A stretch of DNA of 64,000 bases. Origin: Candidatus Moraniibacteriota bacterium (lineage in GTDB: Bacteria > Patescibacteriota > Minisyncoccia > Moranbacterales > UBA1568). The notes below the pieces were generated by a model, which saw nothing but the letters and a program-made list of their open reading frames with translations, was not told where the DNA came from and searched no databases. Every line of letters begins with the position of its first letter. Position 1 is the first letter of the stretch. This document shows positions 1 through 64,000 of this stretch, piece after piece. The DNA is taken from assembly GCA_963743885.1 (NCBI GenBank), contig CAVURJ010000001.1, forward strand, positions 204,949 through 268,948, in the 5' to 3' direction. The translations under genes were made by a program, and so were the position numbers.

Positions 1-102
1 CTCAATGAGATCAAAGAAGTTCTGGGTAATCTCGACTTGCATCTCGGGATGAAGCTTCCGTATGAGGCAGTCGCCGTCGTCTCAGCGATGTTCAAGGACT
101 AG
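1..102 (+). CDS. C-terminal fragment of an unknown protein that runs off the window start
   Basis: Frame-1 open from the window edge to TAG at 100-102, followed by a hairpin and a T8 terminator. No recognisable motif in the 33 aa. Confidence 0.25.
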   Translation, partial: LNEIKEVLGNLDLHLGMKLPYEAVAVVSAMFKD

Positions 103-122
103 ACCGACCCATCGCGCAGCAA

Positions 123-160
123 CCCCGTTTCTGGAACCTTCAGGAGCGGGTGTTTTTTTT
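123..160 (+). terminator. rho-independent terminator-like hairpin plus T-run
   Basis: The sequence ccccgtttctgg...caggagcggg is followed by tttttttt. Confidence 0.4.
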
Positions 161-185
161 ACATCCTGTTTATCGCTATGCTAAG

Positions 186-245
186 TGTGTCACATAAACA
201 ACGGCCGTCCGCCTTGCCGTCGAGGCAGGTGGTTTATATGACACG
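186..245. repeat. palindromic hairpin element, CACATAAAC...TTATATGACAC family (a related copy lies at 50905-50972)
   Basis: Imperfect inverted repeat GTGTCACATAAACAAC / GGTTTATATGACAC with a shared internal spacer ggccg(t/c)ccgccttgccgtcgag. A second copy is near 50.9 kb. Confidence 0.5.
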
Positions 246-247
246 GG

Positions 248-1120
248 TTACTTCTTCAGTTTCTTTGGCGGCTTTCTTTTTTCTAAGCCGAGGAAATTCT
301 TCTTGGTGCTGACGCGCTTGCTGGTTTTCGTTTCGATGTCTTTCCTCGTGCGGCCGGCTATGGCTCCGCCATCCTTGGCGTCTTTCTGTAATTTCGGGAA
401 ACCTTTTGAGTCCCGGTCTTGCGAGAGGCGCGTGGTGGCGGCTTCGCCGAGCATAGTGAGGATGAGCTCGATATCGTCCATGTGGTCGCGCAGATTCTCG
501 CGCTTCAGACCTTTGAATTTCTTGTATTCTTCGGCGGTCATATCGAATGTTCCGGCGAGGATATCGTTGGTGAGTATGGCATATTCGATGCCTTGCTTGG
601 CGCCGCGCTTCTGCCATTCGTTGGTCAGCGTCTCGCGGACTTCGATGCCGCGCATCCTTTTCTCGATCCAAGCTTCTGGATAGCCTTTGGCCCGATAGAT
701 TTCGCGGGCACGCTGCGCTGCCAGTTCCGGATTTTCTATTTCTTGCACTCGCTCATAGCCGACCTTGGCCAGCCAGCGCTTGAACGGCTCTGCCTTGGGC
801 GAGGGGATGGATTGAATAAGCCGGAACATTCCTTCTGTATTCCAGCAGTACATTTTTTGCTTACCTCCTAGGGTTTCTACTTCCAGCATAAGGGGTGGTA
901 CAAATTGTACCCCCCCTTGATCAACGAGTCTTGCAAGTTCAGCATCCCTCGTTTTAAGTCTTTTGAAGTATTGTGCTGGATCTTTCGAATCTGTGAGCGC
1001 TTCGATAACGTCGTTTACAACAAACCACCACTCGTTATTATGGAGCGCCTTGCGGATCTGTTTTCCTTCGAAAAGAGCGATTCTTGTGTTTTTCATAATT
1101 TCTTGTTTCTTAGTTGTCAT
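248..1120 (-). CDS. Bro-N / DinD-like (DNA-damage-inducible protein D family) protein
   Basis: N-terminus NEWWFVVNDVIEAL...KRLKTRD resembles a Bro-N domain. The C-terminal DAKDGGAIAGRTRKDIETKTSKRVSTKKNFL matches the DinD family tail. Confidence 0.55.
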   Translation of the reverse strand: MTTKKQEIMKNTRIALFEGKQIRKALHNNEWWFVVNDVIEALTDSKDPAQYFKRLKTRDAELARLVDQGGVQFVPPLMLEVETLGGKQKMYCWNTEGMFRLIQSIPSPKAEPFKRWLAKVGYERVQEIENPELAAQRAREIYRAKGYPEAWIEKRMRGIEVRETLTNEWQKRGAKQGIEYAILTNDILAGTFDMTAEEYKKFKGLKRENLRDHMDDIELILTMLGEAATTRLSQDRDSKGFPKLQKDAKDGGAIAGRTRKDIETKTSKRVSTKKNFLGLEKRKPPKKLKK

Positions 1121-1243
1121 TCCCGCCCGCCTAGACGTCGAGGCTGGCGTAGACGGGAATCCAGGTTTTTTTATGATAAGCCATACTTCTGGATCCCCGC
1201 CTGCGCGAGGATGACAGAAAAGAGAGTTTCGTAATTCAAAGTT
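1115..1243. repeat. two copies of a small palindromic element family (CTGGATYCCSGS-loop-SCSGGRATGACAGAA) plus a shared AGTTTCGTAATTSAA tail
   Basis: 1115-1164 reads tgtcattcccgc...gggaatccag in reverse orientation, and 1189-1219 reads ctggatccccgcctgcgcgaggatgacagaa. The ATGACA of the first copy supplies the start codon of the 248-1120 gene. Confidence 0.55.
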
Positions 1244-1349
1244 ATGTATGTCAATTGTACACCTGAAATTCGCTTTTCTACAACGAAAGAACGAGAATGG
1301 AGAGGTAGGATAAAATATGCTAAACTACTAAAGTTCTAGCAGATTTTTT

Positions 1350-1383
1350 CTGGATCCCGGGTCAGGCCCGGGATGACAGAATA
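1350..1383. repeat. palindromic element of the same family (ctggatcccggg tcag gcccgggatgacagaa) followed by a T-run
   Basis: Perfect 8-bp stem ATCCCGGG/CCCGGGAT with conserved CTGGAT and ATGACAGAA flanks, and ggattttttagg downstream. Confidence 0.55.
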
Positions 1384-1537
1384 GAAGGGATTTTTTAGGA
1401 TTTTTATATGCCCGGCAGTGAAACTTCGACCATGGCATTTGAGCGATTTTCGTGTTGATGAGGAATTTTCGAACAAGAGGGTTAATTTCGTATTTAGAGC
1501 ATCTTCGACGGAAAATGTCGAAGTTCTACTACCGGGC

Positions 1538-3781
1538 ATGAAATTCTGGGAACAAGGCCTCAATCCTGAGCAGTTGCGCGCGGTCCTCCAAACGGAAGGA
1601 CCGGTGCTTATCCTGGCCGGTGCCGGATCTGGCAAGACCAAGACACTGACGCACCGTATCGCCTACCTCATCGAGGAGAAGCAGGTGTCGCCGCAGCATA
1701 TCCTTGCGGTCACCTTTACCAATAAGGCGGCGCAGGAGATGCGCGAGCGTATCGAGAAGCTCCTGTCGCAGAGCGATGCGGCCGAGTATGGCGCCGTGGC
1801 GCTGCCACAGCATATCGGGACATTCCACAATATCTGCTGCCGCATCCTCCGGAGGGAGATTGAGGTTTTGGGGTATGGCAAGAGCTTCAATATCGTCGAT
1901 AGCCAGGATCAGGAGTCACTCGTCAAGAAGTCGATGCGTGAGCTCGAGATCGATCCGGATCAGGTGAAGCCGCGTGCTATCCTCGATGCCATCTCGCGCG
2001 CTAAGAACGCCTTCAAGAGCGAAGAGCAGTTCATGCTCGAAGCCGGCAGCTACTTTGAGGAGATCATCGCCAAGGTCTACGCGGCGTACCAGAAGGCGCT
2101 TCGTGCGGGCAATAGCTTGGACTTCGATGACCTCATCATGCTCACGGTCCGGCTCTTCCAGGAGCATCCGGAGGTGCTCGCGCGCTACCAGGAGACCTTT
2201 CGCTACGTCATGGTCGACGAGTATCAGGACACCAACTACCCGCAGTACCTCCTGGTGACGCTCCTCGCCGGCAAACACAAGAATCTCTTCGTCATCGGCG
2301 ACGACTACCAGTCGATCTATGGCTGGCGCCAGGCGGACATCCGCAACATCCTTAACTTCGAGAAGGACTACCCGGAAGCGGCGGTCATCACGCTTGATCA
2401 GAACTATCGCTCGACGCAGATTATCCTCGATGCGGCACATGGTGTCATTGAGCGCAACAAGAACCAGCGACACAAGAAGCTCTGGACGGAGATGAAGGGC
2501 GGCGAGCCGATCGCGCTCGTACCGGCCGAAGACGAGGAAGCAGAGGCGCGCTTCGTGGCGGAGACGATAGCCCGCGAACGGAAAGCCGGCAAGGGCTACA
2601 GCGACTTCGCTGTGCTCTACCGCACCAACGCTCAGTCCCGCATGATCGAAGAGATGTTCCTCCGCCATTCAGTGGAGTACCGTATCGTGGGCGGACTGAA
2701 GTTCTATCAGCGCAAGGAAGTGAAGGACATGGTCGCCTATGTGCGGCTCCTCGAGAACCCGCGCGACATGCTCGCGCTCGAGCGCATCATCAATGAGCCC
2801 AAGCGGGGCCTGGGCGACGCGACACTCGCACGTTGGACCAGTTTTGCTCGGACGAATGACCTGGATTTCTTTGACGCTGCATACAAGATGACGCCTGAGA
2901 CGAGCGACCTGCGCGAGGGCAAGATCAAGGCGATCCGCGAGTTCGCGGACATCTTTCTCAAGCTCCGCCTGGAGATGGGGGAGTATCCTGATCTCAAGCT
3001 GCCCGAGCTGCTCGACAAGATCGGCCGCGCGAGCGGCTATGTCGCGAGTCTCGATGACGGCACGGCAGAGGGCGAAGCGCGAGAGGAAAACGTGCGCGAA
3101 TTGCTTACCGTTGCCAAAAAGCACGACGACCTTCCGCTTGCTGAGGCACTCCATCTTTTCCTCGAGGAAGTGGCGCTCTCATCCGATACGGACGAGATCA
3201 GCCGCAATACCGATGCGGTGCATGTCATGACACTCCACAGCGCCAAGGGCCTCGAGTTTCCAATTGTCTTCATCCTCGGTCTCGAAGAGGGTATCTTCCC
3301 GCATTCGCGCGCGCAGCTTTCTCCGGCCGAGCTCGAAGAAGAACGCCGCCTCATGTATGTCGGTTTGACCCGTGCCAAAGAGCGCGTCTATCTCCTCTTC
3401 ACTGAGAGCCGCACTATTTATGGTTCGACGCAGGTCAACCCGCCGTCGCGCTTTATCGCGGAGATACCAGATCATCTCGTTGACGAGCAGGACCGTGTGA
3501 GCTCCGGTATGATGGGTAAGAAATATTTCCAGCGGTCGTTCCAGCGCTATCCGTCCGCGCCGAAGAAGAAGCTCACCGCTCCGGTAGCGAAATCCGAAGG
3601 TGCCGAGCCGCAGGGCACGCCGATCCAGCCGGGCGAGGTCCGGCCGGGGGATATGGTAGAGCATCCGCAGTTCGGCTCGGGTCTCATCGTCTCGATCGCG
3701 GGCACGCTCGCGACCATCGCCTTCAAGCGTTCTGGCGTGAAGAAGATGATGCTTGGCGTCGCACCACTTACGAAAGTATAA
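1538..3781 (+). CDS. pcrA: ATP-dependent DNA helicase PcrA/UvrD (superfamily 1)
   Basis: Walker A LAGAGSGKTKTLTHRIAYLI, VMVDEYQDTNYPQY, and a UvrD C-terminal tail. Start is taken at MKFWEQGLNPEQLRAV by analogy with the PcrA N-terminus; the ORF is open from 1418. Confidence 0.9.
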   Translation: MKFWEQGLNPEQLRAVLQTEGPVLILAGAGSGKTKTLTHRIAYLIEEKQVSPQHILAVTFTNKAAQEMRERIEKLLSQSDAAEYGAVALPQHIGTFHNICCRILRREIEVLGYGKSFNIVDSQDQESLVKKSMRELEIDPDQVKPRAILDAISRAKNAFKSEEQFMLEAGSYFEEIIAKVYAAYQKALRAGNSLDFDDLIMLTVRLFQEHPEVLARYQETFRYVMVDEYQDTNYPQYLLVTLLAGKHKNLFVIGDDYQSIYGWRQADIRNILNFEKDYPEAAVITLDQNYRSTQIILDAAHGVIERNKNQRHKKLWTEMKGGEPIALVPAEDEEAEARFVAETIARERKAGKGYSDFAVLYRTNAQSRMIEEMFLRHSVEYRIVGGLKFYQRKEVKDMVAYVRLLENPRDMLALERIINEPKRGLGDATLARWTSFARTNDLDFFDAAYKMTPETSDLREGKIKAIREFADIFLKLRLEMGEYPDLKLPELLDKIGRASGYVASLDDGTAEGEAREENVRELLTVAKKHDDLPLAEALHLFLEEVALSSDTDEISRNTDAVHVMTLHSAKGLEFPIVFILGLEEGIFPHSRAQLSPAELEEERRLMYVGLTRAKERVYLLFTESRTIYGSTQVNPPSRFIAEIPDHLVDEQDRVSSGMMGKKYFQRSFQRYPSAPKKKLTAPVAKSEGAEPQGTPIQPGEVRPGDMVEHPQFGSGLIVSIAGTLATIAFKRSGVKKMMLGVAPLTKV

Positions 3782-3858
3782 TAATCCGAACAAGTCTTAA
3801 AAAAGAGCTTTAATTAGAGCCCTTTTTTCTTTTAAACGACAGGAGAATAAGTAAAGTA

Positions 3859-3935
3859 TAGGTATAATTCAAGTATAATTAGACTGGTATTGACATAATG
3901 AGTCAAAATTAGGTATAATTCAAGTATAATTATAC
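3859..3935 (+). promoter_or_regulatory. promoter region with two 22-bp direct repeats (ggtataattcaagtataatta), each carrying two TATAAT boxes, plus TTGACA at about 3889
   Basis: Direct repeats at 3859-3881 and 3910-3932, in the AT-rich DNA upstream of the Fic gene. Confidence 0.4.
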
Positions 3936-3938
3936 TTA

Positions 3939-4029
3939 TTACCAAACGAAGTGAGTGAAACGAAAGTTAACTTTCGTTTCCGAGCGCAGTGCGGGTAAAA
4001 TCGGTAAATAACCGTTATTTTATAAATCG
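3939..4029 (+). repeat. structured two-hairpin element, copy 1 of 3 (TTACCAA..GTGAGYGAAA-stem-TTTCCGAGCGNAGYGC..GTAAAA-stem2); candidate small RNA or MITE
   Basis: Shared primary sequence with 32301-32460 and 46577-46665. Stem 1 is gaaacgaaag/ctttcgtttc and stem 2 is cggt/accg; both stems show compensatory changes across the copies. Confidence 0.55.
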
Positions 4030-4030
4030 T

Positions 4031-5386
4031 ATGCTTTTCAACTTAAAAAAGCCATCCGTGGCGCAAATGGATAATAGTCAAATGCTGGATCTTCTTTCTG
4101 AGAGGAGTTCGGAAATTTTTGATTTTGTAAAAAAGGTTTCTAACGCTGAGTATTTATATTGGGATAATTTTCGCCATAAGGAACCATCGCCAAAAAACAT
4201 TTCTAAAGAATCACTGTGGATGCTTACGAAATTCATCAGAAAGGCACAATCTATCAAAACACCTATTAAGGATAAGGGCGGCAGTGTTTTTACTTGGTCG
4301 AAGCTGCAGTATTTCGAGCAGTTTTTCCATGAGCTTGATATGAATACCGGCGGAGGATTATTTGTTGAAAGCTCGGAAGTAAATAAAGCCAATAAGCAGA
4401 AGCTTATTTCCAGGGGGATAATGGAAGAGGCTATCGCCTCTTCCCAATTGGAGGGAGCTGCTACAAGCCGGCAAGCAGCCAAGAAAATGCTACGTGAGGG
4501 AAGAAAGCCGAAAAATCGATCCGAACAGATGATCGTGAATTCGTATCTTTCCATGAAATCGATTGAGGAAAATTATAAGGATAGAAAAATGACGGTAGAT
4601 TTGCTATTGGAGATGCATAGCATGATTACGTCGGATACTCTTGATTTAGAAGGAGAAAGGCCAAGGTTAAGAGGAAAAAAAGATCCAATCGTTGTGTCGG
4701 ATGATGCGACTGGTATCGTATATCACGAAGGACCGAATATGGCCTTTGTAAAAAATGAGCTTGAACGATTGGTTGAATTCGCGAATGATGAATTGGACAG
4801 CGGAGAGTTTATTCATCCAGTCATCAAGGCTATCATGCTTCACTTTTGGATGGGATATCTCCACCCGTTTACTGATGGCAACGGGCGGTTGGCTCGCCTT
4901 TTGTTTTATTGGTATCTTATGAAAAAAGGATACTGGGCTTTTGCGTATTTGCCGATTTCTAAGGTAATCAAGCGTTCACCAAAGCAATATATTATGGCGT
5001 ATGTGTACAGCGAACAGGATGATAACGATCTCGCATATTTCATAAATTACAATATCCAGAAAATTAAGCTTGCTATGAGAGAGTTTTTGGAATATAGAGA
5101 AAAACAATCAACAATGAATGTCCAGATGCGCAAGATATATGGTGTTCGATATCATTTTAATGATAGGCAGATACATTTGCTCCAGTATCTTTATGGGGAT
5201 GCTGACGGAGAAACGACGTTGTTTTCCCATATGAATGTGAACCAGGTATCAAAGATGACCGCGAGCAATGATTTGAAGAACCTTGTGAAAAAAGGATTTC
5301 TTATCCGTTCTAAGCGAGGAAGAAACGTGTTTTATTCTGGAACAGAGAAGATCGAAGAATTGTTCGAAACAAGAAAGAATGGATGA
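4031..5386 (+). CDS. Fic family protein (putative AMPylase/toxin)
   Basis: Canonical Fic motif HPFTDGNGRLARLL. The gene sits in AT-rich DNA. Start is taken at the ATG after the structured element; the ORF is open from 3989. Confidence 0.85.
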   Translation: MLFNLKKPSVAQMDNSQMLDLLSERSSEIFDFVKKVSNAEYLYWDNFRHKEPSPKNISKESLWMLTKFIRKAQSIKTPIKDKGGSVFTWSKLQYFEQFFHELDMNTGGGLFVESSEVNKANKQKLISRGIMEEAIASSQLEGAATSRQAAKKMLREGRKPKNRSEQMIVNSYLSMKSIEENYKDRKMTVDLLLEMHSMITSDTLDLEGERPRLRGKKDPIVVSDDATGIVYHEGPNMAFVKNELERLVEFANDELDSGEFIHPVIKAIMLHFWMGYLHPFTDGNGRLARLLFYWYLMKKGYWAFAYLPISKVIKRSPKQYIMAYVYSEQDDNDLAYFINYNIQKIKLAMREFLEYREKQSTMNVQMRKIYGVRYHFNDRQIHLLQYLYGDADGETTLFSHMNVNQVSKMTASNDLKNLVKKGFLIRSKRGRNVFYSGTEKIEELFETRKNG

Positions 5387-5418
5387 TGCTTGGCGTCGCA
5401 CCACTTCGGAAGGTCTAG
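5382..5418 (+). repeat. relic duplicate of the last 12 codons of pcrA (MMLGVAPLRKV*), a direct repeat of 3745-3781
   Basis: gatgatgcttggcgtcgcaccactt is identical at 3745-3769 and 5382-5405. The downstream codons are near-identical and carry their own TAG stop. Confidence 0.7.
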
Positions 5419-5472
5419 GAGAGAAAAAGAAAAGGCGGCTTCGGGTGAAGCCGCCTGGAGGTTTTGCAGATG

Positions 5473-6786
5473 TTACTGCGTGTCGATGCCGATCTCTCTC
5501 GGGTCGGTGATGAGGGTATTGCCCCATGCGATGCCTTTGAATCGGGGCAGGCCTTGTGGGAATGTATCGCGCATACGCATGATGAGAGAGCTGACGCGTT
5601 TTCCGGCAAGCAGTTTTTCGAGCTTACCCTCGTTTGCTGTGGCCGGGTAGTCCTTGATACGCATAGGTTTCCCGTATTCCATGTCCACGATCCGGATATG
5701 GGTCGCTTGGTGCACATGCGAACTGACGAAGGCGACTCCGTTGATGCGAGTGAGCAAATAAGCGACGCGGTGGGCTTTTTTCGGCGGTGGAGCCATCCGG
5801 AGGTAGCAGCCGTATTCGGGGAAGTTGTGTGCTTCAAGTAGCAAGCCGATCTTTTCGACGGCTATCTGCTTGAGAACGGCGCCCATCTGGATGTTGCAGG
5901 GCGTGAGCACTTTCGCTTCTACGATGGCGGCGCTTCCGATCGGATATATCTTCAGGTCTTCCATGGCGATGACACCTTGCATGTCCTCGACTGTTTTTTT
6001 GACCGCCGACTTCAGATCATCGCCGAGACTCTTCTGGATGAGCACGGAGTATCCTTTTTCGCCGAGCTCGTAGGCTACTCGGAGGATGAGGATGCCGGCC
6101 GCCAATCCGAACGGGTATTCGATCCAGGGAGCCTGGAAAAAGTACTCGCCGGATATCCCGATGAGAGCAGCGCTCTCGATGATGCCGTCGCTTCGCGTCT
6201 CTTGGCCGTCGGCTACGATGGATGGCTTTTGATGCTTGTGGCCGACCGCCATTTGGATCCTTGAGGCGACGAACGAGAGGGCGATGCTTGTCAGCACGAT
6301 GCATGCCAATACCGGGTACCAGCCGTTGAAAATAGCCGGGTCGGTATGCGTTTCGGGGACGAGGACGGAAGGTAGTGCTGCGAAGGCAGCTTTGGGGATG
6401 GAGTCCGCGAAGAATGTCTGTGCGATCCCTATGCCCGAACTACAGAAGATGGAAAGCCCGATTCCTCCGAGCAGGAACCCGATCAGGAGGACGAAGATGC
6501 TTTCAAGATTGCGCCGTCCGAACGGGTAGTCGCTGTTGCCGGTATCGCGGGCCAGTGATACGACGAGTATCACGAGGCTGGCTTCGAAGATATCCGAAGT
6601 ATTGTGGATGCCGTCGGCCCCTACGACGAGGGAACCGGCGAGCAGTCCGCCGACACCGCCTTTCAGGACGACCTTGAAGATGTACATCGTGATGACCGCC
6701 AGCATTACGCCGTGTGGCGTGAAGAGCGGCGGGATCCTTTTTTCGAGCCAGCTGAGCCAGCCCGAAGCGTATGGATGCGTTGACAT
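5473..6786 (-). CDS. cation diffusion facilitator (CDF) family metal efflux transporter with an extra ~130-aa C-terminal domain
   Basis: TM region with LVVGADGIHNTSD and HKHQ..DG motifs, plus a CDF cytoplasmic domain (GVIAMEDLKIY...LEAHNF). The extra C-terminal domain is of unknown type. Confidence 0.65.
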   Translation of the reverse strand: MSTHPYASGWLSWLEKRIPPLFTPHGVMLAVITMYIFKVVLKGGVGGLLAGSLVVGADGIHNTSDIFEASLVILVVSLARDTGNSDYPFGRRNLESIFVLLIGFLLGGIGLSIFCSSGIGIAQTFFADSIPKAAFAALPSVLVPETHTDPAIFNGWYPVLACIVLTSIALSFVASRIQMAVGHKHQKPSIVADGQETRSDGIIESAALIGISGEYFFQAPWIEYPFGLAAGILILRVAYELGEKGYSVLIQKSLGDDLKSAVKKTVEDMQGVIAMEDLKIYPIGSAAIVEAKVLTPCNIQMGAVLKQIAVEKIGLLLEAHNFPEYGCYLRMAPPPKKAHRVAYLLTRINGVAFVSSHVHQATHIRIVDMEYGKPMRIKDYPATANEGKLEKLLAGKRVSSLIMRMRDTFPQGLPRFKGIAWGNTLITDPREIGIDTQ

Positions 6787-6794
6787 GGGTTCTC

Positions 6795-7589
6795 CTATTC
6801 CAGATGGTGGAAGGGAAGGATGAGCAATGGAACTGATCCGACGAGCAGCTCAGCCAATTGTTCGGCGTAATCACCGAGGACGACTTCCGGATCGCGTACG
6901 ACGATGATGAGGCTTGCGTCGGTCCGGAGAGCGGCTTCAGCTATCCCGCGGACAACCGTTTCGTCGGTACGGACCGTCGTCTTGATGACGATATCGAGGT
7001 CCTCACCGGCTTTTTCGGCTGCCTGGATGATGTCGAGCGCTTTCTGGCTGATGTGGTCGGTCGGTTGATCTTCTGATACGTCGGGCTTCTTCCAGGTAGT
7101 GTGATACAGCGTGACCTGTCCGAAGTGGGGCAGGAGACGTCTGGAGAGGAAAAGGCCGCGGCGATAGGTCAGCGTCGCGAGTTCGTTGTCACCGAGCGGC
7201 AGGAGGATGCCCGGCTTTCCTTGGCGGAAGAGCGAGGTTTCGTTCTGCGGCGCGAGAATCGCATGCGATCGGACGTCTGCGATATGTGCATTCGAAACGA
7301 TGAGATCGTTCGGCTGCAAGAGCGAGACGGCATGCTTGAGCGAACCGTCGTATCCGAGGATCTGGACCTGTTTCGGATGATAGCCGGACCTGTCCAGTAT
7401 TCGACGGACATCTACCAATATGGGGTAGTCGGTTTTCCGAAGCAGTCCTATCTTGGCAGCTGCTTGCGAGGCTTGTGACTGGCTCATCGTGAGAACGGTG
7501 AGTTCGACATCAAGCGTCATCGCGAGCGCTCCGGCGTAGGCGATTTCGCTTTCTTTCCCGTAGAGGGCGATGATGCGATCGATAGTCAT
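6795..7589 (-). CDS. hypothetical protein, possibly a tandem universal-stress-protein-like fold
   Basis: Co-directional with and 9 bp upstream of the CDF gene. The C-terminus LIIVVRDPEVVLGDYAEQLAELLVGSVPLLILP weakly resembles a UspA C-terminus. Confidence 0.3.
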   Translation of the reverse strand: MTIDRIIALYGKESEIAYAGALAMTLDVELTVLTMSQSQASQAAAKIGLLRKTDYPILVDVRRILDRSGYHPKQVQILGYDGSLKHAVSLLQPNDLIVSNAHIADVRSHAILAPQNETSLFRQGKPGILLPLGDNELATLTYRRGLFLSRRLLPHFGQVTLYHTTWKKPDVSEDQPTDHISQKALDIIQAAEKAGEDLDIVIKTTVRTDETVVRGIAEAALRTDASLIIVVRDPEVVLGDYAEQLAELLVGSVPLLILPFHHLE

Positions 7590-7889
7590 TTCTGACTCCT
7601 TTCTGATGGAGAGAGTAGGTTGGTAAAGGACTGCGTATCCTATCGGAAACGCAGGGGGGTGTCAATGCTCGGATCCTCAGAGTTTCATATCGAGACAGGC
7701 GCGTCTGGCGTGCTGACGAAAAAAATCGTCAATAATATGATTTTGTAGGTCGGATATTTCCGCTTAGAGAGGGGAATATCCGGCGGACCTATCCGGATGC
7801 GTATCAGAAATCAGCCCGGTGTGGCGCATCATGTGGGTATCGCCTCTACACTGACGGTGTGTTCGTTGACAACTGAAAAGGAGGGAATC

Positions 7890-9074
7890 ATGGAACGATA
7901 TCAGAACGGCCTCGTGGCATTGTCGGCGGACCCAATCACCTTCGGACACCTGGATCTCATCAGGCAGGCGAAGGAGCGATGTGAATCCGTCGTGGTGCTT
8001 ATCGCGAATAACGATCTGAAGAATGGGTCGTACCTCTTCTCTCTCGAGGAGCGGGTAGCGATCGCCATCCAGGCGGTCGCCTACTCCGGGATCGACGGTG
8101 TCCGAGTGATCGGTTCAGGCGGACTGCTCGTCGATACATACCTCCGCGAAGGATGTGATGCGGTCTTCCGCGGCATCCGCAATGCGAAGGATATCGAGTA
8201 TGAAGAGGAGCAGATGCGGCTGCATACGTTCATCCTTCCGGAGCTTGAGGGACGCATCGTGTTTCTTGAGTCGAGGGAGGAGTATCGCATCATCTCGTCA
8301 TCGCTTGTCAAAGCGTTCGTGCGGAGCCATATCGACGTATCGCGTTTCGTACCGGCCTTCGTGAAGCAGCTGCTCGAAGAACGGATCTGCCGGCAGTACA
8401 AGGTAGCCGTCACCGGTTGCCAGGCGAACGGCAAGACATTCGTAGCGGAGGCTCTCGCGAAGCGGTTGGAAGGACGTGGTATCCAGGTCCATACGATCAG
8501 CATCGATGTACTAGTGCGGCGCCTGTTTGAGGAGGATTCTCCCGGGGCGCAGTCGGTACGCGAGGCGATAGCGGAACTATTCGGAAGTCTGGTGCTGACA
8601 GGGGATCGGAAAGGCGTGGATCGGGCCGCTCTGAAGCGGGCGGTATTCGATCCGACGAACGATCCGGAAAAACGCGAAAAGCTGCATCGTCTGACGGAAC
8701 CGCATGTCGCACGCCTGTATCGGGAAGCGCTTTCGGGGAAGCAGGGGCTTGTCATCGTCGAATGGGCGCAGCTCGCAGAGATGGGCCTTTCGCACTGGAC
8801 CAATCATCAGGCGATTGTCGTCGCAGCGGCTGATGCGGAAGCATTTGCTGCAGCGCGGCTGATCAGTCCTGAAGAGCGGGAACGTGTCAGTCAGTTCCAG
8901 TGGAGCACGGAGCAGAAGGTGGAAGCGCTCTATCGCGCTGCCGATGAAGCGAAGCATGGGACGGTGGTCCAGTTCGTGAATCGGATCGGTGACGAAGCGT
9001 CTCTTGAGAGGCTCGCGGGCCAGATGCTCGAGCTCTTTCCGGATCTCAAAGGTTTCGAAAGGAGGAAGCCATGA
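7890..9074 (+). CDS. bifunctional phosphopantetheine adenylyltransferase / dephospho-CoA kinase (CoaD-CoaE fusion)
   Basis: N-terminal half is LSADPITFGHLDLIRQA...IISSSLVKAFVRSHIDVSRFVP (PPAT). C-terminal half has Walker A VAVTGCQANGKTF and a dephospho-CoA-kinase-like arrangement. RBS aaggaggg precedes ATG 7890. Confidence 0.75.
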   Translation: MERYQNGLVALSADPITFGHLDLIRQAKERCESVVVLIANNDLKNGSYLFSLEERVAIAIQAVAYSGIDGVRVIGSGGLLVDTYLREGCDAVFRGIRNAKDIEYEEEQMRLHTFILPELEGRIVFLESREEYRIISSSLVKAFVRSHIDVSRFVPAFVKQLLEERICRQYKVAVTGCQANGKTFVAEALAKRLEGRGIQVHTISIDVLVRRLFEEDSPGAQSVREAIAELFGSLVLTGDRKGVDRAALKRAVFDPTNDPEKREKLHRLTEPHVARLYREALSGKQGLVIVEWAQLAEMGLSHWTNHQAIVVAAADAEAFAAARLISPEERERVSQFQWSTEQKVEALYRAADEAKHGTVVQFVNRIGDEASLERLAGQMLELFPDLKGFERRKP

Positions 9075-9862
9075 ACATCGGCCAATACGAAGTGACAAGG
9101 AAGATCGGTGAGGGCAGCTTCGGGCGGACATTCGAAGGACGGCATCGGACGCTCGGCGTACCGGCCTGCATCAAGCAGGAGCGGACGGGCGACCCGACGT
9201 ACATGAGACTGTTCCGCGAAGAGGCATCCTTGCTGGCCAAGGTGCATCACGTCTCTCTTCCGGCGTTCCGCGACTATTACGAGCTTCCTGATTTTGGGCA
9301 AGTGATCGTGATGTCGTTCGTCGTCGGCGAGAACCTCAAGAAGAAGGTCGAGCGCGAAGGAGCGATCGATGATGAGCATATCGCATGGATCATCCAGCGG
9401 GCGCTTGATGCGCTGTCATACCTTCATTTCCAGGGCATCGTGCACTGTGATGTGAAGCCTGACAACCTCATCCTCCATCTGAAGGAACACAATGCGGTGC
9501 TCGTCGATTTCGGTCTTGGTGTGACGAACCCGGACGCAGCGACTCGGGCGAAGGGCGGTACAGAGATGTACATGCCGCCGGAATTCGGGAACGGCTTGCC
9601 GCCGATCCCGGCCTCCGATATCTATTCGCTCGGGAAGACGGCGCTCTTCCTTGCGGGAGGTAATCCACAGACAGGGGTGCCGCCGAAGGACATGCAGCCG
9701 CTTCTGGCGGAATGCATACGGGCGATGATCCGCAAGGATCCGCTTGCCCGGCCGCAGGATGCGCGCGGTATCAGCCGCGCCATCACAGAGATCCGTCGTC
9801 GGGCTTTCGGCCGGACGGAAACCGTTGAGTTGTTCAAACTACGCGAGAGGAGCATATCATGA
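9071..9862 (+). CDS. Hanks-type Ser/Thr protein kinase (minimal catalytic domain)
   Basis: IGEGSFGRTF glycine loop, HCDVKPDNLIL catalytic loop, and DFGLG. The start overlaps the stop of the CoaDE gene (ATGA). Confidence 0.85.
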   Translation: MNIGQYEVTRKIGEGSFGRTFEGRHRTLGVPACIKQERTGDPTYMRLFREEASLLAKVHHVSLPAFRDYYELPDFGQVIVMSFVVGENLKKKVEREGAIDDEHIAWIIQRALDALSYLHFQGIVHCDVKPDNLILHLKEHNAVLVDFGLGVTNPDAATRAKGGTEMYMPPEFGNGLPPIPASDIYSLGKTALFLAGGNPQTGVPPKDMQPLLAECIRAMIRKDPLARPQDARGISRAITEIRRRAFGRTETVELFKLRERSIS

Positions 9863-10896
9863 GCGGTGCATTCGGATGGGTGAAGGCGGATTCGGCTGGT
9901 GCCGGTACCAGGATCCATAGGCCGGACGATTTCGCAGGGGCGAAGGCGGCCTATGCTGGCGGTGCGAGGCGCGTCGATATCGGGTTTGATCCCAATGACG
10001 GGAAGAGCCGGAAGATCGATGCCTTCGCGACCAGGATGGGAGCGAGGGCGATCCCGGACGGAAAGTCGGCGTTTACCAGTACGGCAGCGAATGTCGTGAT
10101 GGTCGCGCTCGATGTGACGGGGTCGATGCAACAGTGGCCGCAGGAGATCTTCAAGCGGCTGCCGCTCCTCTACACTGATCTGGTCCGGTATTTCGGATCC
10201 GATGATGTGGAAGTACTCTTCGCCGCTTTCGGCGATGCGAGCGGTTCGGATCGGTATCCGATCCAGATCGGGCATTTCGCCAAAGGTCCGGATCTCGATC
10301 CGGTACTTGCCTCGCTCGAGCGTGAGGGCGGCGGAAACGGGCGCGGATCGCAGCGCGAATCGCATGAGCTCCTCGCCTACCATCTCGTCGAGCGAGTGGA
10401 TACCTCATCGGCACAGAATGTCTTCGCCTTCTTCATTACGGACGAGGCGGGATACGATGCGGTCGACGGGGGCCAGGTAGAGCGGTTGCTCGGCATCCCG
10501 ATGAATCGGGAGCTTGCGAAGACGAAGAATGTCTTCGCGAGCCTCTCGAGGAAAGCGGACGTCTATGCAATCGTCTGCGATACGGGGTCGTACAGCGACC
10601 CGATCGCTCATCGCTGGTGGCGTGAAACGCTCGATGCCGAGCGGGCGCTCAGTCTCGATGATGCGCGCCGGATCGTGGATGTGATGCTCGGAGTGATCGC
10701 GAGCAAGGTCGGCAAAGACGCTGAGTTCGATCTCGATCTCACCAGGCGTCAGGCCGGCACCAGATTCGGTCGAGCCAACATCGCGAATGTCGAAGAGACG
10801 CTCGCGATCGTCCGGAAGGGTGGAGTGACACGATTGCTCCCACCGCCGGATCGGTCAGGGCCTCTCGATGGAGAGACCCGGGCGCTGCTCGATTGA
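9859..10896 (+). CDS. von Willebrand factor A (vWA) domain protein
   Basis: MIDAS-like VVMVALDVTGSMQ. The start overlaps the kinase stop (ATGA), indicating translational coupling. Confidence 0.75.
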   Translation: MSGAFGWVKADSAGAGTRIHRPDDFAGAKAAYAGGARRVDIGFDPNDGKSRKIDAFATRMGARAIPDGKSAFTSTAANVVMVALDVTGSMQQWPQEIFKRLPLLYTDLVRYFGSDDVEVLFAAFGDASGSDRYPIQIGHFAKGPDLDPVLASLEREGGGNGRGSQRESHELLAYHLVERVDTSSAQNVFAFFITDEAGYDAVDGGQVERLLGIPMNRELAKTKNVFASLSRKADVYAIVCDTGSYSDPIAHRWWRETLDAERALSLDDARRIVDVMLGVIASKVGKDAEFDLDLTRRQAGTRFGRANIANVEETLAIVRKGGVTRLLPPPDRSGPLDGETRALLD

Positions 10897-10954
10897 AAGC
10901 GCAGAGATGAAAAAAGCGGCACACCCTGGAATTTCAGGGGTGCCGCCTTTCTTG

Positions 10955-11496
10955 TCAGCGTTTCTTGAACTCTTCGAGGCCGATGTTCCAGGCCGTGACG
11001 ACATCGTCGTAGATGAGCGGGTTGAGCATCCGCTTCAGCCTTCCGAACTGCCGATTAAGGAGCGCGTTCCGGACTTCGGTTGCCGAGACCTTTTTCGTCT
11101 TTCTGCCGGAGAACCGGTCGACGATATGGTGCGGCTTACGGCCTTCCTCGATGAGGACGGAGATCTCTTCCTGGCATCCGCCGAGAAATACGGTTTCCTT
11201 CGGGTTGAAGCCGGCGGCTTCCAAGAGATGGTCGAGAGCGGTCAGCCAGGCAGTGTTGCTTTCGTTGAAATCAGGAAGCGGCACGACTGTCAGTCCAGGG
11301 AAGACGCGCTTGATGAATCCTGCGCGTTCCGCATAGCCGAAGAAGTGCCGGAGCGAACGTTCGTGGTTGGCACTGCCGATGAAGAGGATGGAATGGTCAC
11401 TCATATCGAGCATCATCTGTATCATGGCCTCATGGCCGAGATGCTGCGGGTTGAAGCGGCCGACATAGGCCATCTCTGGATAGTGCGTCTGCTTCA
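10955..11496 (-). CDS. nadM: nicotinamide-nucleotide adenylyltransferase, archaeal/NadM type
   Basis: YVGRFNPQHLGHEAMI (H-x-GH), IGSANHER, and SATEVRNAL parallel archaeal NMNAT. RBS aggag precedes the ATG. The 409-aa ORF extending further 5' is treated as spurious. Confidence 0.75.
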
Positions 11497-11590
11497 TTAT
11501 AAAATCTCCTTTCTTTGGAGTGTGTGGGAAGGAACTGGAAGGAGCAGTGTATCGGAAAGCGGTTTTTCCGTCAACAGAAAGGAGTTTGAT

Positions 11591-12229
11591 ATGGAAGAGC
11601 AAAGACGATTGGAACAGCGGTTCAGCGCCTTCTGGAAGCGAGCTGGTTTGCGTGGCGATCCGACAGCGACTTTTTGGATGATCATGCGGCGCTATAGCGA
11701 AGCACATCGGCAGTATCATGCGCCGGCGCATCTCGAGAGTTGTTTCTGGGAGCTCGATCAGATCACTCGTCTGATCAGGGATCCGCTCGCGGTCGAGGGA
11801 GCGATCTGGTTCCACGACATCGTGTATGATCCGCGTCGGGCGGACAATGAAGAGCAGAGTGCGAAGCTCGCTCGGGGGTTGTTGGCTCGCGGAGGCGCGT
11901 CGAGGATGTTCGTCACGAAGGTGCGGCGGCTCATCCTGGCGACGCGGCATGCTGGTGCGACGCGGGATCGGGACACTGCGTTTCTGGTCGATATCGACCT
12001 CTCCATACTCGGGGCGGAACAGCCGCGATTCGATGAGTATGAGCGTGGGATCCGGAAGGAGTACATGTTCGTTCCGGAGGCGGAGTATCGTATCGGCAGG
12101 GGAGCGGTGCTTCGCAGGTTCCTTGATCGGAGAGCGATCTTTCAGACCGCTCCATTCAAGAGGCGCCTGGAACGTCAGGCGCACGAAAATCTTGAGCGCT
12201 CCATCGCGAGGCTTTTTGCCGCCGGGTAA
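11591..12229 (+). CDS. HD-domain metal-dependent phosphohydrolase
   Basis: YHAPAHL...IWFHDIVYD HD motif. RBS gaaaggag is upstream. The longer 10868-12229 ORF has a spurious N-terminus that is antisense to nadM. Confidence 0.6.
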   Translation: MEEQRRLEQRFSAFWKRAGLRGDPTATFWMIMRRYSEAHRQYHAPAHLESCFWELDQITRLIRDPLAVEGAIWFHDIVYDPRRADNEEQSAKLARGLLARGGASRMFVTKVRRLILATRHAGATRDRDTAFLVDIDLSILGAEQPRFDEYERGIRKEYMFVPEAEYRIGRGAVLRRFLDRRAIFQTAPFKRRLERQAHENLERSIARLFAAG

Positions 12230-12281
12230 TCCGGCGGTTTTTTCTTGATATTTCGGTTCGTGTACGCTAGGATGCAGGCAA

Positions 12282-13055
12282 TTGGCTATTGGTCATATGT
12301 TGAAAGAAATCAAGCATTCGCTCAAGAATCTCGGCTTCAGCAAGAATGAAGTCGCCGTCTATATCGCGCTCACGCAGCTCGGCGAGTCTCCTGCGGCCAA
12401 AATCGCCAAAAAGGCCGAGTTGCCGCGGACGACTGCCGCGAGCATCCTCCGGCAGATGGTTGAGCACGGCTATGTTTCTGCGCACCTTCATCGTGGCACG
12501 ACGTGGTATTGGATAGAGTCGCTCGATACGATGGAGCATATGCTCAAGAACCGGATCGCGGTCGCTCGCGAGCTGAAGGGGCTGCTTTCAAATTTCTACA
12601 GGAGCGAGGCCGATTTCCCAGAAGCGAAGATCTATGACACGCGGGAGGCCATCAAGACATTCATCGAGAAGACGCTGGTCACACTGAAGGATGGCACACT
12701 CATCCAGACGATGGATACGCCCGGTGCGGCGAATTATACGAAGATCTATTCGGAGAATTTTGATCTAGTGCTGCGCGATCTGAAGCGGAAAAAGAAGATC
12801 ATCACGCATACGCTCATTCCCGCCGGATCCGGCAGTGACATCGATCCGAAGAAGGTCATCAATCAGGGCATCACGCTCCGGGAGATGCCAGCTGGGCTGG
12901 AAGGGTTCCAGGCGTCGTTCTGGGTCATCGATGATTTGTTCGTGCAGTTTTCTGGGCGCTATCCGTTTATCGTCGCGGTGCGGCATAAGCTGATCTCAGA
13001 GAGCATGCGCGCGATATTTCAGTATCTCTGGTCGGTCTCTTCCCCGCTCAAATGA
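12282..13055 (+). CDS. TrmB/MarR-like winged-helix transcriptional regulator
   Basis: N-terminal HTH LKNLGFSKNEVAVYIALTQLGESPAAKIAKKAELPRTTAASILRQMVEHGYV. Confidence 0.55.
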   Translation: MAIGHMLKEIKHSLKNLGFSKNEVAVYIALTQLGESPAAKIAKKAELPRTTAASILRQMVEHGYVSAHLHRGTTWYWIESLDTMEHMLKNRIAVARELKGLLSNFYRSEADFPEAKIYDTREAIKTFIEKTLVTLKDGTLIQTMDTPGAANYTKIYSENFDLVLRDLKRKKKIITHTLIPAGSGSDIDPKKVINQGITLREMPAGLEGFQASFWVIDDLFVQFSGRYPFIVAVRHKLISESMRAIFQYLWSVSSPLK

Positions 13056-13167
13056 TGAGCGCGGCGATAGGGTGCGCATCATGCGAGAGGGGGCATGAAA
13101 GGACGGGCGGCAGGAATATCCTGTAGGCCCGTTTTTTGTCATCAGAGAGGGATTTTTCCGGAAATAC

Positions 13168-13305
13168 TTGACAGAATTTTAATAGTGTATATACTACACT
13201 TAGTACTTCGATAGAGCAGAGTGAACGAGGGGAGGGAAGGAGGAGAAAGAAGACAGGCGCCACGGGCGCTTTTCCACAGACTACTTAGTGTAGTATGTAC
13301 ACTAC
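13168..13305 (+). promoter_or_regulatory. sigma70-like promoter (TTGACA-16-TATACT) with an overlapping palindromic operator, plus a second operator copy
   Basis: Operators at 13183-13205 and 13284-13305 share an AGTGTA-N5-TACACT core. The same motif is found upstream of pncB and of pnuC-nadR. Confidence 0.5.
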
Positions 13306-13418
13306 AGAAACGAGAGGGATGCTGGCGGGACGCCTCTTCTCCGAAAGGGAGGGGAGACGCCTCGGAATCATCCGAGGAAGCAGTTCATTGACAATCAATC
13401 AAAGCAAAGGAGCTCATC

Positions 13419-14264
13419 ATGGCAGCCAAAGCGAATGCATACAAGGGCCTCAAGGTGCACCTCATCGTCATCGATCCGCAGAACGACTTCATGGACAGTC
13501 CAGAAGCAGCTCTGCCGGTGCTGGGCGCAAACGCGGATATGCAGCGGCTGGCTGCGCTGATCGATCGGATCGGCGGCCGGCTCGATGATATTCACGTGAC
13601 GCTCGACTCACACCGCGTCATCGACGTCGGACATCCGGGTATGTGGCGCGATTCGGACGGCAACGTCCCGAATCCGTTCACCATCATCTCGGCGGCCGAC
13701 ATCGAGAGCGGCATCTGGGCGCCGCGCAATCCGGGTTTCCGGGCACGTCTTCTGGACTACGCCCGCACGCTCGAGAAGAACGGCAACTACCCGCTCATGG
13801 TCTGGCCGGAGCACTGCATTATCGGGACCCCCGGGCACAATGTCCAGGCGGACCTGATGGCAGCGCTCAAGCGCTGGGAACGACGGGAGTTCGCCAACGT
13901 CGACTACGTGGTCAAGGGCACCAACACCTTCACTGAGCACTACGGTGCTCTCCAGGCGGAAGTCCCCGATCCCGCAGATCCGACGACCACTCTCAACACC
14001 GGTTTCCTCGATGTTCTCGCGCAAGCGGACATCGTGGCGATCGCTGGCGAGGCGCTGTCGCACTGCGTGAAATCGACGGTCTCCCAGATCGCCGACAACA
14101 TCGGTCCCGAGCAGATCAAGAAGTTCCATATCTTGACCGACTGTTCGAGTCCGGTGTCGGCGGTTCCGGGTGGTCCTGATTTCCCAGCCATCGCGCAAGC
14201 GTGGCTTCGGGAAATGGAAGGCCGCGGGATGAAACTCGTGACCTCTGCCGATTTCCTGGCCTGA
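13419..14264 (+). CDS. pncA: isochorismatase-family hydrolase, probable nicotinamidase
   Basis: LIVIDPQNDFMD and a catalytic Cys in ALSHCVKS. Preceded by the NAD-regulon operator and RBS aaaggag. Confidence 0.6.
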   Translation: MAAKANAYKGLKVHLIVIDPQNDFMDSPEAALPVLGANADMQRLAALIDRIGGRLDDIHVTLDSHRVIDVGHPGMWRDSDGNVPNPFTIISAADIESGIWAPRNPGFRARLLDYARTLEKNGNYPLMVWPEHCIIGTPGHNVQADLMAALKRWERREFANVDYVVKGTNTFTEHYGALQAEVPDPADPTTTLNTGFLDVLAQADIVAIAGEALSHCVKSTVSQIADNIGPEQIKKFHILTDCSSPVSAVPGGPDFPAIAQAWLREMEGRGMKLVTSADFLA

Positions 14265-14300
14265 TATTTCTGGCCACTCTACAACGAAAGGAGAAACATC

Positions 14301-15053
14301 ATGCCGAGACTCAATCAGGAAGAAGGGATGGGCAGCCATCGGATCGGCGGCGGGAACTTCACCTTTACCGGTGCCCGCATCGATCAGTTGGGGGCGACCG
14401 AGTATACGCTCGTGACGGTGGCAGTCGATGTCACCGGATCGACGGCGCGGTTTGCCGATGATCTGCGGGCGATGCTCGTGACGGCGGTGGAAGCCTGCAA
14501 GAAGTCGCCGCGTTCGGACAACCTGCTCCTGCGGGCCATCACGTTCTCGACGGCAGTCGGCGGCGTGAGCGAACTGCACGGCTTCAAGCCGCTGGCAGAA
14601 ATCGATCCGAACGCGTATCCGGTATTTTCTCCGGATGGGCTGACACCGCTCTACGACGCGGTCTACTCGTCGGTCGGAGCGATGACGGAATACGGCGAGC
14701 AGCTCATGCAGAATGACTATCTCGCCAACGCCATCGGCTTCATCATCACCGACGGGCTGAACAACGCCGGGACAGCGACGCCCAAGATGATCCGTGACGA
14801 GATCGGAAGTGTGGCGGCCAAGGAACGGCTCGAATCGCTCGTGACGATCTTGATCGGGATCAACGCGGCCGAGTATGAGCGGGAGCTCCGCGAGTTCCAG
14901 CACGAAGCCGGCATCGGGCAGTATATCGATGCGGGCGACGTGACCAAGGCGAAGCTTGCCAAGCTCGCTGACTTCGTTTCGCAGTCGGTATCCAGCCAGT
15001 CTCAAGCGTTGGGCACCGGCGGTCCGAGCCAGAATATCCAGGCCGTCATCTGA
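14301..15053 (+). CDS. vWA domain protein (TerY-like)
   Basis: MIDAS LVTVAVDVTGST. It is the first gene of a vWA / PP2C / kinase triad. Confidence 0.75.
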   Translation: MPRLNQEEGMGSHRIGGGNFTFTGARIDQLGATEYTLVTVAVDVTGSTARFADDLRAMLVTAVEACKKSPRSDNLLLRAITFSTAVGGVSELHGFKPLAEIDPNAYPVFSPDGLTPLYDAVYSSVGAMTEYGEQLMQNDYLANAIGFIITDGLNNAGTATPKMIRDEIGSVAAKERLESLVTILIGINAAEYERELREFQHEAGIGQYIDAGDVTKAKLAKLADFVSQSVSSQSQALGTGGPSQNIQAVI

Positions 15054-15131
15054 TGGTCCGGAGTACGGGGCGGCAGGAGATCTCTCCTTCCGCCCCTTTT
15101 TTTCTTCGAAGTGTATGAGAGGAGAGAAATC

Positions 15132-16052
15132 ATGGATATCAGGAATGCTGACCAGTATTTCCACATCGGATACTCGCATCTCATCGCGGGGAAACCGTGC
15201 GAGGACTACGCGCTCTCTGACATCTACGGAGAAGCGGCGGTAGCGATAGTGTCCGACGGCTGTTCGACCGGAGCCCATACCGACATCGGCTCGCGCATCG
15301 TGGCGCTCTCGATGGCGGGGGCGGTCCGCGATCAGTTGTCTGGCGGGAAGGGTTTGTCCGGCAGCCAGTCGGCGCGGGAGATCCGCAAGCGTCGCGGAGA
15401 GATCATCGCGGAGAGCAAGAGCATCCTTGGTCTCGAGGATCGGAATTTGCTCGCGACCTCTGTCGCCGCGGTATCTGCTTCACACGGCGCGATGGTCTTC
15501 GTGGACGGGGATGGCGTCGTCGCCTTCAAGTATCGCGATGGACAGTCTGTCCTCTGGCGATTCGAATGGGACGGCAACATGCCTTTCTACCCCGCGTACA
15601 GCGGAGAAGACCAGGAGCGTTTCGTGGCGGCGCATGGGGGCGATCCGGCAGTGGTCCGTTTTCGGCAGTCCGTCTGGGTATGCGGAAGCGATGGCACGCT
15701 CGAGGATAAAGGAGAGCGGTTGTGGACGCTTGCGGAAGGGATGGCGGGCATCACGCTCTTCGTCCCAGGCTCGCATCTGTCTGCCGAGCTGGAATACATC
15801 GCGGTCTTTACCGATGGTGTCACCCAGATTGCGGAGACGGATTGGAAGGACGCAGCACTCGGATTTCTGTCCTTCAAGAGTACGGCTGGCGAATTCGCGA
15901 AGCGCCGGATGATGAGCGGACTCCGGGATCTGCGCAAGGCGGGACGGGAGCCGCTCGACGACATCGCGTATGCGGTGCTTCACTTCAACTCTGACGAAAC
16001 CAAGGAGGCGGATCATGGCACAAGCGAAGAGCAATCTCAAGGTAACGCTTGA
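15132..16052 (+). CDS. PP2C-family Ser/Thr protein phosphatase
   Basis: AVAIVSDGCSTGAHTDIGS, VFVDGDGVVAF, and AVFTDGVTQ match PP2C metal-binding motifs. RBS aggaga precedes ATG 15132; the ORF is open from GTG 15111. Confidence 0.6.
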   Translation: MDIRNADQYFHIGYSHLIAGKPCEDYALSDIYGEAAVAIVSDGCSTGAHTDIGSRIVALSMAGAVRDQLSGGKGLSGSQSAREIRKRRGEIIAESKSILGLEDRNLLATSVAAVSASHGAMVFVDGDGVVAFKYRDGQSVLWRFEWDGNMPFYPAYSGEDQERFVAAHGGDPAVVRFRQSVWVCGSDGTLEDKGERLWTLAEGMAGITLFVPGSHLSAELEYIAVFTDGVTQIAETDWKDAALGFLSFKSTAGEFAKRRMMSGLRDLRKAGREPLDDIAYAVLHFNSDETKEADHGTSEEQSQGNA

Positions 16053-17748
16053 AGGCCGCGGGACGCTCGTCCTCCGGCCAAGCGATCACATCGCGACGGG
16101 CGGGGAGGGTTCGGTATACCGTGCCGGAGGCATGGTCGTGAAGGTCTACACCGATCCAGCACATATGCAGCGGGATGATATGGCCGGCAAGATCAGGCTG
16201 CTTTCTGGCCTGAAGCATCCGTCCATCGTCGCGCCGCACGGATTGGCGCTCGGCCAGAGCGGCGAGCCGATCGGGTACTACATGCCCTTCGTCCCGGGCG
16301 AGCCGCTGACACGCGCATTCACGAACGATTTCCGTATCCGCGAGGGTTTCGGTGATCGGGAGACGAGGCAGCTCGTCGATCGGATGCGCGAGACGGTTCG
16401 GTTCGCCCATGGAAGACAGGCTATCCTCGTCGATGCGAATGAGCTCAACTGGCTCGTGAAGCCGGGCAGCAAGAATGGTCCCGAGCCGTACGTCATCGAC
16501 GTCGATTCTTGGGCGGTCGGTCGGTGGCCAGCGAAGGTCATCATGCCATCCATCCGTGATTGGCAGTCAAAGGGATTCGACGAGGGGACGGACTGGTTCG
16601 CCTGGGGAGTTGTCACCTTTCAGGTGTTCTCAGGCATTCATCCGTACAAGGGCAGTCTGGATGGGTATAAGCGCGGTGATCTGGAAGGCCGGATGCGGGC
16701 GAAGGCTTCGGTCTTCACGCCAGGCATCGGGCTCAACCAGGCAGTGCGGGACTTCTCGTCCATTCCTGGGCCGCTCCTCAATTGGTATGAGGCGGCGTTT
16801 CAGGGGAGCGAGCGGTCAGAGCCGCCATCGCCGTTTCAGACCGGAGCACCGACAGCGAAATTGGCTCCGGTACGGCGAGCGGTCGCGACGGCCCAGGGAC
16901 TACTCGTCTACGACAAGTTGTTCGATGGCACGGGCGATCCGGCGATCAGAGTCTTCCCTTCCGGTGTCGTCATGACCAAGAAGGGGCGGCTCATCGACCT
17001 CTCCACGAAGCGTGAGATCGGGCAACCGCTCTCACGTGACGGCGAGGTCATCCGGGTGGAGGGCGGCTGGCTCAAGGCGGACTGGAAGGGCGGGCAGGCG
17101 GAGTACTCATTCGTCTCGAACACCCTTTCCGAAGAAGCCGTCTCGGTCCAAGCGAGCGTCTATCGCGTCGTGCGAAGTAGCAATCGGATGTTCGCAGTGA
17201 CGGACACGGGCCTCACCGAGCTCACCGTGCGTCTGTTCGCTCGCCCAGTGCTCTCGCTCGGACGGACATGGGGCGTCATGCGTCATGCTCTCCGGTGGTT
17301 CGACGGTGTGGGCGTGCAGGATGCTCTCGGGGCGATGTATCTCGTCGCACCGTTCGGCACCGAAAGCTGCGCGTACGTGCGGGTACCCGAGCTCGACGGG
17401 CTCCGGGTGATCGCTGCCAAGGCCGGGCATCGTTTCGTCTCAGCCATCGCGGCCGATGTGAACGGGATGTATCGGAAGCTCGAGTTCGCATTCGATAGCG
17501 AGTACCGGAGCTATACGCTGTGGCAGGGCGTGACGGATGATCCGGATCCCAATATCGCCATCCTGCCCAAGGGAGTGTGTGCCACGATTGTGGAGGACGG
17601 TGAGCTCGTCATCTTCGTCCCGGCGAACGGCCAGACGAACAAGGTGAAGGATCACCGCATCACGACCGCTCTCGCCCTCGCCAACTGGGAGGATCGAGTG
17701 GTCTACGTCTCCCAAGGCGAAGTGTGGCAGGTGCGACTCAAGCAGTAG
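16015..17748 (+). CDS. atypical protein-kinase-like protein with a ~300-aa beta-rich C-terminal domain
   Basis: GGEGSVYRA glycine loop, VKVY, HGRQAILVDANELNWLV catalytic-loop-like, IDVDSWAV, and DWFAWGVVTFQVFSGIHPY. RBS aaggagg precedes ATG 16015. The start overlaps the PP2C gene end. Confidence 0.6.
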   Translation: MAQAKSNLKVTLEGRGTLVLRPSDHIATGGEGSVYRAGGMVVKVYTDPAHMQRDDMAGKIRLLSGLKHPSIVAPHGLALGQSGEPIGYYMPFVPGEPLTRAFTNDFRIREGFGDRETRQLVDRMRETVRFAHGRQAILVDANELNWLVKPGSKNGPEPYVIDVDSWAVGRWPAKVIMPSIRDWQSKGFDEGTDWFAWGVVTFQVFSGIHPYKGSLDGYKRGDLEGRMRAKASVFTPGIGLNQAVRDFSSIPGPLLNWYEAAFQGSERSEPPSPFQTGAPTAKLAPVRRAVATAQGLLVYDKLFDGTGDPAIRVFPSGVVMTKKGRLIDLSTKREIGQPLSRDGEVIRVEGGWLKADWKGGQAEYSFVSNTLSEEAVSVQASVYRVVRSSNRMFAVTDTGLTELTVRLFARPVLSLGRTWGVMRHALRWFDGVGVQDALGAMYLVAPFGTESCAYVRVPELDGLRVIAAKAGHRFVSAIAADVNGMYRKLEFAFDSEYRSYTLWQGVTDDPDPNIAILPKGVCATIVEDGELVIFVPANGQTNKVKDHRITTALALANWEDRVVYVSQGEVWQVRLKQ

Positions 17749-17897
17749 CAGTATACCGGGGAATGGCTGAAACTAGCCTTCCCCGGATTTTTTTGTGACT
17801 ACGCGCTATTGACAGGATGGTATTTGCGTGATATTTTTATCCGTTATTTAAAAATTTTTACAACCACGCAGGATCCTTCAAGAAAGGGAGGAATGTC

Positions 17898-19052
17898 ATG
17901 GAAGTAGTGTACGCGAAAGAAAAGGCCCCGGAGGGGTATACGAAGTCGCTGTTCTTGGCTGGGCCGACCCCTCGCGATGCCTGGGTATCGTCTTGGAGGC
18001 CGGAAGCACTGGCAATCCTCGAAGCGAGCGGCTATGACGGCGTCGTCTTCGTTCCTGAAGCACGCGATGGCAAGTGGGCGAAGGGATACGAGGATCAGGT
18101 GGAATGGGAAGAGAAGCATCTCAACATGGCGGACTGCATTGTTTTCTGGGTTCCCCGGGAGATGAACACCATGCCGGCCCTGACCACCAACACCGAATGG
18201 GGCGTATGGCAGGATAGCGGCAAAGTCGTTTTCGGCGCCCCGGAGCATGCCGAGAAGGTCCGTTACCAGATCTATTACGCCAACCAGTTCAAGGTGTCCA
18301 TCAGTAGCAGCATCGAGGATACCATTCGGAGCGCGTTGTCGTTCATCGGCGAAGGCGTTTTGCGGTCTGGTGGCGAAAGAGATGTCCCTCTTTTCATCTG
18401 GAAGACGCCTCATTTCCAAGCGTGGTATTCCGCGCAGAAGAATGCGGGCAACAGGCTGGATGGTGCGAGGGTAGTCTGGACGTTCCGTGTAGGACCCAAC
18501 AGGAATTTCGTTTTCTTCTGGGCTCTCCACGTTGACGTCTTCATCGCCAGTGAGAACCGCAACAAGACCAACGAAGTCGTCCTTTCCAGGCCGGATATAG
18601 CGACTGTTGTGATGTATCGGCGAGCGGTGACGCTCGAAGAGACGACGGTCGTCTTGATCCGGGAATTCCGCAGTCCGGCGGCGACTGTCGACGGCTATGT
18701 CTGGGAAATACCAGGCGGGTCGTCATTCAAGCCGAAGGGCAATCCTCTGGAGTTGGCGGCGGCGGAATGCGAGGAGGAGACGGGACTGAGCGTGGATCCC
18801 ACACGGGTTTCTTTCCATAACGTACGCCAGCTCGTGGCGACGCTCTCTGCCCACAAGGCGCACGTATTTTCTGTCGAGATCACCTCGGAGGAAGTCGCTG
18901 CGCTTGAGGAGCAGAAAGGTATTCCGCACGGGGTACTGGAGGACACGGAAAGGACGTATGTGGAAGTCACGACCCTCGGCGAAATCCTCAAGCAGAACAA
19001 GGTCGACTGGTCCATGCTCGGGATGATCCTCTCCGTCATCAACCAGCGATAG
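17898..19052 (+). CDS. fusion of a nucleoside 2-deoxyribosyltransferase/DNPH1-like N-glycosidase domain and a Nudix hydrolase
   Basis: N-terminal flavodoxin-like region LFLAGP...YDGVVFVPE...EWEEKHLNMADCIVFWV...TEWGVWQDSGKVVFGAPE. C-terminal Nudix box GGSSFKPKGNPLELAAAECEEETGL. RBS aagggagg is upstream. Confidence 0.6.
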   Translation: MEVVYAKEKAPEGYTKSLFLAGPTPRDAWVSSWRPEALAILEASGYDGVVFVPEARDGKWAKGYEDQVEWEEKHLNMADCIVFWVPREMNTMPALTTNTEWGVWQDSGKVVFGAPEHAEKVRYQIYYANQFKVSISSSIEDTIRSALSFIGEGVLRSGGERDVPLFIWKTPHFQAWYSAQKNAGNRLDGARVVWTFRVGPNRNFVFFWALHVDVFIASENRNKTNEVVLSRPDIATVVMYRRAVTLEETTVVLIREFRSPAATVDGYVWEIPGGSSFKPKGNPLELAAAECEEETGLSVDPTRVSFHNVRQLVATLSAHKAHVFSVEITSEEVAALEEQKGIPHGVLEDTERTYVEVTTLGEILKQNKVDWSMLGMILSVINQR

Positions 19053-19077
19053 TTATCTGGCGAACTAGCCAGACGAA

Positions 19078-19116
19078 CCCCATAGGCTGCAAAGCTTATG
19101 GGGGATTTTTTTATGA
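19078..19116 (+). terminator. rho-independent terminator
   Basis: The sequence ccccataggctgcaaagcttatggggg is followed by attttttt. Confidence 0.55.
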
Positions 19117-19240
19117 AAATATTAGCGTACCTGGATCATGTGCGTTTTTTGTTTGGGAGGAATATACTTGGGGTAGAAGTAGAAAATGTGGTCACCCCCC
19201 ATCCATTAGGGGAAACTAGCTCTAAGGAATAAAGAAAGAC

Positions 19241-19927
19241 ATGGGAGTAAATCTAAACGAAAATAAACTCCGAAAAGCTGAAGTAGAGGCTTTCAAAAAT
19301 GGCATCAGGCTACATTTTGATGCCATTAAGCTTTTTGAGAATAAATCGTATCCCAGCGCCTATGCCCTATCGGTTTTATCTTTGGAGGAATTCGGAAAAC
19401 AACGTCTAATTGATGAAATACTCTTTCGTTACATTGAGCATAAGGGAGAATTTGAAAACGATAAACAGTTTACTGATTTTTGTAAGGATTTTGAAAACGG
19501 GATGTTAAGTCATTCTTTGAAACAGGGATTTGCTGTATCAGACGATTTTCCGTTCATGAGGGGACGTAACAGAATGCAGAGAGGATTTTTATATAAAATG
19601 TTTAATCACAAGAATGGAAGGAAATTGATTGATGGTTGGAAAATGAGATCAATTTATGTCGGGTTTGAACACAATAGCTTAAAAGGGAGAATACAAACAC
19701 CGCTAAGCTTTATTAAGAGAAAAAAAGCACAAGATCAAATAACCGCCATAAATGATTATTTAGTAAATTTTATAATTTACCTTAGACAAGGCAGATGGAC
19801 GCTCGATAATGAAAATCTTATGAGGTTTTATAACACCAATCTTTTGAATAAACTCGTTGATATTTGGAAGAACAGACATGAGGACACTAGAAGCAGGCTA
19901 GATACCTTTTTGAGTTCTCGGAAGTAA
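19241..19927 (+). CDS. AbiV-like abortive-infection protein (tentative)
   Basis: AIKLFENKSYPSAYALSVLSLEEFGKQ is reminiscent of the AbiV-family N-terminus. First gene of a low-GC island. Confidence 0.3.
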   Translation: MGVNLNENKLRKAEVEAFKNGIRLHFDAIKLFENKSYPSAYALSVLSLEEFGKQRLIDEILFRYIEHKGEFENDKQFTDFCKDFENGMLSHSLKQGFAVSDDFPFMRGRNRMQRGFLYKMFNHKNGRKLIDGWKMRSIYVGFEHNSLKGRIQTPLSFIKRKKAQDQITAINDYLVNFIIYLRQGRWTLDNENLMRFYNTNLLNKLVDIWKNRHEDTRSRLDTFLSSRK

Positions 19928-20050
19928 TAATTGGTTAATGATTTTTTTGCTAATTTTTTGTTTGAATTGATTGCGTGATATAGTAAAGGCAGTTGACAAA
20001 GGTAAGAGATTTTTATTATAGGTAGCTAATTAAGGCCATAAAATATTTTT

Positions 20051-20563
20051 ATGATAAATGTAAATAAAATAAACGATATATTAGGATTTTTTTCGGACAA
20101 TGTTTCGGATCTAACTGTTACTAAGATAATGAAGTTATTTTATTATGTTGATTTTGTTTCTTTTGCAGAAAAAAATACTTCTGTTACAAACGATGTTTAT
20201 TATAAGCTTCCTTACGGTCCAATTCCCTCTTTTATTAAAAACGAGATCAACACTCTGACTTTCAAAACCATGCTTGGAGCAGAGGCTGGAGATTTGCAAA
20301 TTTCAAAAAATTTCGGAGTGGAACAGAAAAAGATAGGCAAGTATGATGCTTATGTTGTTAAAAATAATGGAAAAAAGAGTTCTCTTGAGAACTTATCTGG
20401 TTATGAGGTAGAACTCATAAAAAGGATATTAAATAAGTTTGGAAAGAAAACGGCAAAGGAACTAACTGATCGTACTCACAAAGAGAAACCATATCTTTTG
20501 ACAAATGAAAATTCAATTATTGATTATAAACTTGCTAGTTTTCTTAATACCAGTTCTATTTAA
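20051..20563 (+). CDS. Panacea-domain (DUF4065, SocA-like) protein, a putative antitoxin
   Basis: TKIMKLFYYVDFVSFAEKNTSVTNDVYYKLPYGPIPSFI matches the Panacea/DUF4065 pattern. Confidence 0.55.
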   Translation: MINVNKINDILGFFSDNVSDLTVTKIMKLFYYVDFVSFAEKNTSVTNDVYYKLPYGPIPSFIKNEINTLTFKTMLGAEAGDLQISKNFGVEQKKIGKYDAYVVKNNGKKSSLENLSGYEVELIKRILNKFGKKTAKELTDRTHKEKPYLLTNENSIIDYKLASFLNTSSI

Positions 20564-20568
20564 CAAGT

Positions 20569-21117
20569 ATGGGAGACTACGGGTTTGGCGATGTTTATGA
20601 TTGCAGAAATGTTCCAGAAGTGGAACATTTTATTGTTATATTAGGATTTCAGGAAATTAAGGGGAAGAAGATTATATTTTATGAAAAAGTAACTTCACGA
20701 GTTTATAAAGCCTTCAAGAAACTCAGTGATTTTTTTGAGGGTAACTGTAATGGGCAATGCAAGAAGTTCAAGCATAATTTCAAAGATAAGACCCCCATTT
20801 TCCATTACGGGAAATTATGCTTTACGTTATTTTTAGATAAGGACGAAAACTATCTCAATGAAGATAGCATGGTTGTGATAAAGGGTGATCCAGAGAAGAC
20901 GGACGAAACTATTATGGAGCAATGGATTAAGGCCGGACTAGCTAAATCGAAAACGAGAATTTCAAATGTAGACATTTATAAGTTAATGGCTATATTAAAT
21001 AACTCGGATAATTTAAGTAGTCCAGTAATCCATCATATCCGTCTCGCCTTTAGTGGGGTTGATAAAATGATAAAGATGCAAAACCTTCAGAAGGCTAGTA
21101 AGAAAAAGAAGAAATAG
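20569..21117 (+). CDS. hypothetical protein, candidate toxin partner of the Panacea protein
   Basis: Starts 6 bp downstream of the Panacea gene on the same strand. No recognisable domain. Lys-rich tail. Confidence 0.4.
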   Translation: MGDYGFGDVYDCRNVPEVEHFIVILGFQEIKGKKIIFYEKVTSRVYKAFKKLSDFFEGNCNGQCKKFKHNFKDKTPIFHYGKLCFTLFLDKDENYLNEDSMVVIKGDPEKTDETIMEQWIKAGLAKSKTRISNVDIYKLMAILNNSDNLSSPVIHHIRLAFSGVDKMIKMQNLQKASKKKKK

Positions 21118-21158
21118 TGGTTTGTAAAAAGAAGAAAAGGGAGAAGAAAAGGGGTCAA

Positions 21159-21240
21159 GTACCTTTTTAAGAAAGAAATGACACACCCGAGGCGCGGGAA
21201 GAATCTTTCATGACGGATCGGTCCGGCCCGCAGCATCGCA
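21159..21240 (+). repeat. island repeat copy A (~100 bp) with an embedded SD plus mini-ORF MTHPRRGKNLS* (21178-21213)
   Basis: About 85% identical to 22326-22432 and 23258-23367. Followed by hairpin terminators at 21286-21320. Confidence 0.6.
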
Positions 21241-21491
21241 AGACTAGAGAATGGGTTAAGTAGAACAATTTCCCCACTACAAAAAGTAACACGAAATGAC
21301 GGCCGTCGTTTCGTGTAACATTTTTGTTTTGATTTACCCTGTGAAATCCGACTTTGTCGGTCCGCCTACTGGCGGAATTTCACAGGGTGAATATTGACCG
21401 GTTTTCATGGCTGGATGTATACTTATATATGTAAGTCATGTAAACATCTTGGTTACCTGAGAAGTTGGTAACGGGATGAGCAAAAACAATT

Positions 21492-22299
21492 ATGAAAAAG
21501 ATAGAAGTGCAGGGGATTGAGATAGCCATAGTCTCTCAAAAAGAGCATGACTATATCTCTTTGGCTGATATGCTGAGAGCGAAAGATGGGGATTTCTTCA
21601 TATCTGATTGGCTGAGAAATAGGAATACGGTCGAATTTTTAGGAATCTGGGAACGGATTAATAACCCGGATTTTAATTATGGCGAATTCGCCATAATTAA
21701 AAGCCAAGCAGGGCTCAATAGCTATAAAATCAGTGTTAAGGAATGGGTGAAGAAAACGAGGGCTAGGATTGAAATCAACAGCCGGACGATATGGCGGAAC
21801 TTTCGCTCATAAGGATATTGCCTTCGAATTTGGTATGTGGATATCGCCGGAATTCAAGTTGTACCTTATTAAGGAGTTCCAGCGACTGAAAGTTGAGGAA
21901 AATGAAAGACTGATACTAGGTTGGGACGTGAAGCGGATGCTGACGAAGATGAACTATAAGATTCATACGGATGCGATAAACGAGAACATTGTCATTCCAC
22001 AGAAACTGTCGCAGAAGGATGCGAATATGACGTATGCGAATGAGGCGGACGTTTTGAATATGGCGCTTTTTGGCATGACAGCGAAAGCCTGGAGAGATAA
22101 GAATAGGAAAAAGGAAGGGAACATGCGGGACTATGCTGATGTGACGCAGCTCGTGTGTCTCGCCAATCTTGAGGGGTTGAATGCGGAGTTCGTCAGGATG
22201 GGAATGACGCAAAAAGAACGATTGCTCAGGTTGAATGAGGCAGCGATAGCGCAGATGAAATCGCTTTCGGGAAACAAGAATATCCGGAAGTTTCTATAA
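21492..22299 (+). pseudogene. KilA-N domain protein interrupted by a frameshift (ORFs 21492-21812 and 21769-22299)
   Basis: N-part ISLADMLRAKDGDFFISDWLRNRNTVEFL and C-part GGTFAHKDIAFEFGMWISPEFKLYLIKEFQRL together form one KilA-N domain. The two frames overlap at 21769-21812. Confidence 0.55.
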
Positions 22300-22325
22300 G
22301 AATTGAGAAGATAAGGAATCGAACG

Positions 22326-22432
22326 CCTTTTCAAGGAAGAAATGATGCATCCGAGGCGTGGGAAGGATCTTCTGTGACGAATCGATCCGGTCCGCAGCAT
22401 CGCGGGAGCAGGGGAATCTGAATATCACCCAG
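22326..22432 (+). repeat. island repeat copy B with mini-ORF MMHPRRGKDLL* (22342-22377), followed by a terminator
   Basis: See copy A. Downstream aaaacagccctgtctagagctgtttttt is a terminator. Then comes the palindrome gttaactattgactatatagttaac. Confidence 0.6.
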
Positions 22433-22553
22433 TAAAACAGCCCTGTCTAGAGCTGTTTTTTGTATCGAGAAAGAAAGTCTTGTTAACTGCTGTAGTGTAA
22501 GTATTCTATTGTTAACTATTGACTATATAGTTAACATATGTTAACATAAGGAT

Positions 22554-22808
22554 ATGGAAAAACAATTCTATACAACCAAAGAGATTTCGGAGTTGCTTGG
22601 CGTTAGCCGAGTGACTGTTTTCAAACAGATCAAATCTGGAAAGATTAAGGCTCAGAAAGTCGGGCGTAACTATATCATCCTCAAAGAGGACATGCCGGAA
22701 ATGCTGAACAAATCGTTGAAAGAATTTGATAAATCGAATATTCAGGATGCAGTGAAAAAAGTGGTAGACGAGTACAGCGAGACCCTTAAGCTTCTTGGGA
22801 AGGAATGA
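22554..22808 (+). CDS. HTH (excisionase/MerR-type) DNA-binding protein, putative Phd-like antitoxin
   Basis: YTTKEISELLGVSRVTVFKQIKSGKIKAQKVGRNYII HTH. Its stop overlaps the start of the Doc gene. Confidence 0.6.
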   Translation: MEKQFYTTKEISELLGVSRVTVFKQIKSGKIKAQKVGRNYIILKEDMPEMLNKSLKEFDKSNIQDAVKKVVDEYSETLKLLGKE

Positions 22809-23269
22809 GAATAAAGCAGATCTCAATCGTAGAGGTGGAGTATGTGGCGCATCGTCTTGCGCAGGAGACGATGAAGTGGAGCGAGCCCATACCTGATTTC
22901 AGCACTCGTTATCCGAGAGTGCTTGAGAGCTGTCTCGCAGCTCCTTTTCAGACATTCAGTCGGAAAGTTTTGTATAAAGGTCTTCATGGAAAAGCCGCCA
23001 TGTTGTTTTATCTGATGGTGAAGAACCATCCTTTTGAGAATGGAAATAAGAGGATTGCGATGACAACACTTCTTTATTTCCTGTATAAGAACGGGAAATG
23101 GATCAAAGCGGATGAAATGGAGTTTTATAATTTCGCGAGATGGGTGGCTGAGAGCAGCCCGAAGTTCAAGGATGAGACTGTTGCGGCTGTTCGGAAATTC
23201 GTTACGACTAATATGATAGACGTCGCTACTCAAGCATTAGAAAAGAAAGAGGATCGAGTACCTTTTTAA
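22805..23269 (+). CDS. doc: Doc (death-on-curing) family toxin (Fic fold)
   Basis: Doc variant motif HPFENGNKRIAMTTLLYFLYKNG. Translationally coupled to the upstream HTH gene. Confidence 0.8.
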   Translation: MRIKQISIVEVEYVAHRLAQETMKWSEPIPDFSTRYPRVLESCLAAPFQTFSRKVLYKGLHGKAAMLFYLMVKNHPFENGNKRIAMTTLLYFLYKNGKWIKADEMEFYNFARWVAESSPKFKDETVAAVRKFVTTNMIDVATQALEKKEDRVPF

Positions 23270-23367
23270 GGAAGAAAAGATGCATCCGAGGCGCGGGAAG
23301 AATCTTCCATGATGGATCGGCCCAGTCCGCAGTATCGCGGGAGCAGGAGAATCTGAATATCACCCAG
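23258..23367 (+). repeat. island repeat copy C with mini-ORF MHPRRGKNLP* (23280-23312)
   Basis: The repeat begins inside the last codons of doc (RVPF*), which means it supplies the doc stop codon. Confidence 0.6.
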
Positions 23368-23469
23368 CAAAACAGCCTTCATTTGAGGATTGTTTTTTGT
23401 TCCCTGCAATGGATGTTCTGATTAGGTGCTTAAAAATGGCTTGATATAAGGACATTGTGCATATACTGG

Positions 23470-23579
23470 GAAAATATGTAAAAAGTAGTGAATATTGTTA
23501 TATTTATGAGTAAATTCACTAAATATTGACAAAAAGTAGTGAATATACTACAATTAACGCATACTATTCACTAAAAAAT
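23470..23579 (+). promoter_or_regulatory. promoter (TTGACA 23526-23531, TACAAT 23549-23554) flanked by AGTAGTGAATAT / ATTCACTAAA inverted and direct repeats
   Basis: aaaaagtagtgaatat occurs twice, and attcactaaa occurs twice in inverted orientation to it. This looks like an operator architecture upstream of the Fic gene. Confidence 0.45.
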
Positions 23580-24461
23580 ATGGCAATCACTCAACCGATT
23601 AAGAATCGTATCCAAGCGTTGAAGAAGGAGTTTGATGCCTTGAAAAAAGGAAGGGAATCGCTTTTGGTGCTGCTTGATGAAGCCGAGATTCCGGAAAGCG
23701 TCTATAATTCCAACGCTATTGAGAATTCGACGCTTACGCTCAAGGAGACGGAGAAGATCCTACTTGATGTATCGGTGTCGCGCGACGTATCGGTGCGGGA
23801 AGTTTTTGAGACGAAGAATCTCGCTCGCGTCATCAACTATATCCGCACGAAATCCCAAGGAAAAGAGATCGATAGGGAAATGGTCCTGCTGTTGCACCAG
23901 ATGCTCATCGGGGGCATCAAAGATGAAATCGCGGGACGCTTCCGGACAAAAGGGGAGTATGTCCGGGTAGGAACATATATTGCTCCGGCACCGGAGCATG
24001 TAGAGCTGATGATCGCTTCAATCTTTTCTGGATACGAAAGCGAGCATGATTCGTATTTTCTCGATAAGATGGCAAAGTTCCATCTGGACTTTGAGAATAT
24101 CCATCCATTCTGCGATGGCAACGGCCGCATCGGTCGGGTGCTTGCCTGTTACCAATTGCTTCGATTGGGATTTCCTTTGATTATCATTCGGGACAAGGAA
24201 AAGGAAATGTACTACCAGGCATTTGCTGATTATCGCGATGGAAAGAATACGAAGACGATGGAAAAGGTGTTTTCGCTGGCACTTACGGAATCACTGTATA
24301 AACGCATTACGTATTTGAAGGGAGAAAAAATCATGACACTCGCTGACTATGTGAAGAAACACAAAAAATCAGCCGCTGCCATGTCGAATGCTGCTCGTCG
24401 TCAGAACATACCAGCTTTCCGCGAAAAGGGCGTTTGGAAGATCGGGGAGAAGTTTAGATGA
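23580..24461 (+). CDS. Fic family protein
   Basis: HPFCDGNGRIGRVLACYQL. Start is taken at MAITQPIKN; the TTG at 23526 in the ORF track is the -35 box. Confidence 0.85.
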   Translation: MAITQPIKNRIQALKKEFDALKKGRESLLVLLDEAEIPESVYNSNAIENSTLTLKETEKILLDVSVSRDVSVREVFETKNLARVINYIRTKSQGKEIDREMVLLLHQMLIGGIKDEIAGRFRTKGEYVRVGTYIAPAPEHVELMIASIFSGYESEHDSYFLDKMAKFHLDFENIHPFCDGNGRIGRVLACYQLLRLGFPLIIIRDKEKEMYYQAFADYRDGKNTKTMEKVFSLALTESLYKRITYLKGEKIMTLADYVKKHKKSAAAMSNAARRQNIPAFREKGVWKIGEKFR

Positions 24462-24483
24462 AATTAAGAGTCGGAGCGTCCAG

Positions 24484-24520
24484 CAAAACAGTCCTCATCC
24501 GGGGGGGGGCTGTTTTTTTG
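24484..24520 (+). terminator. rho-independent terminator at the right edge of the low-GC island
   Basis: The sequence aaaacagtcctcatccgggggggggctgttttttt. Confidence 0.55.
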
Positions 24521-24607
24521 TCTGAAGCGTTTGTCATTGACCGCGGTGGGCATCTGATGTAGGCTGTTCTTTCGAAGTTCTTTGATTACGATAGTGGAGG
24601 ATGAGTC

Positions 24608-25276
24608 ATGAAAGCAGCGATTCTGACCGGTTTTGAGGTCTTTGGGAAGTACGCGGTCAATCCGACGGAGATCCTGGCGAGGTCTCTGGCAGGGGAGGTC
24701 GTCTCCGGGCACCTCATCCGTTCGATGGTTTTTCCTACGACGGTGCTTGTGCCGCATGGAGCGAGAGATGCTGGAACCCTGATCGTCGACGAAGCTTTTC
24801 TGGTCGACGCTTCGGTGATCATTTCTCTGGGCATAGACTCTGGAGCCAGGGGCGTGCGTATCGAAAGGACTTGCATCAATTGGGTGGAAAACGCGAAGTA
24901 CTGCACCCAATACGAGAATCAGAAGCCTCTCTCCGACGCGCATGATCCCAAGGAGAGGCTGCCGATGCCACTTCAATCATGGGATTTCGCAGGGTTGTCC
25001 GAGAGGTTGGCCCTAGCCGGCATTCCTTTGGAGACATCGGAAGATGCGGGCAGCTACTGTTGCAACGCGCTGATGTACAGGACACGCCGGTCCATGAAGG
25101 AGTGCTCGCTCGAGATACCGTTCATCTTCGTCCACGTTCCTTGCACCGAGGAAGCGGTGGCGGATATGCCCGATTTCGATCGCGCAAGCAAGGTTCTGTT
25201 CCACCAAGAGGATCTGGCAACGGTAGTGGAGAGCCTTCTCGAGTCGTACCTTCCGAATCCGCGAGTCGAGGACTGA
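24608..25276 (+). CDS. pcp: pyrrolidone-carboxylate (pyroglutamyl) peptidase I family
   Basis: MKAAILTGFEVFGKYAVNPTE N-terminus and a catalytic Cys in DAGSYCCNALMY. Confidence 0.7.
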   Translation: MKAAILTGFEVFGKYAVNPTEILARSLAGEVVSGHLIRSMVFPTTVLVPHGARDAGTLIVDEAFLVDASVIISLGIDSGARGVRIERTCINWVENAKYCTQYENQKPLSDAHDPKERLPMPLQSWDFAGLSERLALAGIPLETSEDAGSYCCNALMYRTRRSMKECSLEIPFIFVHVPCTEEAVADMPDFDRASKVLFHQEDLATVVESLLESYLPNPRVED

Positions 25277-25362
25277 AAGAATCAAGCAGCAGAGCCGCAG
25301 GGTATTACCCAGCGGCCTTTTTCTTTTAAAACAGCCCTTATTTGATTGATTTTTTCGGGTAC

Positions 25363-25401
25363 TTGACAGGAAACTATATAGTGTATATACTACACTTAGT
25401 A
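25363..25401 (+). promoter_or_regulatory. promoter TTGACA-17-TATACT with overlapping operator atagtgtatatactacacttagta
   Basis: Same motif as upstream of pncA-like and of pnuC. Confidence 0.5.
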
Positions 25402-25490
25402 ATGAGATAGGGAAGTTCTTTGTCAAACGAGGCATTTCAGGGGAGGCCGGGGTCCGGCTTCATGGATATCATCGATACGAGGAGGCGATC

Positions 25491-26741
25491 ATGGAAACGC
25501 TCAAGAGATTGTGGGGCAAGGACGAGCCGGTGGTCAGCAGCTTGCTCGAGACGGATGTCTACAAGATCCTCATGTTGTATTTCATCTGGCGGTATTTCCC
25601 GAGCTTGCGAGTGAAGTTCGGATTCACCAATCGTACCCGCACGGTGCGCTTGGCCGAATCACTCGACATCGGGCTGCTCCGAGAGAACATCGAGCACGTG
25701 AAGACGCTCCGGTTCTCGGATGCGGATATTGCGTACATCCGGTCGTGGCAGATGATGCCGGAGGAATTCCTTCTGGCACTTCGGGACCTGCAGCTCTCGG
25801 ACATTGCGGTCGAGAAGACGCGTGATGGACAGCTCCGCATCGAGCCCAGCGGGCTCTGGTTCAATAGCACGCTGTGGGAACTCTTTATCCTGCCGATGAT
25901 CACGGAACTACGAGCGCGCCAAGCGATCGGCGAAAGCGATGCCGCGCACGAAGCAGTGATCAAAGACGGAGAAGAGCGCCTGCTTGTCAAGATCCCGACG
26001 CTCAAGAGTCTGCACTGGAAGATCGCGCTGTTCGATCTCCGTCGCCGGCTGACGGGACGCTGGGAGCGGCATACGTCGCGTATCCTCTACGAGGAGATCC
26101 CGGAGCGGCTCTCTGGCATCTCGAACGTCGCTCTGGCGCGCGAGATGGGAGTCGAGCCGATGGGGACCAATGCGCACGAACTGCCGATGGCACTGGTCGC
26201 GCTGCGTTCCCACGAGGGGCCGGAAGCGATGCGGGCGGCGCTCTACGAGGTGCTCGAGAAGTGGCAGAGTCTCTTCGGCCACAAGGCGCTCATCATGCTG
26301 CCGGATACGTTCGGAAGCGACTACTTCTTCCGCAACCTGCCGAGCAGATACCTTCGGGACTTCCGCGGTTCGCGGCAGGACTCGGGTGATCCGCTCGCCT
26401 ACGGGGAGGCTCGCATCCGCGACTATCGCGAAGCTGGCATCGATCCGACGCAGAAGCTCGTGCTGTTCTCAGACGGGCTCACGCCGGAGAAGATGCAGGA
26501 GCTCGAGATGCATCTCTCCGGAAGGATCGGCGGCGGCTTTGGTTGGGGGACCAACAAGAGCCATGATGTCGCTGCGCTTCCGCCCATGTCGATCGTGATG
26601 AAGCTCATCGAAGCGGCAGGCAATCCGGCGGTCAAGCTGTCCGATAACATCGACAAAGCGACCGGATTTGAGCCAGGCGTGGTCGAAGCCAAGCGGGTCT
26701 TCGGATACCGCGCGGAGTTTCGCGAAGCGCCGATCTACTGA
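25491..26741 (+). CDS. pncB: nicotinate phosphoribosyltransferase
   Basis: LETDVYKILM, MGTNAHELPMAL, FRGSRQDSGDP...IDPTQKLVLFSDGL, and IVMKLIEAAGNPAVKLSD are collinear with PncB. Confidence 0.85.
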   Translation: METLKRLWGKDEPVVSSLLETDVYKILMLYFIWRYFPSLRVKFGFTNRTRTVRLAESLDIGLLRENIEHVKTLRFSDADIAYIRSWQMMPEEFLLALRDLQLSDIAVEKTRDGQLRIEPSGLWFNSTLWELFILPMITELRARQAIGESDAAHEAVIKDGEERLLVKIPTLKSLHWKIALFDLRRRLTGRWERHTSRILYEEIPERLSGISNVALAREMGVEPMGTNAHELPMALVALRSHEGPEAMRAALYEVLEKWQSLFGHKALIMLPDTFGSDYFFRNLPSRYLRDFRGSRQDSGDPLAYGEARIRDYREAGIDPTQKLVLFSDGLTPEKMQELEMHLSGRIGGGFGWGTNKSHDVAALPPMSIVMKLIEAAGNPAVKLSDNIDKATGFEPGVVEAKRVFGYRAEFREAPIY

Positions 26742-26860
26742 AACGCCAACCTGTGGGAATATCTCGGAACATCGAGGTATCCCCACTCTTTTTCGGACCA
26801 TCATGTGTGGTGATCCGAAAGAGGGATATTTCAAGCAAGATCTTTAACAAGGAGACCGAT

Positions 26861-28516
26861 ATGAAAATCATCGCATGCTCTACCAATCCGATTCCTGGTG
26901 ATGTCGCCGGAAACCTGAAACAGGTCCTGGCGGCATATCAAGGGGCGGCGGATCAGCAGGTTGATCTCGTCGTGTTTCCAGAGTTCGCACTTTTGGGATA
27001 TCCGATCGATGATCTCATCCGCTATGCGGACGTGCTGGCGGCAGAGGAAGCTGCGATCGAAGAGCTTCGCCGCCAAGTCGGCAGCATTGGCATCGTGATC
27101 GGCGTGGCAGAACGCAATCAGGGAGCAGGGAAGCCTTTCTTCAATAGCGCTCTCGTCATCCGCAATCACGCGATCGTGCATCGAGTCCGCAAGGCGAATC
27201 TGCCGACGTACGGGGAGTTTGATGAGTCGCGCTGGTTCGAGCCAGGGGCCGATGCGGCCGCAGTCTTCGACTATGACGGGCAGCGGATCGGCATCATCAT
27301 CTGCGAGGATATCTGGGTGTACGCCAATCGGGACGAGAAAGGTCGGGCCCTCTATCACCGCAACGTGGTCGAGGAGATGGCTCGGCTCAATCCTGATATC
27401 GTCATCTCGATCAATGCCTCGCCCTACTGGTGTGGCAAGCGCGATGTGCGGCTGGAAGTCGTCCGTGAGGCGGCGCAGGCGATGGGCTCTCCAATCGTCG
27501 TGTACGTCAATCGTTTCGGCGGACAGGATGAGCTGGTGTTCGATGGCGCGAATTTCGCTCTCGGATGCAAGGGGCAAGTCATCGCTTCGGCCATGCCGTT
27601 TCAGGGGGATGATCTGCTGGTCGTCGATACGGAGTGTTCGGATGAAGTTCCGTTCCGTTCTGATACGGGAAGTGCCGAGGATCAGTATGATGCCTTGGTG
27701 CTCGCGACGCGAGACTATGCTCGGAAGAGCGGGTTCTCGCAGGCGGTGCTCGGACTCTCCGGTGGGATCGATTCGGCGCTGACACTTGCGATCGCAGCCG
27801 ATGCACTCGGTGCCGGGAACGTGCAGGCGGTTATGATGCCGTTCCGATATACATCGGTGATGAGCCGGGAAGACGCGGCGGCAGAAGCGGAAGCGCTCGG
27901 TGTCCGGTATTCCGTCATCGCGATCGAGCCGCTCTACGATGCGTTCGCGGCGGCGCTTGCTCCGGAGTTCGCGGGCAGGGCAGCGGATGTGACCGAAGAG
28001 AATCTGCAGGCCCGTATCCGGGGGACTATCCTCATGTCGCTCTCGAACAAGTTTCGATCGTTCGTCCTGACGACCGGCAACAAGAGCGAGATGGCGGTGG
28101 GGTATGCGACGCTCTATGGCGATATGGCCGGCGGCTTCGCAGTCCTCAAGGATGTGCCGAAGACCGATGTCTATGCGCTGGCGCGGTATCGCAACGGTAT
28201 CAGCCGAGTCATCCCTGACAGCGTGATCACACGTGCGCCATCAGCCGAGCTCGCCCCTGGGCAGGTCGATCAGGATTCTCTGCCGGCGTACGATATCCTC
28301 GACGCGATAGTCGATCGGTACGTGGTCGATGGATCGTCTGCGGATGAGATCGTCGCGGCCGGATACGATGCCGGTACGGTGGAGCGAGTGATCGGCATGG
28401 TGCGCCGGGCCGAGTACAAGCGCCGACAAGCGCCGCCTGGTCCGAAGGTGACCAAGCGGGGGCTTTCTCCTGATGCTGGTCGGCGTGTACCGATCACGTA
28501 TCGCCATGGTTCCTGA
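26861..28516 (+). CDS. nadE: glutamine-dependent NAD+ synthetase (nitrilase domain plus NAD synthetase domain)
   Basis: N-terminal CN-hydrolase domain and PP-loop LGLSGGIDSALT. RBS aaggag precedes ATG 26861; the ORF is open from 26753. Confidence 0.85.
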   Translation: MKIIACSTNPIPGDVAGNLKQVLAAYQGAADQQVDLVVFPEFALLGYPIDDLIRYADVLAAEEAAIEELRRQVGSIGIVIGVAERNQGAGKPFFNSALVIRNHAIVHRVRKANLPTYGEFDESRWFEPGADAAAVFDYDGQRIGIIICEDIWVYANRDEKGRALYHRNVVEEMARLNPDIVISINASPYWCGKRDVRLEVVREAAQAMGSPIVVYVNRFGGQDELVFDGANFALGCKGQVIASAMPFQGDDLLVVDTECSDEVPFRSDTGSAEDQYDALVLATRDYARKSGFSQAVLGLSGGIDSALTLAIAADALGAGNVQAVMMPFRYTSVMSREDAAAEAEALGVRYSVIAIEPLYDAFAAALAPEFAGRAADVTEENLQARIRGTILMSLSNKFRSFVLTTGNKSEMAVGYATLYGDMAGGFAVLKDVPKTDVYALARYRNGISRVIPDSVITRAPSAELAPGQVDQDSLPAYDILDAIVDRYVVDGSSADEIVAAGYDAGTVERVIGMVRRAEYKRRQAPPGPKVTKRGLSPDAGRRVPITYRHGS

Positions 28517-28602
28517 GTCGGAGGACGGCCTTTCACGGGTGTGGATACGATGTATCCCACCCGTTTTTTCTTTGCATGAATTTGACCCCGCACCGCTTGA
28601 GC

Positions 28603-28642
28603 TTGACAAGAATATTTAAAGGTGTATACTATACACTAAGTA
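28603..28642 (+). promoter_or_regulatory. promoter TTGACA-16-TATACT with overlapping operator ggtgtatactatacactaagta
   Basis: GGTGTA-N5-TACACT half-sites. Lies upstream of pnuC-nadR. Confidence 0.5.
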
Positions 28643-28766
28643 AGGAAGTGGCTCGTGGTCGACGCGTCTCTCTCGTACGGTAATAGTGTAATAAGTACAA
28701 TAACTAAATACGGTAGGAGGGAAAGGACGGGAAGAGGGAGTGTAACCAGTAATATCACATACGACT

Positions 28767-29486
28767 ATGATAGCTTCATTCTTCGATATCAATAACGTGT
28801 TCTTCACGCTCTGGGACTATCCTATGAGCTACCTCGAGTTCTTCGGGACGATATTCAATATCCTCTGCGTCTGGCTGACGACCCGGAAGAGCATCTGGAA
28901 CTGGCCGGTCGGCATCGCTGCGGTCATCCTCTTCGGCGTGCTGTTCTACCAGATTCAGCTGTACTCGGATTTCATCGAGCAGGTCTACTATCTCGCGACG
29001 GGCATCTGGGGTTGGATCGTCTGGAGCCGCGTACGTGAGCAGTCGGCCAAGAAGGGCAGACTGGCGTCTGATGTGAAGCCTGCGACTGCCGCGCAGTGGG
29101 CGATCGTGGGAGTGGTGCTCCTCTTCGGGACGCTCGCGCTCGGGGGACTGATGGCGCGGATCGATACCATATTTCCCGAGTGGTTCCCGGAAGCGGCTTC
29201 TTTCCCGTATCTCGATGCTTTCACGACGGTGGCGTCGTTCGCGGCGCAGGTACTGCTCATCCTCAAGGTCGTCGAGAACTGGTACCTCTGGATCGCGGTC
29301 GATATCATCGGCGTGTGGCTCTACTATGAGAAGGAAGTGAAATTCGTCTCCGTGCTCTATTTCATCTTCCTCATCCTGGCAACTAAGGGGCTGCTCTCGT
29401 GGAAGAAGGAGTCCAAGCAATCGGAAAGCGGGGAATCGGCGCCTGTTCTGGGTGAGCCAGAAAGAGAGGGGGTGCCGGCCATATGA
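28767..29486 (+). CDS. pnuC: nicotinamide riboside / NMN transporter PnuC
   Basis: Multi-TM protein with a PnuC-like N-terminus NNVFFTLWDYPMSYLEFFGTIFNILCVWL...W..VGI. Confidence 0.75.
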   Translation: MIASFFDINNVFFTLWDYPMSYLEFFGTIFNILCVWLTTRKSIWNWPVGIAAVILFGVLFYQIQLYSDFIEQVYYLATGIWGWIVWSRVREQSAKKGRLASDVKPATAAQWAIVGVVLLFGTLALGGLMARIDTIFPEWFPEAASFPYLDAFTTVASFAAQVLLILKVVENWYLWIAVDIIGVWLYYEKEVKFVSVLYFIFLILATKGLLSWKKESKQSESGESAPVLGEPEREGVPAI

Positions 29487-30484
29487 AGCGAGGCATCGTT
29501 GTCGGGAAATTCTACCCGTTTCATACCGGGCATGCCTACCTCATTGAGGCGGCGCTCAAGGGGAGCGACCAGGTGACGGTGCTCGTCTGCGATCGCTCTG
29601 ACCAGGTCTTTCCAGGAGAGACGCGGGCGGAGTGGATCCGCGAGGTATTTCCCGGTATCGAGGTCCGCGTGATCCGCGATATCGGGCACGACGATGATTC
29701 CGAACTTTGGGCGCGCTATACGCTCGAGTTCCTGGGATATCGTCCGGATCTCGTGTTCACGTCCGAAGACTACGGTCCGGCGTATGCGAAGTTTCTTGGA
29801 GCGGAGCATGTCTCGGTCGATAGGCAACGAACGGTTGTCCCGATCTCGGGGACGGAGATTCGCAAGAATCCATATGCTGCTTGGGAGTACATGAGTGCGC
29901 CGGTACGGGCGAGTCTGGTCCGCCGCGTCGCGCTTGTCGGAGCGGAATCGACCGGTACTACGACGCTGTCACGGGCGCTCGCGGAGCACTTCCAGACTGC
30001 CTGGGTGCCGGAGTTTGGACGCTTCTATACTGAGGGCAAGCAGCTGTCAGGGACGCCATGGCAGACAGGAGAGTTCACCTTTATTGCTGATACGCAGAAC
30101 CGCATGGAAGAAGCGTATGCTCGGCAGGCGGACAGGGTCCTCTTCTGCGATACCAATGCCTGGGCGACGCGACTGTGGCATGAGCGCTACATGGGATCGC
30201 TTGATCCGTCGGTCGACGCACTCGCTCGAGGTCGCCGCTATGATTTGGTTATCCTGACTGGCGATGAGATCCCCTTCGTGGATGATGGCATGCGCGACGG
30301 CGAGCATATCCGCCATGCGATGCAGGCGCGTTTTCGCGAGATGCTTGAGCAGGAAGGCATACAGTATATAGAAGTATCCGGCAGTATTGAGGAGCGCCTA
30401 GCACAGGCGATCCCGGCGTGCGAGCAGCTCCTCTCGGATGGAAGCGATGTCTTCGCGGGGCTGCCGAGGATCGCGGGTGTATGA
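29483..30484 (+). CDS. nadR: NadR-type bifunctional NMN adenylyltransferase / ribosylnicotinamide kinase (no N-terminal HTH)
   Basis: IVVGKFYPFHTGHAYLIEAA (NMNAT) and VALVGAESTGTTTLSRALAEHF (RNK P-loop). Its start overlaps the pnuC stop. Confidence 0.8.
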   Translation: MKRGIVVGKFYPFHTGHAYLIEAALKGSDQVTVLVCDRSDQVFPGETRAEWIREVFPGIEVRVIRDIGHDDDSELWARYTLEFLGYRPDLVFTSEDYGPAYAKFLGAEHVSVDRQRTVVPISGTEIRKNPYAAWEYMSAPVRASLVRRVALVGAESTGTTTLSRALAEHFQTAWVPEFGRFYTEGKQLSGTPWQTGEFTFIADTQNRMEEAYARQADRVLFCDTNAWATRLWHERYMGSLDPSVDALARGRRYDLVILTGDEIPFVDDGMRDGEHIRHAMQARFREMLEQEGIQYIEVSGSIEERLAQAIPACEQLLSDGSDVFAGLPRIAGV

Positions 30485-30543
30485 TTGACACTTATAGCTG
30501 CGGGCGTATACTGGAAGCGGACAATTCATCAAACTTCTCTCCT

Positions 30544-31230
30544 ATGGCAATACGCAAACAGTCGCCTATCGTAAAGATCGTTAGCCCGGCCGTCGCGGTG
30601 GACACACTTATCTTTTCTGTCATCCGCGGCAAGCTGCGCGTGCTTCTGATCCAGATCGCCACGGGGCCGTATACCAAGAAGTGGGCGCTGCCGGGTGGGC
30701 TGGTCATGATGAATGAGTCGCTCGAAGAGGCAGCCGAGCGCGTGCTCTCTGAGAAGGCGGGCGTCGACGGTATCTATCTTGAGCAGCTCGCGACCTTCGG
30801 TGACCCGGAGCGCGATATGCGCGTTCGGAGCATCGCCGTGGCCTATTCGGCCTTGGTGAATAGCGACGAGTTCGCGCCTAAGACGAATGAATACTATTCT
30901 GATATCGCCTGGCACGATGTTGACCATCTGCCGCCGCTCGCCTTTGACCATCGCGAGATCATCGCGTACGGACGCCGCCGTCTCGAGAACAAGCTCGGCT
31001 ATTCCAACATCGCCTACGCGCTCCTGCCGAAGGAGTTCACCCTCTCCGAGCTCCAGACAGTCTACGAGACCATCCTCGGCCGGACCATCGACAAGCGCAA
31101 TTTCCGCAAAAAGATCAGCGATATCAAGCTGGTCAAGGAGACCGGCAAGGTGCGGCGCGACGGCCCGAGCCGCCCGGCCAAGCTCTACACTTTCTCCGAC
31201 CGCAAGCTCAAGATCGTTGACGTGCTCTGA
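30544..31230 (+). CDS. nrtR: Nudix-related transcriptional regulator NrtR candidate (Nudix plus C-terminal winged HTH)
   Basis: Nudix box LPGGLVMMNESLEEAAERVLSEKAGV, then a C-terminal DNA-binding-like domain. Located directly downstream of nadR. ATG taken at 30544; the ORF is open from 30418. Confidence 0.6.
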   Translation: MAIRKQSPIVKIVSPAVAVDTLIFSVIRGKLRVLLIQIATGPYTKKWALPGGLVMMNESLEEAAERVLSEKAGVDGIYLEQLATFGDPERDMRVRSIAVAYSALVNSDEFAPKTNEYYSDIAWHDVDHLPPLAFDHREIIAYGRRRLENKLGYSNIAYALLPKEFTLSELQTVYETILGRTIDKRNFRKKISDIKLVKETGKVRRDGPSRPAKLYTFSDRKLKIVDVL

Positions 31231-31243
31231 AAGAATAGAGAGA

Positions 31244-31272
31244 AAAAACGAGGCAGATTGCCTCGTTTTTTG
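31244..31272. terminator. bidirectional terminator between nrtR and xer
   Basis: The sequence aaaaaacgaggcagattgcctcgtttttt. Confidence 0.6.
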
Positions 31273-31291
31273 TTTCTTTATCCTGTACCCC

Positions 31292-32275
31292 TTACTCCTT
31301 ATCCTCTTGTTTTCGTTTCCCGTGGAAGCTCTTGTGGATCTCCTTGAGTCGTTCGTTGGTGATGTGGGTGTAGATCTGGGTGGTGGTGATGGAGGCGTGG
31401 CCGAGCATGGACTGGACCGATCGGATATCCGCACCGTTGACGAGGAGGTCGGTCGCGAAGGAATGGCGGAGTGTGTGCGGGTGCACGTCCTTTACAATGC
31501 CGGCTTTCTTGGCGTAGTGCTTCACGATGCGGGCGATGCTCCGCGGCGTGAGGCGGAGTGATTCGCGCTTGGCGTTCTTTTTGTTGACCAGTCCTTTCTT
31601 GCCGTGCGAGACGAAGAGCGCTGGATCGACATCCTGGCGCTGGTTGAGGTAGGCGGAGAGGGCGGCCTTGGCGGACGCCGAGATGAAGACGATGCGGAGT
31701 TTGGAGCCTTTGCCGCGGACGCTGAACTCCTCCTTGTCGAGGTTGAGGTGGGCACGGTCGAGCCCGGTCAGCTCGGAGACGCGGAGGCCAGCAGAGAAGA
31801 GAAGCTCGAGGATGGCCCGGTCACGGAGCGCTTTGACGGTATTGCCTTCTGTTGCGGTCATGAGGCGCTCGACCTCGTCGTATTCGAGGAAGTCTACCTG
31901 TCGATCCGGCATCTTGCCGACCTCGACCTTCTCGGCGGCTAGGGTCTTCACATCCTGCTTGGCCAGGTACTTGAGGAAGGTGCGGATGACGATGGCGTGG
32001 TAGGCCTGAGTGTTCTTTTTGAGGGTAGTGCCAAAGCGGGTGGGCTTGCGGTTGAGGTGGATGCGGTATTCCCGGACCCGGTCGGCCGTAATATCAGACG
32101 GTGTGGTGAGTGGGCCCCAGTCAAAAAAGAATCGGAGCGCCTGGCCGTAGCTCGCGAGCGTCCGCGGGGAGCGGGAAAGCTCGATCTCGAGGTGCTCGAG
32201 GAAGCGCTTGGCGTATTCTTCAAGCTCGTTCTTCGGTTTTTCGAATGGGGGCATAGCGGCTACATTATGAGACAT
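31292..32275 (-). CDS. tyrosine site-specific recombinase XerC/XerD family
   Basis: C-terminus HTLRHSFATDLLVNGADIRSVQSMLGHASITTTQIYTH with a catalytic Tyr. Confidence 0.85.
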   Translation of the reverse strand: MSHNVAAMPPFEKPKNELEEYAKRFLEHLEIELSRSPRTLASYGQALRFFFDWGPLTTPSDITADRVREYRIHLNRKPTRFGTTLKKNTQAYHAIVIRTFLKYLAKQDVKTLAAEKVEVGKMPDRQVDFLEYDEVERLMTATEGNTVKALRDRAILELLFSAGLRVSELTGLDRAHLNLDKEEFSVRGKGSKLRIVFISASAKAALSAYLNQRQDVDPALFVSHGKKGLVNKKNAKRESLRLTPRSIARIVKHYAKKAGIVKDVHPHTLRHSFATDLLVNGADIRSVQSMLGHASITTTQIYTHITNERLKEIHKSFHGKRKQEDKE

Positions 32276-32300
32276 TAGAATTGTAACATACCCTTTTTTA

Positions 32301-32460
32301 TTACTAAACGTAGCGAGCGAAATGAGAGCTTGTTCTCATTTCCGAGCGCAGTGCAAGTAAAAACAGGTGCTCCCCGAGGCTGGCCTCGGAACAGGCAAGC
32401 TTTGCTTGTTTGTGCTGCGGAATCCCCGCAGCTGGACACCTGTTATACACAAAAATAAAG
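32301..32460 (+). repeat. structured two-hairpin element, copy 2 of 3 (longer second hairpin acaggtg...cacctgt)
   Basis: ttactaaacgtagcgagcgaaatgagagcttgttctcatttccgagcgcagtgcaagtaaaa. Stem 1 gaaatgaga/tctcatttc covaries with copies 1 and 3. Confidence 0.55.
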
Positions 32461-32503
32461 GCTTTTTTTAGGCAAAATAATTGGAAAATCACCATTTTTA
32501 TGA

Positions 32504-32532
32504 TTGACGGAAAGGTTGGCCCGCGCTATACT
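32504..32532 (+). promoter_or_regulatory. sigma70-like promoter TTGACG-17-TATACT
   Basis: ttgacggaaaggttggcccgcgctatact. The TTG at 32504 listed as an ORF start is the -35 box. Confidence 0.5.
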
Positions 32533-32824
32533 GACCTTTGTAAAAATTAGGGCAAAGACCCCATGGGTGTTTCCAGGAGCCTGGCTCGCAGGCGGAACTC
32601 CCCAGGGCTTTGACCGATTGAAAGGCGAGAGTCTTATAGACACTCAACCGACATTCTTCCAGAAGATCGCCGCTCGGGTGCGTTCGCGCTTCGTCTGTGC
32701 TGCGGGATCTGAAGAAAAGAGGAGTCTTGCGTGCCGATTGCATGATCTGCACACCCGGATTCACCATATCCAGAGCCAGACCCTCCAGTTCATCAAGGAA
32801 GCTTCTGGATACCGCGTCGTACGC

Positions 32825-33895
32825 GTGTTCCGCAGCTACTCCGCTTTCTCCATAGTCGCGTCGAGTGCCCTCCTGGTCTCCGCGAGTAACTTTTCGCAGG
32901 AAAACGGCGCCCCTGGGTTGCTTTCCGGCTACGCCGACGGCGCCCAAGCCGCCGAAGCGCCGGTCAAGCATCGTATCGCTGCCCAGGTCAGTCGCAAGGA
33001 CAACCTCTCTTTCGTGCCGCTCGCGAGCGCGACCAATGCCGTCGATCCGGAAGCCAAGGATGAGTCGACCCTCTTCGATATCCAGAGCCCCGCTTCGCTT
33101 GATCCGCTCGCTCTTTCGGCCTGGTCGGGCAGCTATCCGAAGGATGGTGAGGACAGCAATGATGTGAAGATCTATACCGTCGTCTCGGGCGATACCGTCT
33201 CGGGCGTCGCGACGAAGTTTGGGATTACGGTCAATACCATCCTCTGGGCGAACGACATCGATAATGTTGATTCTATCAAGCCGGGCGATCAGATATTCAT
33301 CCTGCCGGTGGCTGGCCTTTCGCATACCATATCATCTGGCGATACGATCGATAGTATCGCGACCAAGTACAAGGCGGACAAAGAAAAGATTATTTCCTTC
33401 AATGGCTTGCCGGCCAACGGTGAGCTGCGCGTGGGCGACAGCATCATGATTCCGGATGGCAAGAAGGATGAGCTGGTCCGGACGATCGCTCCGGCAGCTG
33501 GCCTCGAGCGGCGCCAGTATGCTACCTCGACCGGTGGTACCGCGTCCGATGTCTCTGGTTACAAGAAGCTCGACGGCAGAGCGGGCACAGGCCATCGCTT
33601 CCCGTTCGGCTGGTGTACGTGGTACGTGGCGCAGAAGCGTTATGTGCCGTGGGGCGGCAATGCTGGTACCTGGCTCTATCATGCCAAGTCTATGGGTTAC
33701 AAGACGGGCCGCGCTCCAGCTGTCGGTGCTATTATGGTGACGACCGAGGATCGTCGCTATGGTCATGTCGCGCTCGTTGAGAAGGTGAGTGGTGATACGA
33801 TCACTGTGAGTGAGATGAACTATGTGAAGTGGGGCAAGGTCAATCGCCGCACGCTTTCGGCTTCGAGCCGGGCAATCAAGGGATTCATTTACTAG
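32825..33895 (+). CDS. secreted peptidoglycan hydrolase with two LysM domains and a C-terminal CHAP domain
   Basis: LysM YTVVSGDTVSGVATKFGITVNTILWANDI and HTISSGDTIDSIATKY. CHAP GWCTWYVAQKR...GHVALVEKV. No in-frame ATG exists, so start is taken at GTG 32825, which gives a signal-peptide-like MFRSYSAFSIVASSALLVSA. The frame is open from 32504, so the start is uncertain. Confidence 0.65.
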   Translation: MFRSYSAFSIVASSALLVSASNFSQENGAPGLLSGYADGAQAAEAPVKHRIAAQVSRKDNLSFVPLASATNAVDPEAKDESTLFDIQSPASLDPLALSAWSGSYPKDGEDSNDVKIYTVVSGDTVSGVATKFGITVNTILWANDIDNVDSIKPGDQIFILPVAGLSHTISSGDTIDSIATKYKADKEKIISFNGLPANGELRVGDSIMIPDGKKDELVRTIAPAAGLERRQYATSTGGTASDVSGYKKLDGRAGTGHRFPFGWCTWYVAQKRYVPWGGNAGTWLYHAKSMGYKTGRAPAVGAIMVTTEDRRYGHVALVEKVSGDTITVSEMNYVKWGKVNRRTLSASSRAIKGFIY

Positions 33896-33937
33896 CTGGT
33901 AGCTTGTTAGCTTCCCTAGCTTCGTTAGCATGAAAGG

Positions 33938-33963
33938 ACAGGTTCGGAAGAGCCTGTTTTTTG
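33938..33963 (+). terminator. terminator hairpin acaggttcggaagagcctgttttttg (copy 1 of 2)
   Basis: An identical 26-mer is present at 34939-34964. Confidence 0.6.
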
Positions 33964-34014
33964 CTTGTAAAAAATGAAAAAATGTGCTATATTGGCAGTA
34001 TATCCAAGAAAAAT

Positions 34015-34284
34015 ATGGCTCAAATAAGCGCTCTCAATCAGTTTATCCAGTCTCGTCCGTACCTCGTATGGTATGTGAAGGATGTGGAGAATATTTCGGA
34101 GGATTCCGTTGTTGAACACGTGCTCAATTATGGCGATTGGAAGGATTTCCAAGAGTTGATTCGTATCATCGGCATCGAACGCGTCGCGCGGGACTTCCGG
34201 CAGCGGGCCGATGTGCCGCGGACGAATTATCGTCCAGAGATCAAAAATCTCTTCCAGCTGTATTTTGATCGCTATGCTGCATAA
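34015..34284 (+). CDS. hypothetical small protein, candidate cognate antitoxin of the AbiEii-like toxin
   Basis: Its stop overlaps the start of the nucleotidyltransferase gene. Promoter-like TTGCTT...TGCTATATT lies at 33961-33996. No recognisable domain. Confidence 0.35.
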   Translation: MAQISALNQFIQSRPYLVWYVKDVENISEDSVVEHVLNYGDWKDFQELIRIIGIERVARDFRQRADVPRTNYRPEIKNLFQLYFDRYAA

Positions 34285-34891
34285 AGAAATCCTCTCTCAG
34301 GCTCAAGAGAGGCTACTACCGCTTGTGAGGGGCGTTGGCCAGGGGTTTGCGCTCTGTGGTGGTACGTCAATCGCGCTTCATATCGGACATCGTGCGTCTA
34401 TTGATTTTGATTTGTTCACTTCTGAAGAGCTCAATATCAACACGCTTCGCCGGAAACTTTCTGAAGCCGACAAAAACTTCGCTGTTCTCGTGAAGAGTGA
34501 AGACGAATATACGGTAGCGGTGAAGGGCGTCAAGATTACTTTTCTTCGCTACCCGTTTCCATTTGAAGGATCTATGTGGCTAGATGACGTCATTCAAGTA
34601 CCAGATTTGCTTTCTTTGGCGGCGATGAAGGCGTATGCGCTTGGTCGGCGTTCAAAATGGAAGGACTACGTCGACCTATATTTCATACTTTCTAAATACC
34701 ATTCTTTACGGGAAGTGGCGGACAGAGCCGCCCAGATGTTTGGTAACGAATTCAACGAAAAGATTTTTCGGGCGGCGTTGGCGTATTTTGATGATATCGA
34801 TTATTCGGAAGCGGTCATCTTTCAGTCAGGATTTGAGGTTAGCGATGAAGCGGTTCGCGCGGCACTCAAAGACGTGAGTACAGGGGAGTAG
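34274..34891 (+). CDS. AbiEii/AbiGii-family nucleotidyltransferase toxin (DUF1814-like minimal NTase)
   Basis: NTase motif ALCGGTSIALHIGHRASIDFDLF. Start is taken at MLHKEILSQ; the ORF is open from 34211. Confidence 0.65.
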   Translation: MLHKEILSQAQERLLPLVRGVGQGFALCGGTSIALHIGHRASIDFDLFTSEELNINTLRRKLSEADKNFAVLVKSEDEYTVAVKGVKITFLRYPFPFEGSMWLDDVIQVPDLLSLAAMKAYALGRRSKWKDYVDLYFILSKYHSLREVADRAAQMFGNEFNEKIFRAALAYFDDIDYSEAVIFQSGFEVSDEAVRAALKDVSTGE

Positions 34892-34938
34892 CCATGAGGA
34901 GAAGATGTAAGAGGAAAGACGCAAGAGACAAGAGAAGA

Positions 34939-34964
34939 ACAGGTTCGGAAGAGCCTGTTTTTTG
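34939..34964 (+). terminator. terminator hairpin, identical copy 2 of acaggttcggaagagcctgttttttg
   Basis: Direct repeat of 33938-33963. The pair flanks the AbiE-like two-gene cassette. Confidence 0.6.
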
Positions 34965-34995
34965 ATTTATATAAGCCAAAATATAATAAATACCC

Positions 34996-35024
34996 TTGAC
35001 AAAAACGGGAAAAAGGAGTATGAT
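34996..35024 (+). promoter_or_regulatory. sigma70 consensus promoter TTGACA-17-TATGAT
   Basis: cccttgacaaaaacgggaaaaaggagtatgatgg. The TTG ORF start at 34996 is the -35 box. Confidence 0.55.
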
Positions 35025-35094
35025 GGTGGTAGAAGTGGTTTTGTTAACAATCTGGAATTTTCCAACTTTCCGGCCAATGGCCAAGGAGCGCATC

Positions 35095-35490
35095 ATGAAA
35101 AACGTCATCAGCATGCTCATTGCGGCTCTGGCGGCCGCTTTCATCGCTTTTCCTGTTTCGGCTGGTGAGTCACAGTACGATGGGCTCAGCAAGGAGGAAT
35201 ACGTCGCCAAATACCATCCGAATAACGCGTACTGCGGCGGCCTGTCGCAACGTCTCAGGCAGACGTATGGGAACAATATCCCGTCCGGCCAGCAGGAGAT
35301 GTTGGCAAAGTGCGCCAAGGCGAAGCAGCTTTATGCACAACAGCAAACGCTTCGAGTGCAGAAGGTGTCGGATCAGAAGGATCCGGGGTATGCTGCTAGG
35401 CTTGAAGAGGCTCGCAAGATTCAATGTGCATTGACTGAGGATTTTCGCAAAATGTACCATGTCAACTCCCGTGGATGTAAAGGGCTTTGA
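35095..35490 (+). CDS. small secreted protein with a signal peptide
   Basis: MKNVISMLIAALAAAFIAFPVSAGE signal peptide. RBS aaggag is upstream. Confidence 0.55.
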   Translation: MKNVISMLIAALAAAFIAFPVSAGESQYDGLSKEEYVAKYHPNNAYCGGLSQRLRQTYGNNIPSGQQEMLAKCAKAKQLYAQQQTLRVQKVSDQKDPGYAARLEEARKIQCALTEDFRKMYHVNSRGCKGL

Positions 35491-35677
35491 TCATGAGCGG
35501 TTGACGGGCATTCCAGGATGGAGTGCCCGTTTTTTCATGCGTCAAATACAGCGCGAGTATATGGACTGGTACTAGAGCACAGCTTGTCTGGAGGGGGCAG
35601 CTGTTTTTTTTATCGCTTCATGGTATACTGCATATCGTATGCATCCATTATGACTCCTTTTACGGAGCCATAGCTCT

Positions 35678-37669
35678 ATGGTACGGAAAACAGGCACCAA
35701 CACGACAGCATCCTTCGGCATGCGCGCGGCTGCGCTGTTCTTTTTCGTACTGCTTCTTTCTGGGATGGCGGGGACTGTCCAGGCCGCGCCATTTACTTTC
35801 GGGGACATGTTGACTGGCGGGGCAGATACTACATCGATGTTCAGTGATGTCGGCGACGGATTGCTGACAGCGTTCAAGTGGTTGATCTACGGCGTCTTCT
35901 CTTTCTGCGGGCTCCTCGTCGGTGCTGCTATGACCATTTTTGGTCTGCTTACCCGCCCAGAGCTCTTCCAGGTCTTGAATGGCAGTGGTATCTATCAGAT
36001 GTGGCAGTTCATCCGCGACTTCTTCAACCTCTTCTTCATCCTGACCCTGCTTTATATCGCCTTTACGATCATCTTCCAGGTGGCCAAGGATTACAAGAAG
36101 GCGCTGCTCAATCTGGTGATCATGGCGCTTCTCGTCAACTTCAGTTTTCCTATCTCGCGCTTCCTCATCGATGCGGGCAATGTGCCGATGTATTTCTTCG
36201 CTAGCCAGATCAGCGATCGCGGTCCGGCTGTGGGGATGGCTGCTATTTTTAGTTCGACCAAGCTGCAGAATATCCTTATTCGCGGCAAAGCGGGTGATAC
36301 CGAGGTGACGTTCGACGATGTCAAGGGGGGCGAGGTGACGCGCCTCATCGCGGCGACGGTCTTCCTCTTCCTGCTTGCTATCACGCTTCTCGTCCTTGCG
36401 GTCATGTTCATCATCCGCTTCGCTGTACTTGTCATTCTTGTCATCTTTTCTCCGGTCGGTTTTGCTGGGACAGTCATTCCTGGTATGCAGAAGTACGCGA
36501 GTCAGTGGTGGGAGAGTTTCACTCAGTATGTGGTCTACGGCCCGGCGGCCATGCTCATGGTGTTGGTCGCGATCCGGTTCTTTTCGGCATTGTCGGCAGA
36601 AAGCGGATTCGAAGTGTTGGTACAAGAATCGGCTAGCGCAACAAATGTCGGAGGTATGACTGGTTTCATATCTTCTGTCGCGACGTTTTCTATTCCAATC
36701 GTCGTGCTCTGGATCGCAATCGGGCTCTCGAACAAGATGTCGATGTTCGGTTCGGCCGCGGTCGTCGGTGCAGGACTTGGCGCTGTCGCTTGGACGAAGA
36801 AGAAGGCGATCGGCGGTGCCAAGTGGGCAGCATACAGGAATCCAGTCGCTCGTGGCGTAGGATCTGGCGTAAAGGATCGTTTCAATTCCACTTGGCTTGG
36901 CAAGACGCTGAAGAGTCCGAGTTGGACGGAGGCTGCTGCGAAGGGCGCCGTCCTTAAGGGCAAGGGCACCATCCAGGGCGAGCTTGATGGCCGGCATAAG
37001 AAGATGGTGGCTGATCGCGTGGCTGAGGATAAGAAGAATGGCGTCAGCAATTCGGCGCACAGAGAGAACCTCAAGACGATGTCCAATGATCCGGTCACAC
37101 GCGAGGCGTCTGCACTCGCGCTCGCGAGCGAGAAGGAGCTCCGCTCATCTGAAGACCTCTTGCTTGCGGCTCAGGTGCTCGCTAAGAACCCGGACGGGCT
37201 CATCAAGGCGATCGAAAATGCTCGGCCAGAGACGGTCGGCAAGATGGATCAGAAAACCTATGGCGAGATGCTCAAGTCTGTCTCTGCCAATCCTGATGCC
37301 GTGGCTGCGCTTGATGGCAGGATGAAGAAGGAGGGCAATATCAAAGTGAAGATGGATTATGAGATAGCTGCTGCTGGTGGCGATGGCCAGAAGATAGCTG
37401 GAGTCTATGAGAAGAATCTCGGTATGAACGCTGATGACTTTGCCAAGCAGGGCAGTATCCATGAAGCTATCGGGAAGGATGCTGGCCTGACGGAGTATCT
37501 GAAGAAGCGTGTCGGCGATGATAAGGATTTCTATCAGGAAGCGCTCAAGAAGATGAAGACAGGCGAGGGCCGCGAGAAGATGAGAACGCTTGTGGGAGCG
37601 GGTTCTAGCCAGGGATCGGCGGGCGTCCGTGACAAGATGAAACAGGTGAAGAGTGAAAATGCCCGATAG
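35678..37669 (+). CDS. VirB6/TrbL-like polytopic membrane protein of a T4SS-like system
   Basis: Signal peptide, then at least 6 TM helices, then a ~300-aa hydrophilic C-terminus. It sits in a locus with VirB4. Homology is inferred from architecture only. Confidence 0.45.
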   Translation: MVRKTGTNTTASFGMRAAALFFFVLLLSGMAGTVQAAPFTFGDMLTGGADTTSMFSDVGDGLLTAFKWLIYGVFSFCGLLVGAAMTIFGLLTRPELFQVLNGSGIYQMWQFIRDFFNLFFILTLLYIAFTIIFQVAKDYKKALLNLVIMALLVNFSFPISRFLIDAGNVPMYFFASQISDRGPAVGMAAIFSSTKLQNILIRGKAGDTEVTFDDVKGGEVTRLIAATVFLFLLAITLLVLAVMFIIRFAVLVILVIFSPVGFAGTVIPGMQKYASQWWESFTQYVVYGPAAMLMVLVAIRFFSALSAESGFEVLVQESASATNVGGMTGFISSVATFSIPIVVLWIAIGLSNKMSMFGSAAVVGAGLGAVAWTKKKAIGGAKWAAYRNPVARGVGSGVKDRFNSTWLGKTLKSPSWTEAAAKGAVLKGKGTIQGELDGRHKKMVADRVAEDKKNGVSNSAHRENLKTMSNDPVTREASALALASEKELRSSEDLLLAAQVLAKNPDGLIKAIENARPETVGKMDQKTYGEMLKSVSANPDAVAALDGRMKKEGNIKVKMDYEIAAAGGDGQKIAGVYEKNLGMNADDFAKQGSIHEAIGKDAGLTEYLKKRVGDDKDFYQEALKKMKTGEGREKMRTLVGAGSSQGSAGVRDKMKQVKSENAR

Positions 37670-38753
37670 GTACAGTATGGAAAACAAAATCAACAATCCG
37701 ATATACTATCCGCTGCTTGCCTCCGAGGAGATCAATGGTGGAGTGATGCCAGAGGAGGAATTTCGGAGCGTCTGGAGTGCTTTTGACAAACTACCTGACG
37801 ACAGGAAAAATATCCTGACGAGCGATGCGATGCCGCAGAAGATCAAGCTCGCGCAGCAGACATTTGGTCTCGATGATGGTGTGACGGAGGGTGTGAGCGT
37901 CCTCGTGCGCTGGTTGTTTTTCGGGCAGGTGGACCAGGGCGGATTCCAGCGTGGGCTCCAGTCGGTGCTTTCTGGTTTCAATCCCGGACAAATCGAGCAG
38001 ATACAAAAGTTTGTCCAGACGGGGATCTTGACGGTGAAGCCGCAGATGAAGGCTGTGTCTCATGATGATATATCGGCGGCGCTGGTGACGGAGAGTCTGC
38101 CGCTCCTCCAGGCCATCACCAAGTACGAGAAGCTTTCGCAGCAGGCAATCACAACGGAAAAGATTAAGCTCAAGGCATCGTCAGAGCTGGTACGCCCTTC
38201 GCTCGTCAACTGGATCAAGTGCTATCGCGATGAGCTCGGAGTTGGCTTCCATGATAGTGTGCAGCGTGGCACCTTTCTCTTTCGTTCTGAGAACTGCAAA
38301 CGGCTTACGCCGCCTGAGCGTGAGCGCGTCAACTTGATCCTCAAGTCTATTGAGGAGAGCTATCCGCTTCCAATCGATACGGTCAAATCCGAGGTTTTCT
38401 TTCCGGAATATGCGGCGCTTCGTCCGCAGGCGGAAACCTCGGCCGTGCAGTCTCGAGCGTCTTCTGAGGAAAAGAAAGACAAGAATCCTGCCCTTAGCGA
38501 GTCATACCTTGGAGGCCGACTCAGTATTTTCAAGCCTGTTAGGCAGGAGATTGCCGCTTCTGGGGACGAGAAAGCTATTAGTTTCTCATCAAACCATGTC
38601 TTTCCGGCCGAGAAGGAAAGTATCGCTGTTCCTGAGCCTCCGCAGGCGCCATTGAAACCCAAGCAGCCAACCCCTGCTCCGCGACCGCTTAATCCGTTCC
38701 GTATCAATCCTGTGAGTCAGGTCGATAAGAAGATAGACCGGTATTCCCAATGA
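37653..38753 (+). CDS. hypothetical protein in the T4SS-like locus
   Basis: Co-directional and overlaps neighbouring genes. No recognisable domain. Confidence 0.4.
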   Translation: MKMPDRYSMENKINNPIYYPLLASEEINGGVMPEEEFRSVWSAFDKLPDDRKNILTSDAMPQKIKLAQQTFGLDDGVTEGVSVLVRWLFFGQVDQGGFQRGLQSVLSGFNPGQIEQIQKFVQTGILTVKPQMKAVSHDDISAALVTESLPLLQAITKYEKLSQQAITTEKIKLKASSELVRPSLVNWIKCYRDELGVGFHDSVQRGTFLFRSENCKRLTPPERERVNLILKSIEESYPLPIDTVKSEVFFPEYAALRPQAETSAVQSRASSEEKKDKNPALSESYLGGRLSIFKPVRQEIAASGDEKAISFSSNHVFPAEKESIAVPEPPQAPLKPKQPTPAPRPLNPFRINPVSQVDKKIDRYSQ

Positions 38754-38768
38754 CGTTTTTCGCTCGTT

Positions 38769-39170
38769 ATGATGTTCAGTGTACCCCAATTCATCGATGT
38801 CGAGGACAAGATTGCCGGGCCGCTCACGTGGCGGCAGCTTCTTTGGATGATCGGCATGGGAGCCGTGCTACTCCTCATGTTCAGCGTCTTCGATGCTCAG
38901 CTTTTTTTCGTGATAGCGATACCGGTCGTCATGCTTTTCATCGCTCTCGCTTTTTATCGGCCCAATGGTATTCCGCTCGCGATCTTCATATTCCATTCTA
39001 TTCTGTTCCTTTTTCGTCCGAAGATAGCCGTATGGGAACGTCCGGTGCGTGTCCAGGCGATACCGAAAAAAGAGACGGCTGCCCCGGTCGTTCCAGTCGT
39101 TAGACAGCAGCCGCTGACTCAGGAGAGACTCTCGGAGTTGGCACGGATGGTGGATAGGCATAGCAAATGA
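38769..39170 (+). CDS. PrgI/VirB3-like small membrane protein
   Basis: FIDVEDKIAGPLTWRQLLWM followed by two TM helices, which is typical of Gram-positive T4SS PrgI-like proteins. Confidence 0.45.
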   Translation: MMFSVPQFIDVEDKIAGPLTWRQLLWMIGMGAVLLLMFSVFDAQLFFVIAIPVVMLFIALAFYRPNGIPLAIFIFHSILFLFRPKIAVWERPVRVQAIPKKETAAPVVPVVRQQPLTQERLSELARMVDRHSK

Positions 39171-39206
39171 TGGTAGAATGAATCGTATCGTTTTGGAAAC
39201 TTCGTA

Positions 39207-39887
39207 ATGGAAACGCTCAAAAGGAAAAATGGGTCAAACGGGTCCAGCACTCAGAAATATGTCGATGTTGAGGAAATCCGCGACGGGACTATCGTTTTGA
39301 AGAATGGCGCGCTTCGGGCCGTGTTGCTCGTTTCGTCTGTCAATTTCGATCTCAAGTCGACGCAGGAGCAGGATGCTATCATCGCGCAATATCAGAACTT
39401 CCTGAACTCGGTCGATTTTCCGGTACAGATTGTCGTAAGCTCCCGACGGTTCAATATAGATCCCTATATCGCGCTTCTTGAAGATCAGGAAAAGCAGCAG
39501 GAAAATGAACTTTTGCGTTTTCAGATATCGGAGTACCGCAATTTCGTCAGGAATCTGACTGAAGTATCGAATATCATGTCAAAATTCTTCTATGTCGTCG
39601 TACCGTTTGCTCCTTCCGAGGATCAGAAGAGCGGTCTTCTCGGAAAGCTGACAGGTATTTTCCAGCCGAAGAAGGCTTCGAAGCTGTCCGATATTTCGTT
39701 TGATACGTATCGGAGCCAGCTATTGCAGCGGGTGGACCATGTATCTGCATCGTTGTCTGCTGCCGGACTACGCGTGACGCAGCTCAGCACCGAGGATATC
39801 ATAGAATTGCTTTACAATGCTTACAATCCGTCGCTCTTTACGACGACGGTGGTAAGGAATGTGGAGTCGATGGAGCTCTCGAAGTGA
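39207..39887 (+). CDS. VirB4-like N-terminal domain (separate ORF or frameshifted 5' part of virB4)
   Basis: YVDVEEIRDGTIVLKNGALRAVLLVSSVNFDLKSTQEQDAIIAQYQNFLNSV resembles the N-domain of PrgJ/TcpF-type VirB4. Confidence 0.55.
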   Translation: METLKRKNGSNGSSTQKYVDVEEIRDGTIVLKNGALRAVLLVSSVNFDLKSTQEQDAIIAQYQNFLNSVDFPVQIVVSSRRFNIDPYIALLEDQEKQQENELLRFQISEYRNFVRNLTEVSNIMSKFFYVVVPFAPSEDQKSGLLGKLTGIFQPKKASKLSDISFDTYRSQLLQRVDHVSASLSAAGLRVTQLSTEDIIELLYNAYNPSLFTTTVVRNVESMELSK

Positions 39888-41781
39888 GAGTCGGAATAAT
39901 CAGAAATGCAATGAATACATGTCTTCGGAAATAATCCTTGAAGAAAAGAGCAATACCAAGAAAGTCAGCCCTCATGGGGGCGGTGTTTTTGCTGGTGCTC
40001 GTTCTGCTGGCATGTCTGAAGGCGAGCGTCTTTATGAGCAGGGCATCGCGACAATTCGGGACCTTATCGCGCCGCCTGCCGTCCGCCTGACGCCCAATGT
40101 CATGCAGGTGGGCGATGTCCTTTCCAGGACCTATTTTGTCGTGGCGTATCCGAGGTATCTTTCGACCAATTGGTTCTCGCCGATCATCAATATGGACTTC
40201 GCGATGGATACCGCGCTTTTTATCCATCCGATTGATACGGCGGAGATATTGAAGAATCTCCGGAAATCGGCTACTCAGGTGCAATCGCAGATCCATATCG
40301 AGGCTGAAGATGGGAAGATCCGCGACCCCGTGCTCGAGACAGCGCTCGAGGATATCGAGGGGCTGCGTGATCGTTTGCAGCAGGGGGTCGAGAAATTCTT
40401 CCGTTTCGGTCTTTATATCACGCTGTATGGCGCTGATGATCAGGATTTGAACGAAAGATGTCGTACGGTAGAATCCGTTCTTGAGGCTCAGCTCGTGTAT
40501 GTGAAGCCGGCCGTATTGCGCATGGATCAGGGTTTTGCAGCGACACGCCCGCTTGCGACCGATACGCTTGATGTAGCCAATAATCTCAATACGGAGCCGC
40601 TTTCGACGACGTTTCCGTTTGTCTCATCTGATCTCTCTTCGAATGATGGCATCCTTTATGGCATCAATCGGCACAACAATTCCTTGGTACTCTTCGATCG
40701 TTTCAAGCTGGAGAATGCTAATATGGTGGTCTTCGCGAAGTCTGGTGCAGGTAAGAGCTACACTATCAAGCTTGAGGTGCTCCGTTCCATGATGTTCGGT
40801 ACGAGTGTCATCATCATCGACCCGGAAAACGAGTATAAGCATCTCTGTGAGGCGGTTGGTGGCAGCTTTATGAAGATATCGCTCGATTCCGATGTTCATC
40901 TCAATCCGTTCGATCTTCCTAAGGGTTCTGAAGACGAAGAAAATCTCGGTATTTTCCGCAATACTGTTGCGAATATCGTCGGGTTGCTCCATCTCATGCT
41001 CGGTTCGGTGACGCCTGAGGAAGATTCCATTCTCGACCAGGCGATTCGAGAGACGTATGCTATTCGCGATATTACCGAGACTTCGGACTTTTCTTCTCTT
41101 TCCACGTCTTCATTTCCGACGATGTCCGATTTGTATGCTGTCCTTGAGAATATGGAGGGGGCAGAATCGCTTGCAGCGCGTCTCGAGCGCTATACGGAGG
41201 GTATTTTCGGAGGATTTCTCAATAAGCAGACGAGTATCGATCTCGGCAGCCAGCTTGTCGTCTTCAATATTCGTGATCTGGAGGATGAACTCCGGCCGAT
41301 TGCCATGTATATCGTGCTCCAATTCATCTGGAAGGAGATTCGGGCGAATATGAAGCGTCGGTTGGTCGTGGTCGATGAGGCCTGGATCATGATGCAGCAC
41401 GAGGATGCGGCCGCTTTCCTCTTCGGTATCGCCAAGCGCTGCCGGAAATATTATACCGGTCTGACGACGATCACGCAGGATATCGCTGATTTTATGTCAT
41501 CACGTCATGGCAAACCGATTATCACGAACTCGTCGCTCCAGCTCCTGCTTCGGCAGTCGCCGTCTTCGATTGATCTGATCGCCGAGACGTTCTACCTGAC
41601 CGATCATGAGAAGTTTCTCCTGCTCGAATCGAACGTCGGTGAAGGTATTTTCTTTGCGGGCACCAAGCATGCCGCCATCAAGGTCGTCGCTTCCTATAGT
41701 GAAGATCAGCTCATTACGTCCGATCCGCGTCAGCTGCTCGAGATTGAGGAGGCTAAACGTGAATTAAGTAACGCATCCTGA
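39859..41781 (+). CDS. virB4: VirB4/TraE/PrgJ-family T4SS ATPase
   Basis: Walker A VVFAKSGAGKSYTIKL, Walker B RRLVVVDEAWIMM, and IAPPAVRLTPNVMQVGDVLSRTYFVVAYPRY. Confidence 0.8.
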   Translation: MWSRWSSRSESRNNQKCNEYMSSEIILEEKSNTKKVSPHGGGVFAGARSAGMSEGERLYEQGIATIRDLIAPPAVRLTPNVMQVGDVLSRTYFVVAYPRYLSTNWFSPIINMDFAMDTALFIHPIDTAEILKNLRKSATQVQSQIHIEAEDGKIRDPVLETALEDIEGLRDRLQQGVEKFFRFGLYITLYGADDQDLNERCRTVESVLEAQLVYVKPAVLRMDQGFAATRPLATDTLDVANNLNTEPLSTTFPFVSSDLSSNDGILYGINRHNNSLVLFDRFKLENANMVVFAKSGAGKSYTIKLEVLRSMMFGTSVIIIDPENEYKHLCEAVGGSFMKISLDSDVHLNPFDLPKGSEDEENLGIFRNTVANIVGLLHLMLGSVTPEEDSILDQAIRETYAIRDITETSDFSSLSTSSFPTMSDLYAVLENMEGAESLAARLERYTEGIFGGFLNKQTSIDLGSQLVVFNIRDLEDELRPIAMYIVLQFIWKEIRANMKRRLVVVDEAWIMMQHEDAAAFLFGIAKRCRKYYTGLTTITQDIADFMSSRHGKPIITNSSLQLLLRQSPSSIDLIAETFYLTDHEKFLLLESNVGEGIFFAGTKHAAIKVVASYSEDQLITSDPRQLLEIEEAKRELSNAS

Positions 41782-41792
41782 CACTTTTACGT

Positions 41793-42491
41793 ATGGTAGT
41801 CCAAGTCATCGCTGCTGCCGGACGAGCTGCTTCTGTCGCTGCGAAAACCGGCTCTAAGGCCGCTAAGCTCAGTGCGCAGGGCGCTAAAGCTGGGACAAAA
41901 GCCGTCCAGTCCGGTGCTAGCGCTGCCAATACAGGCGGACGTTATGCTGTTTCGACCGAACGGACGCCGACTGGTGGCGTAATCAATCGGACGACGGCAA
42001 AGGAAGGGACTTTGAGTAAGGAATTCGAGGAATACGCGCGCCGTCAGCGCGAGATTCGGAAAAAATGGGATAAGGAGAAGCAGAAGTTCTTTCATCAGGA
42101 TGAAGAGAATCAGTCGGGCGGAGCCAGTATGATGGCATATGCGGCACCGTTGGTCATAGCTGGCCTTAAAGACCTGCTTGATTTCGCAGTTATCGGTTCG
42201 TTCCCGGGTATCGGGATGATCGTTACCGGCTGTTTCGGTGCACTGATTGTGTTGCTGCTCGCTGTTACGCCGGGGGCGACGTCGAGGAACCGCGCCTCTT
42301 TTATGGTAGCTGCCGGGCTGACGATGATGGGAGGCTCAATTGTGGAGGGGGTCGCTTTTGGGCTCAATTTCATGCCACTGATGACGATTGCTGTCGTCAG
42401 CATCTATATTCGTGAAAAGAACGGTTCTGCCCATGGAGGAGTGCTGCTCGGCAAGATCAATGATATCCGAAAGAGAACATTACCCGTATGA
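41793..42491 (+). CDS. membrane protein of the T4SS-like locus
   Basis: Ala/Lys-rich N-terminus and 3-4 C-terminal TM helices. Confidence 0.4.
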   Translation: MVVQVIAAAGRAASVAAKTGSKAAKLSAQGAKAGTKAVQSGASAANTGGRYAVSTERTPTGGVINRTTAKEGTLSKEFEEYARRQREIRKKWDKEKQKFFHQDEENQSGGASMMAYAAPLVIAGLKDLLDFAVIGSFPGIGMIVTGCFGALIVLLLAVTPGATSRNRASFMVAAGLTMMGGSIVEGVAFGLNFMPLMTIAVVSIYIREKNGSAHGGVLLGKINDIRKRTLPV

Positions 42492-43156
42492 TACCGGCTG
42501 CGACAACATATCATGTAAGTGATCGGAAGCGATTCGTCATTACGGGTCTACTCGTTTCGTTCTCGCTCTGGTTCGTGTTGTTTTTTAAGGAGTCTGAAAC
42601 GCTCAGTATGGCGATTCAGGGCTTTATCGTCTGCGGCATGTTTTTTTTGTTGATTCCGATACTGTATAGTAGAATAATACTCAGGGAGTCCCTAGGAAGC
42701 ATTGGCTGGCAAAGCGGCCGCTCAGTGACGGGTACGATCATTTCGATCGTCGCGATTTCGATCGGCATCGTTTCCATGTCCATGCTTATCAGGTTTTCGC
42801 CATTCGGAGAAGAGTATGCTCTTCCGGGTCTCGCCGCGTCGGATTTCCGATGGTTCATCTTGTACGAAGCGGTGATTGTTCCGGTAGTACTCCTTTTGTA
42901 TGAGACGTTCTTTCGCGGTTTGGTGCAGCTTATGTGGCTCCGTGATTTCCCTGTCATCGGGGTGTTTGCACAGACAGCGATCTTCTACCTCTTCTCTTTT
43001 CTTGTTGGTGGTGTTGTCTGGCAGAATGCACCTCTTCTCATATTCGCACCATTCTCTGGAATTATCGCCTGGAAGTCACAGTCAGTATGGTATTCTTTTG
43101 CAGCAAGCTGGGTATTCTTTTTCATGACAGACGTGCTCGTTCTTGTCTTCGGCTGA
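42488..43156 (+). CDS. CPBP-family (CAAX protease / Abi) intramembrane metalloprotease
   Basis: Motif 1 LYETFFRGLVQ (EExxxR-like), multiple TM helices, and FSFLVGG. Confidence 0.6.
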   Translation: MIPAATTYHVSDRKRFVITGLLVSFSLWFVLFFKESETLSMAIQGFIVCGMFFLLIPILYSRIILRESLGSIGWQSGRSVTGTIISIVAISIGIVSMSMLIRFSPFGEEYALPGLAASDFRWFILYEAVIVPVVLLLYETFFRGLVQLMWLRDFPVIGVFAQTAIFYLFSFLVGGVVWQNAPLLIFAPFSGIIAWKSQSVWYSFAASWVFFFMTDVLVLVFG

Positions 43157-43266
43157 CCGGTTATGGTGTCGGACAGCTGGTTGAGGTCGCGCGCGTATAA
43201 GGCAGTATTAATCTGAAGCTTCAGCGGGATGCCAAGGCAGGCTAGCGGAGGCTTTATCCATCGAGT

Positions 43267-46008
43267 ATGCGTCTATCACAATGCAAAAAAGCGATGTTCG
43301 GCGGGCTGCTCGTCTTGGAGCTGTTTGTCGTGTCGGTGACGCCGGCTTCTGCTGGTCTGTTCGGCGGTGGCGGCGGTGGAGTAAGCTTGCCTTCAGCGCC
43401 TGAGGTGGCTTCGCAACTCGAGCGTCGATACCATCTCAATCTTGGGAGTATCCAGAATCAGGGAGAGATGTTCAATGTGGCTGACAACAAGAAGATGATT
43501 CCTGAAGTCACCCTCTTCTTTACGCCTACTGATCCAAAAGAGGGTCAGAAGCTGACGGCGCAGGCATTTCCGGCGTACTTCGCGTCGGATGAGAAATCCC
43601 TTTATTACACCTGGTATCTGAATCGTGCGGACTGTACAGCTGCTTCATGCGATTATGATGGTGATGGCGATTATGACGGGACGGACTGGAAGATCGAAGC
43701 CGCCCGCATCATCGCTCGTGGCGGATATGATCCAGAAGCGGCGCCGGCCGGCTCTGACGATGACGGATATCGGGCGAAGTTCGGCGGTGATGGAAAGGTT
43801 GGTATGCCGAATCATTGCTATATCCATGAGCCATCCAACGGTGTCAATTATGAGATGACCGATAGGATTTCCGGGTTTTCGACCGCGTGTTCTGGTACGC
43901 TCGCCTGTCTTGTCGGGTCTGGGAATATCAATCCGTCATCGCTTGTGCTCGGTAGCGGAGACGCATTCTCTTTTAGTGATAATGATCAATGCTATGTTGC
44001 CGGATACCCGTCGTGTTCTGGCGGGGCGCTGCATTGCGATACTGGTACGGTGAGCTGTTTGGCGTCGTCTCCGTCGTCATCTGTCATTTCGTGTCCGGGC
44101 AGTCCGGCGCTCGCTGATCTTTCCTGTTCGGTATCCAGCAAGGGATCAGCCAATCCGGTCTGTCGGCATCTTTTTCCGAATGCTCCTGGGCATACGACTG
44201 GGGATGGTGCATTCGGCGCTGCAGAGGAGAATTTTTGGGGGACTGATCCGAATGATCCGAGCACCGCGAATAATGGCAACAAGGATGAAGCGAATGTCTC
44301 TGGACTCGGTAGGACGACATTTTCATGGAATTATGTCGCCGGAGACAAGGTCGGTGTGGCGGTAGAGGGTATTTCCATGGTAGCGACGAAGCATGATGAT
44401 GCTTCATATATGATCATGTGGGCGTTTCCGAAAAAAGATTGTTCAGCACTCAGTCTCGCGGATTCTTCAGGATCATACTATACCAATATCAGGGGGTATT
44501 CCGTAGCCATACCTTCCGTTACTGGCGTGGATATGAATCGGTGTCTCAGCCGAAATCTTGTCGATCCAACAGAATCCGTTTCTAACTCTGATCTCGATGT
44601 ATCCGTTGTTGTTTCTCCGGAGGTCCCGACGAATGATGCGACTGGAGAAAACGGCGGCGATACGGTGACAGCTCAGGCGAGTATCAGCAATAGCAGTCGT
44701 GGCCTGACAGCAACATCGTTCGAGTGGGAGGTTTATGTAAGTAATAACTCGAGGTTCAATGATGGAGGTGCCGGAAACAAGGTGGCGAATGTTACCGATA
44801 CGCTCCGCGCAATGGGATTGTTGAGCAGCACGAAGGGTAATGCGCTTGATGCGGTATCGCTCAGGCTGAATATACCAAAAATCACTTTGCAGGACCCGGG
44901 TATTTTCAATGGTGCGATCCCAGACCCGGTCTATATTAGGTTCAATGTCAAAGCGACCGAAAATGTTTCTGGCACTATCGTGCGTCGCGGCCGCGGGTCG
45001 GCTATGGCGAAATTCACGTCGACAGACAGGAAGATGCAGGTGTATCCGTCGTCAGTCGTCATGGATGCCGGACGTTCCTATGCTGATATCGCTGCTGCTA
45101 CGATTTGTGATGGGGCGGCAGCGGATCCGCTCGATCGACGGCTTTGCCGCGTTATAAAGAATGAAATTATTGGCCTTCGCGTCGTGCCGGATGCTGGCCT
45201 GAGTGATTTTTCATGGACCATTAATGGTGTGCCGTTAAATTGTTCAAAGAGTGTTTCTAATCGGTGTGCCGTGTCTTCTCAGAATCAGTACAATTTCTTT
45301 CCGGTCACTGGAAATCCTGGTGATTCTTATACCGTGACAGTCAATGCGAATGATGTCGTTACTGGAAAACAGGTCACCCTTTCTAGGGCGTTCCATGTTG
45401 TTGATCCGGAAGTAGTAATCGTGTCGAGCGATAAGAGTGTCGTATGGCCGAAGCTTCTCGGTCAGTACCGGGATATCACTGGTGCGGCGGAGGGCTGCCC
45501 GGATGGCCTATGCAATGATTATAGCCAGAATCTATTCCGCGGTCTTGCTGGCGCATCGTTGCCGCTTCGTGCTGAATTCATCCCGTCGTTTATCGGCACG
45601 TTGACGACTCGTGCATGGACGGTCGATAGCGCGCCGATGAAAGAGACCGTTCCTGGCGAGGTGTCTGTGTCTGGAGGCAAGACACCCGGATCAGTCCTGA
45701 ATGTTTCATTGGAAGCGGTTTATGAGCAGTCTTTGGCGGTTCGTAAGGCATTGTATGATATTTGGAATATCTCGCCGCTTGATTCTCCTGAACATCGGTT
45801 TTCCTCGTCTGTACAGATAGAGCTGGAGGATGCTGATTCTGTCGTTGAAAAGTCGGCGCCGAGGAAGTATCTTGCCGCTATTATCTCTTATCTCCCAGCG
45901 TCGGTTATATTCGCTTTCCGGATGGCGCTTGTCGCGGCCCTTGTCCTTTTTGCAGCCGGTTTTCTCTTCGCGCTTGTGCCGGAGAATGGCTCCCGTCGCC
46001 GTGACTGA
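43267..46008 (+). CDS. large (913-aa) Cys-rich extracellular protein with a signal peptide and a C-terminal TM anchor
   Basis: N-terminus MFGGLLVLELFVVSVTPASA followed by a G-run. More than 30 Cys residues. C-terminus YLAAIISYLPASVIFAFRMALVAALVLFAAGFLF. Confidence 0.6.
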   Translation: MRLSQCKKAMFGGLLVLELFVVSVTPASAGLFGGGGGGVSLPSAPEVASQLERRYHLNLGSIQNQGEMFNVADNKKMIPEVTLFFTPTDPKEGQKLTAQAFPAYFASDEKSLYYTWYLNRADCTAASCDYDGDGDYDGTDWKIEAARIIARGGYDPEAAPAGSDDDGYRAKFGGDGKVGMPNHCYIHEPSNGVNYEMTDRISGFSTACSGTLACLVGSGNINPSSLVLGSGDAFSFSDNDQCYVAGYPSCSGGALHCDTGTVSCLASSPSSSVISCPGSPALADLSCSVSSKGSANPVCRHLFPNAPGHTTGDGAFGAAEENFWGTDPNDPSTANNGNKDEANVSGLGRTTFSWNYVAGDKVGVAVEGISMVATKHDDASYMIMWAFPKKDCSALSLADSSGSYYTNIRGYSVAIPSVTGVDMNRCLSRNLVDPTESVSNSDLDVSVVVSPEVPTNDATGENGGDTVTAQASISNSSRGLTATSFEWEVYVSNNSRFNDGGAGNKVANVTDTLRAMGLLSSTKGNALDAVSLRLNIPKITLQDPGIFNGAIPDPVYIRFNVKATENVSGTIVRRGRGSAMAKFTSTDRKMQVYPSSVVMDAGRSYADIAAATICDGAAADPLDRRLCRVIKNEIIGLRVVPDAGLSDFSWTINGVPLNCSKSVSNRCAVSSQNQYNFFPVTGNPGDSYTVTVNANDVVTGKQVTLSRAFHVVDPEVVIVSSDKSVVWPKLLGQYRDITGAAEGCPDGLCNDYSQNLFRGLAGASLPLRAEFIPSFIGTLTTRAWTVDSAPMKETVPGEVSVSGGKTPGSVLNVSLEAVYEQSLAVRKALYDIWNISPLDSPEHRFSSSVQIELEDADSVVEKSAPRKYLAAIISYLPASVIFAFRMALVAALVLFAAGFLFALVPENGSRRRD

Positions 46009-46029
46009 CATCCTTTGTGGATAAAACGA

Positions 46030-46063
46030 AAAACAGCCCTGACGTATGTCGGGGCTGTTTTTG
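46030..46063 (+). terminator. rho-independent terminator
   Basis: The sequence aaaacagccctgacgtatgtcggggctgttttt. Confidence 0.6.
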
Positions 46064-46160
46064 TATTTGTGTGGGCAGGGAGACCCGCCCGCATGACTCG
46101 CGTCAGCGTGTCGGGCGGGGACTCGCCAGTCAAAGGCTGGGCCGCCTTTGGCGGAAACTC

Positions 46161-46246
46161 TGGTGCCGGGGAGAGGACTTGAACCTCCATGAGATTGCTC
46201 TCGTCAGGTCCTAAACCTGATGCGTCTACCATTTCGCCACCCCGGC
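46161..46246 (-). tRNA. tRNA-Leu (anticodon TAG), CCA encoded
   Basis: Reverse complement reads GCCGGGGTGGCGAAATGGTAGACGCATCAGGTTTAGGACCTGA...GGAGGTTCAAGTCCTCTCCCCGGCACCA. The anticodon loop is TTTAGGA and there is a long variable arm. Confidence 0.8.
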
Positions 46247-46255
46247 GATATGCTT

Positions 46256-46567
46256 TTAAATGATCCGCGCTTTTTCTCCGAAAATACCAATAAGGCGATC
46301 TGTCTCGTCCTTTACTGGTCCCTCATTCTCATATTCTCCGTGATGACGGGTCGTCTCACCGTACGTATGCTTTTTCTGGTCGAGGTGGAGACTGAGATGA
46401 AGTGAGACTTTTTCGATTTTTGCGTAGCAATGGAAACGGGGGTAACCAGCACGTGCGAGCGGGCGGACGAAACTCATTTCATCCCCATCTTTGTGCTGAA
46501 AAGCATATCCGGCCCGCCTGAGAAGCGAGACTGGATTTTCTGTAATGGCTTCGACGAGGATGCGCAT
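46256..46567 (-). CDS. hypothetical protein
   Basis: 103-aa ORF. No confident domain assignment. Confidence 0.35.
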   Translation of the reverse strand: MRILVEAITENPVSLLRRAGYAFQHKDGDEMSFVRPLARAGYPRFHCYAKIEKVSLHLSLHLDQKKHTYGETTRHHGEYENEGPVKDETDRLIGIFGEKARII

Positions 46568-46576
46568 AGGAGTTTA

Positions 46577-46665
46577 TTACCAAGTGTAGTGAGCGAAACG
46601 AGAACTCGCTCTCGTTTCCGAGCGGAGCGCAGGTAAAATCGGGTTGAATACCCGTTATAAAGTCT
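46577..46665 (+). repeat. structured two-hairpin element, copy 3 of 3
   Basis: ttaccaagtgtagtgagcgaaacgagaactcgctctcgtttccgagcggagcgcaggtaaaatcgggttgaatacccgttataaag. Stem 1 is gaaacgaga/tctcgtttc and stem 2 is cggg/cccg. Confidence 0.55.
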
Positions 46666-46897
46666 ATAAAGTTCCTAAAGTCTTTAAAGTCAAGAAGGAG
46701 CCATAAGGCAATAACTTTGCTTTATGAACTTTATAACTTTTAACTTTATGAACTCGAATGGTCGGAGTGCCGAGAATCCCCTTCGGGCCGGGGTTTCTCT
46801 GCGAGACAGAGAAACCCTTCTCTTCCCGTCGCAAGCCAAGCCCTGCCTGCCGGTAGGCAAGAGTTGGCTTGCTTCACTTCTCCTTCGCGTTGCTCAG

Positions 46898-46968
46898 TCG
46901 GAGTGCCGGGAATCGAACCCGGGTTACACGCACCCGAAGCGTGCGTAATGCCACTATACCACACTCCG
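46898..46968 (-). tRNA. tRNA-Pro (anticodon CGG), CCA not encoded
   Basis: Reverse complement reads CGGAGTG TG GTA TAGTGGCAT TAC G CACGC TTCGGGT GCGTG TAAC CCGGG TTCGATT CCCGG CACTCCG A. Confidence 0.6.
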
Positions 46969-47045
46969 ATTTAGGGATTCTTGATTTAAGAAGAGATGCA
47001 AGCGCATTCATTCATAAATCGTAAATCTAAAATCTTAAATCATCT

Positions 47046-48602
47046 TCATTCTACCCAATGGGATTTCTTGATCTTCTCTACGTCTTCTTCGCGCTTCTCT
47101 TCGATCCGCTCTTTCGCGAGATCGCGGAGCTTCTCGAGATCATGGTTTTTGAGCTCGGCGGCCCGTTTGAGGAGTAGAGCTCGGTCGTTCTTGCTGGAGT
47201 CTTCGATGACTTCGGCAAGGAGGACGTCGAGGATGGCGCCAATCTTCGGTCCGGCCGGAATCGCGAGCGTTTCCATGAGATCCGTCCCTTTGAGGGGGAG
47301 CATCTTTACGGAAACAGGGTCTCTTGAGACCTTGTCGATCATGTATTCCAGATGGCGGAGCTTATAAGGCTTGCCTTTCGGGACGCCGGATCCCAGTCTA
47401 TCACCAATCCGGACATCCATCAAGTCATGCATGTTTTCGAGTCCGACGCGCTTGATAAGCCTCCGGACCGAGGCCTCGGTCACTTCGTCGACATTGTAGT
47501 AGAAGAGATGGTTGTCGACAAGGAGGGTGGCGTGCTCTACGATGGCCTTTGAAAAGCGCAGGCGCGTGAGTATAGCCCGCGTCATGCGGGCGCCGACGTG
47601 GTCATGGTTGTAGAACGTCGAGCGATAGCCATCGCCACGTTTGGTACGGGGTTTGCCGACATCGTGGAGGAGCGCTGCGAGGCGGACGGAGAGCTTCTTC
47701 GATGGGCAGGTCGCGAGCGCGCGCAGGTTGTGTTCCCAGACGGTATAGATGTGGTGGAGGTTTTGGGAAACATCGATGCCTTCTCTGAGTTCTGGCATGA
47801 TGAAGCGGAGCAGTCCGGCTTCTTCGAGCATCGTGATGCCTTCGGATGGGCTATCTGAGAGGATGATCTTTGAGAGTTCATCGCGGACGCGCTCTTTTGA
47901 GATGGCTTCGAGATGAGCCGAGAGCTTTTTGATTGCTTGAAATGTCGCATCTTCGATGTGCCAGCTGTGCGAGGTCTTGGTTTCGGATGGGTCACGGAGC
48001 TCGGCGTAGAATCGGATGGCGCGCATGAGACGGAGAGCGTCTTCACCGAAGCGCTCTTCTGGATCGCCTACGGTGCGGATGACGCGCTTTTCTAGATCCT
48101 TCCGACCCTCGAACGGATCGATGAATCCCCAACTTTCACCGGATTCCTCAGAGCCTGTATCTTGTTTCCCTGTCCGTCCGGCAGGCGGGTTGTATCTTGC
48201 ATCTTTTCCATATGCAATAGCATTGACGGTGAAGTCGCGGCGGGCAAGATCTTCTTCGAGCGACTGCGTGAAGAACACTTCTTTCGGTCGGCGCCGGTCC
48301 TCGTATGCCGATTCGATCCGGTAGGTAGTGACTTCGATGACATCATGTTCTTTGTCTTCTGGCGTCGTCGTGAGGAAGCGAGGGACCTTTACTCCTACGG
48401 TGCCGAAATCGTTCTCGTAGAAGCTCTCAGGGAAGAGCTCCAGAACCTTTTCTGGCAGGGCATCGGTCGTCACATCCCAGTCTTTCGGGGCACGTCCGAG
48501 CAATGTATCGCGCACACAACCGCCGACCGCGAACGCCTCAAAACCGGCCTTGTTTAGGCTCCCGATGATTTCCGTGACCGGTTGTGGGATGACGTGTTTC
48601 AT
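47046..48602 (-). CDS. cca: CCA-adding tRNA nucleotidyltransferase with an HD domain
   Basis: GGCVRDTLLGRAPKDWDVTT (polymerase-beta NTase) and LLHDVGKPRTK (HD). Confidence 0.85.
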   Translation of the reverse strand: MKHVIPQPVTEIIGSLNKAGFEAFAVGGCVRDTLLGRAPKDWDVTTDALPEKVLELFPESFYENDFGTVGVKVPRFLTTTPEDKEHDVIEVTTYRIESAYEDRRRPKEVFFTQSLEEDLARRDFTVNAIAYGKDARYNPPAGRTGKQDTGSEESGESWGFIDPFEGRKDLEKRVIRTVGDPEERFGEDALRLMRAIRFYAELRDPSETKTSHSWHIEDATFQAIKKLSAHLEAISKERVRDELSKIILSDSPSEGITMLEEAGLLRFIMPELREGIDVSQNLHHIYTVWEHNLRALATCPSKKLSVRLAALLHDVGKPRTKRGDGYRSTFYNHDHVGARMTRAILTRLRFSKAIVEHATLLVDNHLFYYNVDEVTEASVRRLIKRVGLENMHDLMDVRIGDRLGSGVPKGKPYKLRHLEYMIDKVSRDPVSVKMLPLKGTDLMETLAIPAGPKIGAILDVLLAEVIEDSSKNDRALLLKRAAELKNHDLEKLRDLAKERIEEKREEDVEKIKKSHWVE

Positions 48603-48741
48603 ACACTACACTCTAGCAATCTTTCCCGTCCCTGCCAATGCTTCTTCGAAGCGTTGTTTGGATTACCGTATTGAATCGTTGTCTCGGATAGCTTTTTACA
48701 GGATCGCACTCAATCAGCATTTGAACACCTAATATTTTGAT

Positions 48742-48778
48742 ATATCACATGATTGACGACCGTCATTTATGTGATATA
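48742..48778. promoter_or_regulatory. near-perfect 18-bp inverted repeat atatcacatgattgacg/ccgtcatttatgtgatat
   Basis: A second, similar inverted repeat sits at 49437-49474. The two flank the PaaX-like regulator gene. Confidence 0.5.
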
Positions 48779-49377
48779 TCTGAAATACGTATTTTGTCGG
48801 CATCGACGCTATCAGCGTTTGGTTTCGAAAAGAAATATTTCTTGAGCTCTTTTTTGTTATCAATATCCTGAATAGTGATAATGCGGACGTAGCGTGAGGC
48901 GTTGTAGAGATCGGTGAGGCAAGCAATCTCTTTTTCACAGGGAAAGGGGAAGATAAGAGCACTCTTCTGGAGTTCGACGAACCCGATTGTTTTGAGATGG
49001 TCGCGCAGGATGTTGCGGAACATGCGCTTCTTCTCTGGAATATCGAAAAGGACCAGTCTCCACAGCCCGTCCCATTTTTTTGGCCGCTTGATCTTTATCG
49101 TGCTGCCGAAAAGGCTGGCGTACTTTGCCCATCGCTTGCCTTGTTCTGTCAGGCGGAGCACGATGGTCCCGTCGGGATGTTGCGTCTCCTTGAGGAGCTT
49201 CTGTTGGCAGAGTGAACGGAGCGAGCGGTTGAGATTCTGTCGGTCGATATATCTCCAGTCTTTCCGGATGCCTTTCAGGATGCGTGGGAAAGCGCCTTGC
49301 GATCCGGAGATGCTGAGGGCTGCTCCGCCGAGGAGGATGAGGAGGATTTTCTGCTGTACCGAACCTATCTTGAGCAT
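48763..49377 (-). CDS. PaaX-like transcriptional regulator (wHTH N-terminus plus WDGxW C-terminal domain)
   Basis: WDGLWRLVLFDIPEKKRMFRNILRDHLKTIGFVELQKSALIFP resembles the PaaX WDGKW region. Confidence 0.45.
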   Translation of the reverse strand: MLKIGSVQQKILLILLGGAALSISGSQGAFPRILKGIRKDWRYIDRQNLNRSLRSLCQQKLLKETQHPDGTIVLRLTEQGKRWAKYASLFGSTIKIKRPKKWDGLWRLVLFDIPEKKRMFRNILRDHLKTIGFVELQKSALIFPFPCEKEIACLTDLYNASRYVRIITIQDIDNKKELKKYFFSKPNADSVDADKIRISDISHK

Positions 49378-49436
49378 ATTTTTAGAGTTTTCTGATATCT
49401 ATTATTGCATTAGTAGGTATTTTTTTCCTATCTCCA

Positions 49437-49474
49437 ATATATCATATGAATGACGGTCGTCAATTATGTGATAT
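49437..49474. promoter_or_regulatory. inverted repeat atatcatatgaatgacgg/cgtcaattatgtgatat upstream of the PaaX-like gene
   Basis: Sister of 48742-48778. Candidate auto-operator. Confidence 0.5.
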
Positions 49475-49482
49475 GTCTGGGA

Positions 49483-49700
49483 AAGATGGGAGGGGGGGGT
49501 AGAGGGAAAATAAGAGAAAAACAGGAAGGAAACAGAGGGAAGAAAGGAGGAAACAGAGGGAAAATGAAAGACGCGGATGGAAGATGAAAGACAGGGAGGA
49601 GAATGCGAGGAGAAAATCGTGGTTTGACAGGGGTATCGGGGGGGGTGGTGATAATAGGGAAAGAGAGCGGAGAAGCACTCCTTTTTCTTTGGTTTTGGTA
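49483..49700 (+). repeat. ~200-nt homopurine (GA-rich) tract with extreme strand asymmetry
   Basis: The plus strand is almost exclusively G/A: gggaaagatgggagggggggg...gaaggaaacagagggaag... Confidence 0.7.
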
Positions 49701-49722
49701 ATCTAATCTGATCTTAATCCCT

Positions 49723-50826
49723 ATGGACTTCGAAAAGCAGGCTGGTGCGGCGTCGAGAGAGGACTTTGCGAGCAATGAGGAACAGGTCGCAGCGAAGAAG
49801 GCGGCGATCGCCGAAGCGGCGGCGGCCGGAGACTATGACAAGGTAGCGGAATTGGCTCAGGCAGCCAAAGGGCTGGAAACAAGCAAGAACGAGATGATGA
49901 GTAATACGGAGGATGCTGCGAGAGCGGAGAACGCCGAGCGGGACGCGGCGGCCAAAAAGGAAGGCGACCATGTGGAAGCGCTGGAGATGAACAAGGCGTT
50001 CGATGAGAGCCAGGCCGCCGAGAAGGCAGCTCAGGAACGGGCCAAGATTGCTGAGGCGGACAAATTGAGTGCGGAAGCGGATGCAGCGGCGGCAGCCAAG
50101 CTTGCGGAGCAGATTAAGAGCGGGAATGTTGGAGTGGAAGTGCAGTCGGCTGAAGTGGTACAGGACAAACCGATTGGAAATACATTTGAGGCACCAAAGA
50201 ATGAGACGTTTGAGAAGTATGGGGAGAAGATGCGTGGAGCCGCGGCAGAATTGGTGAATGTGAAAAAACAGATGCAGGCGAATGAAAAAATCATGTATTC
50301 GAAAGAGCTTGATATGGCAGAGCGGTTGAAAGCACAGGATGAAAATAAAGCATTGAATGAGACAAGGAATAAGCTGAGGGAGGATGCTTTATTCGGGGCT
50401 GAGTTTCGTAGGCAAAAAACAGGAGAATCATATAGCGAGTATTCTGACTATCAAAGAAAAACTCTTGATGAGTATCGTGATGCTGCGATGCAAGACCCTC
50501 AGACTGTTCTAAGTATGTTGGAGTCAGGTGAATTGGGAAATGGATATCGTGAGGGCGAGGGAGTTGGACAGATCAGTGAGGAGCTTCGAGAAAATCCGGA
50601 GTTTATGGCAAAAGCACTTGAACTTTTGCCGAATGGTAGGGCAGCAGAAAATTTCTGGGTTCATGTTAAAGGAGAGGCAAGAAACAATTCTGAGCTGTAT
50701 ATTGCAGCGGTGAAAAAGAATCATTTGAATTACCAGTGGGGTTCGAAGGAATGGAAAACGGATCCGGAGATACAGAAAATCGCATTGGAAAGCGGTCTGG
50801 ACCCGATGTATTTGCAGCAGAATTGA
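49723..50826 (+). CDS. hypothetical protein with an Ala/Glu/Lys-rich low-complexity N-half
   Basis: 367-aa ORF whose C-terminal third lies in AT-rich DNA. No recognisable domain. Confidence 0.4.
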   Translation: MDFEKQAGAASREDFASNEEQVAAKKAAIAEAAAAGDYDKVAELAQAAKGLETSKNEMMSNTEDAARAENAERDAAAKKEGDHVEALEMNKAFDESQAAEKAAQERAKIAEADKLSAEADAAAAAKLAEQIKSGNVGVEVQSAEVVQDKPIGNTFEAPKNETFEKYGEKMRGAAAELVNVKKQMQANEKIMYSKELDMAERLKAQDENKALNETRNKLREDALFGAEFRRQKTGESYSEYSDYQRKTLDEYRDAAMQDPQTVLSMLESGELGNGYREGEGVGQISEELRENPEFMAKALELLPNGRAAENFWVHVKGEARNNSELYIAAVKKNHLNYQWGSKEWKTDPEIQKIALESGLDPMYLQQN

Positions 50827-50904
50827 GACACCTGGTTTTTTGAAAAAAGTATCGCTAGGTATATTAGTAAAAACAGCGGTTAAACCGCTGTTTTTGTCTG
50901 TCTA

Positions 50905-50972
50905 TATATGTAGCACATAAACCACGGCCGCCCGCCTTGCCGTCGAGTCAGGTCAATTATGTGATATGTGTA
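50905..50972. repeat. palindromic hairpin element related to 186-245
   Basis: gtagcacataaaccacggccgcccgccttgccgtcgagtcaggtcaattatgtgatatgtg. Confidence 0.5.
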
Positions 50973-51094
50973 GGAATGGACTAGGGAGAAGTTGGAGCTG
51001 ATTTTTCATATGATACCCCTTAGTTTCGCAGACGAAACAGCTCCCCTTGGAAAGGGGAGCTAGAGAAATATACGAGAGACTTTTTATGCGAAGC

Positions 51095-51151
51095 CTGGAT
51101 CCTGGGTCCCTCCATAGGCGGGCAGACATGCCCGGGATGACAGAAAATGAG
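51095..51151. repeat. palindromic element of the CTGGATCC...CCCGGGATGACAGAA family
   Basis: ctggatcctgggtccctccataggcgggcagacatgcccgggatgacagaaaatgag. Confidence 0.5.
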
Positions 51152-51293
51152 AATACTTCGAGCTACTGTTTTTGATACCCCTCAGTTTGGCAAGCTTCCT
51201 TAAAACCTCCCCTCAGTCCCCTCCTTGGAAAGCTTGCCTGTCCGGTAAGCAGGGAGGGGAGGTAAAAGAGTAGTGGGGAGCAGGAAGAAACTG

Positions 51294-53072
51294 TTAGAGG
51301 CTGCGCTTCCTCGACTCTTCTTTGTAGCAGATGAGGATGTCGCCTGATTCGATTTTCACGTTGCCTTCGAAGACGACGCCGCATTCGTTGCCCTGGCCGA
51401 CTTCGTCGGCGTTCTCCTTGTTGCGCTGGAGATTGAGCATCCGACCTGAGCCGACGATCTCATCGCCGCGCTTCACCTCGATCTGCGAGCCGCGGAGCAT
51501 CTTGCCTTCGGCGACGCGGCCGCCGACGATCATATCGCGCTTGCCGGTCTTGAAGATGGCGAGGACGGAGAGCTGGCCGGAATCGGTGCGGACGATCTCA
51601 GGCGGGAGCATTGAGGCGAGACGGTCTTTCACAGCTTCGACGAGTTTGTAGATGATATCGTAGGTCTCGATCTCGATCTTGGCATTCTCAGCCATGCGCT
51701 TGGCGACTGGAGTTGGGATACTATTGAAGCCCAAGATGAGCGCGTGGGCGCTCTCAGCCATGCGGACATCGGATTCGGTGATGGAGCCGACGCCCTGGTC
51801 GATCATCTCAAGCGCAACCTCATCAGACTGGATGGAGGAAGAAAGGATCTGCTCGATGGCTTCGAGCGAGCCCTGTACATCGGCCTTGAGGATGACCGGG
51901 AGCCGCTTGATGCCTTCCTCACCTTCTTGCTGGATGCGGCCGAGCTTGCTCTTCGCGCCGCCGGCTTCTTTGGAGCGCAGGCGCGCGAGGCTCTTGCCGG
52001 AGACGACTTCTACGACGTCGTTGACCTGCGGGGCGCTATTGAAGCCGTAGAGTGTGGCTGGAACTGACGGGCCGGCGGAGGTGACGTTCTTGCCGGCGAA
52101 ATCCTCGATGCGACGGATGCGTCCGAAGGCGCCGCCTGCGACGACATCCTGGCCGACCTTCAGTGTACCGGTGCGGACGAGCACGGTCGCGACCGGACCC
52201 TTCTGTGGATCGAGGTGTGCTTCGAGGACAACAGCGAGGCCATCACGTTTTGCATCGGCGCGAAAATCCTCGACTTCGGCAACGAGGAGGATGCTGTCTA
52301 AGAGCTTGTCGATATTGATATTGTTCTTGGCACTGATCTCATTGCACATGACGTCGCCGCCCCATTCTTCAAAGAGGATGCCATGCTCAGCGAGCTCCTG
52401 CTTCACGCGTTCTGGCTTGGCTTCCGGTTTGTCGATCTTGTTGATGGCGACGATGACTGGGAGTTTGTGCTCCTTCAGGTATGCGATGACCTCCTTGGTC
52501 TGCGGGCGGACGCCATCGTCGGCCGCGACAACGAGAATAGCGATGTCGGCGATAGAAAGACCGCGCTTGCGCATAGCAGCGAACGCCTCGTGGCCCGGAG
52601 TGTCGACGAACGTGATGAGCTGTTTGTGCTTCTTGGCCTGGTAGGCGCTGATGTGCTGGGTGATGCCACCCGCTTCGCCGGCTGCGACGCTCGCCTTGCG
52701 AATGGTGTCGAGAAGCGTAGTCTTGCCGTGATCGACGTGACCGAGGATGGTGACAATCGGTGCGCGTGGGGAGAGGTTCTTGCCGGATGCTTTCTCTTCG
52801 ATCAGGGCCTTGCCGAGACCTTCGAGGGTCATCTGGCCTTCTTTGGCGGCTTCGGTCGCTTCGGTCGCCTCGAAGCCGAGGCCAAGTGCGATGATGCTTG
52901 CAGTATCATAGTCAATCTCCTCGTTGATGGTCGCCAAGATGCCGTTCTTCATGAGCTCGGTGATGACGGCGGCCACAGGCAAATCAAGGAGCTCGGAGAG
53001 CTTCTTTACGGTGACCGATGACGGGAGGGCGACGGCCTTGATTTTTGCTTCGATTTCCTGCTCTTGATCCAT
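51294..53072 (-). CDS. infB: translation initiation factor IF-2 (short form, 592 aa)
   Basis: [28 protein letters not shown], plus IF-2 C-terminal domains. Confidence 0.9.
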   Translation of the reverse strand: MDQEQEIEAKIKAVALPSSVTVKKLSELLDLPVAAVITELMKNGILATINEEIDYDTASIIALGLGFEATEATEAAKEGQMTLEGLGKALIEEKASGKNLSPRAPIVTILGHVDHGKTTLLDTIRKASVAAGEAGGITQHISAYQAKKHKQLITFVDTPGHEAFAAMRKRGLSIADIAILVVAADDGVRPQTKEVIAYLKEHKLPVIVAINKIDKPEAKPERVKQELAEHGILFEEWGGDVMCNEISAKNNINIDKLLDSILLVAEVEDFRADAKRDGLAVVLEAHLDPQKGPVATVLVRTGTLKVGQDVVAGGAFGRIRRIEDFAGKNVTSAGPSVPATLYGFNSAPQVNDVVEVVSGKSLARLRSKEAGGAKSKLGRIQQEGEEGIKRLPVILKADVQGSLEAIEQILSSSIQSDEVALEMIDQGVGSITESDVRMAESAHALILGFNSIPTPVAKRMAENAKIEIETYDIIYKLVEAVKDRLASMLPPEIVRTDSGQLSVLAIFKTGKRDMIVGGRVAEGKMLRGSQIEVKRGDEIVGSGRMLNLQRNKENADEVGQGNECGVVFEGNVKIESGDILICYKEESRKRSL

Positions 53073-53173
53073 AGGGAGTCTGTAAAGTTTACCTTGTGAA
53101 ATTCCGTCGGAGCGGACCAGCGAAGCTGGATTTCACGGGGTAAGTTAAGTTTTGAAAATTGATTATGGAATAT

Positions 53174-53692
53174 TTATACGGTTTTCGGCTTGCCACTTAT
53201 GGCTTCTTGGATTGCCGCCTTCTCTTCCTCGGTGAAGGGGAATCCGTCTGGCTCGCCCAAGACAACGGGCTTGGCGTAGACACGGGTGCCTTCACGGGTA
53301 TGGAGCGAAGAAAGCACGGCGCCTGAGTTCTTGCCGTCGAGGAGCGCTACCGAAAAGCTCTGATTGCCGCCGACTTCCTTGAAAGGATTGAAGCGCAGTA
53401 CGGCGGTCTTATGGACGCTTTTGAGGCAGAGGTCGCGGAGGCGGTTCGATATCTCGAAGAGTTCCTGAATCTCTGAGTCGAGCTCCTTGGTGTTTTCGAG
53501 CTGTTCACGGAGGACCGATTCCAATTCTTTGGCGTCTTTGCCAGAAAAAAAGGTCTGAAGCGATCGCTCTATACGCCGCTGTTTCGCGAAGATGATGCCG
53601 ATGACCGCCAGAGCGGCGAGCACGGCGAGTATAAGGAACGTGAGGCTCCCGTAGATGATCGGCGCTGAAAATGTCTGGAGGAAAGATGGCAT
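53174..53692 (-). CDS. DUF4446-like membrane-anchored protein
   Basis: N-terminal TM helix plus ELESVLREQLENTKELDSEIQELFE. Family assignment is from memory and is tentative. Confidence 0.35.
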   Translation of the reverse strand: MPSFLQTFSAPIIYGSLTFLILAVLAALAVIGIIFAKQRRIERSLQTFFSGKDAKELESVLREQLENTKELDSEIQELFEISNRLRDLCLKSVHKTAVLRFNPFKEVGGNQSFSVALLDGKNSGAVLSSLHTREGTRVYAKPVVLGEPDGFPFTEEEKAAIQEAISGKPKTV

Positions 53693-53769
53693 AGACGCGC
53701 ATGATATCCGGTATTGACTACAGTATCACGCTTTTTCCTTTTTGTCTAGCCAAAAAACGTATATTCCCT

Positions 53770-54093
53770 TCAAGAAAGGTGCTTCTCGGCGTAGGCACGC
53801 ATTTTCCTGATGATTGGCAGCATATCGGCGCCCTGGCGGGTGAGCGAGTAGCTGACGGAGAGCTTGTCGAGGGTCTTTTCTTCGCGGCTGATGAAACCGA
53901 GCTTCTCGAGCTTCCTCAGGCGTCCAGAAAGCGTGACCGGACAGATATCCGGTATGGACCGCTCGAGTTCGGAAAAGCGCTTTGATTCGCTTCCGAGCGC
54001 ATCGATGATAAAGAGTGTCCAGGCATCGCCGAAGACCCAGAGGGCGGCTGCGGCGGGGCAGGCGGAGAGTTCTTTAGGGGAGGCTTGACGCAT
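53770..54093 (-). CDS. HxlR-family winged-helix transcriptional regulator
   Basis: CPAAAALWVFGDAWTLFIIDAL...RFSELERSIPDICPVTLSGRLRKLEKLGFISR. Confidence 0.75.
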   Translation of the reverse strand: MRQASPKELSACPAAAALWVFGDAWTLFIIDALGSESKRFSELERSIPDICPVTLSGRLRKLEKLGFISREEKTLDKLSVSYSLTRQGADMLPIIRKMRAYAEKHLS

Positions 54094-54181
54094 AGGCTTT
54101 CATTATACTATAATTCATATACCACTACATAATATATAGTGAATAACGGGAGGTAACTAATACAGTAATGATACCACAAGT

Positions 54182-54817
54182 ATGAAAGAAGCTATCATGA
54201 AGGCGCTCTCGTGGCGCTATGCGACCCAGGTATTTGATCCGGAGCGGAAGCTGCCGGAGGATACGCTCCGCACGATCCTTGAGAGCGGGCGGCTGGCGCC
54301 GAGCTCGTTCGGCGTTGAGCCGTGGAAATTCATCGTCGTCACGGATCGGGATCTGCGGGCGAAGCTTCGCGAGGCGAGCTATGGGCAGCCGAAAGTGACG
54401 GATGCATCGCATCTTGTCGTGATCGCCAGACGGACGGATGTCAGGGAGAATATCTCGCGCGAGCTGATTGAGCGTATTTCTGCGGCGACTGGGGCGACAG
54501 CGGATGACCTTGGCGGATTGAGGCAGATGGTGGATGGCGCGGTTGCTTCGCGATCCGATGCAGCGCTTGATGCCTGGGCGGCGGCGCAGACCTATATACC
54601 GCTCGGGATAATGATCGAGACGGCGGCGCTCCTCGGGGTGGATGCCGGTCCGATGGAGGGCTTCGTACCGGATCAGGCAGATGAGATCCTCGGACTCAAG
54701 GCGAAACATCTTTCAGCCACTACCATGCTCGCACTCGGTTATCGCGGCGAGGATGTGGCAGCTGCGCGGCCGAAGGTCCGGCGTGGCTTTGATGAGGCGG
54801 TCGAGTTCATCGGATAG
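54182..54817 (+). CDS. NAD(P)H nitroreductase family protein
   Basis: LSWRYATQVFDPERKLPEDTLRTILESGRLAPSSFGVEPWKFIVV. Divergent from the HxlR regulator gene, which is a classic pairing. Confidence 0.75.
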   Translation: MKEAIMKALSWRYATQVFDPERKLPEDTLRTILESGRLAPSSFGVEPWKFIVVTDRDLRAKLREASYGQPKVTDASHLVVIARRTDVRENISRELIERISAATGATADDLGGLRQMVDGAVASRSDAALDAWAAAQTYIPLGIMIETAALLGVDAGPMEGFVPDQADEILGLKAKHLSATTMLALGYRGEDVAAARPKVRRGFDEAVEFIG

Positions 54818-55019
54818 CATTCAAAACGAAGCGGAAAGGGAGACCTGTCTGCCGGCAGGCAGGGATTCGGTCAGGGATAATCCTGTCGCCGATGCGCCGG
54901 GATTTCCACGACCCTGTCTCGCGGTCAGACGTAGTCGTCTGACATCGCTCTGACTTTCTCATCCTCACGAAAGTGCCGCAGGGCACTTTCTCCTTTCTTC
55001 GCCTCACTTTGTTATGCTG

Positions 55020-55114
55020 CGGAAAGGGAGAGATTCGAACTCTCGATACCGTTTCTGGTATGCCGCTTTTCGAGAGCGGTGCTCCGCCAAAGGCGGATAA
55101 ACTTCAACCTTTAC
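55020..55114 (-). tRNA. tRNA-like sequence: degenerate paralog of the adjacent tRNA-Ser with an aberrant D-arm region
   Basis: Its anticodon arm (CCGCT CTCGAAA AGCGG), variable arm, and T-arm (GAGAG TTCGAAT CTCTC) resemble tRNA-Ser(CGA). The D-arm is replaced by a ccgcctttggcgg hairpin, and the acceptor stem has one mismatch. Confidence 0.4.
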
Positions 55115-55143
55115 CCGCCTTTGGCGGGACTCGGCATATGTTG

Positions 55144-55230
55144 CGGAAGCGGGAGGATTCGAACCTCCGATACGGTTACCCGTATACCGCATTTCGAGTG
55201 CGGCCTATTCAACCTCTCTAGCACGCTTCC
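55144..55230 (-). tRNA. tRNA-Ser (anticodon CGA), CCA not encoded
   Basis: Reverse complement reads GGAAGCG TG CTA GAGAGGTTGAA TAG G CCGCA CTCGAAA TGCGG TATACGGGTAACCGTAT CGGAGG TTCGAAT CCTCC CGCTTCC G. Confidence 0.8.
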
Positions 55231-55341
55231 ATATCCTACATGTTCTGTTGTACAGGAAAAATCCTGAATAATCAAGGGTGAATCCTTCCATTCATCAAGA
55301 TTTTGTTTTATAGTTGCATGGAAGTGTGGTAATAATCGCAT

Positions 55342-56451
55342 ATGTTTCAGAAAGAGTGTTTTCTCAGGGAAAAACTTCCCGTAGTTGTTGCGTATTGGGC
55401 TGTATATGGAACGGCGATCGCGGCGTTTTCGACCATCCCGTATTATGTTTCGCTGTTCCGTACGGAGGCTGCGATAAGGATGATGGGAGTCTCTATACAG
55501 CAGATAATGCTCCTCCTGTTATCGGGATTTAGTCTAATGACGCTCTTATCTCCGCGTTGTGTCGCATTCCGCGAGACCAGAATTTTTTCTACATTAGTAG
55601 CGATCCGTCTTTTTGCGGCAGGCGTGTTTCTTCGTGGCTCTATACCCGTACTCCCGCAGAGGGAAAAAGTGTCGCTTCTTCTCCTTTTGGTCAAGCTGGT
55701 CTTTGTCCCTCTCATGGCGGCGTTCCTTTTTGGGAATGCTGTGGCGTCTATTCATCTGATTGGCAAACTGTTTTCTTCCCCAATGCTATTTTCCGCTGAG
55801 ATGATCTTGAATGTTGTCTATCCGTTCCTGCTCAGCTTCATATTGGCGATTGACGTTTCTGTATTTTTAGCCGGATATCTCATTGAGTCGCCAGCGTGCG
55901 ACAATGTCGTAAGATCGGTTGAGGATACGGCTCTGGGCTGGCTGTTCGCGTTGGCGTGCTACCCGCCTTTCAATAACGTCACGGAGAAGCTTTTTGGTTG
56001 GCACGCTGGTCATTCCGAGAGTTTCGGCCATGTAGGTGTGGATGTCGTTATGGGCGGAGCAGCGGTCGCTTTTATGGCCGTGTATGTTTGGTCGTCTGTC
56101 ACGCTCGGCTTGAAAGCGTCCAACCTGACGAATCGCGGCATTGTAAGCAATGGGCCGTATCGGCTGGTTCGCCACCCGGCGTATATAGCCAAAAACCTCT
56201 CGTGGTTCATCGTTTGTTTGCCAGCGATCCTCTTCTCTTTTTTCGATCTTTGTTCGATCCGGCTTTCAGACGGATTGCCAGAGTTTTTTCATTATTTCCT
56301 CATTTTTGTAGCATCGCTCGCCACTCCCGCGATATGGGGTTTCATCTATTACATGCGGGCCGTTACGGAAGAAAGGCATCTTATGCGCGATCCGGAGTAC
56401 CAGACATATGCTGAGCGTGTGAAGTGGAGGTTTTTACCTGGATTGTTGTGA
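55342..56451 (+). CDS. polytopic membrane protein with a C-terminal isoprenylcysteine carboxyl methyltransferase (ICMT/PEMT) family domain
   Basis: NGPYRLVRHPAYIAKNLSWFIVCLP is a signature of ICMT-family methyltransferases. More than 8 TM helices. Confidence 0.6.
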   Translation: MFQKECFLREKLPVVVAYWAVYGTAIAAFSTIPYYVSLFRTEAAIRMMGVSIQQIMLLLLSGFSLMTLLSPRCVAFRETRIFSTLVAIRLFAAGVFLRGSIPVLPQREKVSLLLLLVKLVFVPLMAAFLFGNAVASIHLIGKLFSSPMLFSAEMILNVVYPFLLSFILAIDVSVFLAGYLIESPACDNVVRSVEDTALGWLFALACYPPFNNVTEKLFGWHAGHSESFGHVGVDVVMGGAAVAFMAVYVWSSVTLGLKASNLTNRGIVSNGPYRLVRHPAYIAKNLSWFIVCLPAILFSFFDLCSIRLSDGLPEFFHYFLIFVASLATPAIWGFIYYMRAVTEERHLMRDPEYQTYAERVKWRFLPGLL

Positions 56452-56526
56452 ATGTTTTTCGAGAGGGGTGGATTCCGCCAAGGCGGCTTTTGTTGTACAA
56501 TGAAGCTGTCGATATAAAATACATCT

Positions 56527-57075
56527 ATGAATATTCCAGCGGCGCTCATGTTCGTTGATCCAGAAACGATTGTTCGCGAGCTCCCTATTGAATCAGGTGA
56601 TCAGGCGGCCGATTTCGGCTGCGGTTCAGGATACTTTTCCATAGAATTCGCCAAACGCGTCGGATCGGATGGTACGGTGTATTCGTTCGATGTGCTCCCG
56701 TCGGCGCTCGAAGCGGTGGCGAGTCGCGCCAAGTCGCTCGGTCTTTCCAATATCCTGACTCGTCGTGTGAATCTGGAGACCGAAAAGGGGACCGGGCTGG
56801 ATGCTTCTGCTGTCGACTGGGTCGTCATCAAAGACATGCTGTTTCAGAATCAGCGCAAAGGAGCGATTCTTAAGGAAGCAGCGCGTGTTCTCAGGCCTGG
56901 CGGCCGGGCATTCATTATGGAATGGCATCCCAATCAGTCGCTTGTCGGACCAGAAAGGGATATCAGGGTGTCGCCGGATGAGCTTCAGTCGCTAATCAGC
57001 CAGTCCGGGCTCGTGTTTGAAAAAGAGGTGCGGACAGGAGGATTCCACTACGCTGTTCTCGTGAAGAAACCATAG
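56527..57075 (+). CDS. class I SAM-dependent methyltransferase
   Basis: Motif I ADFGCGSGYFSIEFA, plus VLRPGGRAFIMEW. Confidence 0.75.
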   Translation: MNIPAALMFVDPETIVRELPIESGDQAADFGCGSGYFSIEFAKRVGSDGTVYSFDVLPSALEAVASRAKSLGLSNILTRRVNLETEKGTGLDASAVDWVVIKDMLFQNQRKGAILKEAARVLRPGGRAFIMEWHPNQSLVGPERDIRVSPDELQSLISQSGLVFEKEVRTGGFHYAVLVKKP

Positions 57076-57076
57076 T

Positions 57077-58474
57077 ATGTCTCGCTATATGCGCAAAGCC
57101 GTCGCTGCTTGTTCGGTTCTCTTCGCATCTTTCATGTTGTCTGGATGTGGTTTTAGGGACTCTGCTCCTGAAGGATATGCGGTTGATCTTGAGATTTGGG
57201 GGGTATTCGATGATAGCGACGCGTATACTGATGTTTTCAATGCATATCGCCAACTGAATCCATATGTACGTGATCTGCATTATCGCAAGATGCCGGCTGA
57301 GACGTACAAGGAGGATCTGCTTGACGCGCTCGCTTCCGGCAAGGGGCCGGATATCTTCATGATTCGAAATTCATGGCGCAAATCCTTCGAGGATAAGACT
57401 GTGCCTGCCCCAGAGGGATTGTTGACGGAGAAGCGTTTCCGGGATGCGTTAGTAGATACTGCCGCGGATGATTTTGTCGGGAGCGATGGGAAGATCTACG
57501 GTCTGCCGGTATCAGTCGATTCGCTTGCGTTGTATTACAATAAGGATATCTTGAACGCTGCCGGCATCACTCAGCCTCCGGCTACATGGGAAGAGGTTTT
57601 GTCGGCTGCTAAGAAGATAAGCCGCGTCGATGATTATGGGAATGTCATCAGATCGGGAATCGCCATCGGGACAGCGTATAATATCAACCGCTCGACAGAC
57701 ATTCTTGCGGCAATGATGATGCAGCTCGGCAGCCCGATGATAAATAAGCAGAGCGGAATGGCGGAATTTTCTGATGAAAAGGGCCGAAAAGCACTCGAGT
57801 TCTATCTCCAGTTTGCGAATGCTGGATCAGGATCGTACTCCTGGAACCCATTCATGCACTATTCTATCGATGCCTTCTACGAAGGAACGCTTGGCATGAT
57901 GGTCAATTATTCCTGGCAGTACGCGACGCTCAAGCAGAAGAATGCCAAGCTTAATATCGGTGTGGCACCGTTGCCGCAGTTCGTCGGCACCCAACCGGTC
58001 AATATCGCTAACTATTGGGGTTATGCGGTTGCGAAGAATAAGCAGTATCAGGCACCGATCGGTCAAGAGAATGCTCCCGTCAATCTGGCGCAGTGGGATT
58101 ATCTCCGTATCCATGAAGCATGGCAATTCCTTTCGTATTTTGCGTTACCGCATGAAAATAATACCATGACGTTCGTCAATGGATTGGCGGGGACATCCAA
58201 GCCGCTTATCCTTCAGTCTGATCCTGCCGGTGTTTATCTCAAGAAAACTGGTAAGCCAGCTGCTCGTCGCGATCTCATTGAGACCCAGAAGGATGATCTG
58301 GTATTGGCGCCGTTCGCTGAGGGGAATCTTATTGCGAAGAATTGGTATCAGGGGAATACCGAAGCCGTTGAGGGGATCATGGCTGAAATGATAGATACGC
58401 TAAACCGTGGTGCGAGCGGCGTGTACGAGGCTTTGTCTGTTGCTATCAATCGAATAAATCTTCTCAGACGCTGA
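57077..58474 (+). CDS. ABC transporter substrate-binding lipoprotein (carbohydrate-type SBP)
   Basis: Lipobox FMLSGCG, then a family-1 solute-binding domain (PDIFMIRNSW, GKIYGLP). Confidence 0.7.
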   Translation: MSRYMRKAVAACSVLFASFMLSGCGFRDSAPEGYAVDLEIWGVFDDSDAYTDVFNAYRQLNPYVRDLHYRKMPAETYKEDLLDALASGKGPDIFMIRNSWRKSFEDKTVPAPEGLLTEKRFRDALVDTAADDFVGSDGKIYGLPVSVDSLALYYNKDILNAAGITQPPATWEEVLSAAKKISRVDDYGNVIRSGIAIGTAYNINRSTDILAAMMMQLGSPMINKQSGMAEFSDEKGRKALEFYLQFANAGSGSYSWNPFMHYSIDAFYEGTLGMMVNYSWQYATLKQKNAKLNIGVAPLPQFVGTQPVNIANYWGYAVAKNKQYQAPIGQENAPVNLAQWDYLRIHEAWQFLSYFALPHENNTMTFVNGLAGTSKPLILQSDPAGVYLKKTGKPAARRDLIETQKDDLVLAPFAEGNLIAKNWYQGNTEAVEGIMAEMIDTLNRGASGVYEALSVAINRINLLRR

Positions 58475-58656
58475 CAGATCCTTTCTCTTGACGATAGCCA
58501 CTAGATAGGGTATGATTTTGTAACCCTGATCAAGGCGTTCCCGCGCCTTTTTTGGTTCCGAATAGGAATCATCCTGTTATCGACTCCGAGGTCGTTGAGA
58601 TTCGAGGAAAGCTTGTCGAAGGGCTCTAAATTTTTTGAACTGTATTTAGTTAGAAT

Positions 58657-58746
58657 ATGGAAATTAGGAATATCGCTATTATTGCGCACCCCAGCACTAC
58701 AACGCTTTGCGTTGAGTGCGGGGCAGGCGTCTTTTATTGCTACTAA
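58657..58746 (+). CDS. 29-codon upstream ORF whose first 11 codons mimic the bipA start ([11 protein letters not shown]...), ending 5 nt before the bipA ATG
   Basis: atggaaattaggaatatcgctattattgcgcac differs from atggagattagaaacattgcaattattgctcat (58752-) only at synonymous positions. Stop TAA at 58744-58746. Confidence 0.35.
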   Translation: MEIRNIAIIAHPSTTTLCVECGAGVFYCY

Positions 58747-58751
58747 ATATA

Positions 58752-60538
58752 TGGAGATTAGAAACATTGCAATTATTGCTCATGTAGATCATGGGAAGAC
58801 CACGCTAACTGATGCTTTGATGCGCCAGACTGGTATGGTGACCGCTGAGGGTGTGTCGATGGATTCGAACGCGCTCGAGCGTGAGCGTGGCATCACGATC
58901 TACGCCAAGAACGCCTCGCTCAATTACAAGGATACGAAGATCAATATCGTCGATACCCCGGGACACGCCGACTTCGGATCGGAAGTGGAACGTGTGCTTC
59001 GCTCGATCGACTCGGTCGTGCTCGTCGTTGATGCGCAGGAAGGCCCGATGCCACAGACCCGCTTCGTGCTCAAGAAGTCGCTTGAGCTTGGACTCCGACC
59101 AATGGTCGTGATCAACAAGATCGACAAGCCGGCGGCCCGCCCGGAAGAGGTGAAGGAGATGGTGTTTGAACTTTTCCTCGATCTCGGTGCGACCGATGAG
59201 CAGCTTGATTTCAAGGTGGTCTATGCGATCGCCCGCCAGGGTATCGCGAAACTCACGCTTGAGGAAGAGGGGAAAGATCTGTCGCCGCTTCTTGATACGA
59301 TCCTTGAATGCGTGCCGGCTGCAGCGCATGATATTGAAGCGCCGCTCCGCGCTCAGCCGTTCAACCTCGGCTATGACAATTTCGTCGGTCGTCTGGCCAT
59401 CGCGCGCATCTACGAGGGGAAGATGAGGGTGAATGATCAGGTGCTGATTCGTCATATCTCAGGGAAAAGCGAATCCGGCCGCATCGTGAAACTTTTCACA
59501 TTCCGCGGACTGGAACGCGTCGAGACGGAAGAGGTGCAGGCGGGCGACATCGCGATGATCGCGGGTCTCACCGGCATCGAGATCGGCGATACGATTTGCG
59601 TGTCTCCAGAGCAGGAACTCCTGCCGGTGATCGCGATCGATGAGCCGACTATTTCCCTCAATTTCGTCGTCAATGACTCGCCGTTCGCCGGGCGCGAGGG
59701 CAAGTTCGTCACCAACAAGCAGCTTCGCGAGCGGCTTGAAAAGGAGCTTGAGATCAATGTCGGCCTCAAGATCGATTTTTCTGATGATCATTACAAGGTC
59801 TATGGCCGCGGCGAGTTGCATGTCGCTATCCTCCTCGAGAATATGCGCCGCGAAGGATATGAAGTCCAGGTCTCCCAGCCGCAGGTCATCATCAAGGATA
59901 TCGACGGCGTGAAGTCGGAACCGTTCGAGGAAGTGACGGTCGAGTGCCCGATGGAGGTCTCCGGTACGGTCATTGAGAAGATGGGCAAAAGGAAGGGTAT
60001 CATGATGGAGATGAAAGAAGGCTCCGGCGGCTATACTCGCCTCATCTTCGAGGTGCCGACCCGCGGGCTCCTCGGTTATCGTGGCGAGTTCATGGTGGAC
60101 ACCCGCGGCGAGGGGACGCTCTATACCCGCGTGCTCGGTTTCCGGCCGTATGCCGGCGAGGTCAAGAAGCGCGATACCGGATCAATGGTCTCGATGGCGA
60201 CCGGCAAGGCGCTCGCCTTTTCTCTCAACAATCTCCAGGAGCGCGGTGTGCTCTATGTCGCTCCTTCGACGGAAGTCTATGAAGGTATGGTGGTTGGCAA
60301 TGTGACCAAGGGGACCGATATGTCGGTCAATCCGATCAAGGGTAAGGCGATGAGCAACATGCGTTCGTCGGGCGCGGATGAAGCCATCAAGCTCGTGCCG
60401 CCGATCGAGATCACTATCGAGCGTGGTCTCGAGATCATGCTCGAAGACGAATACTTGGAGATTACTCCGCACAACGTCCGCCTGAGAAAACAGCTTCTTA
60501 CCGAGACTGACCGAGTGAAATCAGCTCGTAAGAAATGA
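58752..60538 (+). CDS. typA: translational GTPase TypA/BipA
   Basis: [37 protein letters not shown], and EF-G-like domains. Confidence 0.9.
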
Positions 60539-60592
60539 ACGGGCAGCTTCCCGCCCGTATCGCTACGCGAAGCGTGGCGGGCGGGCTTACTG

Positions 60593-60631
60593 AAACCGAC
60601 CGCGTGAAGGCGGGCCGGAAGAAATGAGGTA
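60593..60631 (+). repeat. relic copy of the last 13 codons of bipA ([13 protein letters not shown])
   Basis: cttactgaaaccgaccgcgtgaaggcgggccggaagaaatga compared with the gene end cttaccgagactgaccgagtgaaatcagctcgtaagaaatga. Confidence 0.55.
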
Positions 60632-60679
60632 AGAGACAAGAGGCATGAGTATCGTGCCGCGTCCCCAGAAGGGGCGCGG

Positions 60680-60717
<38 letters not shown>

Positions 60718-60842
60718 CTTATCTCTTATGTCTTACCTCTTGCTTCTTCTTTTAATCTTACCTCATACCCCATCTCCAATCCCGTGGTATACTAAAAACA
60801 TATCATCATAGCTAAGAAATTTTTGGTTACGAACTTTCTTTT

Positions 60843-60949
60843 CTGTCATCCCCGCGAAGGCGGGGATCCAGAAGAATGCCTTATTATGAGGAACTTGGAT
60901 TCCCGCCTTCGCGGGAATGACAACTACAAACGTAGTTTCGTAATTGAAG
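60843..60949. repeat. two palindromic elements of the GGATCC...ATGACA family plus an AGTTTCGTAATTGAA tail
   Basis: ctgtcatccccgcgaaggcggggatccag and ggattcccgccttcgcgggaatgacaactacaaacgtagtttcgtaattgaa. Perfect stems with covarying sequence. Confidence 0.55.
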
Positions 60950-60966
60950 CAGGAAAACAATAGAAT

Positions 60967-61248
60967 ATGGAAAGCCTATCCTTCGTGGCAGTCGTGCATG
61001 CTGGATCAATCAGCGATGCGCCGAGAGTAGTGACGCTTTTCGGTAACGTCCTTGACTTTCTGTTGTCGATTGCCGGCATCATTGGTATAATTGCGTTGGT
61101 AGTCGCCGGCAGTCTCTATCTTACTGCGGGCGGGGACGTGCGCCGCATCGCGCTTGCCAAGCGAGCTGCTGTTGCGGCAATTGTTGGTGTTGCTGTTGTT
61201 TTTAGCGCGTGGATTATCATCGGTCAGATAGTGGCATTCTTCGTTTAG
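60967..61248 (+). CDS. T4SS pilin-like protein (TrbC/VirB2-like, CPR type)
   Basis: Two TM helices flanking YLTAGGDVRRIALAKRA. Confidence 0.55.
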   Translation: MESLSFVAVVHAGSISDAPRVVTLFGNVLDFLLSIAGIIGIIALVVAGSLYLTAGGDVRRIALAKRAAVAAIVGVAVVFSAWIIIGQIVAFFV

Positions 61249-61291
61249 AAGATGTCCGATAACATACAAAACGAGAAAGGAGGTGAGAACT

Positions 61292-61660
61292 ATGAATTAT
61301 TTCAAGAACGCTCTCTACACGGCTTTCTCAGTCGCTTTGGCCGCCGTTCCGGCAGTCGCGAGCGCTCAGTGGGGCATTGGCAAAAGCAATGCAGCCGCTT
61401 CCGGACTGCCTGATGATACCATCTACGGGATCATCAATAGGACTATGAACTGGCTCCTCATGATCCTCGGTTTCATCGGCATCATCGGCTTCGTCATCGC
61501 TGGCATCCTGTATCTCACCGCCGCCGGAGACGAAGATCAGATTGGCAAGGCGAAGACTGCCATGATGTATTCCATCATCGGCATCATCGTCGCTCTCATG
61601 GGTTTCGTCATCATCAGAGCTGTCGAAAGCTGGCTCTCTGCAGGCGCATTCACTTTCTAG
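61292..61660 (+). CDS. T4SS pilin-like protein, paralog 2
   Basis: Signal peptide MNYFKNALYTAFSVALAAVPAVASA, then GILYLTAAGDEDQIGKAKTAMMYSIIGIIVAL. RBS aaggagg is upstream. Confidence 0.6.
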   Translation: MNYFKNALYTAFSVALAAVPAVASAQWGIGKSNAAASGLPDDTIYGIINRTMNWLLMILGFIGIIGFVIAGILYLTAAGDEDQIGKAKTAMMYSIIGIIVALMGFVIIRAVESWLSAGAFTF

Positions 61661-61736
61661 TACAGGAAGTCTCTGTGAAAGCTCTCCCGCCCTTTCGGGC
61701 GGGATTGTTTTTTGTCTTAGAAAGGGGTATCCTGAA
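61415..61736 (+). repeat. 322-bp segment identical to 61927-62248 (3' two-thirds of the pilin gene plus its terminator)
   Basis: Exact identity at a 512-bp offset. The N-terminal-encoding parts of the two pilin genes are about 80% identical. Confidence 0.85.
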
Positions 61737-61803
61737 GAGAGGAATCTTAATGGGGTGTTTCGACACGCCGGATAAAATACAAACCGGAAAGGAGGTGAGA
61801 AGT

Positions 61804-62172
61804 ATGAACTTCATCAAGAACGCCATGTACGCTGCTTTTGCAGCTGCTTTGGCTGTCACTCCATCCGTAGCGGGTGCACAGTGGGCCGCTGGAAAGGCCA
61901 ACGCGGCCGCTTCCGGACTCCCGAACGATACCATCTACGGGATCATCAATAGGACTATGAACTGGCTCCTCATGATCCTCGGTTTCATCGGCATCATCGG
62001 CTTCGTCATCGCTGGCATCCTGTATCTCACCGCCGCCGGAGACGAAGATCAGATTGGCAAGGCGAAGACTGCCATGATGTATTCCATCATCGGCATCATC
62101 GTCGCTCTCATGGGTTTCGTCATCATCAGAGCTGTCGAAAGCTGGCTCTCTGCAGGCGCATTCACTTTCTAG
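61804..62172 (+). CDS. T4SS pilin-like protein, paralog 3 (C-terminal 2/3 identical to paralog 2)
   Basis: MNFIKNAMYAAFAAALAVTPSVAGA signal peptide. RBS aaggagg is upstream. Confidence 0.6.
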   Translation: MNFIKNAMYAAFAAALAVTPSVAGAQWAAGKANAAASGLPNDTIYGIINRTMNWLLMILGFIGIIGFVIAGILYLTAAGDEDQIGKAKTAMMYSIIGIIVALMGFVIIRAVESWLSAGAFTF

Positions 62173-62282
62173 TACAGGAAGTCTCTGTGAAAGCTCTCCC
62201 GCCCTTTCGGGCGGGATTGTTTTTTGTCTTAGAAAGGGGTATCCTGAAAGAAATGGGGGTAGGTATATTTATATAAAAAATA

Positions 62283-63113
62283 ATGTCTATGGCGCGCGCT
62301 TTTCGCATGTCGGCATTTTTGGCAGTTTTGTCGCTAGCGGGTTTTCCGTTGTCGTTGGTATCCGCTCAGCAGCCAGGAGGGACTTCTGGGGAAGATTGTA
62401 CGGGTATGGGGACAGGGTATTTCTGTACCCCGATGCTTACATGCAATGGTACCAATGAGATAAAATCAGTGAGCGGATGTTCCAAATCTGAAGATGCATG
62501 CTGCGGACCAAAAGCAAGCGGAGGCACCGACTCGGGATCTTCATCGAGCGGTGGTTCATCTTCGTCATCCTCTGGTGCTTCTAGTGGAGGGGTGGCTTGC
62601 ACGGTTGCTCCGTATGGGAAAGTCGGCATATGTGGCGGTTCGACGTGCGCCGGTATCGCGGCGGCTGACGCTGTATGTGGTGCGTGGCCGGCGAATAAAT
62701 GTTGTTATATCGCTAGCTCCGGAGGCGCTTCTTCAGGAGGCGCTCTTGGTGGCGGAGCTTCCAGCTCCGGAGGAGGTGCCGCCGCCGCAGGAGTCGATTG
62801 TCCTGGCGGCATCATCAAGGGTGGCGTGTGTTTTCCTGGTGGTACCGGGCTGCCTGATCCGGTGGGCGGGATAGGCGAAGTGCTGATGAACCTTATGGAT
62901 TGGTTGCTCGGTATCTTCGGCATGCTCGCTGTCATCGCGTTTGTCATTTCGGGCATTCAGTATCTTCTTGCAGCCGGTGACGAACGTCAGGCCGAGACGG
63001 CGAAGCGAAATATGAAGTATTCCATCATCGGTATCGCGGTGGCGCTTTCGGCATATATCATCATCGACGCGATCAGCTGCATGTTCGGTTCCGGAGGATT
63101 CTTTATCTGTTGA
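62283..63113 (+). CDS. pilin-like protein with a long Cys/Gly/Ser-rich N-terminal extension
   Basis: Signal peptide, about 180 aa rich in C, G and S, then a pilin domain FGMLAVIAFVISGIQYLLAAGDERQAETAKRNMKYSIIGIAVAL. Confidence 0.55.
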   Translation: MSMARAFRMSAFLAVLSLAGFPLSLVSAQQPGGTSGEDCTGMGTGYFCTPMLTCNGTNEIKSVSGCSKSEDACCGPKASGGTDSGSSSSGGSSSSSSGASSGGVACTVAPYGKVGICGGSTCAGIAAADAVCGAWPANKCCYIASSGGASSGGALGGGASSSGGGAAAAGVDCPGGIIKGGVCFPGGTGLPDPVGGIGEVLMNLMDWLLGIFGMLAVIAFVISGIQYLLAAGDERQAETAKRNMKYSIIGIAVALSAYIIIDAISCMFGSGGFFIC

Positions 63114-63126
63114 ATCTCGGATTCTT

Positions 63127-63756
63127 ATGGCAATAGCGCGATATAGCCGCATCGTACTCGTCTTTGCTGCAGGGCTCCTTTTCCTCGGGATGGTTCTGTC
63201 GGCTATGCCGGTTGGCGCGCAGATATCCGGCAGCTCGACGACGATTAGTTTCGGTAAGCCAATAACAAGCGAGTCTATCGAGGATGCGACGAGTACTGTG
63301 CTTTCGACGATACGTGCCGTCATCGTCGTTCTCGCGGTCGTTTTCATCGTTATCGGCGCCGTGTTGTATGTTACTTCCGCTGGCAATGAGGACCGTATGA
63401 GGACCGCCAAGGGCGCGATTACTGCCGCTATGGTCGGTCTTGCGCTCGGTCTGGCAGCCCCGTCTTTCCTTAAGGAAATCGGCGGAGCGCTCGGCTGGAG
63501 CGGTGCTATTGTAAGCGACCCAAGCGTTCGGACGCTTTCCGATATCGCGCGGAGCACACTCAACTTTTTCCTCTCTATCGTAGGTATCCTTTCGGTTATC
63601 ATGCTTGTCGTCGGCGGGGCGGCATATCTTACTGCTGCCGGAGATGAGAGCCGGGCTGAGACAGCCAAGAAGATTGTCAAATGGGCGATTGTCGGTATCG
63701 CGGTCACATTCGCTTCGCTCACTATTGTCACCCAGGTGGCGATGTTGCTCGTCTAG
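63127..63756 (+). CDS. protein with two tandem pilin-like domains
   Basis: YVTSAGNEDRMRTAKGAI and YLTAAGDESRAETAKKIV, each flanked by TM helices. Confidence 0.55.
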   Translation: MAIARYSRIVLVFAAGLLFLGMVLSAMPVGAQISGSSTTISFGKPITSESIEDATSTVLSTIRAVIVVLAVVFIVIGAVLYVTSAGNEDRMRTAKGAITAAMVGLALGLAAPSFLKEIGGALGWSGAIVSDPSVRTLSDIARSTLNFFLSIVGILSVIMLVVGGAAYLTAAGDESRAETAKKIVKWAIVGIAVTFASLTIVTQVAMLLV

Positions 63757-63780
63757 GAGCTGTCGGTTTGTAGAGAAAAA

Positions 63781-63823
63781 AGAAAGCGGGCGGCTACGAT
63801 GTTCCGTAGCGCCCGCTTGTCGT
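63781..63823. terminator. bidirectional terminator hairpin
   Basis: agaaagcgggcggctacgatgttccgtagcgcccgcttgtcg. Confidence 0.55.
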
Positions 63824-63830
63824 TTGCTGC

Positions 63831-64000
63831 TTACTGCCGCAACCGTTCGATGTCGGCTGTGACCATCCCACGACTTCCGTTGAGGTAGGCCTTGTTCGGC
63901 GGGAGGTTGATCCCGCACGGACGAACCCGTTCGGTTTTCGTCAGCGTGAACGTCTCGCCTTTCCACGACTCCACGATGATTCCGGTGCCGACCCGCGTGA
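63831..64000 (-). CDS. 3' end of a convergent gene (partial, runs off the window)
   Basis: The minus-strand frame reads ...GIIVESWKGETFTLTKTERVRPCGINLPPNKAYLNGSRGMVTADIERLRQ*, with stop TAA at 63831-63833. Confidence 0.35.
   Translation of the reverse strand, partial: TRVGTGIIVESWKGETFTLTKTERVRPCGINLPPNKAYLNGSRGMVTADIERLRQ

Follow-up and report, generated by a model that had tools for sequence, protein, structure and literature searches.

How does a highly conserved housekeeping gene come to stand between diverged copies of its own two ends? The question is raised by bipA/typA in the window (the whole 64,000-nt stretch of DNA analysed here, from a genome of the CPR group Moranbacteria), where the first 11 codons of the gene recur upstream of it and the last 13 codons with their stop recur downstream. 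The product is a BipA/TypA translational GTPase, with a GTP_EFTU G domain containing a P-loop, domain II, EFG_C and the BipA-specific C-terminal domain (Pfam on an identical protein: GTP_EFTU, GTP_EFTU_D2, EFG_C, BipA_C; PF00009, PF03144, PF22042, PF00679, PF21018), and hundreds of annotated TypA proteins are 70–98% identical to it. An independent Logan assembly (ERR12035942) contains an identical BipA, likewise separates the SBP gene from bipA by 276 nt and has the same 30-aa ORF called over the downstream copy, so the structure is not an assembly artefact. When the window and ~1.04 Mb of related loci were scanned for peptides that recur nearby in diverged DNA, hardly anything but bipA ends came up, and the duplicated ends are therefore not due to chance. 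They had been recognised in a preliminary description and are confirmed here with small coordinate corrections: the upstream ATG with the same 11 codons and wobble-only differences is present, but lies 94 rather than 95 nt before the bipA ATG; the upstream ORF (uORF) does have 29 codons, but stops 4 rather than 5 nt before that ATG; and the repeated last 13 codons and stop begin 47 rather than 55 nt after the bipA stop. The palindrome inside each outer copy had been missed.

Table 1. Features of the bipA locus; positions are counted from the first base of the window.
Feature	Position	Strand	Remarks
Sigma-70-like promoter, TTGACG-17-TATGAT, of the ancestral bipA leader	58488..58516	+	consensus scan; same arrangement upstream of bipA in syntenic relatives
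Terminator-like hairpin and T-run (AAGGCGttccCGCGCCTTTTTT) inside the leader	58532..58555	+	kept upstream of bipA in relatives; BLAST match to the L005 bipA-upstream region
5' relic, displaced native codons 1–11	58657..58689	+	directly continues the ancestral leader; in sister pairs, the real start of the sister is at this position
uORF, 29 codons (relic, hairpin and echo)	58657..58746	+	TAA stop 4 nt before the bipA ATG
GC-rich hairpin of the 5' patch, an in-frame insert of 39 nt that separates relic codon 11 from the echoed codons 12–14	58690..58728	+	homologous inserts at the same junction in L103, L119 and L141
Decayed echo of codons 12–14 (GTCTTTTAT; gene: GTAGATCAT)	58729..58737	+	match at the homologous column
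UTR', short untranslated stretch carried by the patch	58738..58750	+	resembles native bases just upstream of a bipA start
bipA/typA CDS	58751-60538	+	595 aa
Surrogate codons 1–11, now the working bipA start	58751..58783	+	with 58690-58750 forms the 94-nt 5' insertion unit
Surrogate 3' end, working end of bipA (...VKSARKK*)	60497..60538	+	first part of the 89-nt 3' insertion unit; lacking in L160, L161 and L163
ACGG, then GCAGCTT, which echoes 7 nt on the left side of the insertion point	60539..60549	+	gene has ACAGCTT at 60490-60496; L160 has GCAGCTC
3' GC-rich palindrome, 36 nt (CCCGCCCG...CGGGCGGG)	60550..60585	+	belongs to a dispersed family
3' relic, displaced native last 13 codons and stop	60586..60627	+	equals the L160 working 3' end in amino acids, 37/42 nt; same DNA downstream
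Ancestral intrinsic terminator of bipA (GCCGCGTCCCCagaaGGGGCGCGGC and a T-rich run)	60656..60690	+	nearly identical in L160

The outer copies are the displaced native ends of the gene, as they adjoin the ancestral promoter and terminator and relatives have their clean gene at the same positions; the earlier suggestion that the flanking relics belong to the resident gene is thus borne out. Syntenic neighbours, the SBP and the pilin-like gene, flank the locus, and bipA remains in its ancestral, syntenic place, each of its ends having taken up a separate patch of ~90 nt. Composition gives no indication of a foreign gene body (GC3 of 0.71, typical for genes of the window), while the low GC3 of the first 20 codons (0.35) is not decisive.

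Both patches are built in the same order from the relic inwards: a GC-rich palindrome abuts the displaced native end, and a 7–9-nt echo of the sequence across the insertion point comes next; some untranslated bases then lead to a diverged but intact gene end that is joined in frame to the gene body. The 5' insertion unit comprises 94 nt (58690-58783), with 61 nt between the two copies, which agree at 26 of 33 nucleotides and share no identical run longer than ~8 nt; all seven differences are at third positions and synonymous, whereas only 19% of random single-base changes in codons 1–11 would be. The first 11 BipA residues are nearly invariant over ~150 bipA genes, and any two such genes share on average 27.2 of the 33 nucleotides that encode them, so the two copies in the window are as different from each other as unrelated alleles. 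The untranslated bases of the patch resemble the ~10 nt that precede the bipA ATG in a close relative, L160 (relatives' loci are numbered with an L).

The same junction, GCN-CAC|CCC, and a homologous, covarying hairpin are found in three other CPR lineages (L103, L119 and L141), that is, with the window, in 4 of ~165 bipA loci. Across these four the insert measures 34–39 nt, and its stem of 13 pairs with a 2-pair outer helix (15 pairs) contains five pairs with compensatory changes, 94.9% of cells being paired as against 25–39% when the partners are slid. By direct count, the hairpins are 72–74% identical between lineages that are only ~70% identical in BipA, which suggests a constraint on the hairpin itself that passive hitch-hiking would leave unexplained. 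A covariance model of this hairpin, searched against ~1.1 Mb, matched the four bipA loci only, with no second copy. The adjoining echo of codons 12–14 is clearest in L141 (8/9, P=0.003) and L119 (7/9, P=0.024), followed by L103 (6/9) and the window (5/9). Over the four lineages the relic holds no nonsynonymous codon (0/44) and the echo 4 of 12 (Fisher p=0.0013), so the outer relic is fresh and the inner echo old; the 21 nucleotide differences between the two 5' copies, summed over these lineages, are likewise all synonymous. Such perfect amino acid conservation of relic codons 1–11 could equally reflect selection or gene conversion, as may be considered for L141, in which a rare Q2 occurs in both copies and the sister has E2.

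At the 3' side the unit spans 89 nt (60497-60585), and the copies agree at 32 of 42 nucleotides, with 8 of the 10 differences at third positions. The working tail ...VKSARKK had no match among 134 related proteins. The palindrome sits before the last 14 codons of the relic end, and the echo recurs in another lineage, L013 (GTCCGGCT, 8/8), directly before its hairpin. The palindrome belongs to a family with five copies, distributed over four lineages, in which the outer and inner stems are conserved; the other members lie at 46084-46119 of the window and in L013, L029 and L078, and even distant lineages carry nearly identical copies (window 46085-46118 and L029 7086-7127). The 3' palindrome can accordingly be classed as a REP-like dispersed repeat, the 5' hairpin, found at the bipA junction only, cannot. 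Several palindromic insertions distinguish the window from L160 within 2.3 kb, and palindromic elements are clearly mobile in this genome. At a permissive threshold, an Rfam search of the region matched neither hairpin to any family. A possible tRNA-Leu 3'-end relic beside the second palindrome (46084-46119) was not significant (P=0.17), and conserved translation of the 3' relic was rejected, its frames and starts varying between lineages.

Comparison of bipA loci in relatives, which the preliminary description had proposed, revealed the 5' structure in other lineages and its absence from the nearest relatives. Those closest to the window (BipA 93–98% identical) have one clean gene at the relic positions. 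In L160 (98.5% aa), L161 and L163 neither end carries an insertion, and the gene passes directly into a relic-type 3' end; the closer relatives retrieved from the protein database (L160–L163) all have empty sites. Empty-site sisters likewise accompany the other 5' carriers (L131 for L141, L108 for L119, L166/L167 for L103) and the two lineages with 3' versions (L088/L089/L017 for L013, L054/L124 for L046). In the latter two the sisters match the relic and not the working end; the 3' junction positions vary between lineages, and the L046 case has a 30-nt filler with no clear member of the palindrome family. The working start of L103 agrees with that of its sister L167 at 24/33 nucleotides (73%) and the L103 relic at 27/33, the whole genes being 92% identical. 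Co-conversion tracts are resolvable only for L103 against L166/L167, the older sister pairs, at 80–84% nucleotide identity, not being resolvable. Unusually long BipA calls (616–625 aa) were discarded as markers of relic loci, as in L164 and L165 the gene caller had read through a conserved promoter region with no relic. The synonymous-only 5' differences, the match of the L013 and L046 relics to their sisters and the diverged L103 start together indicate that the working copies are probably foreign. Since similar insertions occur at bipA in other CPR lineages, the structure is a repeated product of recombination and not a one-off scar.

The reading favoured here, to which a probability of roughly 0.45 may be attached, is that both patches arose by Campbell-like recombination with related alleles. 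The observed order of parts is what one would expect if an intact bipA had undergone a single Campbell-type crossover, beside the palindrome, with a short piece of a related allele that comprised a palindrome-bearing gene end and was either circular or tandemly repeated. The working end copies would derive from related genomes, and the composite would then move among relatives via ordinary homologous recombination, with the highly conserved codons 1–11 and the P-loop codons as its two homology arms, leaving the recipient's own fresh gene end as outer relic at each transfer. Transcription would proceed from the old promoter to the old terminator past the 3' relic, BipA would be translated from the second ATG (58751), and the uORF would be a by-product that may deliver ribosomes by termination-reinitiation. 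It should be noted that the patch donor is hypothetical, no patch-bearing donor allele having been found: scans of genomes and metagenomes yielded no bipA above 91% aa identity, and in none of them did the spacers flank the gene natively. A junction search in viral contigs (AAYATHGCNATHATHGCNCACCCC) gave no matches, and no small circle or tandem intermediate was observed. Lineages only ~70% identical in BipA are difficult to imagine as partners in homologous recombination, and this reading leaves the first formation of the structure unexplained.

That recombination with a related allele is involved agrees with an earlier proposal of gene replacement and with the conflict between phylogenies. 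The MT and SBP flanks pair L160 with L161 (88/82% aa) and leave the window as outgroup (74/71%), whereas BipA pairs the window with L160 (9 mismatches, against 28–29 to L161), as does the downstream region (77% vs 66% nt). At four-fold sites, identity of the window to L160 reaches 0.68 within bipA, against 0.41 for the flanks (p=3e-10), and the phylogenetic breakpoint, placed within 58415-58741, lies, like the 5' patch, in the intergenic region upstream of the gene, all of which points to recombination at this upstream spot in the window. The proposal finds no support, however, in its one-step form, a single illegitimate double crossover that exchanged the interior of the resident gene for a foreign bipA together with 62 nt from its upstream and 47 nt from its downstream side. 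Relics at both ends and the conflict with the upstream flank would suit such an event, but L160, with the same bipA type, has the relic-type 3' end, the same downstream DNA and the same terminator, so the 3' patch is an 89-nt insertion into that allele and not an import boundary. Lineages with the 5' structure only (L103, L119, L141) or the 3' structure only (L013, L046) make the two ends separate events and not one gene swap; the divergence of L103 from its sister is confined to a short terminal stretch (73–77% identity over the first 33–60 nt, 92% overall), the palindromes lie inside the relics, together with echoes, and the 5' junction is the same in four lineages. One-step replacement is very unlikely on these grounds, and in-situ target-site duplication by a transposon or MITE with neutral decay of the unused copy, or an assembly chimera, is hardly credible at all. 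Direct repeats do flank a palindromic insert in a genome where such elements move, but third-position differences (7/7 at the 5' end, 8/10 at the 3' end) far exceed the synonymous share expected at random, the hairpin lies 7–9 nt inside one repeat and not between the repeats, the spacing is reproduced in an independent assembly, and the structure recurs in unrelated ones.

Two further readings were considered. In one, the uORF that copies BipA codons 1–11 and the conserved hairpin form a selected, cis-acting translational control element: ribosomes translating the uORF would melt the hairpin, terminate beside the bipA ATG and reinitiate, and selection would keep the uORF start and the hairpin. 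The absence of nonsynonymous relic codons despite saturated synonymous divergence (26/33 and 25/33, at the level of the background), the covariation and between-lineage identity of the insert, Q2 in both L141 copies, the absence of a Shine-Dalgarno sequence at either ATG and the end of the uORF close to the main ATG in all four carriers (from 10 nt after it to 12 nt before) would be expected of such a leader, and a translated, coupled uORF is geometrically possible, judging from the sequence. Nevertheless, the stop position is not significant (joint probability with shuffled spacers ~0.07), and the lack of a Shine-Dalgarno sequence is uninformative for coupling, since only about a third of the window's ORFs (15/47) have one. 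The element is also limited to the few carriers among the bipA loci surveyed, whose nearest relatives, at 90–98% aa identity, lack the uORF; mimicry of the N-terminus has no rationale, and the mirror-image 3' patch cannot be a leader, its ORFs being inconsistent between lineages. Such a leader is possible but unlikely. The other reading, improbable in our estimate, takes the patches for an active, site-specific, self-patching mini-element, a non-autonomous hairpin cassette of ~90 nt that a hairpin-recognising enzyme acting in trans (e.g., an HUH/Y1 transposase or a homing nuclease) would insert at conserved gene ends and that would bring a replacement end, so that the host gene survives. The identical junction at the P-loop codon boundary in four lineages with empty sisters, the constrained sequence and structure of the hairpin, the crossover always adjoining it, the dispersed and almost identical 3' palindromes and the cluster of palindromic insertions relative to L160 are in its favour, as are precedents in gene-end duplications beside homing-endonuclease ORFs in fungal mitogenomes (PMC6279837) and in islands restoring the dusA 5' end (PMC8409611). 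Against it, inspection of ORF lists by eye revealed no obvious nuclease, integrase or transposase ORF in the window or beside five carrier loci; the 5' hairpin is confined to bipA, the host-like untranslated bases and codon choice indicate close relatives as donors rather than a travelling element, the 3' junctions differ among lineages, and the target site is left intact in the working copy.

Palindromic GC-rich repeats of the REP-like and MITE-like kinds include in-frame insertions such as the Rickettsia RPEs, but they are not known to bring a diverged duplicate of the coding end they interrupt. The 3' palindrome resembles the repeats reviewed elsewhere (PMC3184786, PMC2229807) in forming a dispersed, sequence-conserved family in several CPR lineages, whereas no second copy of the 5' hairpin turned up in the sequences searched. 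Genomic islands at the 5' end of dusA or, for SGI1, at the 3' end of trmE (PMC8409611) rebuild the gene end that they enter. They resemble the bipA patches in that the displaced native end stays as a relic while an incoming, diverged but functional end keeps the gene intact. These islands, however, span many kb, carry an integrase and have the relic and the restored end at opposite island ends, whereas the bipA inserts measure 89–94 nt, carry no recombinase gene and have a palindrome abutting the relic; an integrase att-site reading was rejected, with only 61 nt (5') and 47 nt (3') between the copies, no recombinase ORF evident in the window region or, on inspection of ORF lists, beside five other carrier loci, and so short an identical run. 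Partial C-terminal duplications beside free-standing homing-endonuclease ORFs in fungal mitochondria, e.g., in atp6 and cob of Endoconidiophora (PMC6279837), similarly mark the invasion of a conserved terminus by diverged duplicated ends, with the working copy joined to the gene. At bipA, by contrast, no endonuclease ORF, intact or degenerate, lies between the copies, where there is no room for one, the flanking ORFs are the syntenic neighbours, both 5' and 3' ends are affected, and the setting is a bacterial chromosome; the arrangement therefore does not qualify as a terminal duplication of the homing-endonuclease type.

Phage T4 gene 60 carries a 50-nt mobile insertion in its coding sequence that is tolerated by a translational trick (bioRxiv 10.1101/2022.08.31.505936; PMC2988022). 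As at bipA, a short structured insert lies in a conserved coding region of a functional gene, with a hairpin that begins at the last codon before the interruption, but in T4 ribosomes hop the gap, whereas bipA is supplied with a complete second start and 11 codons. Programmed bypassing was rejected: the CAC/CAT His codons could match, but CCC and not a stop follows, a CAC lies 5 nt into the insert and the gene has its own ATG, so bypassing would be neither needed nor likely. Homology-facilitated illegitimate recombination in natural transformation (PMC6382021 and literature cited there) likewise anchors relatives' DNA by homology on one side, the other being resolved imprecisely, and can explain duplicated ends and conflicting phylogenies. 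It would be expected to leave varied joints, whereas the four lineages share one 5' joint at bipA, in each case at the foot of a homologous hairpin. A diversity-generating retroelement (TR/VR) was discarded, the 3' differences being of all base types and mostly synonymous, with no reverse-transcriptase-sized ORF adjacent.

If the patches are taken at face value, tiny palindrome-bearing insertions, each with a spare gene end, have repeatedly remodelled the very ends of a highly conserved housekeeping gene in the reduced genomes of CPR. They would represent dated footprints of recombination between related uncultured lineages and raise the question of a hairpin-guided, self-repairing insertion mechanism. 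It is intriguing, though doubtful, to suppose that the ~90-nt units are a previously undescribed non-autonomous mobile cassette of CPR, in which the constrained hairpin directs single-crossover insertion at conserved gene ends; its sites would be the boundary between codons 11 and 12 at the P-loop and the last ~14–20 bipA codons, and its own in-frame replacement end would make it harmless on arrival and able to spread between lineages. Should the uORF and hairpin be under selection, the result would be a leader of an unusual kind, copying the N-terminus of the very protein under its control. On the practical side, the patches create small spurious ORFs, such as the 30-aa ORF in a public assembly, and may mislead start-codon calls. 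A palindrome-like insert also occurs in frame within some bipA genes.

Both ends of bipA are duplicated in the window. The two copies of codons 1-11 agree at 26 of 33 nucleotides, all seven differences being third-position and synonymous, and the two copies of the last 13 codons plus stop agree at 32 of 42, with third positions making up 8 of the 10 differences; the C-terminus of bipA itself reads ...VKSARKK*, unlike the 3' copy. A uORF of 29 codons, in a different frame from bipA, begins at the upstream ATG; 4 nt separate its stop codon (58744-58746) from the bipA start. The preliminary description of both ends was correct, save for coordinates that were off by 1-8 nt. The structure is not an artefact of one assembly: a second, independent one from Logan encodes an identical BipA, with the same 276-nt gap upstream and, over the 3' copy, the same 30-aa ORF. 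The N-terminal 11-aa peptide is almost invariant among about 150 bipA genes, any two of which share on average 27.2 of 33 nucleotides over these codons, and the window's two 5' copies differ as much as unrelated alleles do. Against this background, the synonymous-only pattern means only that both copies evolved within working genes.

Features of the bipA locus in the window
Feature	Position	Remarks
Sigma-70-like promoter	58488-58516	upstream of 5' copy; also precedes bipA in relatives
Hairpin/T-run	58532-58555	upstream of 5' copy; also precedes bipA in relatives
5' copy of codons 1-11	ATG at 58657	same 11-aa peptide as bipA start
5' insertion unit	58690-58783	94 nt, between codons 11 and 12
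5' hairpin	58690-58728	39 nt, in frame; 34-39 nt among carriers
bipA	58751-60538	595 aa
3' insertion unit	60497-60585	89 nt
3' palindrome	60550-60585	36 nt
3' copy of last 13 codons plus stop	60586-60627	47-nt spacer after bipA stop
Intrinsic terminator	60656-60690	downstream of 3' copy

The closest loci belong to Candidatus Moranbacteria (CPR/Patescibacteria), and relatives keep the order methyltransferase (MT), solute-binding protein (SBP), bipA and T4SS-pilin-like genes, so bipA still occupies its ancestral place. Closer relatives from the protein database, L160 (BipA 98.5% identical), L161/L162 (95.3%) and L163 (93.1%), each carry one clean bipA gene. In L160 the 3' end is of the type of the window's outer copy (37/42 nt) rather than of its working end, and almost the same terminator follows. 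The outer copies are displaced native ends (relics), each interrupted by a palindrome, and the working ends joined to the gene body are diverged patches.

A scan of 159 bipA loci for duplicated ends revealed further 5' duplicates in L103, L119 and L141 and 3' duplicates in L013 and L046, while a generic scan of about 1 Mb for nearby peptide repeats with diverged DNA returned essentially the bipA cases only. Carriers are scattered across the BipA tree, and their nearest sequenced relatives have empty sites: L131 for L141 (BipA 95% identical at the amino acid level), L108 for L119 (90%), L166 and L167 for L103 (95-96%), L088, L089 and L017 for L013 (94-97%), and L054 and L124 for L046 (91%). In every carrier/sister pair the outer copy lies where the sister has its real gene end, and in the 3' cases it is also the copy similar to sisters.

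The four 5' cases share one junction, GCN-CAC|CCC, after codon 11, and a homologous hairpin, modelled with 15 pairs and a main stem of 13, in which compensatory changes occur at 5 pairs and 94.9% of cells are paired, against 25-39% after sliding partners. Four lineages thus share the 5' structure, down to its junction and covarying hairpin, and in their sisters it is absent. Across the window, the 159 loci and L160-L163, the covariance model matches those four loci only and no bipA without a relic has the hairpin in front of it, so the hairpin is not just a donor's ordinary 5' UTR. Nor is it a spacer separating two copies, but an insert within the relic copy: native leader and codons 1-11 are followed by the hairpin, a decayed echo of codons 12-14 (matching at 8/9 nt in L141, 7/9 in L119, 6/9 in L103 and 5/9 in the window), 8-13 nt similar to the sequence that immediately precedes a bipA start, and the working ATG. 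The 3' end is a mirror image: after the working end and stop come ACGG, GCAGCTT (which echoes the 7 nt to the left of the insertion point), palindrome and relic. L013 is arranged in the same way, and its echo matches at 8/8.

Comparison with L160 and L161 reveals recombination around bipA. The upstream MT and SBP genes (amino acid identity 74% and 71% for window-L160, 73% and 72% for window-L161, 88.5% and 82.4% for L160-L161) group L160 with L161 and leave the window outside, whereas BipA (9, 28 and 29 mismatches, respectively) and the region from the 3' relic through the first pilin gene (77%, 66% and 66% nucleotide identity) group the window with L160. At four-fold sites the fraction identical between window and L160 falls from 0.68 in bipA to 0.41 in the flanks (p=3e-10), and BipA diverges by 1.5%, versus about 10% predicted for such flanks by a hand calculation from a regression fit over other Moranbacteria pairs. 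This conflict and shortfall place a breakpoint between 58415 and 58741, in the intergenic region where the 5' patch also lies. Since bipA and its downstream region share ancestry with L160, whose 3' end is relic-type, the 3' patch, 89 nt long, was inserted separately and does not mark the opposite edge of imported DNA; each end records an event of its own. The gene replacement proposed earlier holds insofar as recombination with a related allele left resident ends behind, but a single-step swap is contradicted by the L160 3' end. In L103, compared with its sister L167, the working start matches at 24/33 nt, the relic at 27/33 and the whole gene at 92%, so that patch is short and foreign and the gene body native. 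L141 carries a rare Q2 in both copies where its sister has E2, which implies that the donor was closely related or that gene conversion or co-selection took place.

We infer that the patches formed by Campbell-like recombination beside the hairpin, with DNA from relatives, and spread by homologous recombination through the highly conserved flanks. A single crossover at that point would yield the observed order of parts if one partner were an intact gene and the other a gene end carrying the hairpin, in short circular or tandem form.

Over the 5' copy pairs of four lineages, 21 of 21 differences are synonymous (19% expected for random changes); nonsynonymous states number 0/44 in relic codons 1-11 and 4/12 in the codon 12-14 echo (p=0.0013), so the outer relic is fresh, refreshed or selected and the echo travelling with the hairpin old. 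Relic codons without amino-acid change, together with a hairpin well conserved across deep lineages, keep alive both a selected uORF-hairpin leader, which we regard as unlikely, and an active self-patching mini-element, if anything slightly less probable. The coupled leader was also anticipated in the preliminary description, and in 4/4 carriers the uORF stop falls between -10 and +12 nt relative to the working ATG, a geometry that would suit termination-reinitiation, but that shuffled spacers match with a joint probability of about 0.07. A Shine-Dalgarno sequence is absent at both bipA-region ATGs, which is uninformative, as only 15 of 47 window ORFs have one. Transcription presumably starts at the old promoter, and no promoter-like site was found in the 5' patch. 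The ORFs over the 3' relics use different frames and starts in different lineages. Bypassing is not needed here and is improbable, with no stop after the would-be take-off codon, a CAC at 5 nt inside the insert and a complete second start.

The 3' palindrome (CCCGCCCG...CGGGCGGG) is one of a dispersed family with conserved sequence, other members of which lie at window 46084-46119 and in L013, L029 and L078, unlike the 5' hairpin, which is seen only at the bipA junction. Copies at window 46085-46118 and L029 7086-7127 share about 29/30 nt of core, with BipA only about 73% identical. The 46084-46119 copy adjoins a tRNA-Leu gene (46161-46246, minus strand); a candidate relic of the tRNA-Leu 3' end next to this palindrome did not reach significance (P=0.17). 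A palindromic, MITE-like insertion of about 130 nt (window ~60800-60940; arms 60844-60870 and 60896-60922, TGTCATCCCCGCGAAGGCGGGGATCCA ... TGGATTCCCGCCTTCGCGGGAATGACA) separates the pilin-gene promoter from the first pilin gene, at a site empty in L160 and L161; L054 has four related arms. Four BipA proteins of 626 aa (P0048, P0052, P0053, P0057) contain an in-frame 19-aa G-domain insert (PPRLGEAGSPTSETSEGRR) after AKNAAIFY that looks like a translated GC-rich palindrome. Taken together, the family, the MITE-like insertion and the in-frame insert indicate that small palindromic DNA is clearly mobile in these genomes.

In L078 (1936-2357), two partial copies of the tRNA-Gln 5' part (about 1936-1950 and about 2075-2140), each adjoining a GC-rich palindrome, precede the intact gene (2284-2357), and a 40-codon ORF between them (MKHFVYILISQK...) bears a possible resemblance to the N-terminus of a GIY-YIG nuclease. 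Behind bipA, L131 carries an insertion of 1.6 kb (4780-6373) that encodes a 434-aa ORF, terminates in a GC-rich palindrome (6323-6366) and is not present in L141 (3509), and its last ~10 bipA codons are missing from the L141 gene.

The conserved Moranbacteria bipA leader combines a sigma-70-like promoter, a terminator-like hairpin (AAGGCGnnnnCGCC) within about 15 nt, a T-run and 30-100 nt to the start, as at window 58488-58555 and in L001, L003-L008, L010, L015, L016 and L022; the arrangement may act as an attenuator, give rise to a short leader transcript, or be the terminator of the upstream SBP gene located inside the bipA leader. Across one whole clade (L164 and L165, both 1480-1590; proteins P0194-P0240), BipA is called about 28 aa longer (MNSSICVSRS...), which looks like an annotation artefact based on conserved promoter/leader DNA upstream of the true ATG that lacks an in-frame stop. 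A (CTTT)n microsatellite (60681-60716) directly follows the window's bipA terminator, where L160 has a short T-run only. Farther downstream lies a tandem array of small T4SS-pilin/TrbC-like genes (60967-62172 and 62283-63113), two of which (61283-61660 and 61675-62172) have identical C-terminal halves of about 85 aa and hence a recent duplication or gene conversion. Low-GC islands at window 19241-21117 and 3989-5386 (GC 0.29-0.39; GC3 0.25-0.43, versus 0.55-0.80 in other window genes) may represent recently acquired genes.

What the first reader, a model, noticed from the sequence alone, without database searches (positions are those of the whole stretch)
60967..63756. Array of five pilin-like genes, including a 322-bp perfect duplication and a Cys/Gly/Ser-rich pilin fusion
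Five consecutive genes encode TrbC/VirB2-like pilin domains, with two TM helices around a YLTAAGDE-type motif.

Paralogs 2 and 3 share an identical 322-bp block (61415-61736 and 61927-62248) covering the C-terminal two-thirds of the gene plus the terminator. Their signal-peptide regions have diverged, which suggests recent gene conversion or duplication that could generate N-terminal variability.

One member carries a ~180-aa Cys/Gly/Ser-rich extension. Another has two pilin domains in tandem.
Basis: seen in the sequence. Interest (0 to 1): 0.55.

Follow-up and report, generated by a model that had tools for sequence, protein, structure and literature searches.

The report
Patescibacterial type IV secretion pilin array
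Five adjacent small genes in the genome of an ultra-small, host-dependent bacterium (Candidatus Moranbacteria) encode VirB2-like "pilin" proteins of its type IV secretion system; such arrays are already described in these bacteria, and this one adds a freshly gene-converted duplicate and a member with cysteine-rich display modules.

Summary
Five + strand genes (60967-63756) all pass Pfam's cut-off for PF18895 T4SS_pilin. The blocks 61415-61736 and 61927-62248 are 322/322 identical. Gene 4 carries a 160-aa Gly/Ser/Cys-rich N-terminal extension, and gene 5 has two pilin domains.

The window is from a Ca. Moranbacteria (Patescibacteria) genome, with a monoderm-type T4SS cluster (VirB1/3/4/6-like) about 19 kb upstream. 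VirB2-like arrays of 2-11 genes are already published for Patescibacteria (PMC12102498, PMC10633639), so the kind is known.

What I add:
- **Conserved layout.** In 20 of 21 related loci long enough to judge, the array keeps the order p1-type, p2-type (1-3 copies), p4-type, then the fused double pilin.
- **Gene conversion.** p3 is a lineage-specific p2 paralog. Its 5' 123 nt are anciently diverged (dS about 1.5, dN/dS about 0.15), while its 3' 322 nt, terminator included, are identical to p2. This is a conversion tract from p2 to p3, not a simple duplication. The mature proteins differ at 4 residues, so it homogenises rather than diversifies.
- **Cysteine modules.** The p4 extension holds two six-Cys modules (C..GxC..C..C..CC) whose number ranges from 0 to 5 among the p4-type pilins examined. 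They weakly resemble CLIP/beta-defensin frameworks.

Pilus formation itself remains inferred.

The parts
60680..60717 (.). (CTTT)9.5 perfect tetranucleotide microsatellite, just after the typA terminator and about 65 nt upstream of the array's promoter-like box
   Evidence: TRF score 76, the strongest simple repeat in the window; sequence. A role in expression is not tested.
60781..60794 (+). Conserved extended -10 promoter-like box CCCGTGGTATACTA upstream of p1
   Evidence: Identical motif at the same place in L001 and L002; a similar motif (CCGTGCTAGACTAAAAG) in L005. The consensus scan did not report it. Assignment as a promoter is an inference.
60844..60922 (+). REP-like inverted-repeat pair inserted in the p1 5' leader. 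It folds into a -54.5 kcal/mol hairpin and is absent from L001/L002.
   Evidence: I1; third copy at 1190-1215; z = -9.4; short leader in relatives.
60967..61248 (+). p1: 93-aa pilin with a short 12-aa leader (..VVHA|GS). This is the class closest to classical TrbC/VirB2.
   Evidence: PF18895 41.5 bits and PF04956 25.2 bits. Of 10 orthologs tested, 5 pass the PF04956 cut-off. Orthologs are present in all related loci.
61292..61660 (+). p2: 122-aa pilin, the probable major subunit and the donor of the conversion tract. It has a perfect SD (AAAGGAGGTGA), a predicted signal peptide ending ASA|QW, and two helices flanking YLTAAGDE.
   Evidence: AF2 helices 44-76 and 81-117; 5' part 90% and core 88% identical to the L001 ortholog.
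61415..61736 (+). Repeat copy 1: 322 nt covering the 3' two-thirds of p2, 76 nt after the stop codon and the terminator
   Evidence: exact identity; terminator stem 61685-61704 followed by a T-run.
61804..62172 (+). p3: lineage-specific p2 paralog and recipient of the conversion. Its first 123 nt are anciently diverged and the rest is identical to p2.
   Evidence: It carries the same SD as p2. P0002 is in the protein database from the same 652,564-bp contig.
61927..62248 (+). Repeat copy 2: 322 nt identical to 61415-61736, including a second terminator (stem 62197-62216)
   Evidence: An independent Logan contig begins 30 nt before the end of this copy.
62283..63113 (+). p4: 276-aa pilin with a signal peptide (aa 1-28), a 160-aa Gly/Ser/Cys-rich extension, and a C-terminal pilin domain (aa about 189-276) whose tail holds a Cys pair (C266, C276)
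   Evidence: PF18895 55.4 bits, aa 195-264. There is no SD; an AT-rich box lies directly upstream.
62397..62504 (+). p4 six-Cys module 1 (aa 39-74; C-x8-C-x5-C-x11-C-x6-CC)
   Evidence: (six invariant Cys plus the Gly of GxC in 24 modules).
62598..62705 (+). p4 six-Cys module 2 (aa 106-141; C-x10-C-x4-C-x9-C-x7-CC)
   Evidence: AF2 pLDDT 78, four short strands; Cys positions 106, 117, 122, 132, 140, 141.
62799..62837 (+). p4 conserved two-Cys element DCPGGIIKGGVCF (aa 173-185) immediately before the pilin domain. Orthologs that lack the six-Cys modules still have it.
   Evidence: for example L001 g4 SCPNGVIRGGVCFP and P0121 SCPNGTIRGGVCFP.
63127..63756 (+). p5: 209-aa fused double pilin (domain A aa about 49-119, nt 63271-63483; domain B aa about 130-209, nt 63514-63753). 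It closes the array in 20 of 21 relatives long enough to judge.
   Evidence: domains A and B each pair with their own counterpart in every locus, so the fusion is ancient.
63784..63818 (.). GC-rich hairpin after p5 (AAGCGGGCGGCTACG..CGTAGCGCCCGCTT), a probable bidirectional terminator facing a convergent minus-strand gene
   Evidence: Sequence. The scan did not report it because the T tract is weak. One search shows a minus-strand gene immediately downstream.
32504..41781 (+). Associated T4SS cluster about 19 kb upstream. It holds a LysM-CHAP hydrolase (32504-33895), a large membrane protein with a weak pLS20_p028 match (35678-37669), a PrgI/VirB3-like protein (38769-39170), a TrsD/VirB4-N-like protein (39207-39887) and a VirB4-type ATPase (39859-41781).

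Best explanation
The region is the chromosomal VirB2-like (Pfam PF18895) pilin gene array of a Candidatus Moranbacteria (Patescibacteria) genome. It most likely supplies the subunits of the extracellular filament or conduit of the monoderm-type (MPF_FATA-like) type IV secretion system encoded about 19 kb upstream.

The array is not a set of interchangeable variants. It consists of conserved paralog classes kept in a fixed order across the clade.
- p1 is a short-leader pilin and the most TrbC/VirB2-like class.
- p2 is the likely major subunit. It is the most conserved class, has a perfect ribosome-binding site and has its own terminator.
- p4 is a pilin whose N-terminus, which lies outside the cell in the membrane topology and would be on the outer face of a pilus, carries a variable number of small disulfide-rich six-Cys modules on Gly/Ser linkers. 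It is probably an adhesin or recognition subunit.
- p5 is an ancient covalent fusion of two pilin domains.

In this genome p2 has a tandem paralog, p3. A recent gene-conversion tract of at least 322 bp copied the p2 3' two-thirds plus terminator onto p3. The two genes now specify almost the same mature pilin (4 differences) behind different signal peptides. The practical effect is homogenisation and higher gene dosage of the major subunit, not diversification.

Shown here: family membership, array conservation, the mosaic identity pattern, the direction of conversion and the module architecture. Inferred: signal-peptide cleavage, the roles of the classes, pilus assembly and a host-interaction function.
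For: Family: all five genes exceed the PF18895 cut-off. The p1 class reaches PF04956 TrbC/VirB2, with 5 of 10 orthologs above the cut-off. p2 and p5 score 36 and 39.9 bits (cut-off 40) on NCBIfam NF045849, the mycoplasma-ICE 'pilin-like conjugal transfer protein'. AF2 predicts a two-helix hairpin at aa 44-76 and 81-117 with pLDDT 82-89.

Context: the window holds VirB4, PrgI/VirB3-like, TrsD-like and LysM-CHAP genes. The homologs that carry a source name and most related genome records are titled Ca. Moranbacteria or Moraniibacteriota.

Literature: 441 VirB2-like arrays of 2-11 genes were reported in 383 CPR assemblies (PMC12102498). The pilin series is essential in Southlakia epibionticum (PMC10633639; review PMC12857230).

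Fixed order: 21 of the related loci are long enough to judge, and 20 of them show p1-type, then p2-type (1-3 copies), then p4-type, then the double-domain type; in L005 a p4-type gene sits between two double-domain genes.

Conversion:
- p2 versus p3 is 69.9% identical over the first 123 coding nt, with pS 0.64, dS about 1.46 and dN/dS about 0.15.
- It is 100% identical over the next 246 coding nt and over 76 non-coding nt.
- p2 versus its L001 ortholog is 73%, 83% and 44% identical in the same three segments.
- The p2 5' part and the shared core are about equally close to L001 (90% and 88%), whereas the p3 5' part is at most 80% identical to anything sampled. The donor is therefore p2.

Reality of the tandem:
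- A unique 37-nt junction (61737-61773) follows copy 1.
- A separate Logan assembly (ERR12035942) has a contig that starts at window position 62219, which is 30 nt before the end of copy 2. A k=31 de Bruijn graph would break at exactly that point (k=31 is from my own knowledge of Logan).
- p2-type tandem pairs with mosaic high-identity blocks recur in L005 and L019.

Major-subunit argument: only p2 and p3 have the SD AAAGGAGGTGA, and each is followed by a strong terminator. p2 core residues are invariant across 53 homologs.

Modules: 25 modules from 10 pilins align with six invariant Cys plus GxC. The count varies from 0 in L001/L002/L005 to 2 here, 3 in L004 and up to 5 in P0128.
Against: No filament has been shown for any PF18895 protein, and the literature calls the pilus a possibility.

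Structure and sequence searches against solved pilins were uninformative. Foldseek against PDB gave a best E of 1.1, with the Aeropyrum conjugative pilus at rank 28 and E 5. The PDB sequence search found nothing relevant. hhalign of the p2 profile against R388 TrwL or F TraA gave probabilities below 2%.

The window's own p1 is just under the PF04956 cut-off. The array is 19 kb from virB4 and has its own conserved neighbourhood (after typA), so the functional link to the T4SS is by family and not by operon.

The assignment of p2 as major subunit rests on expression signals and conservation only. I had no reads, so the tandem duplication is supported only indirectly. The junction sequence was not found in JGI metagenome contigs.
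Confidence: 0.72

Rival explanations
1. The p3 5' end was imported, and p3 is not an old paralog. Under this reading the whole p2 unit was duplicated very recently. The 5' 150 nt of one copy were then replaced by homologous recombination with DNA from a diverged Moranbacteria lineage, for instance through natural transformation, which is common in Patescibacteria.
For: The p3 5' part is about equally distant (70-80%) from every sampled p2, including its neighbour. The closest relatives (L001-L003, L023-L025) have no second p2 copy but a different gene at position 3. An old duplication would therefore require loss in those relatives. Competence is documented in the phylum.
Against: No donor-like allele was found among 120 homologs or 25 loci; the best match is 31 of 41 aa. 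p2 tandem pairs at various stages of divergence and mosaicism exist in other members of the clade (L005, L017-L022). That pattern fits recurrent duplication with concerted evolution. Both scenarios are recombination events with the same breakpoint at 61414/61415.
Confidence: 0.15
2. The 512-bp tandem duplication is an assembly artefact. For example, two co-existing strain alleles of p2 may have been stitched in series, so the genome would really have four pilin genes.
For: No reads were available. Exact repeats longer than the k-mer size are classic sites of misassembly. p2 and p3 proteins occur in the database only from this one 652,564-bp contig.
Against: - p3 is preceded by the terminator copy plus a unique 37-nt spacer, not by the p1-p2 junction. 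A strain allele of p2 would carry the p1-p2 junction upstream.
- An independent Logan assembly breaks exactly k-1 nt inside the end of copy 2. Reads therefore support two different continuations after the repeat.
- The p3 5' part is far too diverged (dS about 1.5) for a co-existing strain that is otherwise identical over 322 nt.
- Tandem p2 pairs exist in other Moranbacteria assemblies.
Confidence: 0.05
3. The proteins are not polymerising pilins. They would be membrane-resident two-helix hairpins that act as anchors displaying N-terminal domains on the cell surface, or as integral parts of the T4SS channel, without forming an extracellular filament.
For: Monoderm conjugative T4SSs generally lack pili. 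No filament has been demonstrated. p4-type proteins look like extracellular domains on a C-terminal membrane anchor. A covalent double pilin and bulky N-terminal extensions might be hard to fit in a VirB2-type helical lattice. Fold and profile comparisons with solved pilins are not significant.
Against: The p1 class passes the TrbC/VirB2 Pfam cut-off. The loop motif and both helices are extremely conserved in p2, with 17 invariant columns, which is more than a simple anchor would need. Several specialised paralog classes kept in a fixed order resemble major and minor pilin sets. In known conjugative pili both termini face outward, so N-terminal fusions are sterically conceivable (established knowledge of F and T pilus structures; not tested here).
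Confidence: 0.22
4. The array is an antigenic- or host-range-variation system. Paralogs would serve as cassettes that are recombined into an expression site, as in Neisseria pilE/pilS or the Anaplasma and Bartonella virB2 paralogs, and the 322-bp tract would be one such switching event.
For: A conversion tract is demonstrably present. Mosaic blocks occur in L005 and L019. The published discussion invokes variation for CPR arrays. A perfect (CTTT)9.5 repeat lies upstream of the array.
Against: - Every gene has its own start and export signal, and the paralog classes are orthologous and kept in order across the clade. There are no silent cassettes.
- The conversion made the products nearly identical.
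- The diverged segment is under purifying selection and is mostly signal peptide.
- Only one such tract exists in this array.
Confidence: 0.08

Closest known systems
VirB2-like pilin arrays of Patescibacteria T4SS (Southlakia epibionticum ML1 pilin series; TM7x 'Sec-secreted array'; 441 arrays in 383 CPR assemblies, PMC12102498, PMC10633639)
   Same: Same Pfam family (PF18895/PF04956), same phylum, tandem arrays of 2-11 small pilin genes, and association with a monoderm-type T4SS that lacks an obvious relaxase.
   Different: The published arrays are described as sequence-divergent, with a mean identity of 25% and a maximum of 54%. They lie inside the T4SS cluster in Southlakia. Here the array sits 19 kb away, after typA, and p2/p3 are 89% identical with a 322-bp perfect tract. 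The array also includes a fused double pilin and a Cys-module pilin. I found no mention of gene conversion, Cys-rich fusions or double-domain pilins in that paper.
TrbC/VirB2 major pilins of Gram-negative conjugative and effector T4SS (Pfam PF04956; for example R388 TrwL, Agrobacterium VirB2)
   Same: A small exported protein with two hydrophobic helices and a short polar loop. The p1 class passes the PF04956 cut-off in 5 of 10 orthologs.
   Different: The window's p1 is just below the cut-off (25.2 against 27.9 bits), and p2-p5 match only PF18895. hhalign of the p2 profile against TrwL was not significant. The host is a monoderm. Cyclisation and lipid binding are unknown.
Mbov_0395 / MMCAP2_0565 family pilin-like conjugal transfer protein of mycoplasma ICEs (NCBIfam NF045849)
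   Same: This is the best curated NCBIfam match for p2 (36 bits), p5 (39.9 bits) and p4 (24.7 bits). In both systems the VirB4 is of the 'Mbov_0397' mycoplasma type or TrsD-like. This fits the proposed MPF_FATA ancestry.
   Different: All scores are below the family cut-off of 40. The mycoplasma protein is a single gene in a mobile element, not a chromosomal multi-paralog array.
virB2 paralog clusters of Bartonella and Anaplasma phagocytophilum
   Same: Tandem amplification of T4SS pilin genes in a host-dependent bacterium, as cited in PMC12102498.
   Different: Those are thought to provide surface variation among similar paralogs. Here the classes are anciently distinct, kept in a fixed order and orthologous across species.
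Gene conversion and concerted evolution of duplicated bacterial genes (for example tufA/tufB; Neisseria pilE/pilS for pilins)
   Same: A sharp-edged tract of perfect identity between otherwise diverged paralogs.
   Different: Both copies are complete expressed-type genes in tandem. The outcome is homogenisation, as with tuf, and not the generation of variants, as with pilS.
CLIP domain (PF12032/PF18322) and beta-defensin six-cysteine frameworks
   Same: About 40 residues with six Cys ending in CC, and a conserved G-x-C at the second Cys. The module profile retrieves genuine CLIP-trypsin proteins from 1.84 billion representatives (P0144, P0149, P0154). Of 24 modules, 2 hit CLIP weakly (E 0.0045) and 1 hits Defensin_beta_2 (E 0.033).
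   Different: No module reaches a Pfam cut-off. Foldseek against PDB found nothing. Disulfide connectivity is unknown. The resemblance could be convergence of a Cys/Gly-dominated pattern. CLIP domains are arthropod protease pro-domains.

Membership tests
Pfam PF18895 T4SS_pilin | Whole-protein score at or above the gathering cut-off (26.6 bits) | tested here: met
   p1 41.5, p2 41.1, p3 41.6, p4 55.4 and p5 77.5 bits, with two stretches in p5.
Pfam PF04956 TrbC/VirB2 pilin | Whole-protein score at or above the gathering cut-off (27.9 bits) | tested here: inconclusive
   The window's p1 scores 25.2 bits (E 1.9e-5), just below the cut-off, and p2-p5 have no hit. Orthologs of p1 score 37.7, 31.4, 29.9, 29.1 and 28.1 bits, so 5 of 10 pass.
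VirB2-type conjugative pilin (functional class) | Signal peptide followed by two hydrophobic helices joined by a short polar loop | tested here: met
   AF2 predicts helices at aa 44-76 and 81-117 with pLDDT 82-89. An AxA|Q motif ends the N-terminal hydrophobic segment. Cleavage itself is inferred.
VirB2-type conjugative pilin (functional class) | Detectable similarity to a pilin of solved structure | tested here: not met
   Foldseek against PDB gave a best E of 1.1, with the A. pernix conjugative pilus 8dfu at rank 28 and E 5. The PDB profile search found nothing. hhalign against R388 TrwL and F TraA gave probabilities of 0.6% and 2%. A two-helix hairpin gives these tests little power.
VirB2-type conjugative pilin (functional class) | Encoded together with VirB4 and other mating-pair-formation genes | tested here: met
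   VirB4 (39859-41781), PrgI/VirB3-like, TrsD-like and LysM-CHAP genes are in the same window, about 19 kb away and not in the same operon.
VirB2-type conjugative pilin (functional class) | Polymerises into an extracellular, lipid-containing helical filament | not testable with these tools
   This needs cryo-EM, cryo-ET or biochemistry. The literature treats it as a possibility only.
NCBIfam NF045849 Mbov_0395 family pilin-like conjugal transfer protein | Score at or above the curated cut-off (40 bits) | tested here: not met
   p5 39.9, p2 36 and p4 24.7 bits; p1 has no hit. This is a near miss, so the proteins are related to the family but not members of the equivalog.
Patescibacterial VirB2-like pilin array (as defined in PMC12102498) | At least two PF18895/PF04956 genes in tandem, or separated by one gene, in a CPR genome that has VirB4 | tested here: met
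   Five consecutive genes, VirB4 in the window, and relatives whose named records are mostly titled Ca. Moranbacteria.
Gene-conversion tract between paralogs | A sharp mosaic: a segment far more similar between paralogs than between orthologs, flanked by a segment at least as diverged as the orthologs, and including non-coding sequence | tested here: met
   p2 versus p3 is 100% identical over 322 nt, where orthologs are 83% and 44% identical. The adjacent 123 nt are 69.9% identical, against 73.2% for the ortholog.
CLIP domain (PF12032 / PF18322) | Pfam score above the cut-off, and the three-disulfide clip fold | tested here: inconclusive

The most novel reading that the evidence does not exclude
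In Moranbacteria the T4SS filament is a heteropolymer built from fixed pilin classes. The polymerisation core of these classes is kept identical among paralogs by gene conversion, as seen in the window's p2/p3 pair and in the p2 and p5 pairs of L019. The outward-facing N-termini, in contrast, are exchanged or expanded as CLIP/defensin-like six-Cys module arrays (0-5 modules among the p4-type pilins examined). Together this would be a modular 'constant core, variable display' system that sets host specificity of an epibiotic bacterium, and the first T4SS pilin family that carries its own adhesin domains.
Probability: 0.2. Interest if true: 0.6.

Novelty: new member of a known kind. Interest (0 to 1): 0.36.

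Why it matters
Patescibacteria make up a large share of bacterial diversity and live attached to other microbes. Their T4SS and its pilin series are essential in the one species tested, yet what they do is unknown.

This locus does not change that picture. It gives a well-resolved example from a different class (Moranbacteria) and points to concrete handles for experiments:
- a likely major subunit (p2/p3) to target for filament detection;
- a conserved set of paralog classes that suggests specialised structural roles rather than mere variation;
- a fused double pilin;
- a pilin with rapidly varying disulfide-rich modules, which is a natural candidate for the host-recognition element.

The conversion tract also shows that array members can be far more similar than the published 54% maximum. 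Identity-based surveys may therefore under-report recent duplication.

Tried and rejected
**Searches that led nowhere**
- Foldseek of the p2 model against PDB gave no significant hit, because a helical hairpin is non-specific.
- The PDB sequence and profile search found nothing relevant.
- hhalign of the p2 alignment against R388 TrwL and F TraA, both fetched from PLSDB, was not significant. RP4 accession BN000925 is not in the collection.
- A homology search with the p4 N-terminal extension alone scored 8000 candidates, none with E <= 0.01. The full-length p4 search did not even return p4 itself, because low-complexity words swamped the candidate list.
- An exact search for the copy-1/spacer junction in JGI metagenome contigs gave 0 hits. 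Looking up p3 (P0002) by exact product found it not on record.
- Rfam on 60400-64000 found nothing near the gathering scores.
- I looked for att-like direct repeats between the integrase side (30.4-32.6 kb) and the tRNA side (46.05-47.05 kb) of the T4SS cluster. None of 12 nt or more was found, and there is no clear GC step, so I do not call it an integrated element.
- I looked for a donor of the p3 5' end among 120 homologs and 25 loci and found none.

**Readings considered and rejected**
- The 165-aa ORF start (61675) for p3 reads through the p2 terminator and is not the real start.
- The long antisense ORFs 62733-63731(-) and 63103-63966(-) overlap p4/p5 and have no support.
- JGI names such as 'MnhB subunit' or 'mechanosensitive channel' for homologs are generic transmembrane mis-annotations.

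Full report

Yes. The + strand between 60967 and 63756 holds five consecutive ORFs.
- For genes 2 and 3 the ORF list's GTG starts (61283 and 61675) are upstream artefacts.
- The real starts are the ATGs at 61292 and 61804. Each lies 6 nt behind AAAGGAGGTGA and matches the 122-aa database proteins P0001 and P0002.
- All five products exceed Pfam's gathering score for PF18895 T4SS_pilin. p5 has two matched stretches.
- An HMM built from the six domains finds no other copy in any frame of the 64-kb window.

The blocks 61415-61736 and 61927-62248 are 322/322 identical, and that is the maximal exact run. Each block comprises the last 246 coding nt, 76 nt after the stop codon and an intrinsic terminator.

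The p4 extension (aa 29-188) is 51% Gly+Ser+Cys and holds 14 Cys.

**2. Where does the window come from, and what surrounds the array?**

- The homologs of p2 that carry a source name are called pilin or hypothetical protein of Ca. Moranbacteria, Moraniibacteriota or Minisyncoccota. The exact proteins come from one 652,564-bp contig.
- A scan of species-representative genomes returned 17 loci. Twelve records are titled Moranbacteria or Moraniibacteriota; four are titled 'uncultured Bdellovibrionales' and one Minisyncoccota.
- The window also carries a T4SS cluster at 32.5-41.8 kb. It holds a LysM-CHAP hydrolase, a PrgI/VirB3-like protein, a TrsD/VirB4-N-like protein, a VirB4-type ATPase and a large membrane protein with a weak pLS20_p028 match.
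- The array itself directly follows typA/bipA. The same neighbourhood (methyltransferase, solute-binding protein, typA, pilins) is seen in L005, and typA also precedes the array in L001/L002.

**3. What is already known?**

PMC12102498 searched 3,035 Patescibacteria genomes with PF04956 and PF18895. It reports 441 VirB2-like arrays of 2-11 genes in 383 assemblies, with a mean within-array identity of 25% and a maximum of 54%.

Wang et al. [quoted passage not shown] A 2025 review calls a pilus in these monoderms an 'intriguing possibility', and a perspective states that the role of the T4SS is unknown.

I found no structural work on such a pilus. I also found no mention of gene conversion, Cys-rich fusions or double-domain pilins in PMC12102498. 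The kind of feature is therefore known, and the details below are additions.

**4. The array is a conserved set of paralog classes.**

Twenty-one of these loci are long enough to judge, and 20 show the same order; in L005 a p4-type gene sits between two double-domain genes:
- often a long 'p0' gene;
- then a p1-type gene of about 90-110 aa;
- then one to three p2-type genes;
- then one or two p4-type genes;
- last, one or two double-domain genes.

Domains A and B of p5 each pair with their own counterpart in every locus, so the fusion is ancient.

The p1 class is the one closest to classical pilins. The window's p1 scores 25.2 bits on PF04956 (cut-off 27.9), and 5 of 10 orthologs pass. The best curated NCBIfam match for p2, p4 and p5 is the mycoplasma-ICE pilin-like protein NF045849, just under its cut-off. 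That agrees with the proposed monoderm (MPF_FATA) ancestry.

Fixed, orthologous classes argue for specialised structural roles, as in major and minor pilin sets, rather than interchangeable variants.

**5. The 322-bp block is a gene-conversion tract.**

Identity in three segments of the gene unit, from the alignment with the orthologs of L001-L004:

| Segment | p2 vs p3 | p2 vs L001 ortholog |
|---|---|---|
| First 123 coding nt | 69.9% | 73.2% |
| Next 246 coding nt | 100% | 83.3% |
| 76 nt after the stop | 100% | 44% |

- In the 5' segment the synonymous sites of p2 and p3 are near saturation (pS 0.64, dS about 1.46), with dN/dS about 0.15. For p2 versus its L001 ortholog, dS is 0.73 in that segment and 0.50 in the 3' segment.
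- A recent duplication cannot give that 5' divergence, and an old duplication cannot give 322 perfect matches (log10 P about -38.7). A recombination event with a breakpoint at 61414/61415 is required.
- The p2 5' segment and the shared core are similarly close to L001 (90% and 88%), while the p3 5' segment is at most 80% identical to anything sampled. p2 was therefore the donor and p3 the recipient.
- The closest relatives lack a second p2 and have a different p4-like gene at position 3. The alternative that the p3 5' end was imported from an unsampled lineage cannot be excluded, and I rate it 0.15.
- After the predicted AxA|QW cleavage the mature proteins differ at four residues.

**6. Is the tandem real?**

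I had no reads. The indirect evidence favours a real tandem:
- Copy 1 is followed by a unique 37-nt spacer and a p2-like 5' UTR, not by the p1-p2 junction.
- A Logan contig from ERR12035942 carries p5 at positions 909-1538, so it starts at window position 62219. That is 30 nt before the end of copy 2, where a k=31 graph would branch (k is from my own knowledge).
- The first gene call on that contig ends on the TGA that the window has at 62456-62458, in an open frame, so the offset holds.
- p2-type tandem pairs exist in other assemblies. The pair in L005 is a 79% mosaic. The pair in L019 is 92% identical, with identical 5' UTR plus signal peptide and identical 3' end plus terminator.
- L019 also has two double pilins that are 96% identical over 447 nt but have different Cys-rich N-terminal extensions.

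**7. Expression signals**

- Only p2 and p3 have a perfect Shine-Dalgarno sequence, and each has its own strong terminator. Together with extreme conservation (17 invariant columns in 53 homologs), this suggests the major subunit. This is an inference.
- p1 is preceded by a conserved extended -10-like box at 60781-60794.
- p4 has no SD and has an AT-rich box directly upstream.
- p5 starts 14 nt after p4.

**8. The p4 extension**

It contains two modules of about 40 aa with six Cys. A shorter two-Cys element (DCPGGIIKGGVCF) is retained even by orthologs without modules.

Twenty-five modules from ten pilins align with six invariant Cys and a conserved GxC. The module count is 0 in L001, L002 and L005, 2 here, 3 in L004, and up to 5 in P0128.

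AF2 gives a small four-strand model with pLDDT 78. Foldseek against PDB found nothing, and the other structure libraries were unavailable.

A profile search of 1.84 billion representative proteins found only 22 hits at E <= 1e-3. These were pilin fusions, a few multi-module peptidase or lysozyme proteins, and genuine arthropod-type CLIP-trypsin proteins. Individually, 2 of 24 modules hit Pfam CLIP weakly and 1 hits Defensin_beta_2.

I therefore call the framework CLIP/beta-defensin-like and leave homology open. In the membrane topology expected for VirB2-type proteins, and on the surface of known conjugative pili, the N-terminus faces outward (established knowledge). A display or adhesin role is therefore plausible but untested.

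**9. Limits**

- Structure and profile comparisons with solved pilins were not significant.
- No PF18895 filament has been shown.
- The link to the T4SS is by family and co-occurrence, not by operon.

The rival that these are membrane anchors or channel parts without a filament keeps about 0.2.

**10. Verdict**

This is a new member of a known kind (Patescibacterial VirB2-like pilin arrays). It has some undescribed variant-level features: a conversion tract, a fixed order of classes, an ancient double pilin and six-Cys module display. Interest is moderate to low.

Noticed in passing
window 60680-60717 (and 60711-60741): A perfect (CTTT)9.5 microsatellite, the strongest simple repeat in the window, is followed by TCTTATC-like heptamers. 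It lies between the typA terminator and the promoter-like box of the pilin array. In L001 and L002 the equivalent upstream region is made of GATAAG/GATGAG-type short repeats and differs by a 35-bp indel between two otherwise near-identical strains. This may be a length-variable control region.
   Followed up: partly
window 60844-60922; third copy 1190-1215 (-): A pair of inverted REP-like elements (GTCATYCCCGCGAAGGCGGGRATCCA) sits in the p1 leader and folds to -54.5 kcal/mol (z = -9.4). The insertion of about 135 nt is absent from L001/L002. It creates spurious small ORFs on both strands ('..IPAKAGIQ..' / '..IPAFAGMT..'). Its effect on p1 expression is unknown.
   Followed up: partly
window 60497-60538 and 60586-60627: The last 42 nt of typA, including the stop codon, are repeated 89 nt downstream at 76% identity. 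The downstream copy (..AGRKK*) resembles the L001 typA end (..RKK*) more than the current end (..SARKK*) does. A small insertion appears to have brought a replacement 3' end.
   Followed up: no
window 31292-46246: The T4SS cluster is bordered by a tyrosine recombinase (31292-32275, -) and tRNA-Leu/tRNA-Pro (46161-46968). It contains an AbiEii toxin-like gene (34211-34891) and several large ORFs with no Pfam hit (35678-38753 and 43267-46008, the latter 913 aa). I found no att-like direct repeat of 12 nt or more and no clear GC step, so nothing indicates a mobile element.
   Followed up: partly
window 62249-62285: p4 lacks a Shine-Dalgarno sequence and is preceded directly by TATATTTATATAAAAAATA-ATG. 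This could be an internal promoter giving a leaderless or very short-leader p4-p5 transcript downstream of the p3 terminator.
   Followed up: no
Logan contig from ERR12035942 (no DNA available); corresponds to window 62219 onward: In this independent assembly p4 is called as two pieces: an out-of-frame 79-aa edge gene and a 95-aa C-terminal fragment starting at the GTG at 62826. This is either a gene-caller effect of the low-complexity Gly/Ser region or a real difference in the p4 extension in that sample.
   Followed up: partly
L019 6035-6844 and 7690-8685: Two double-domain pilins in another Moranbacteria genome share a two-domain core that is 96% identical at the nucleotide level but have different Cys-rich N-terminal extensions. 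This is the clearest case of 'same core, different N-terminus' in the clade.
   Followed up: partly
window 62733-63731 (-) and 63103-63966 (-): Long antisense ORFs (332 and 287 aa) overlap p4 and p5. They have no family support and are by-products of composition. A naive longest-ORF caller prefers them to the real genes.
   Followed up: yes
L006 3058-4125, L013 3047-4132, L014 2520-3560, L020 1261-3663: Many relatives have one or two extra 'p0' genes (230-425 aa) upstream of p1, with the pilin domain near the N-terminus and a long C-terminal extension. The window, L001/L002 and L005 lack this class.
   Followed up: no
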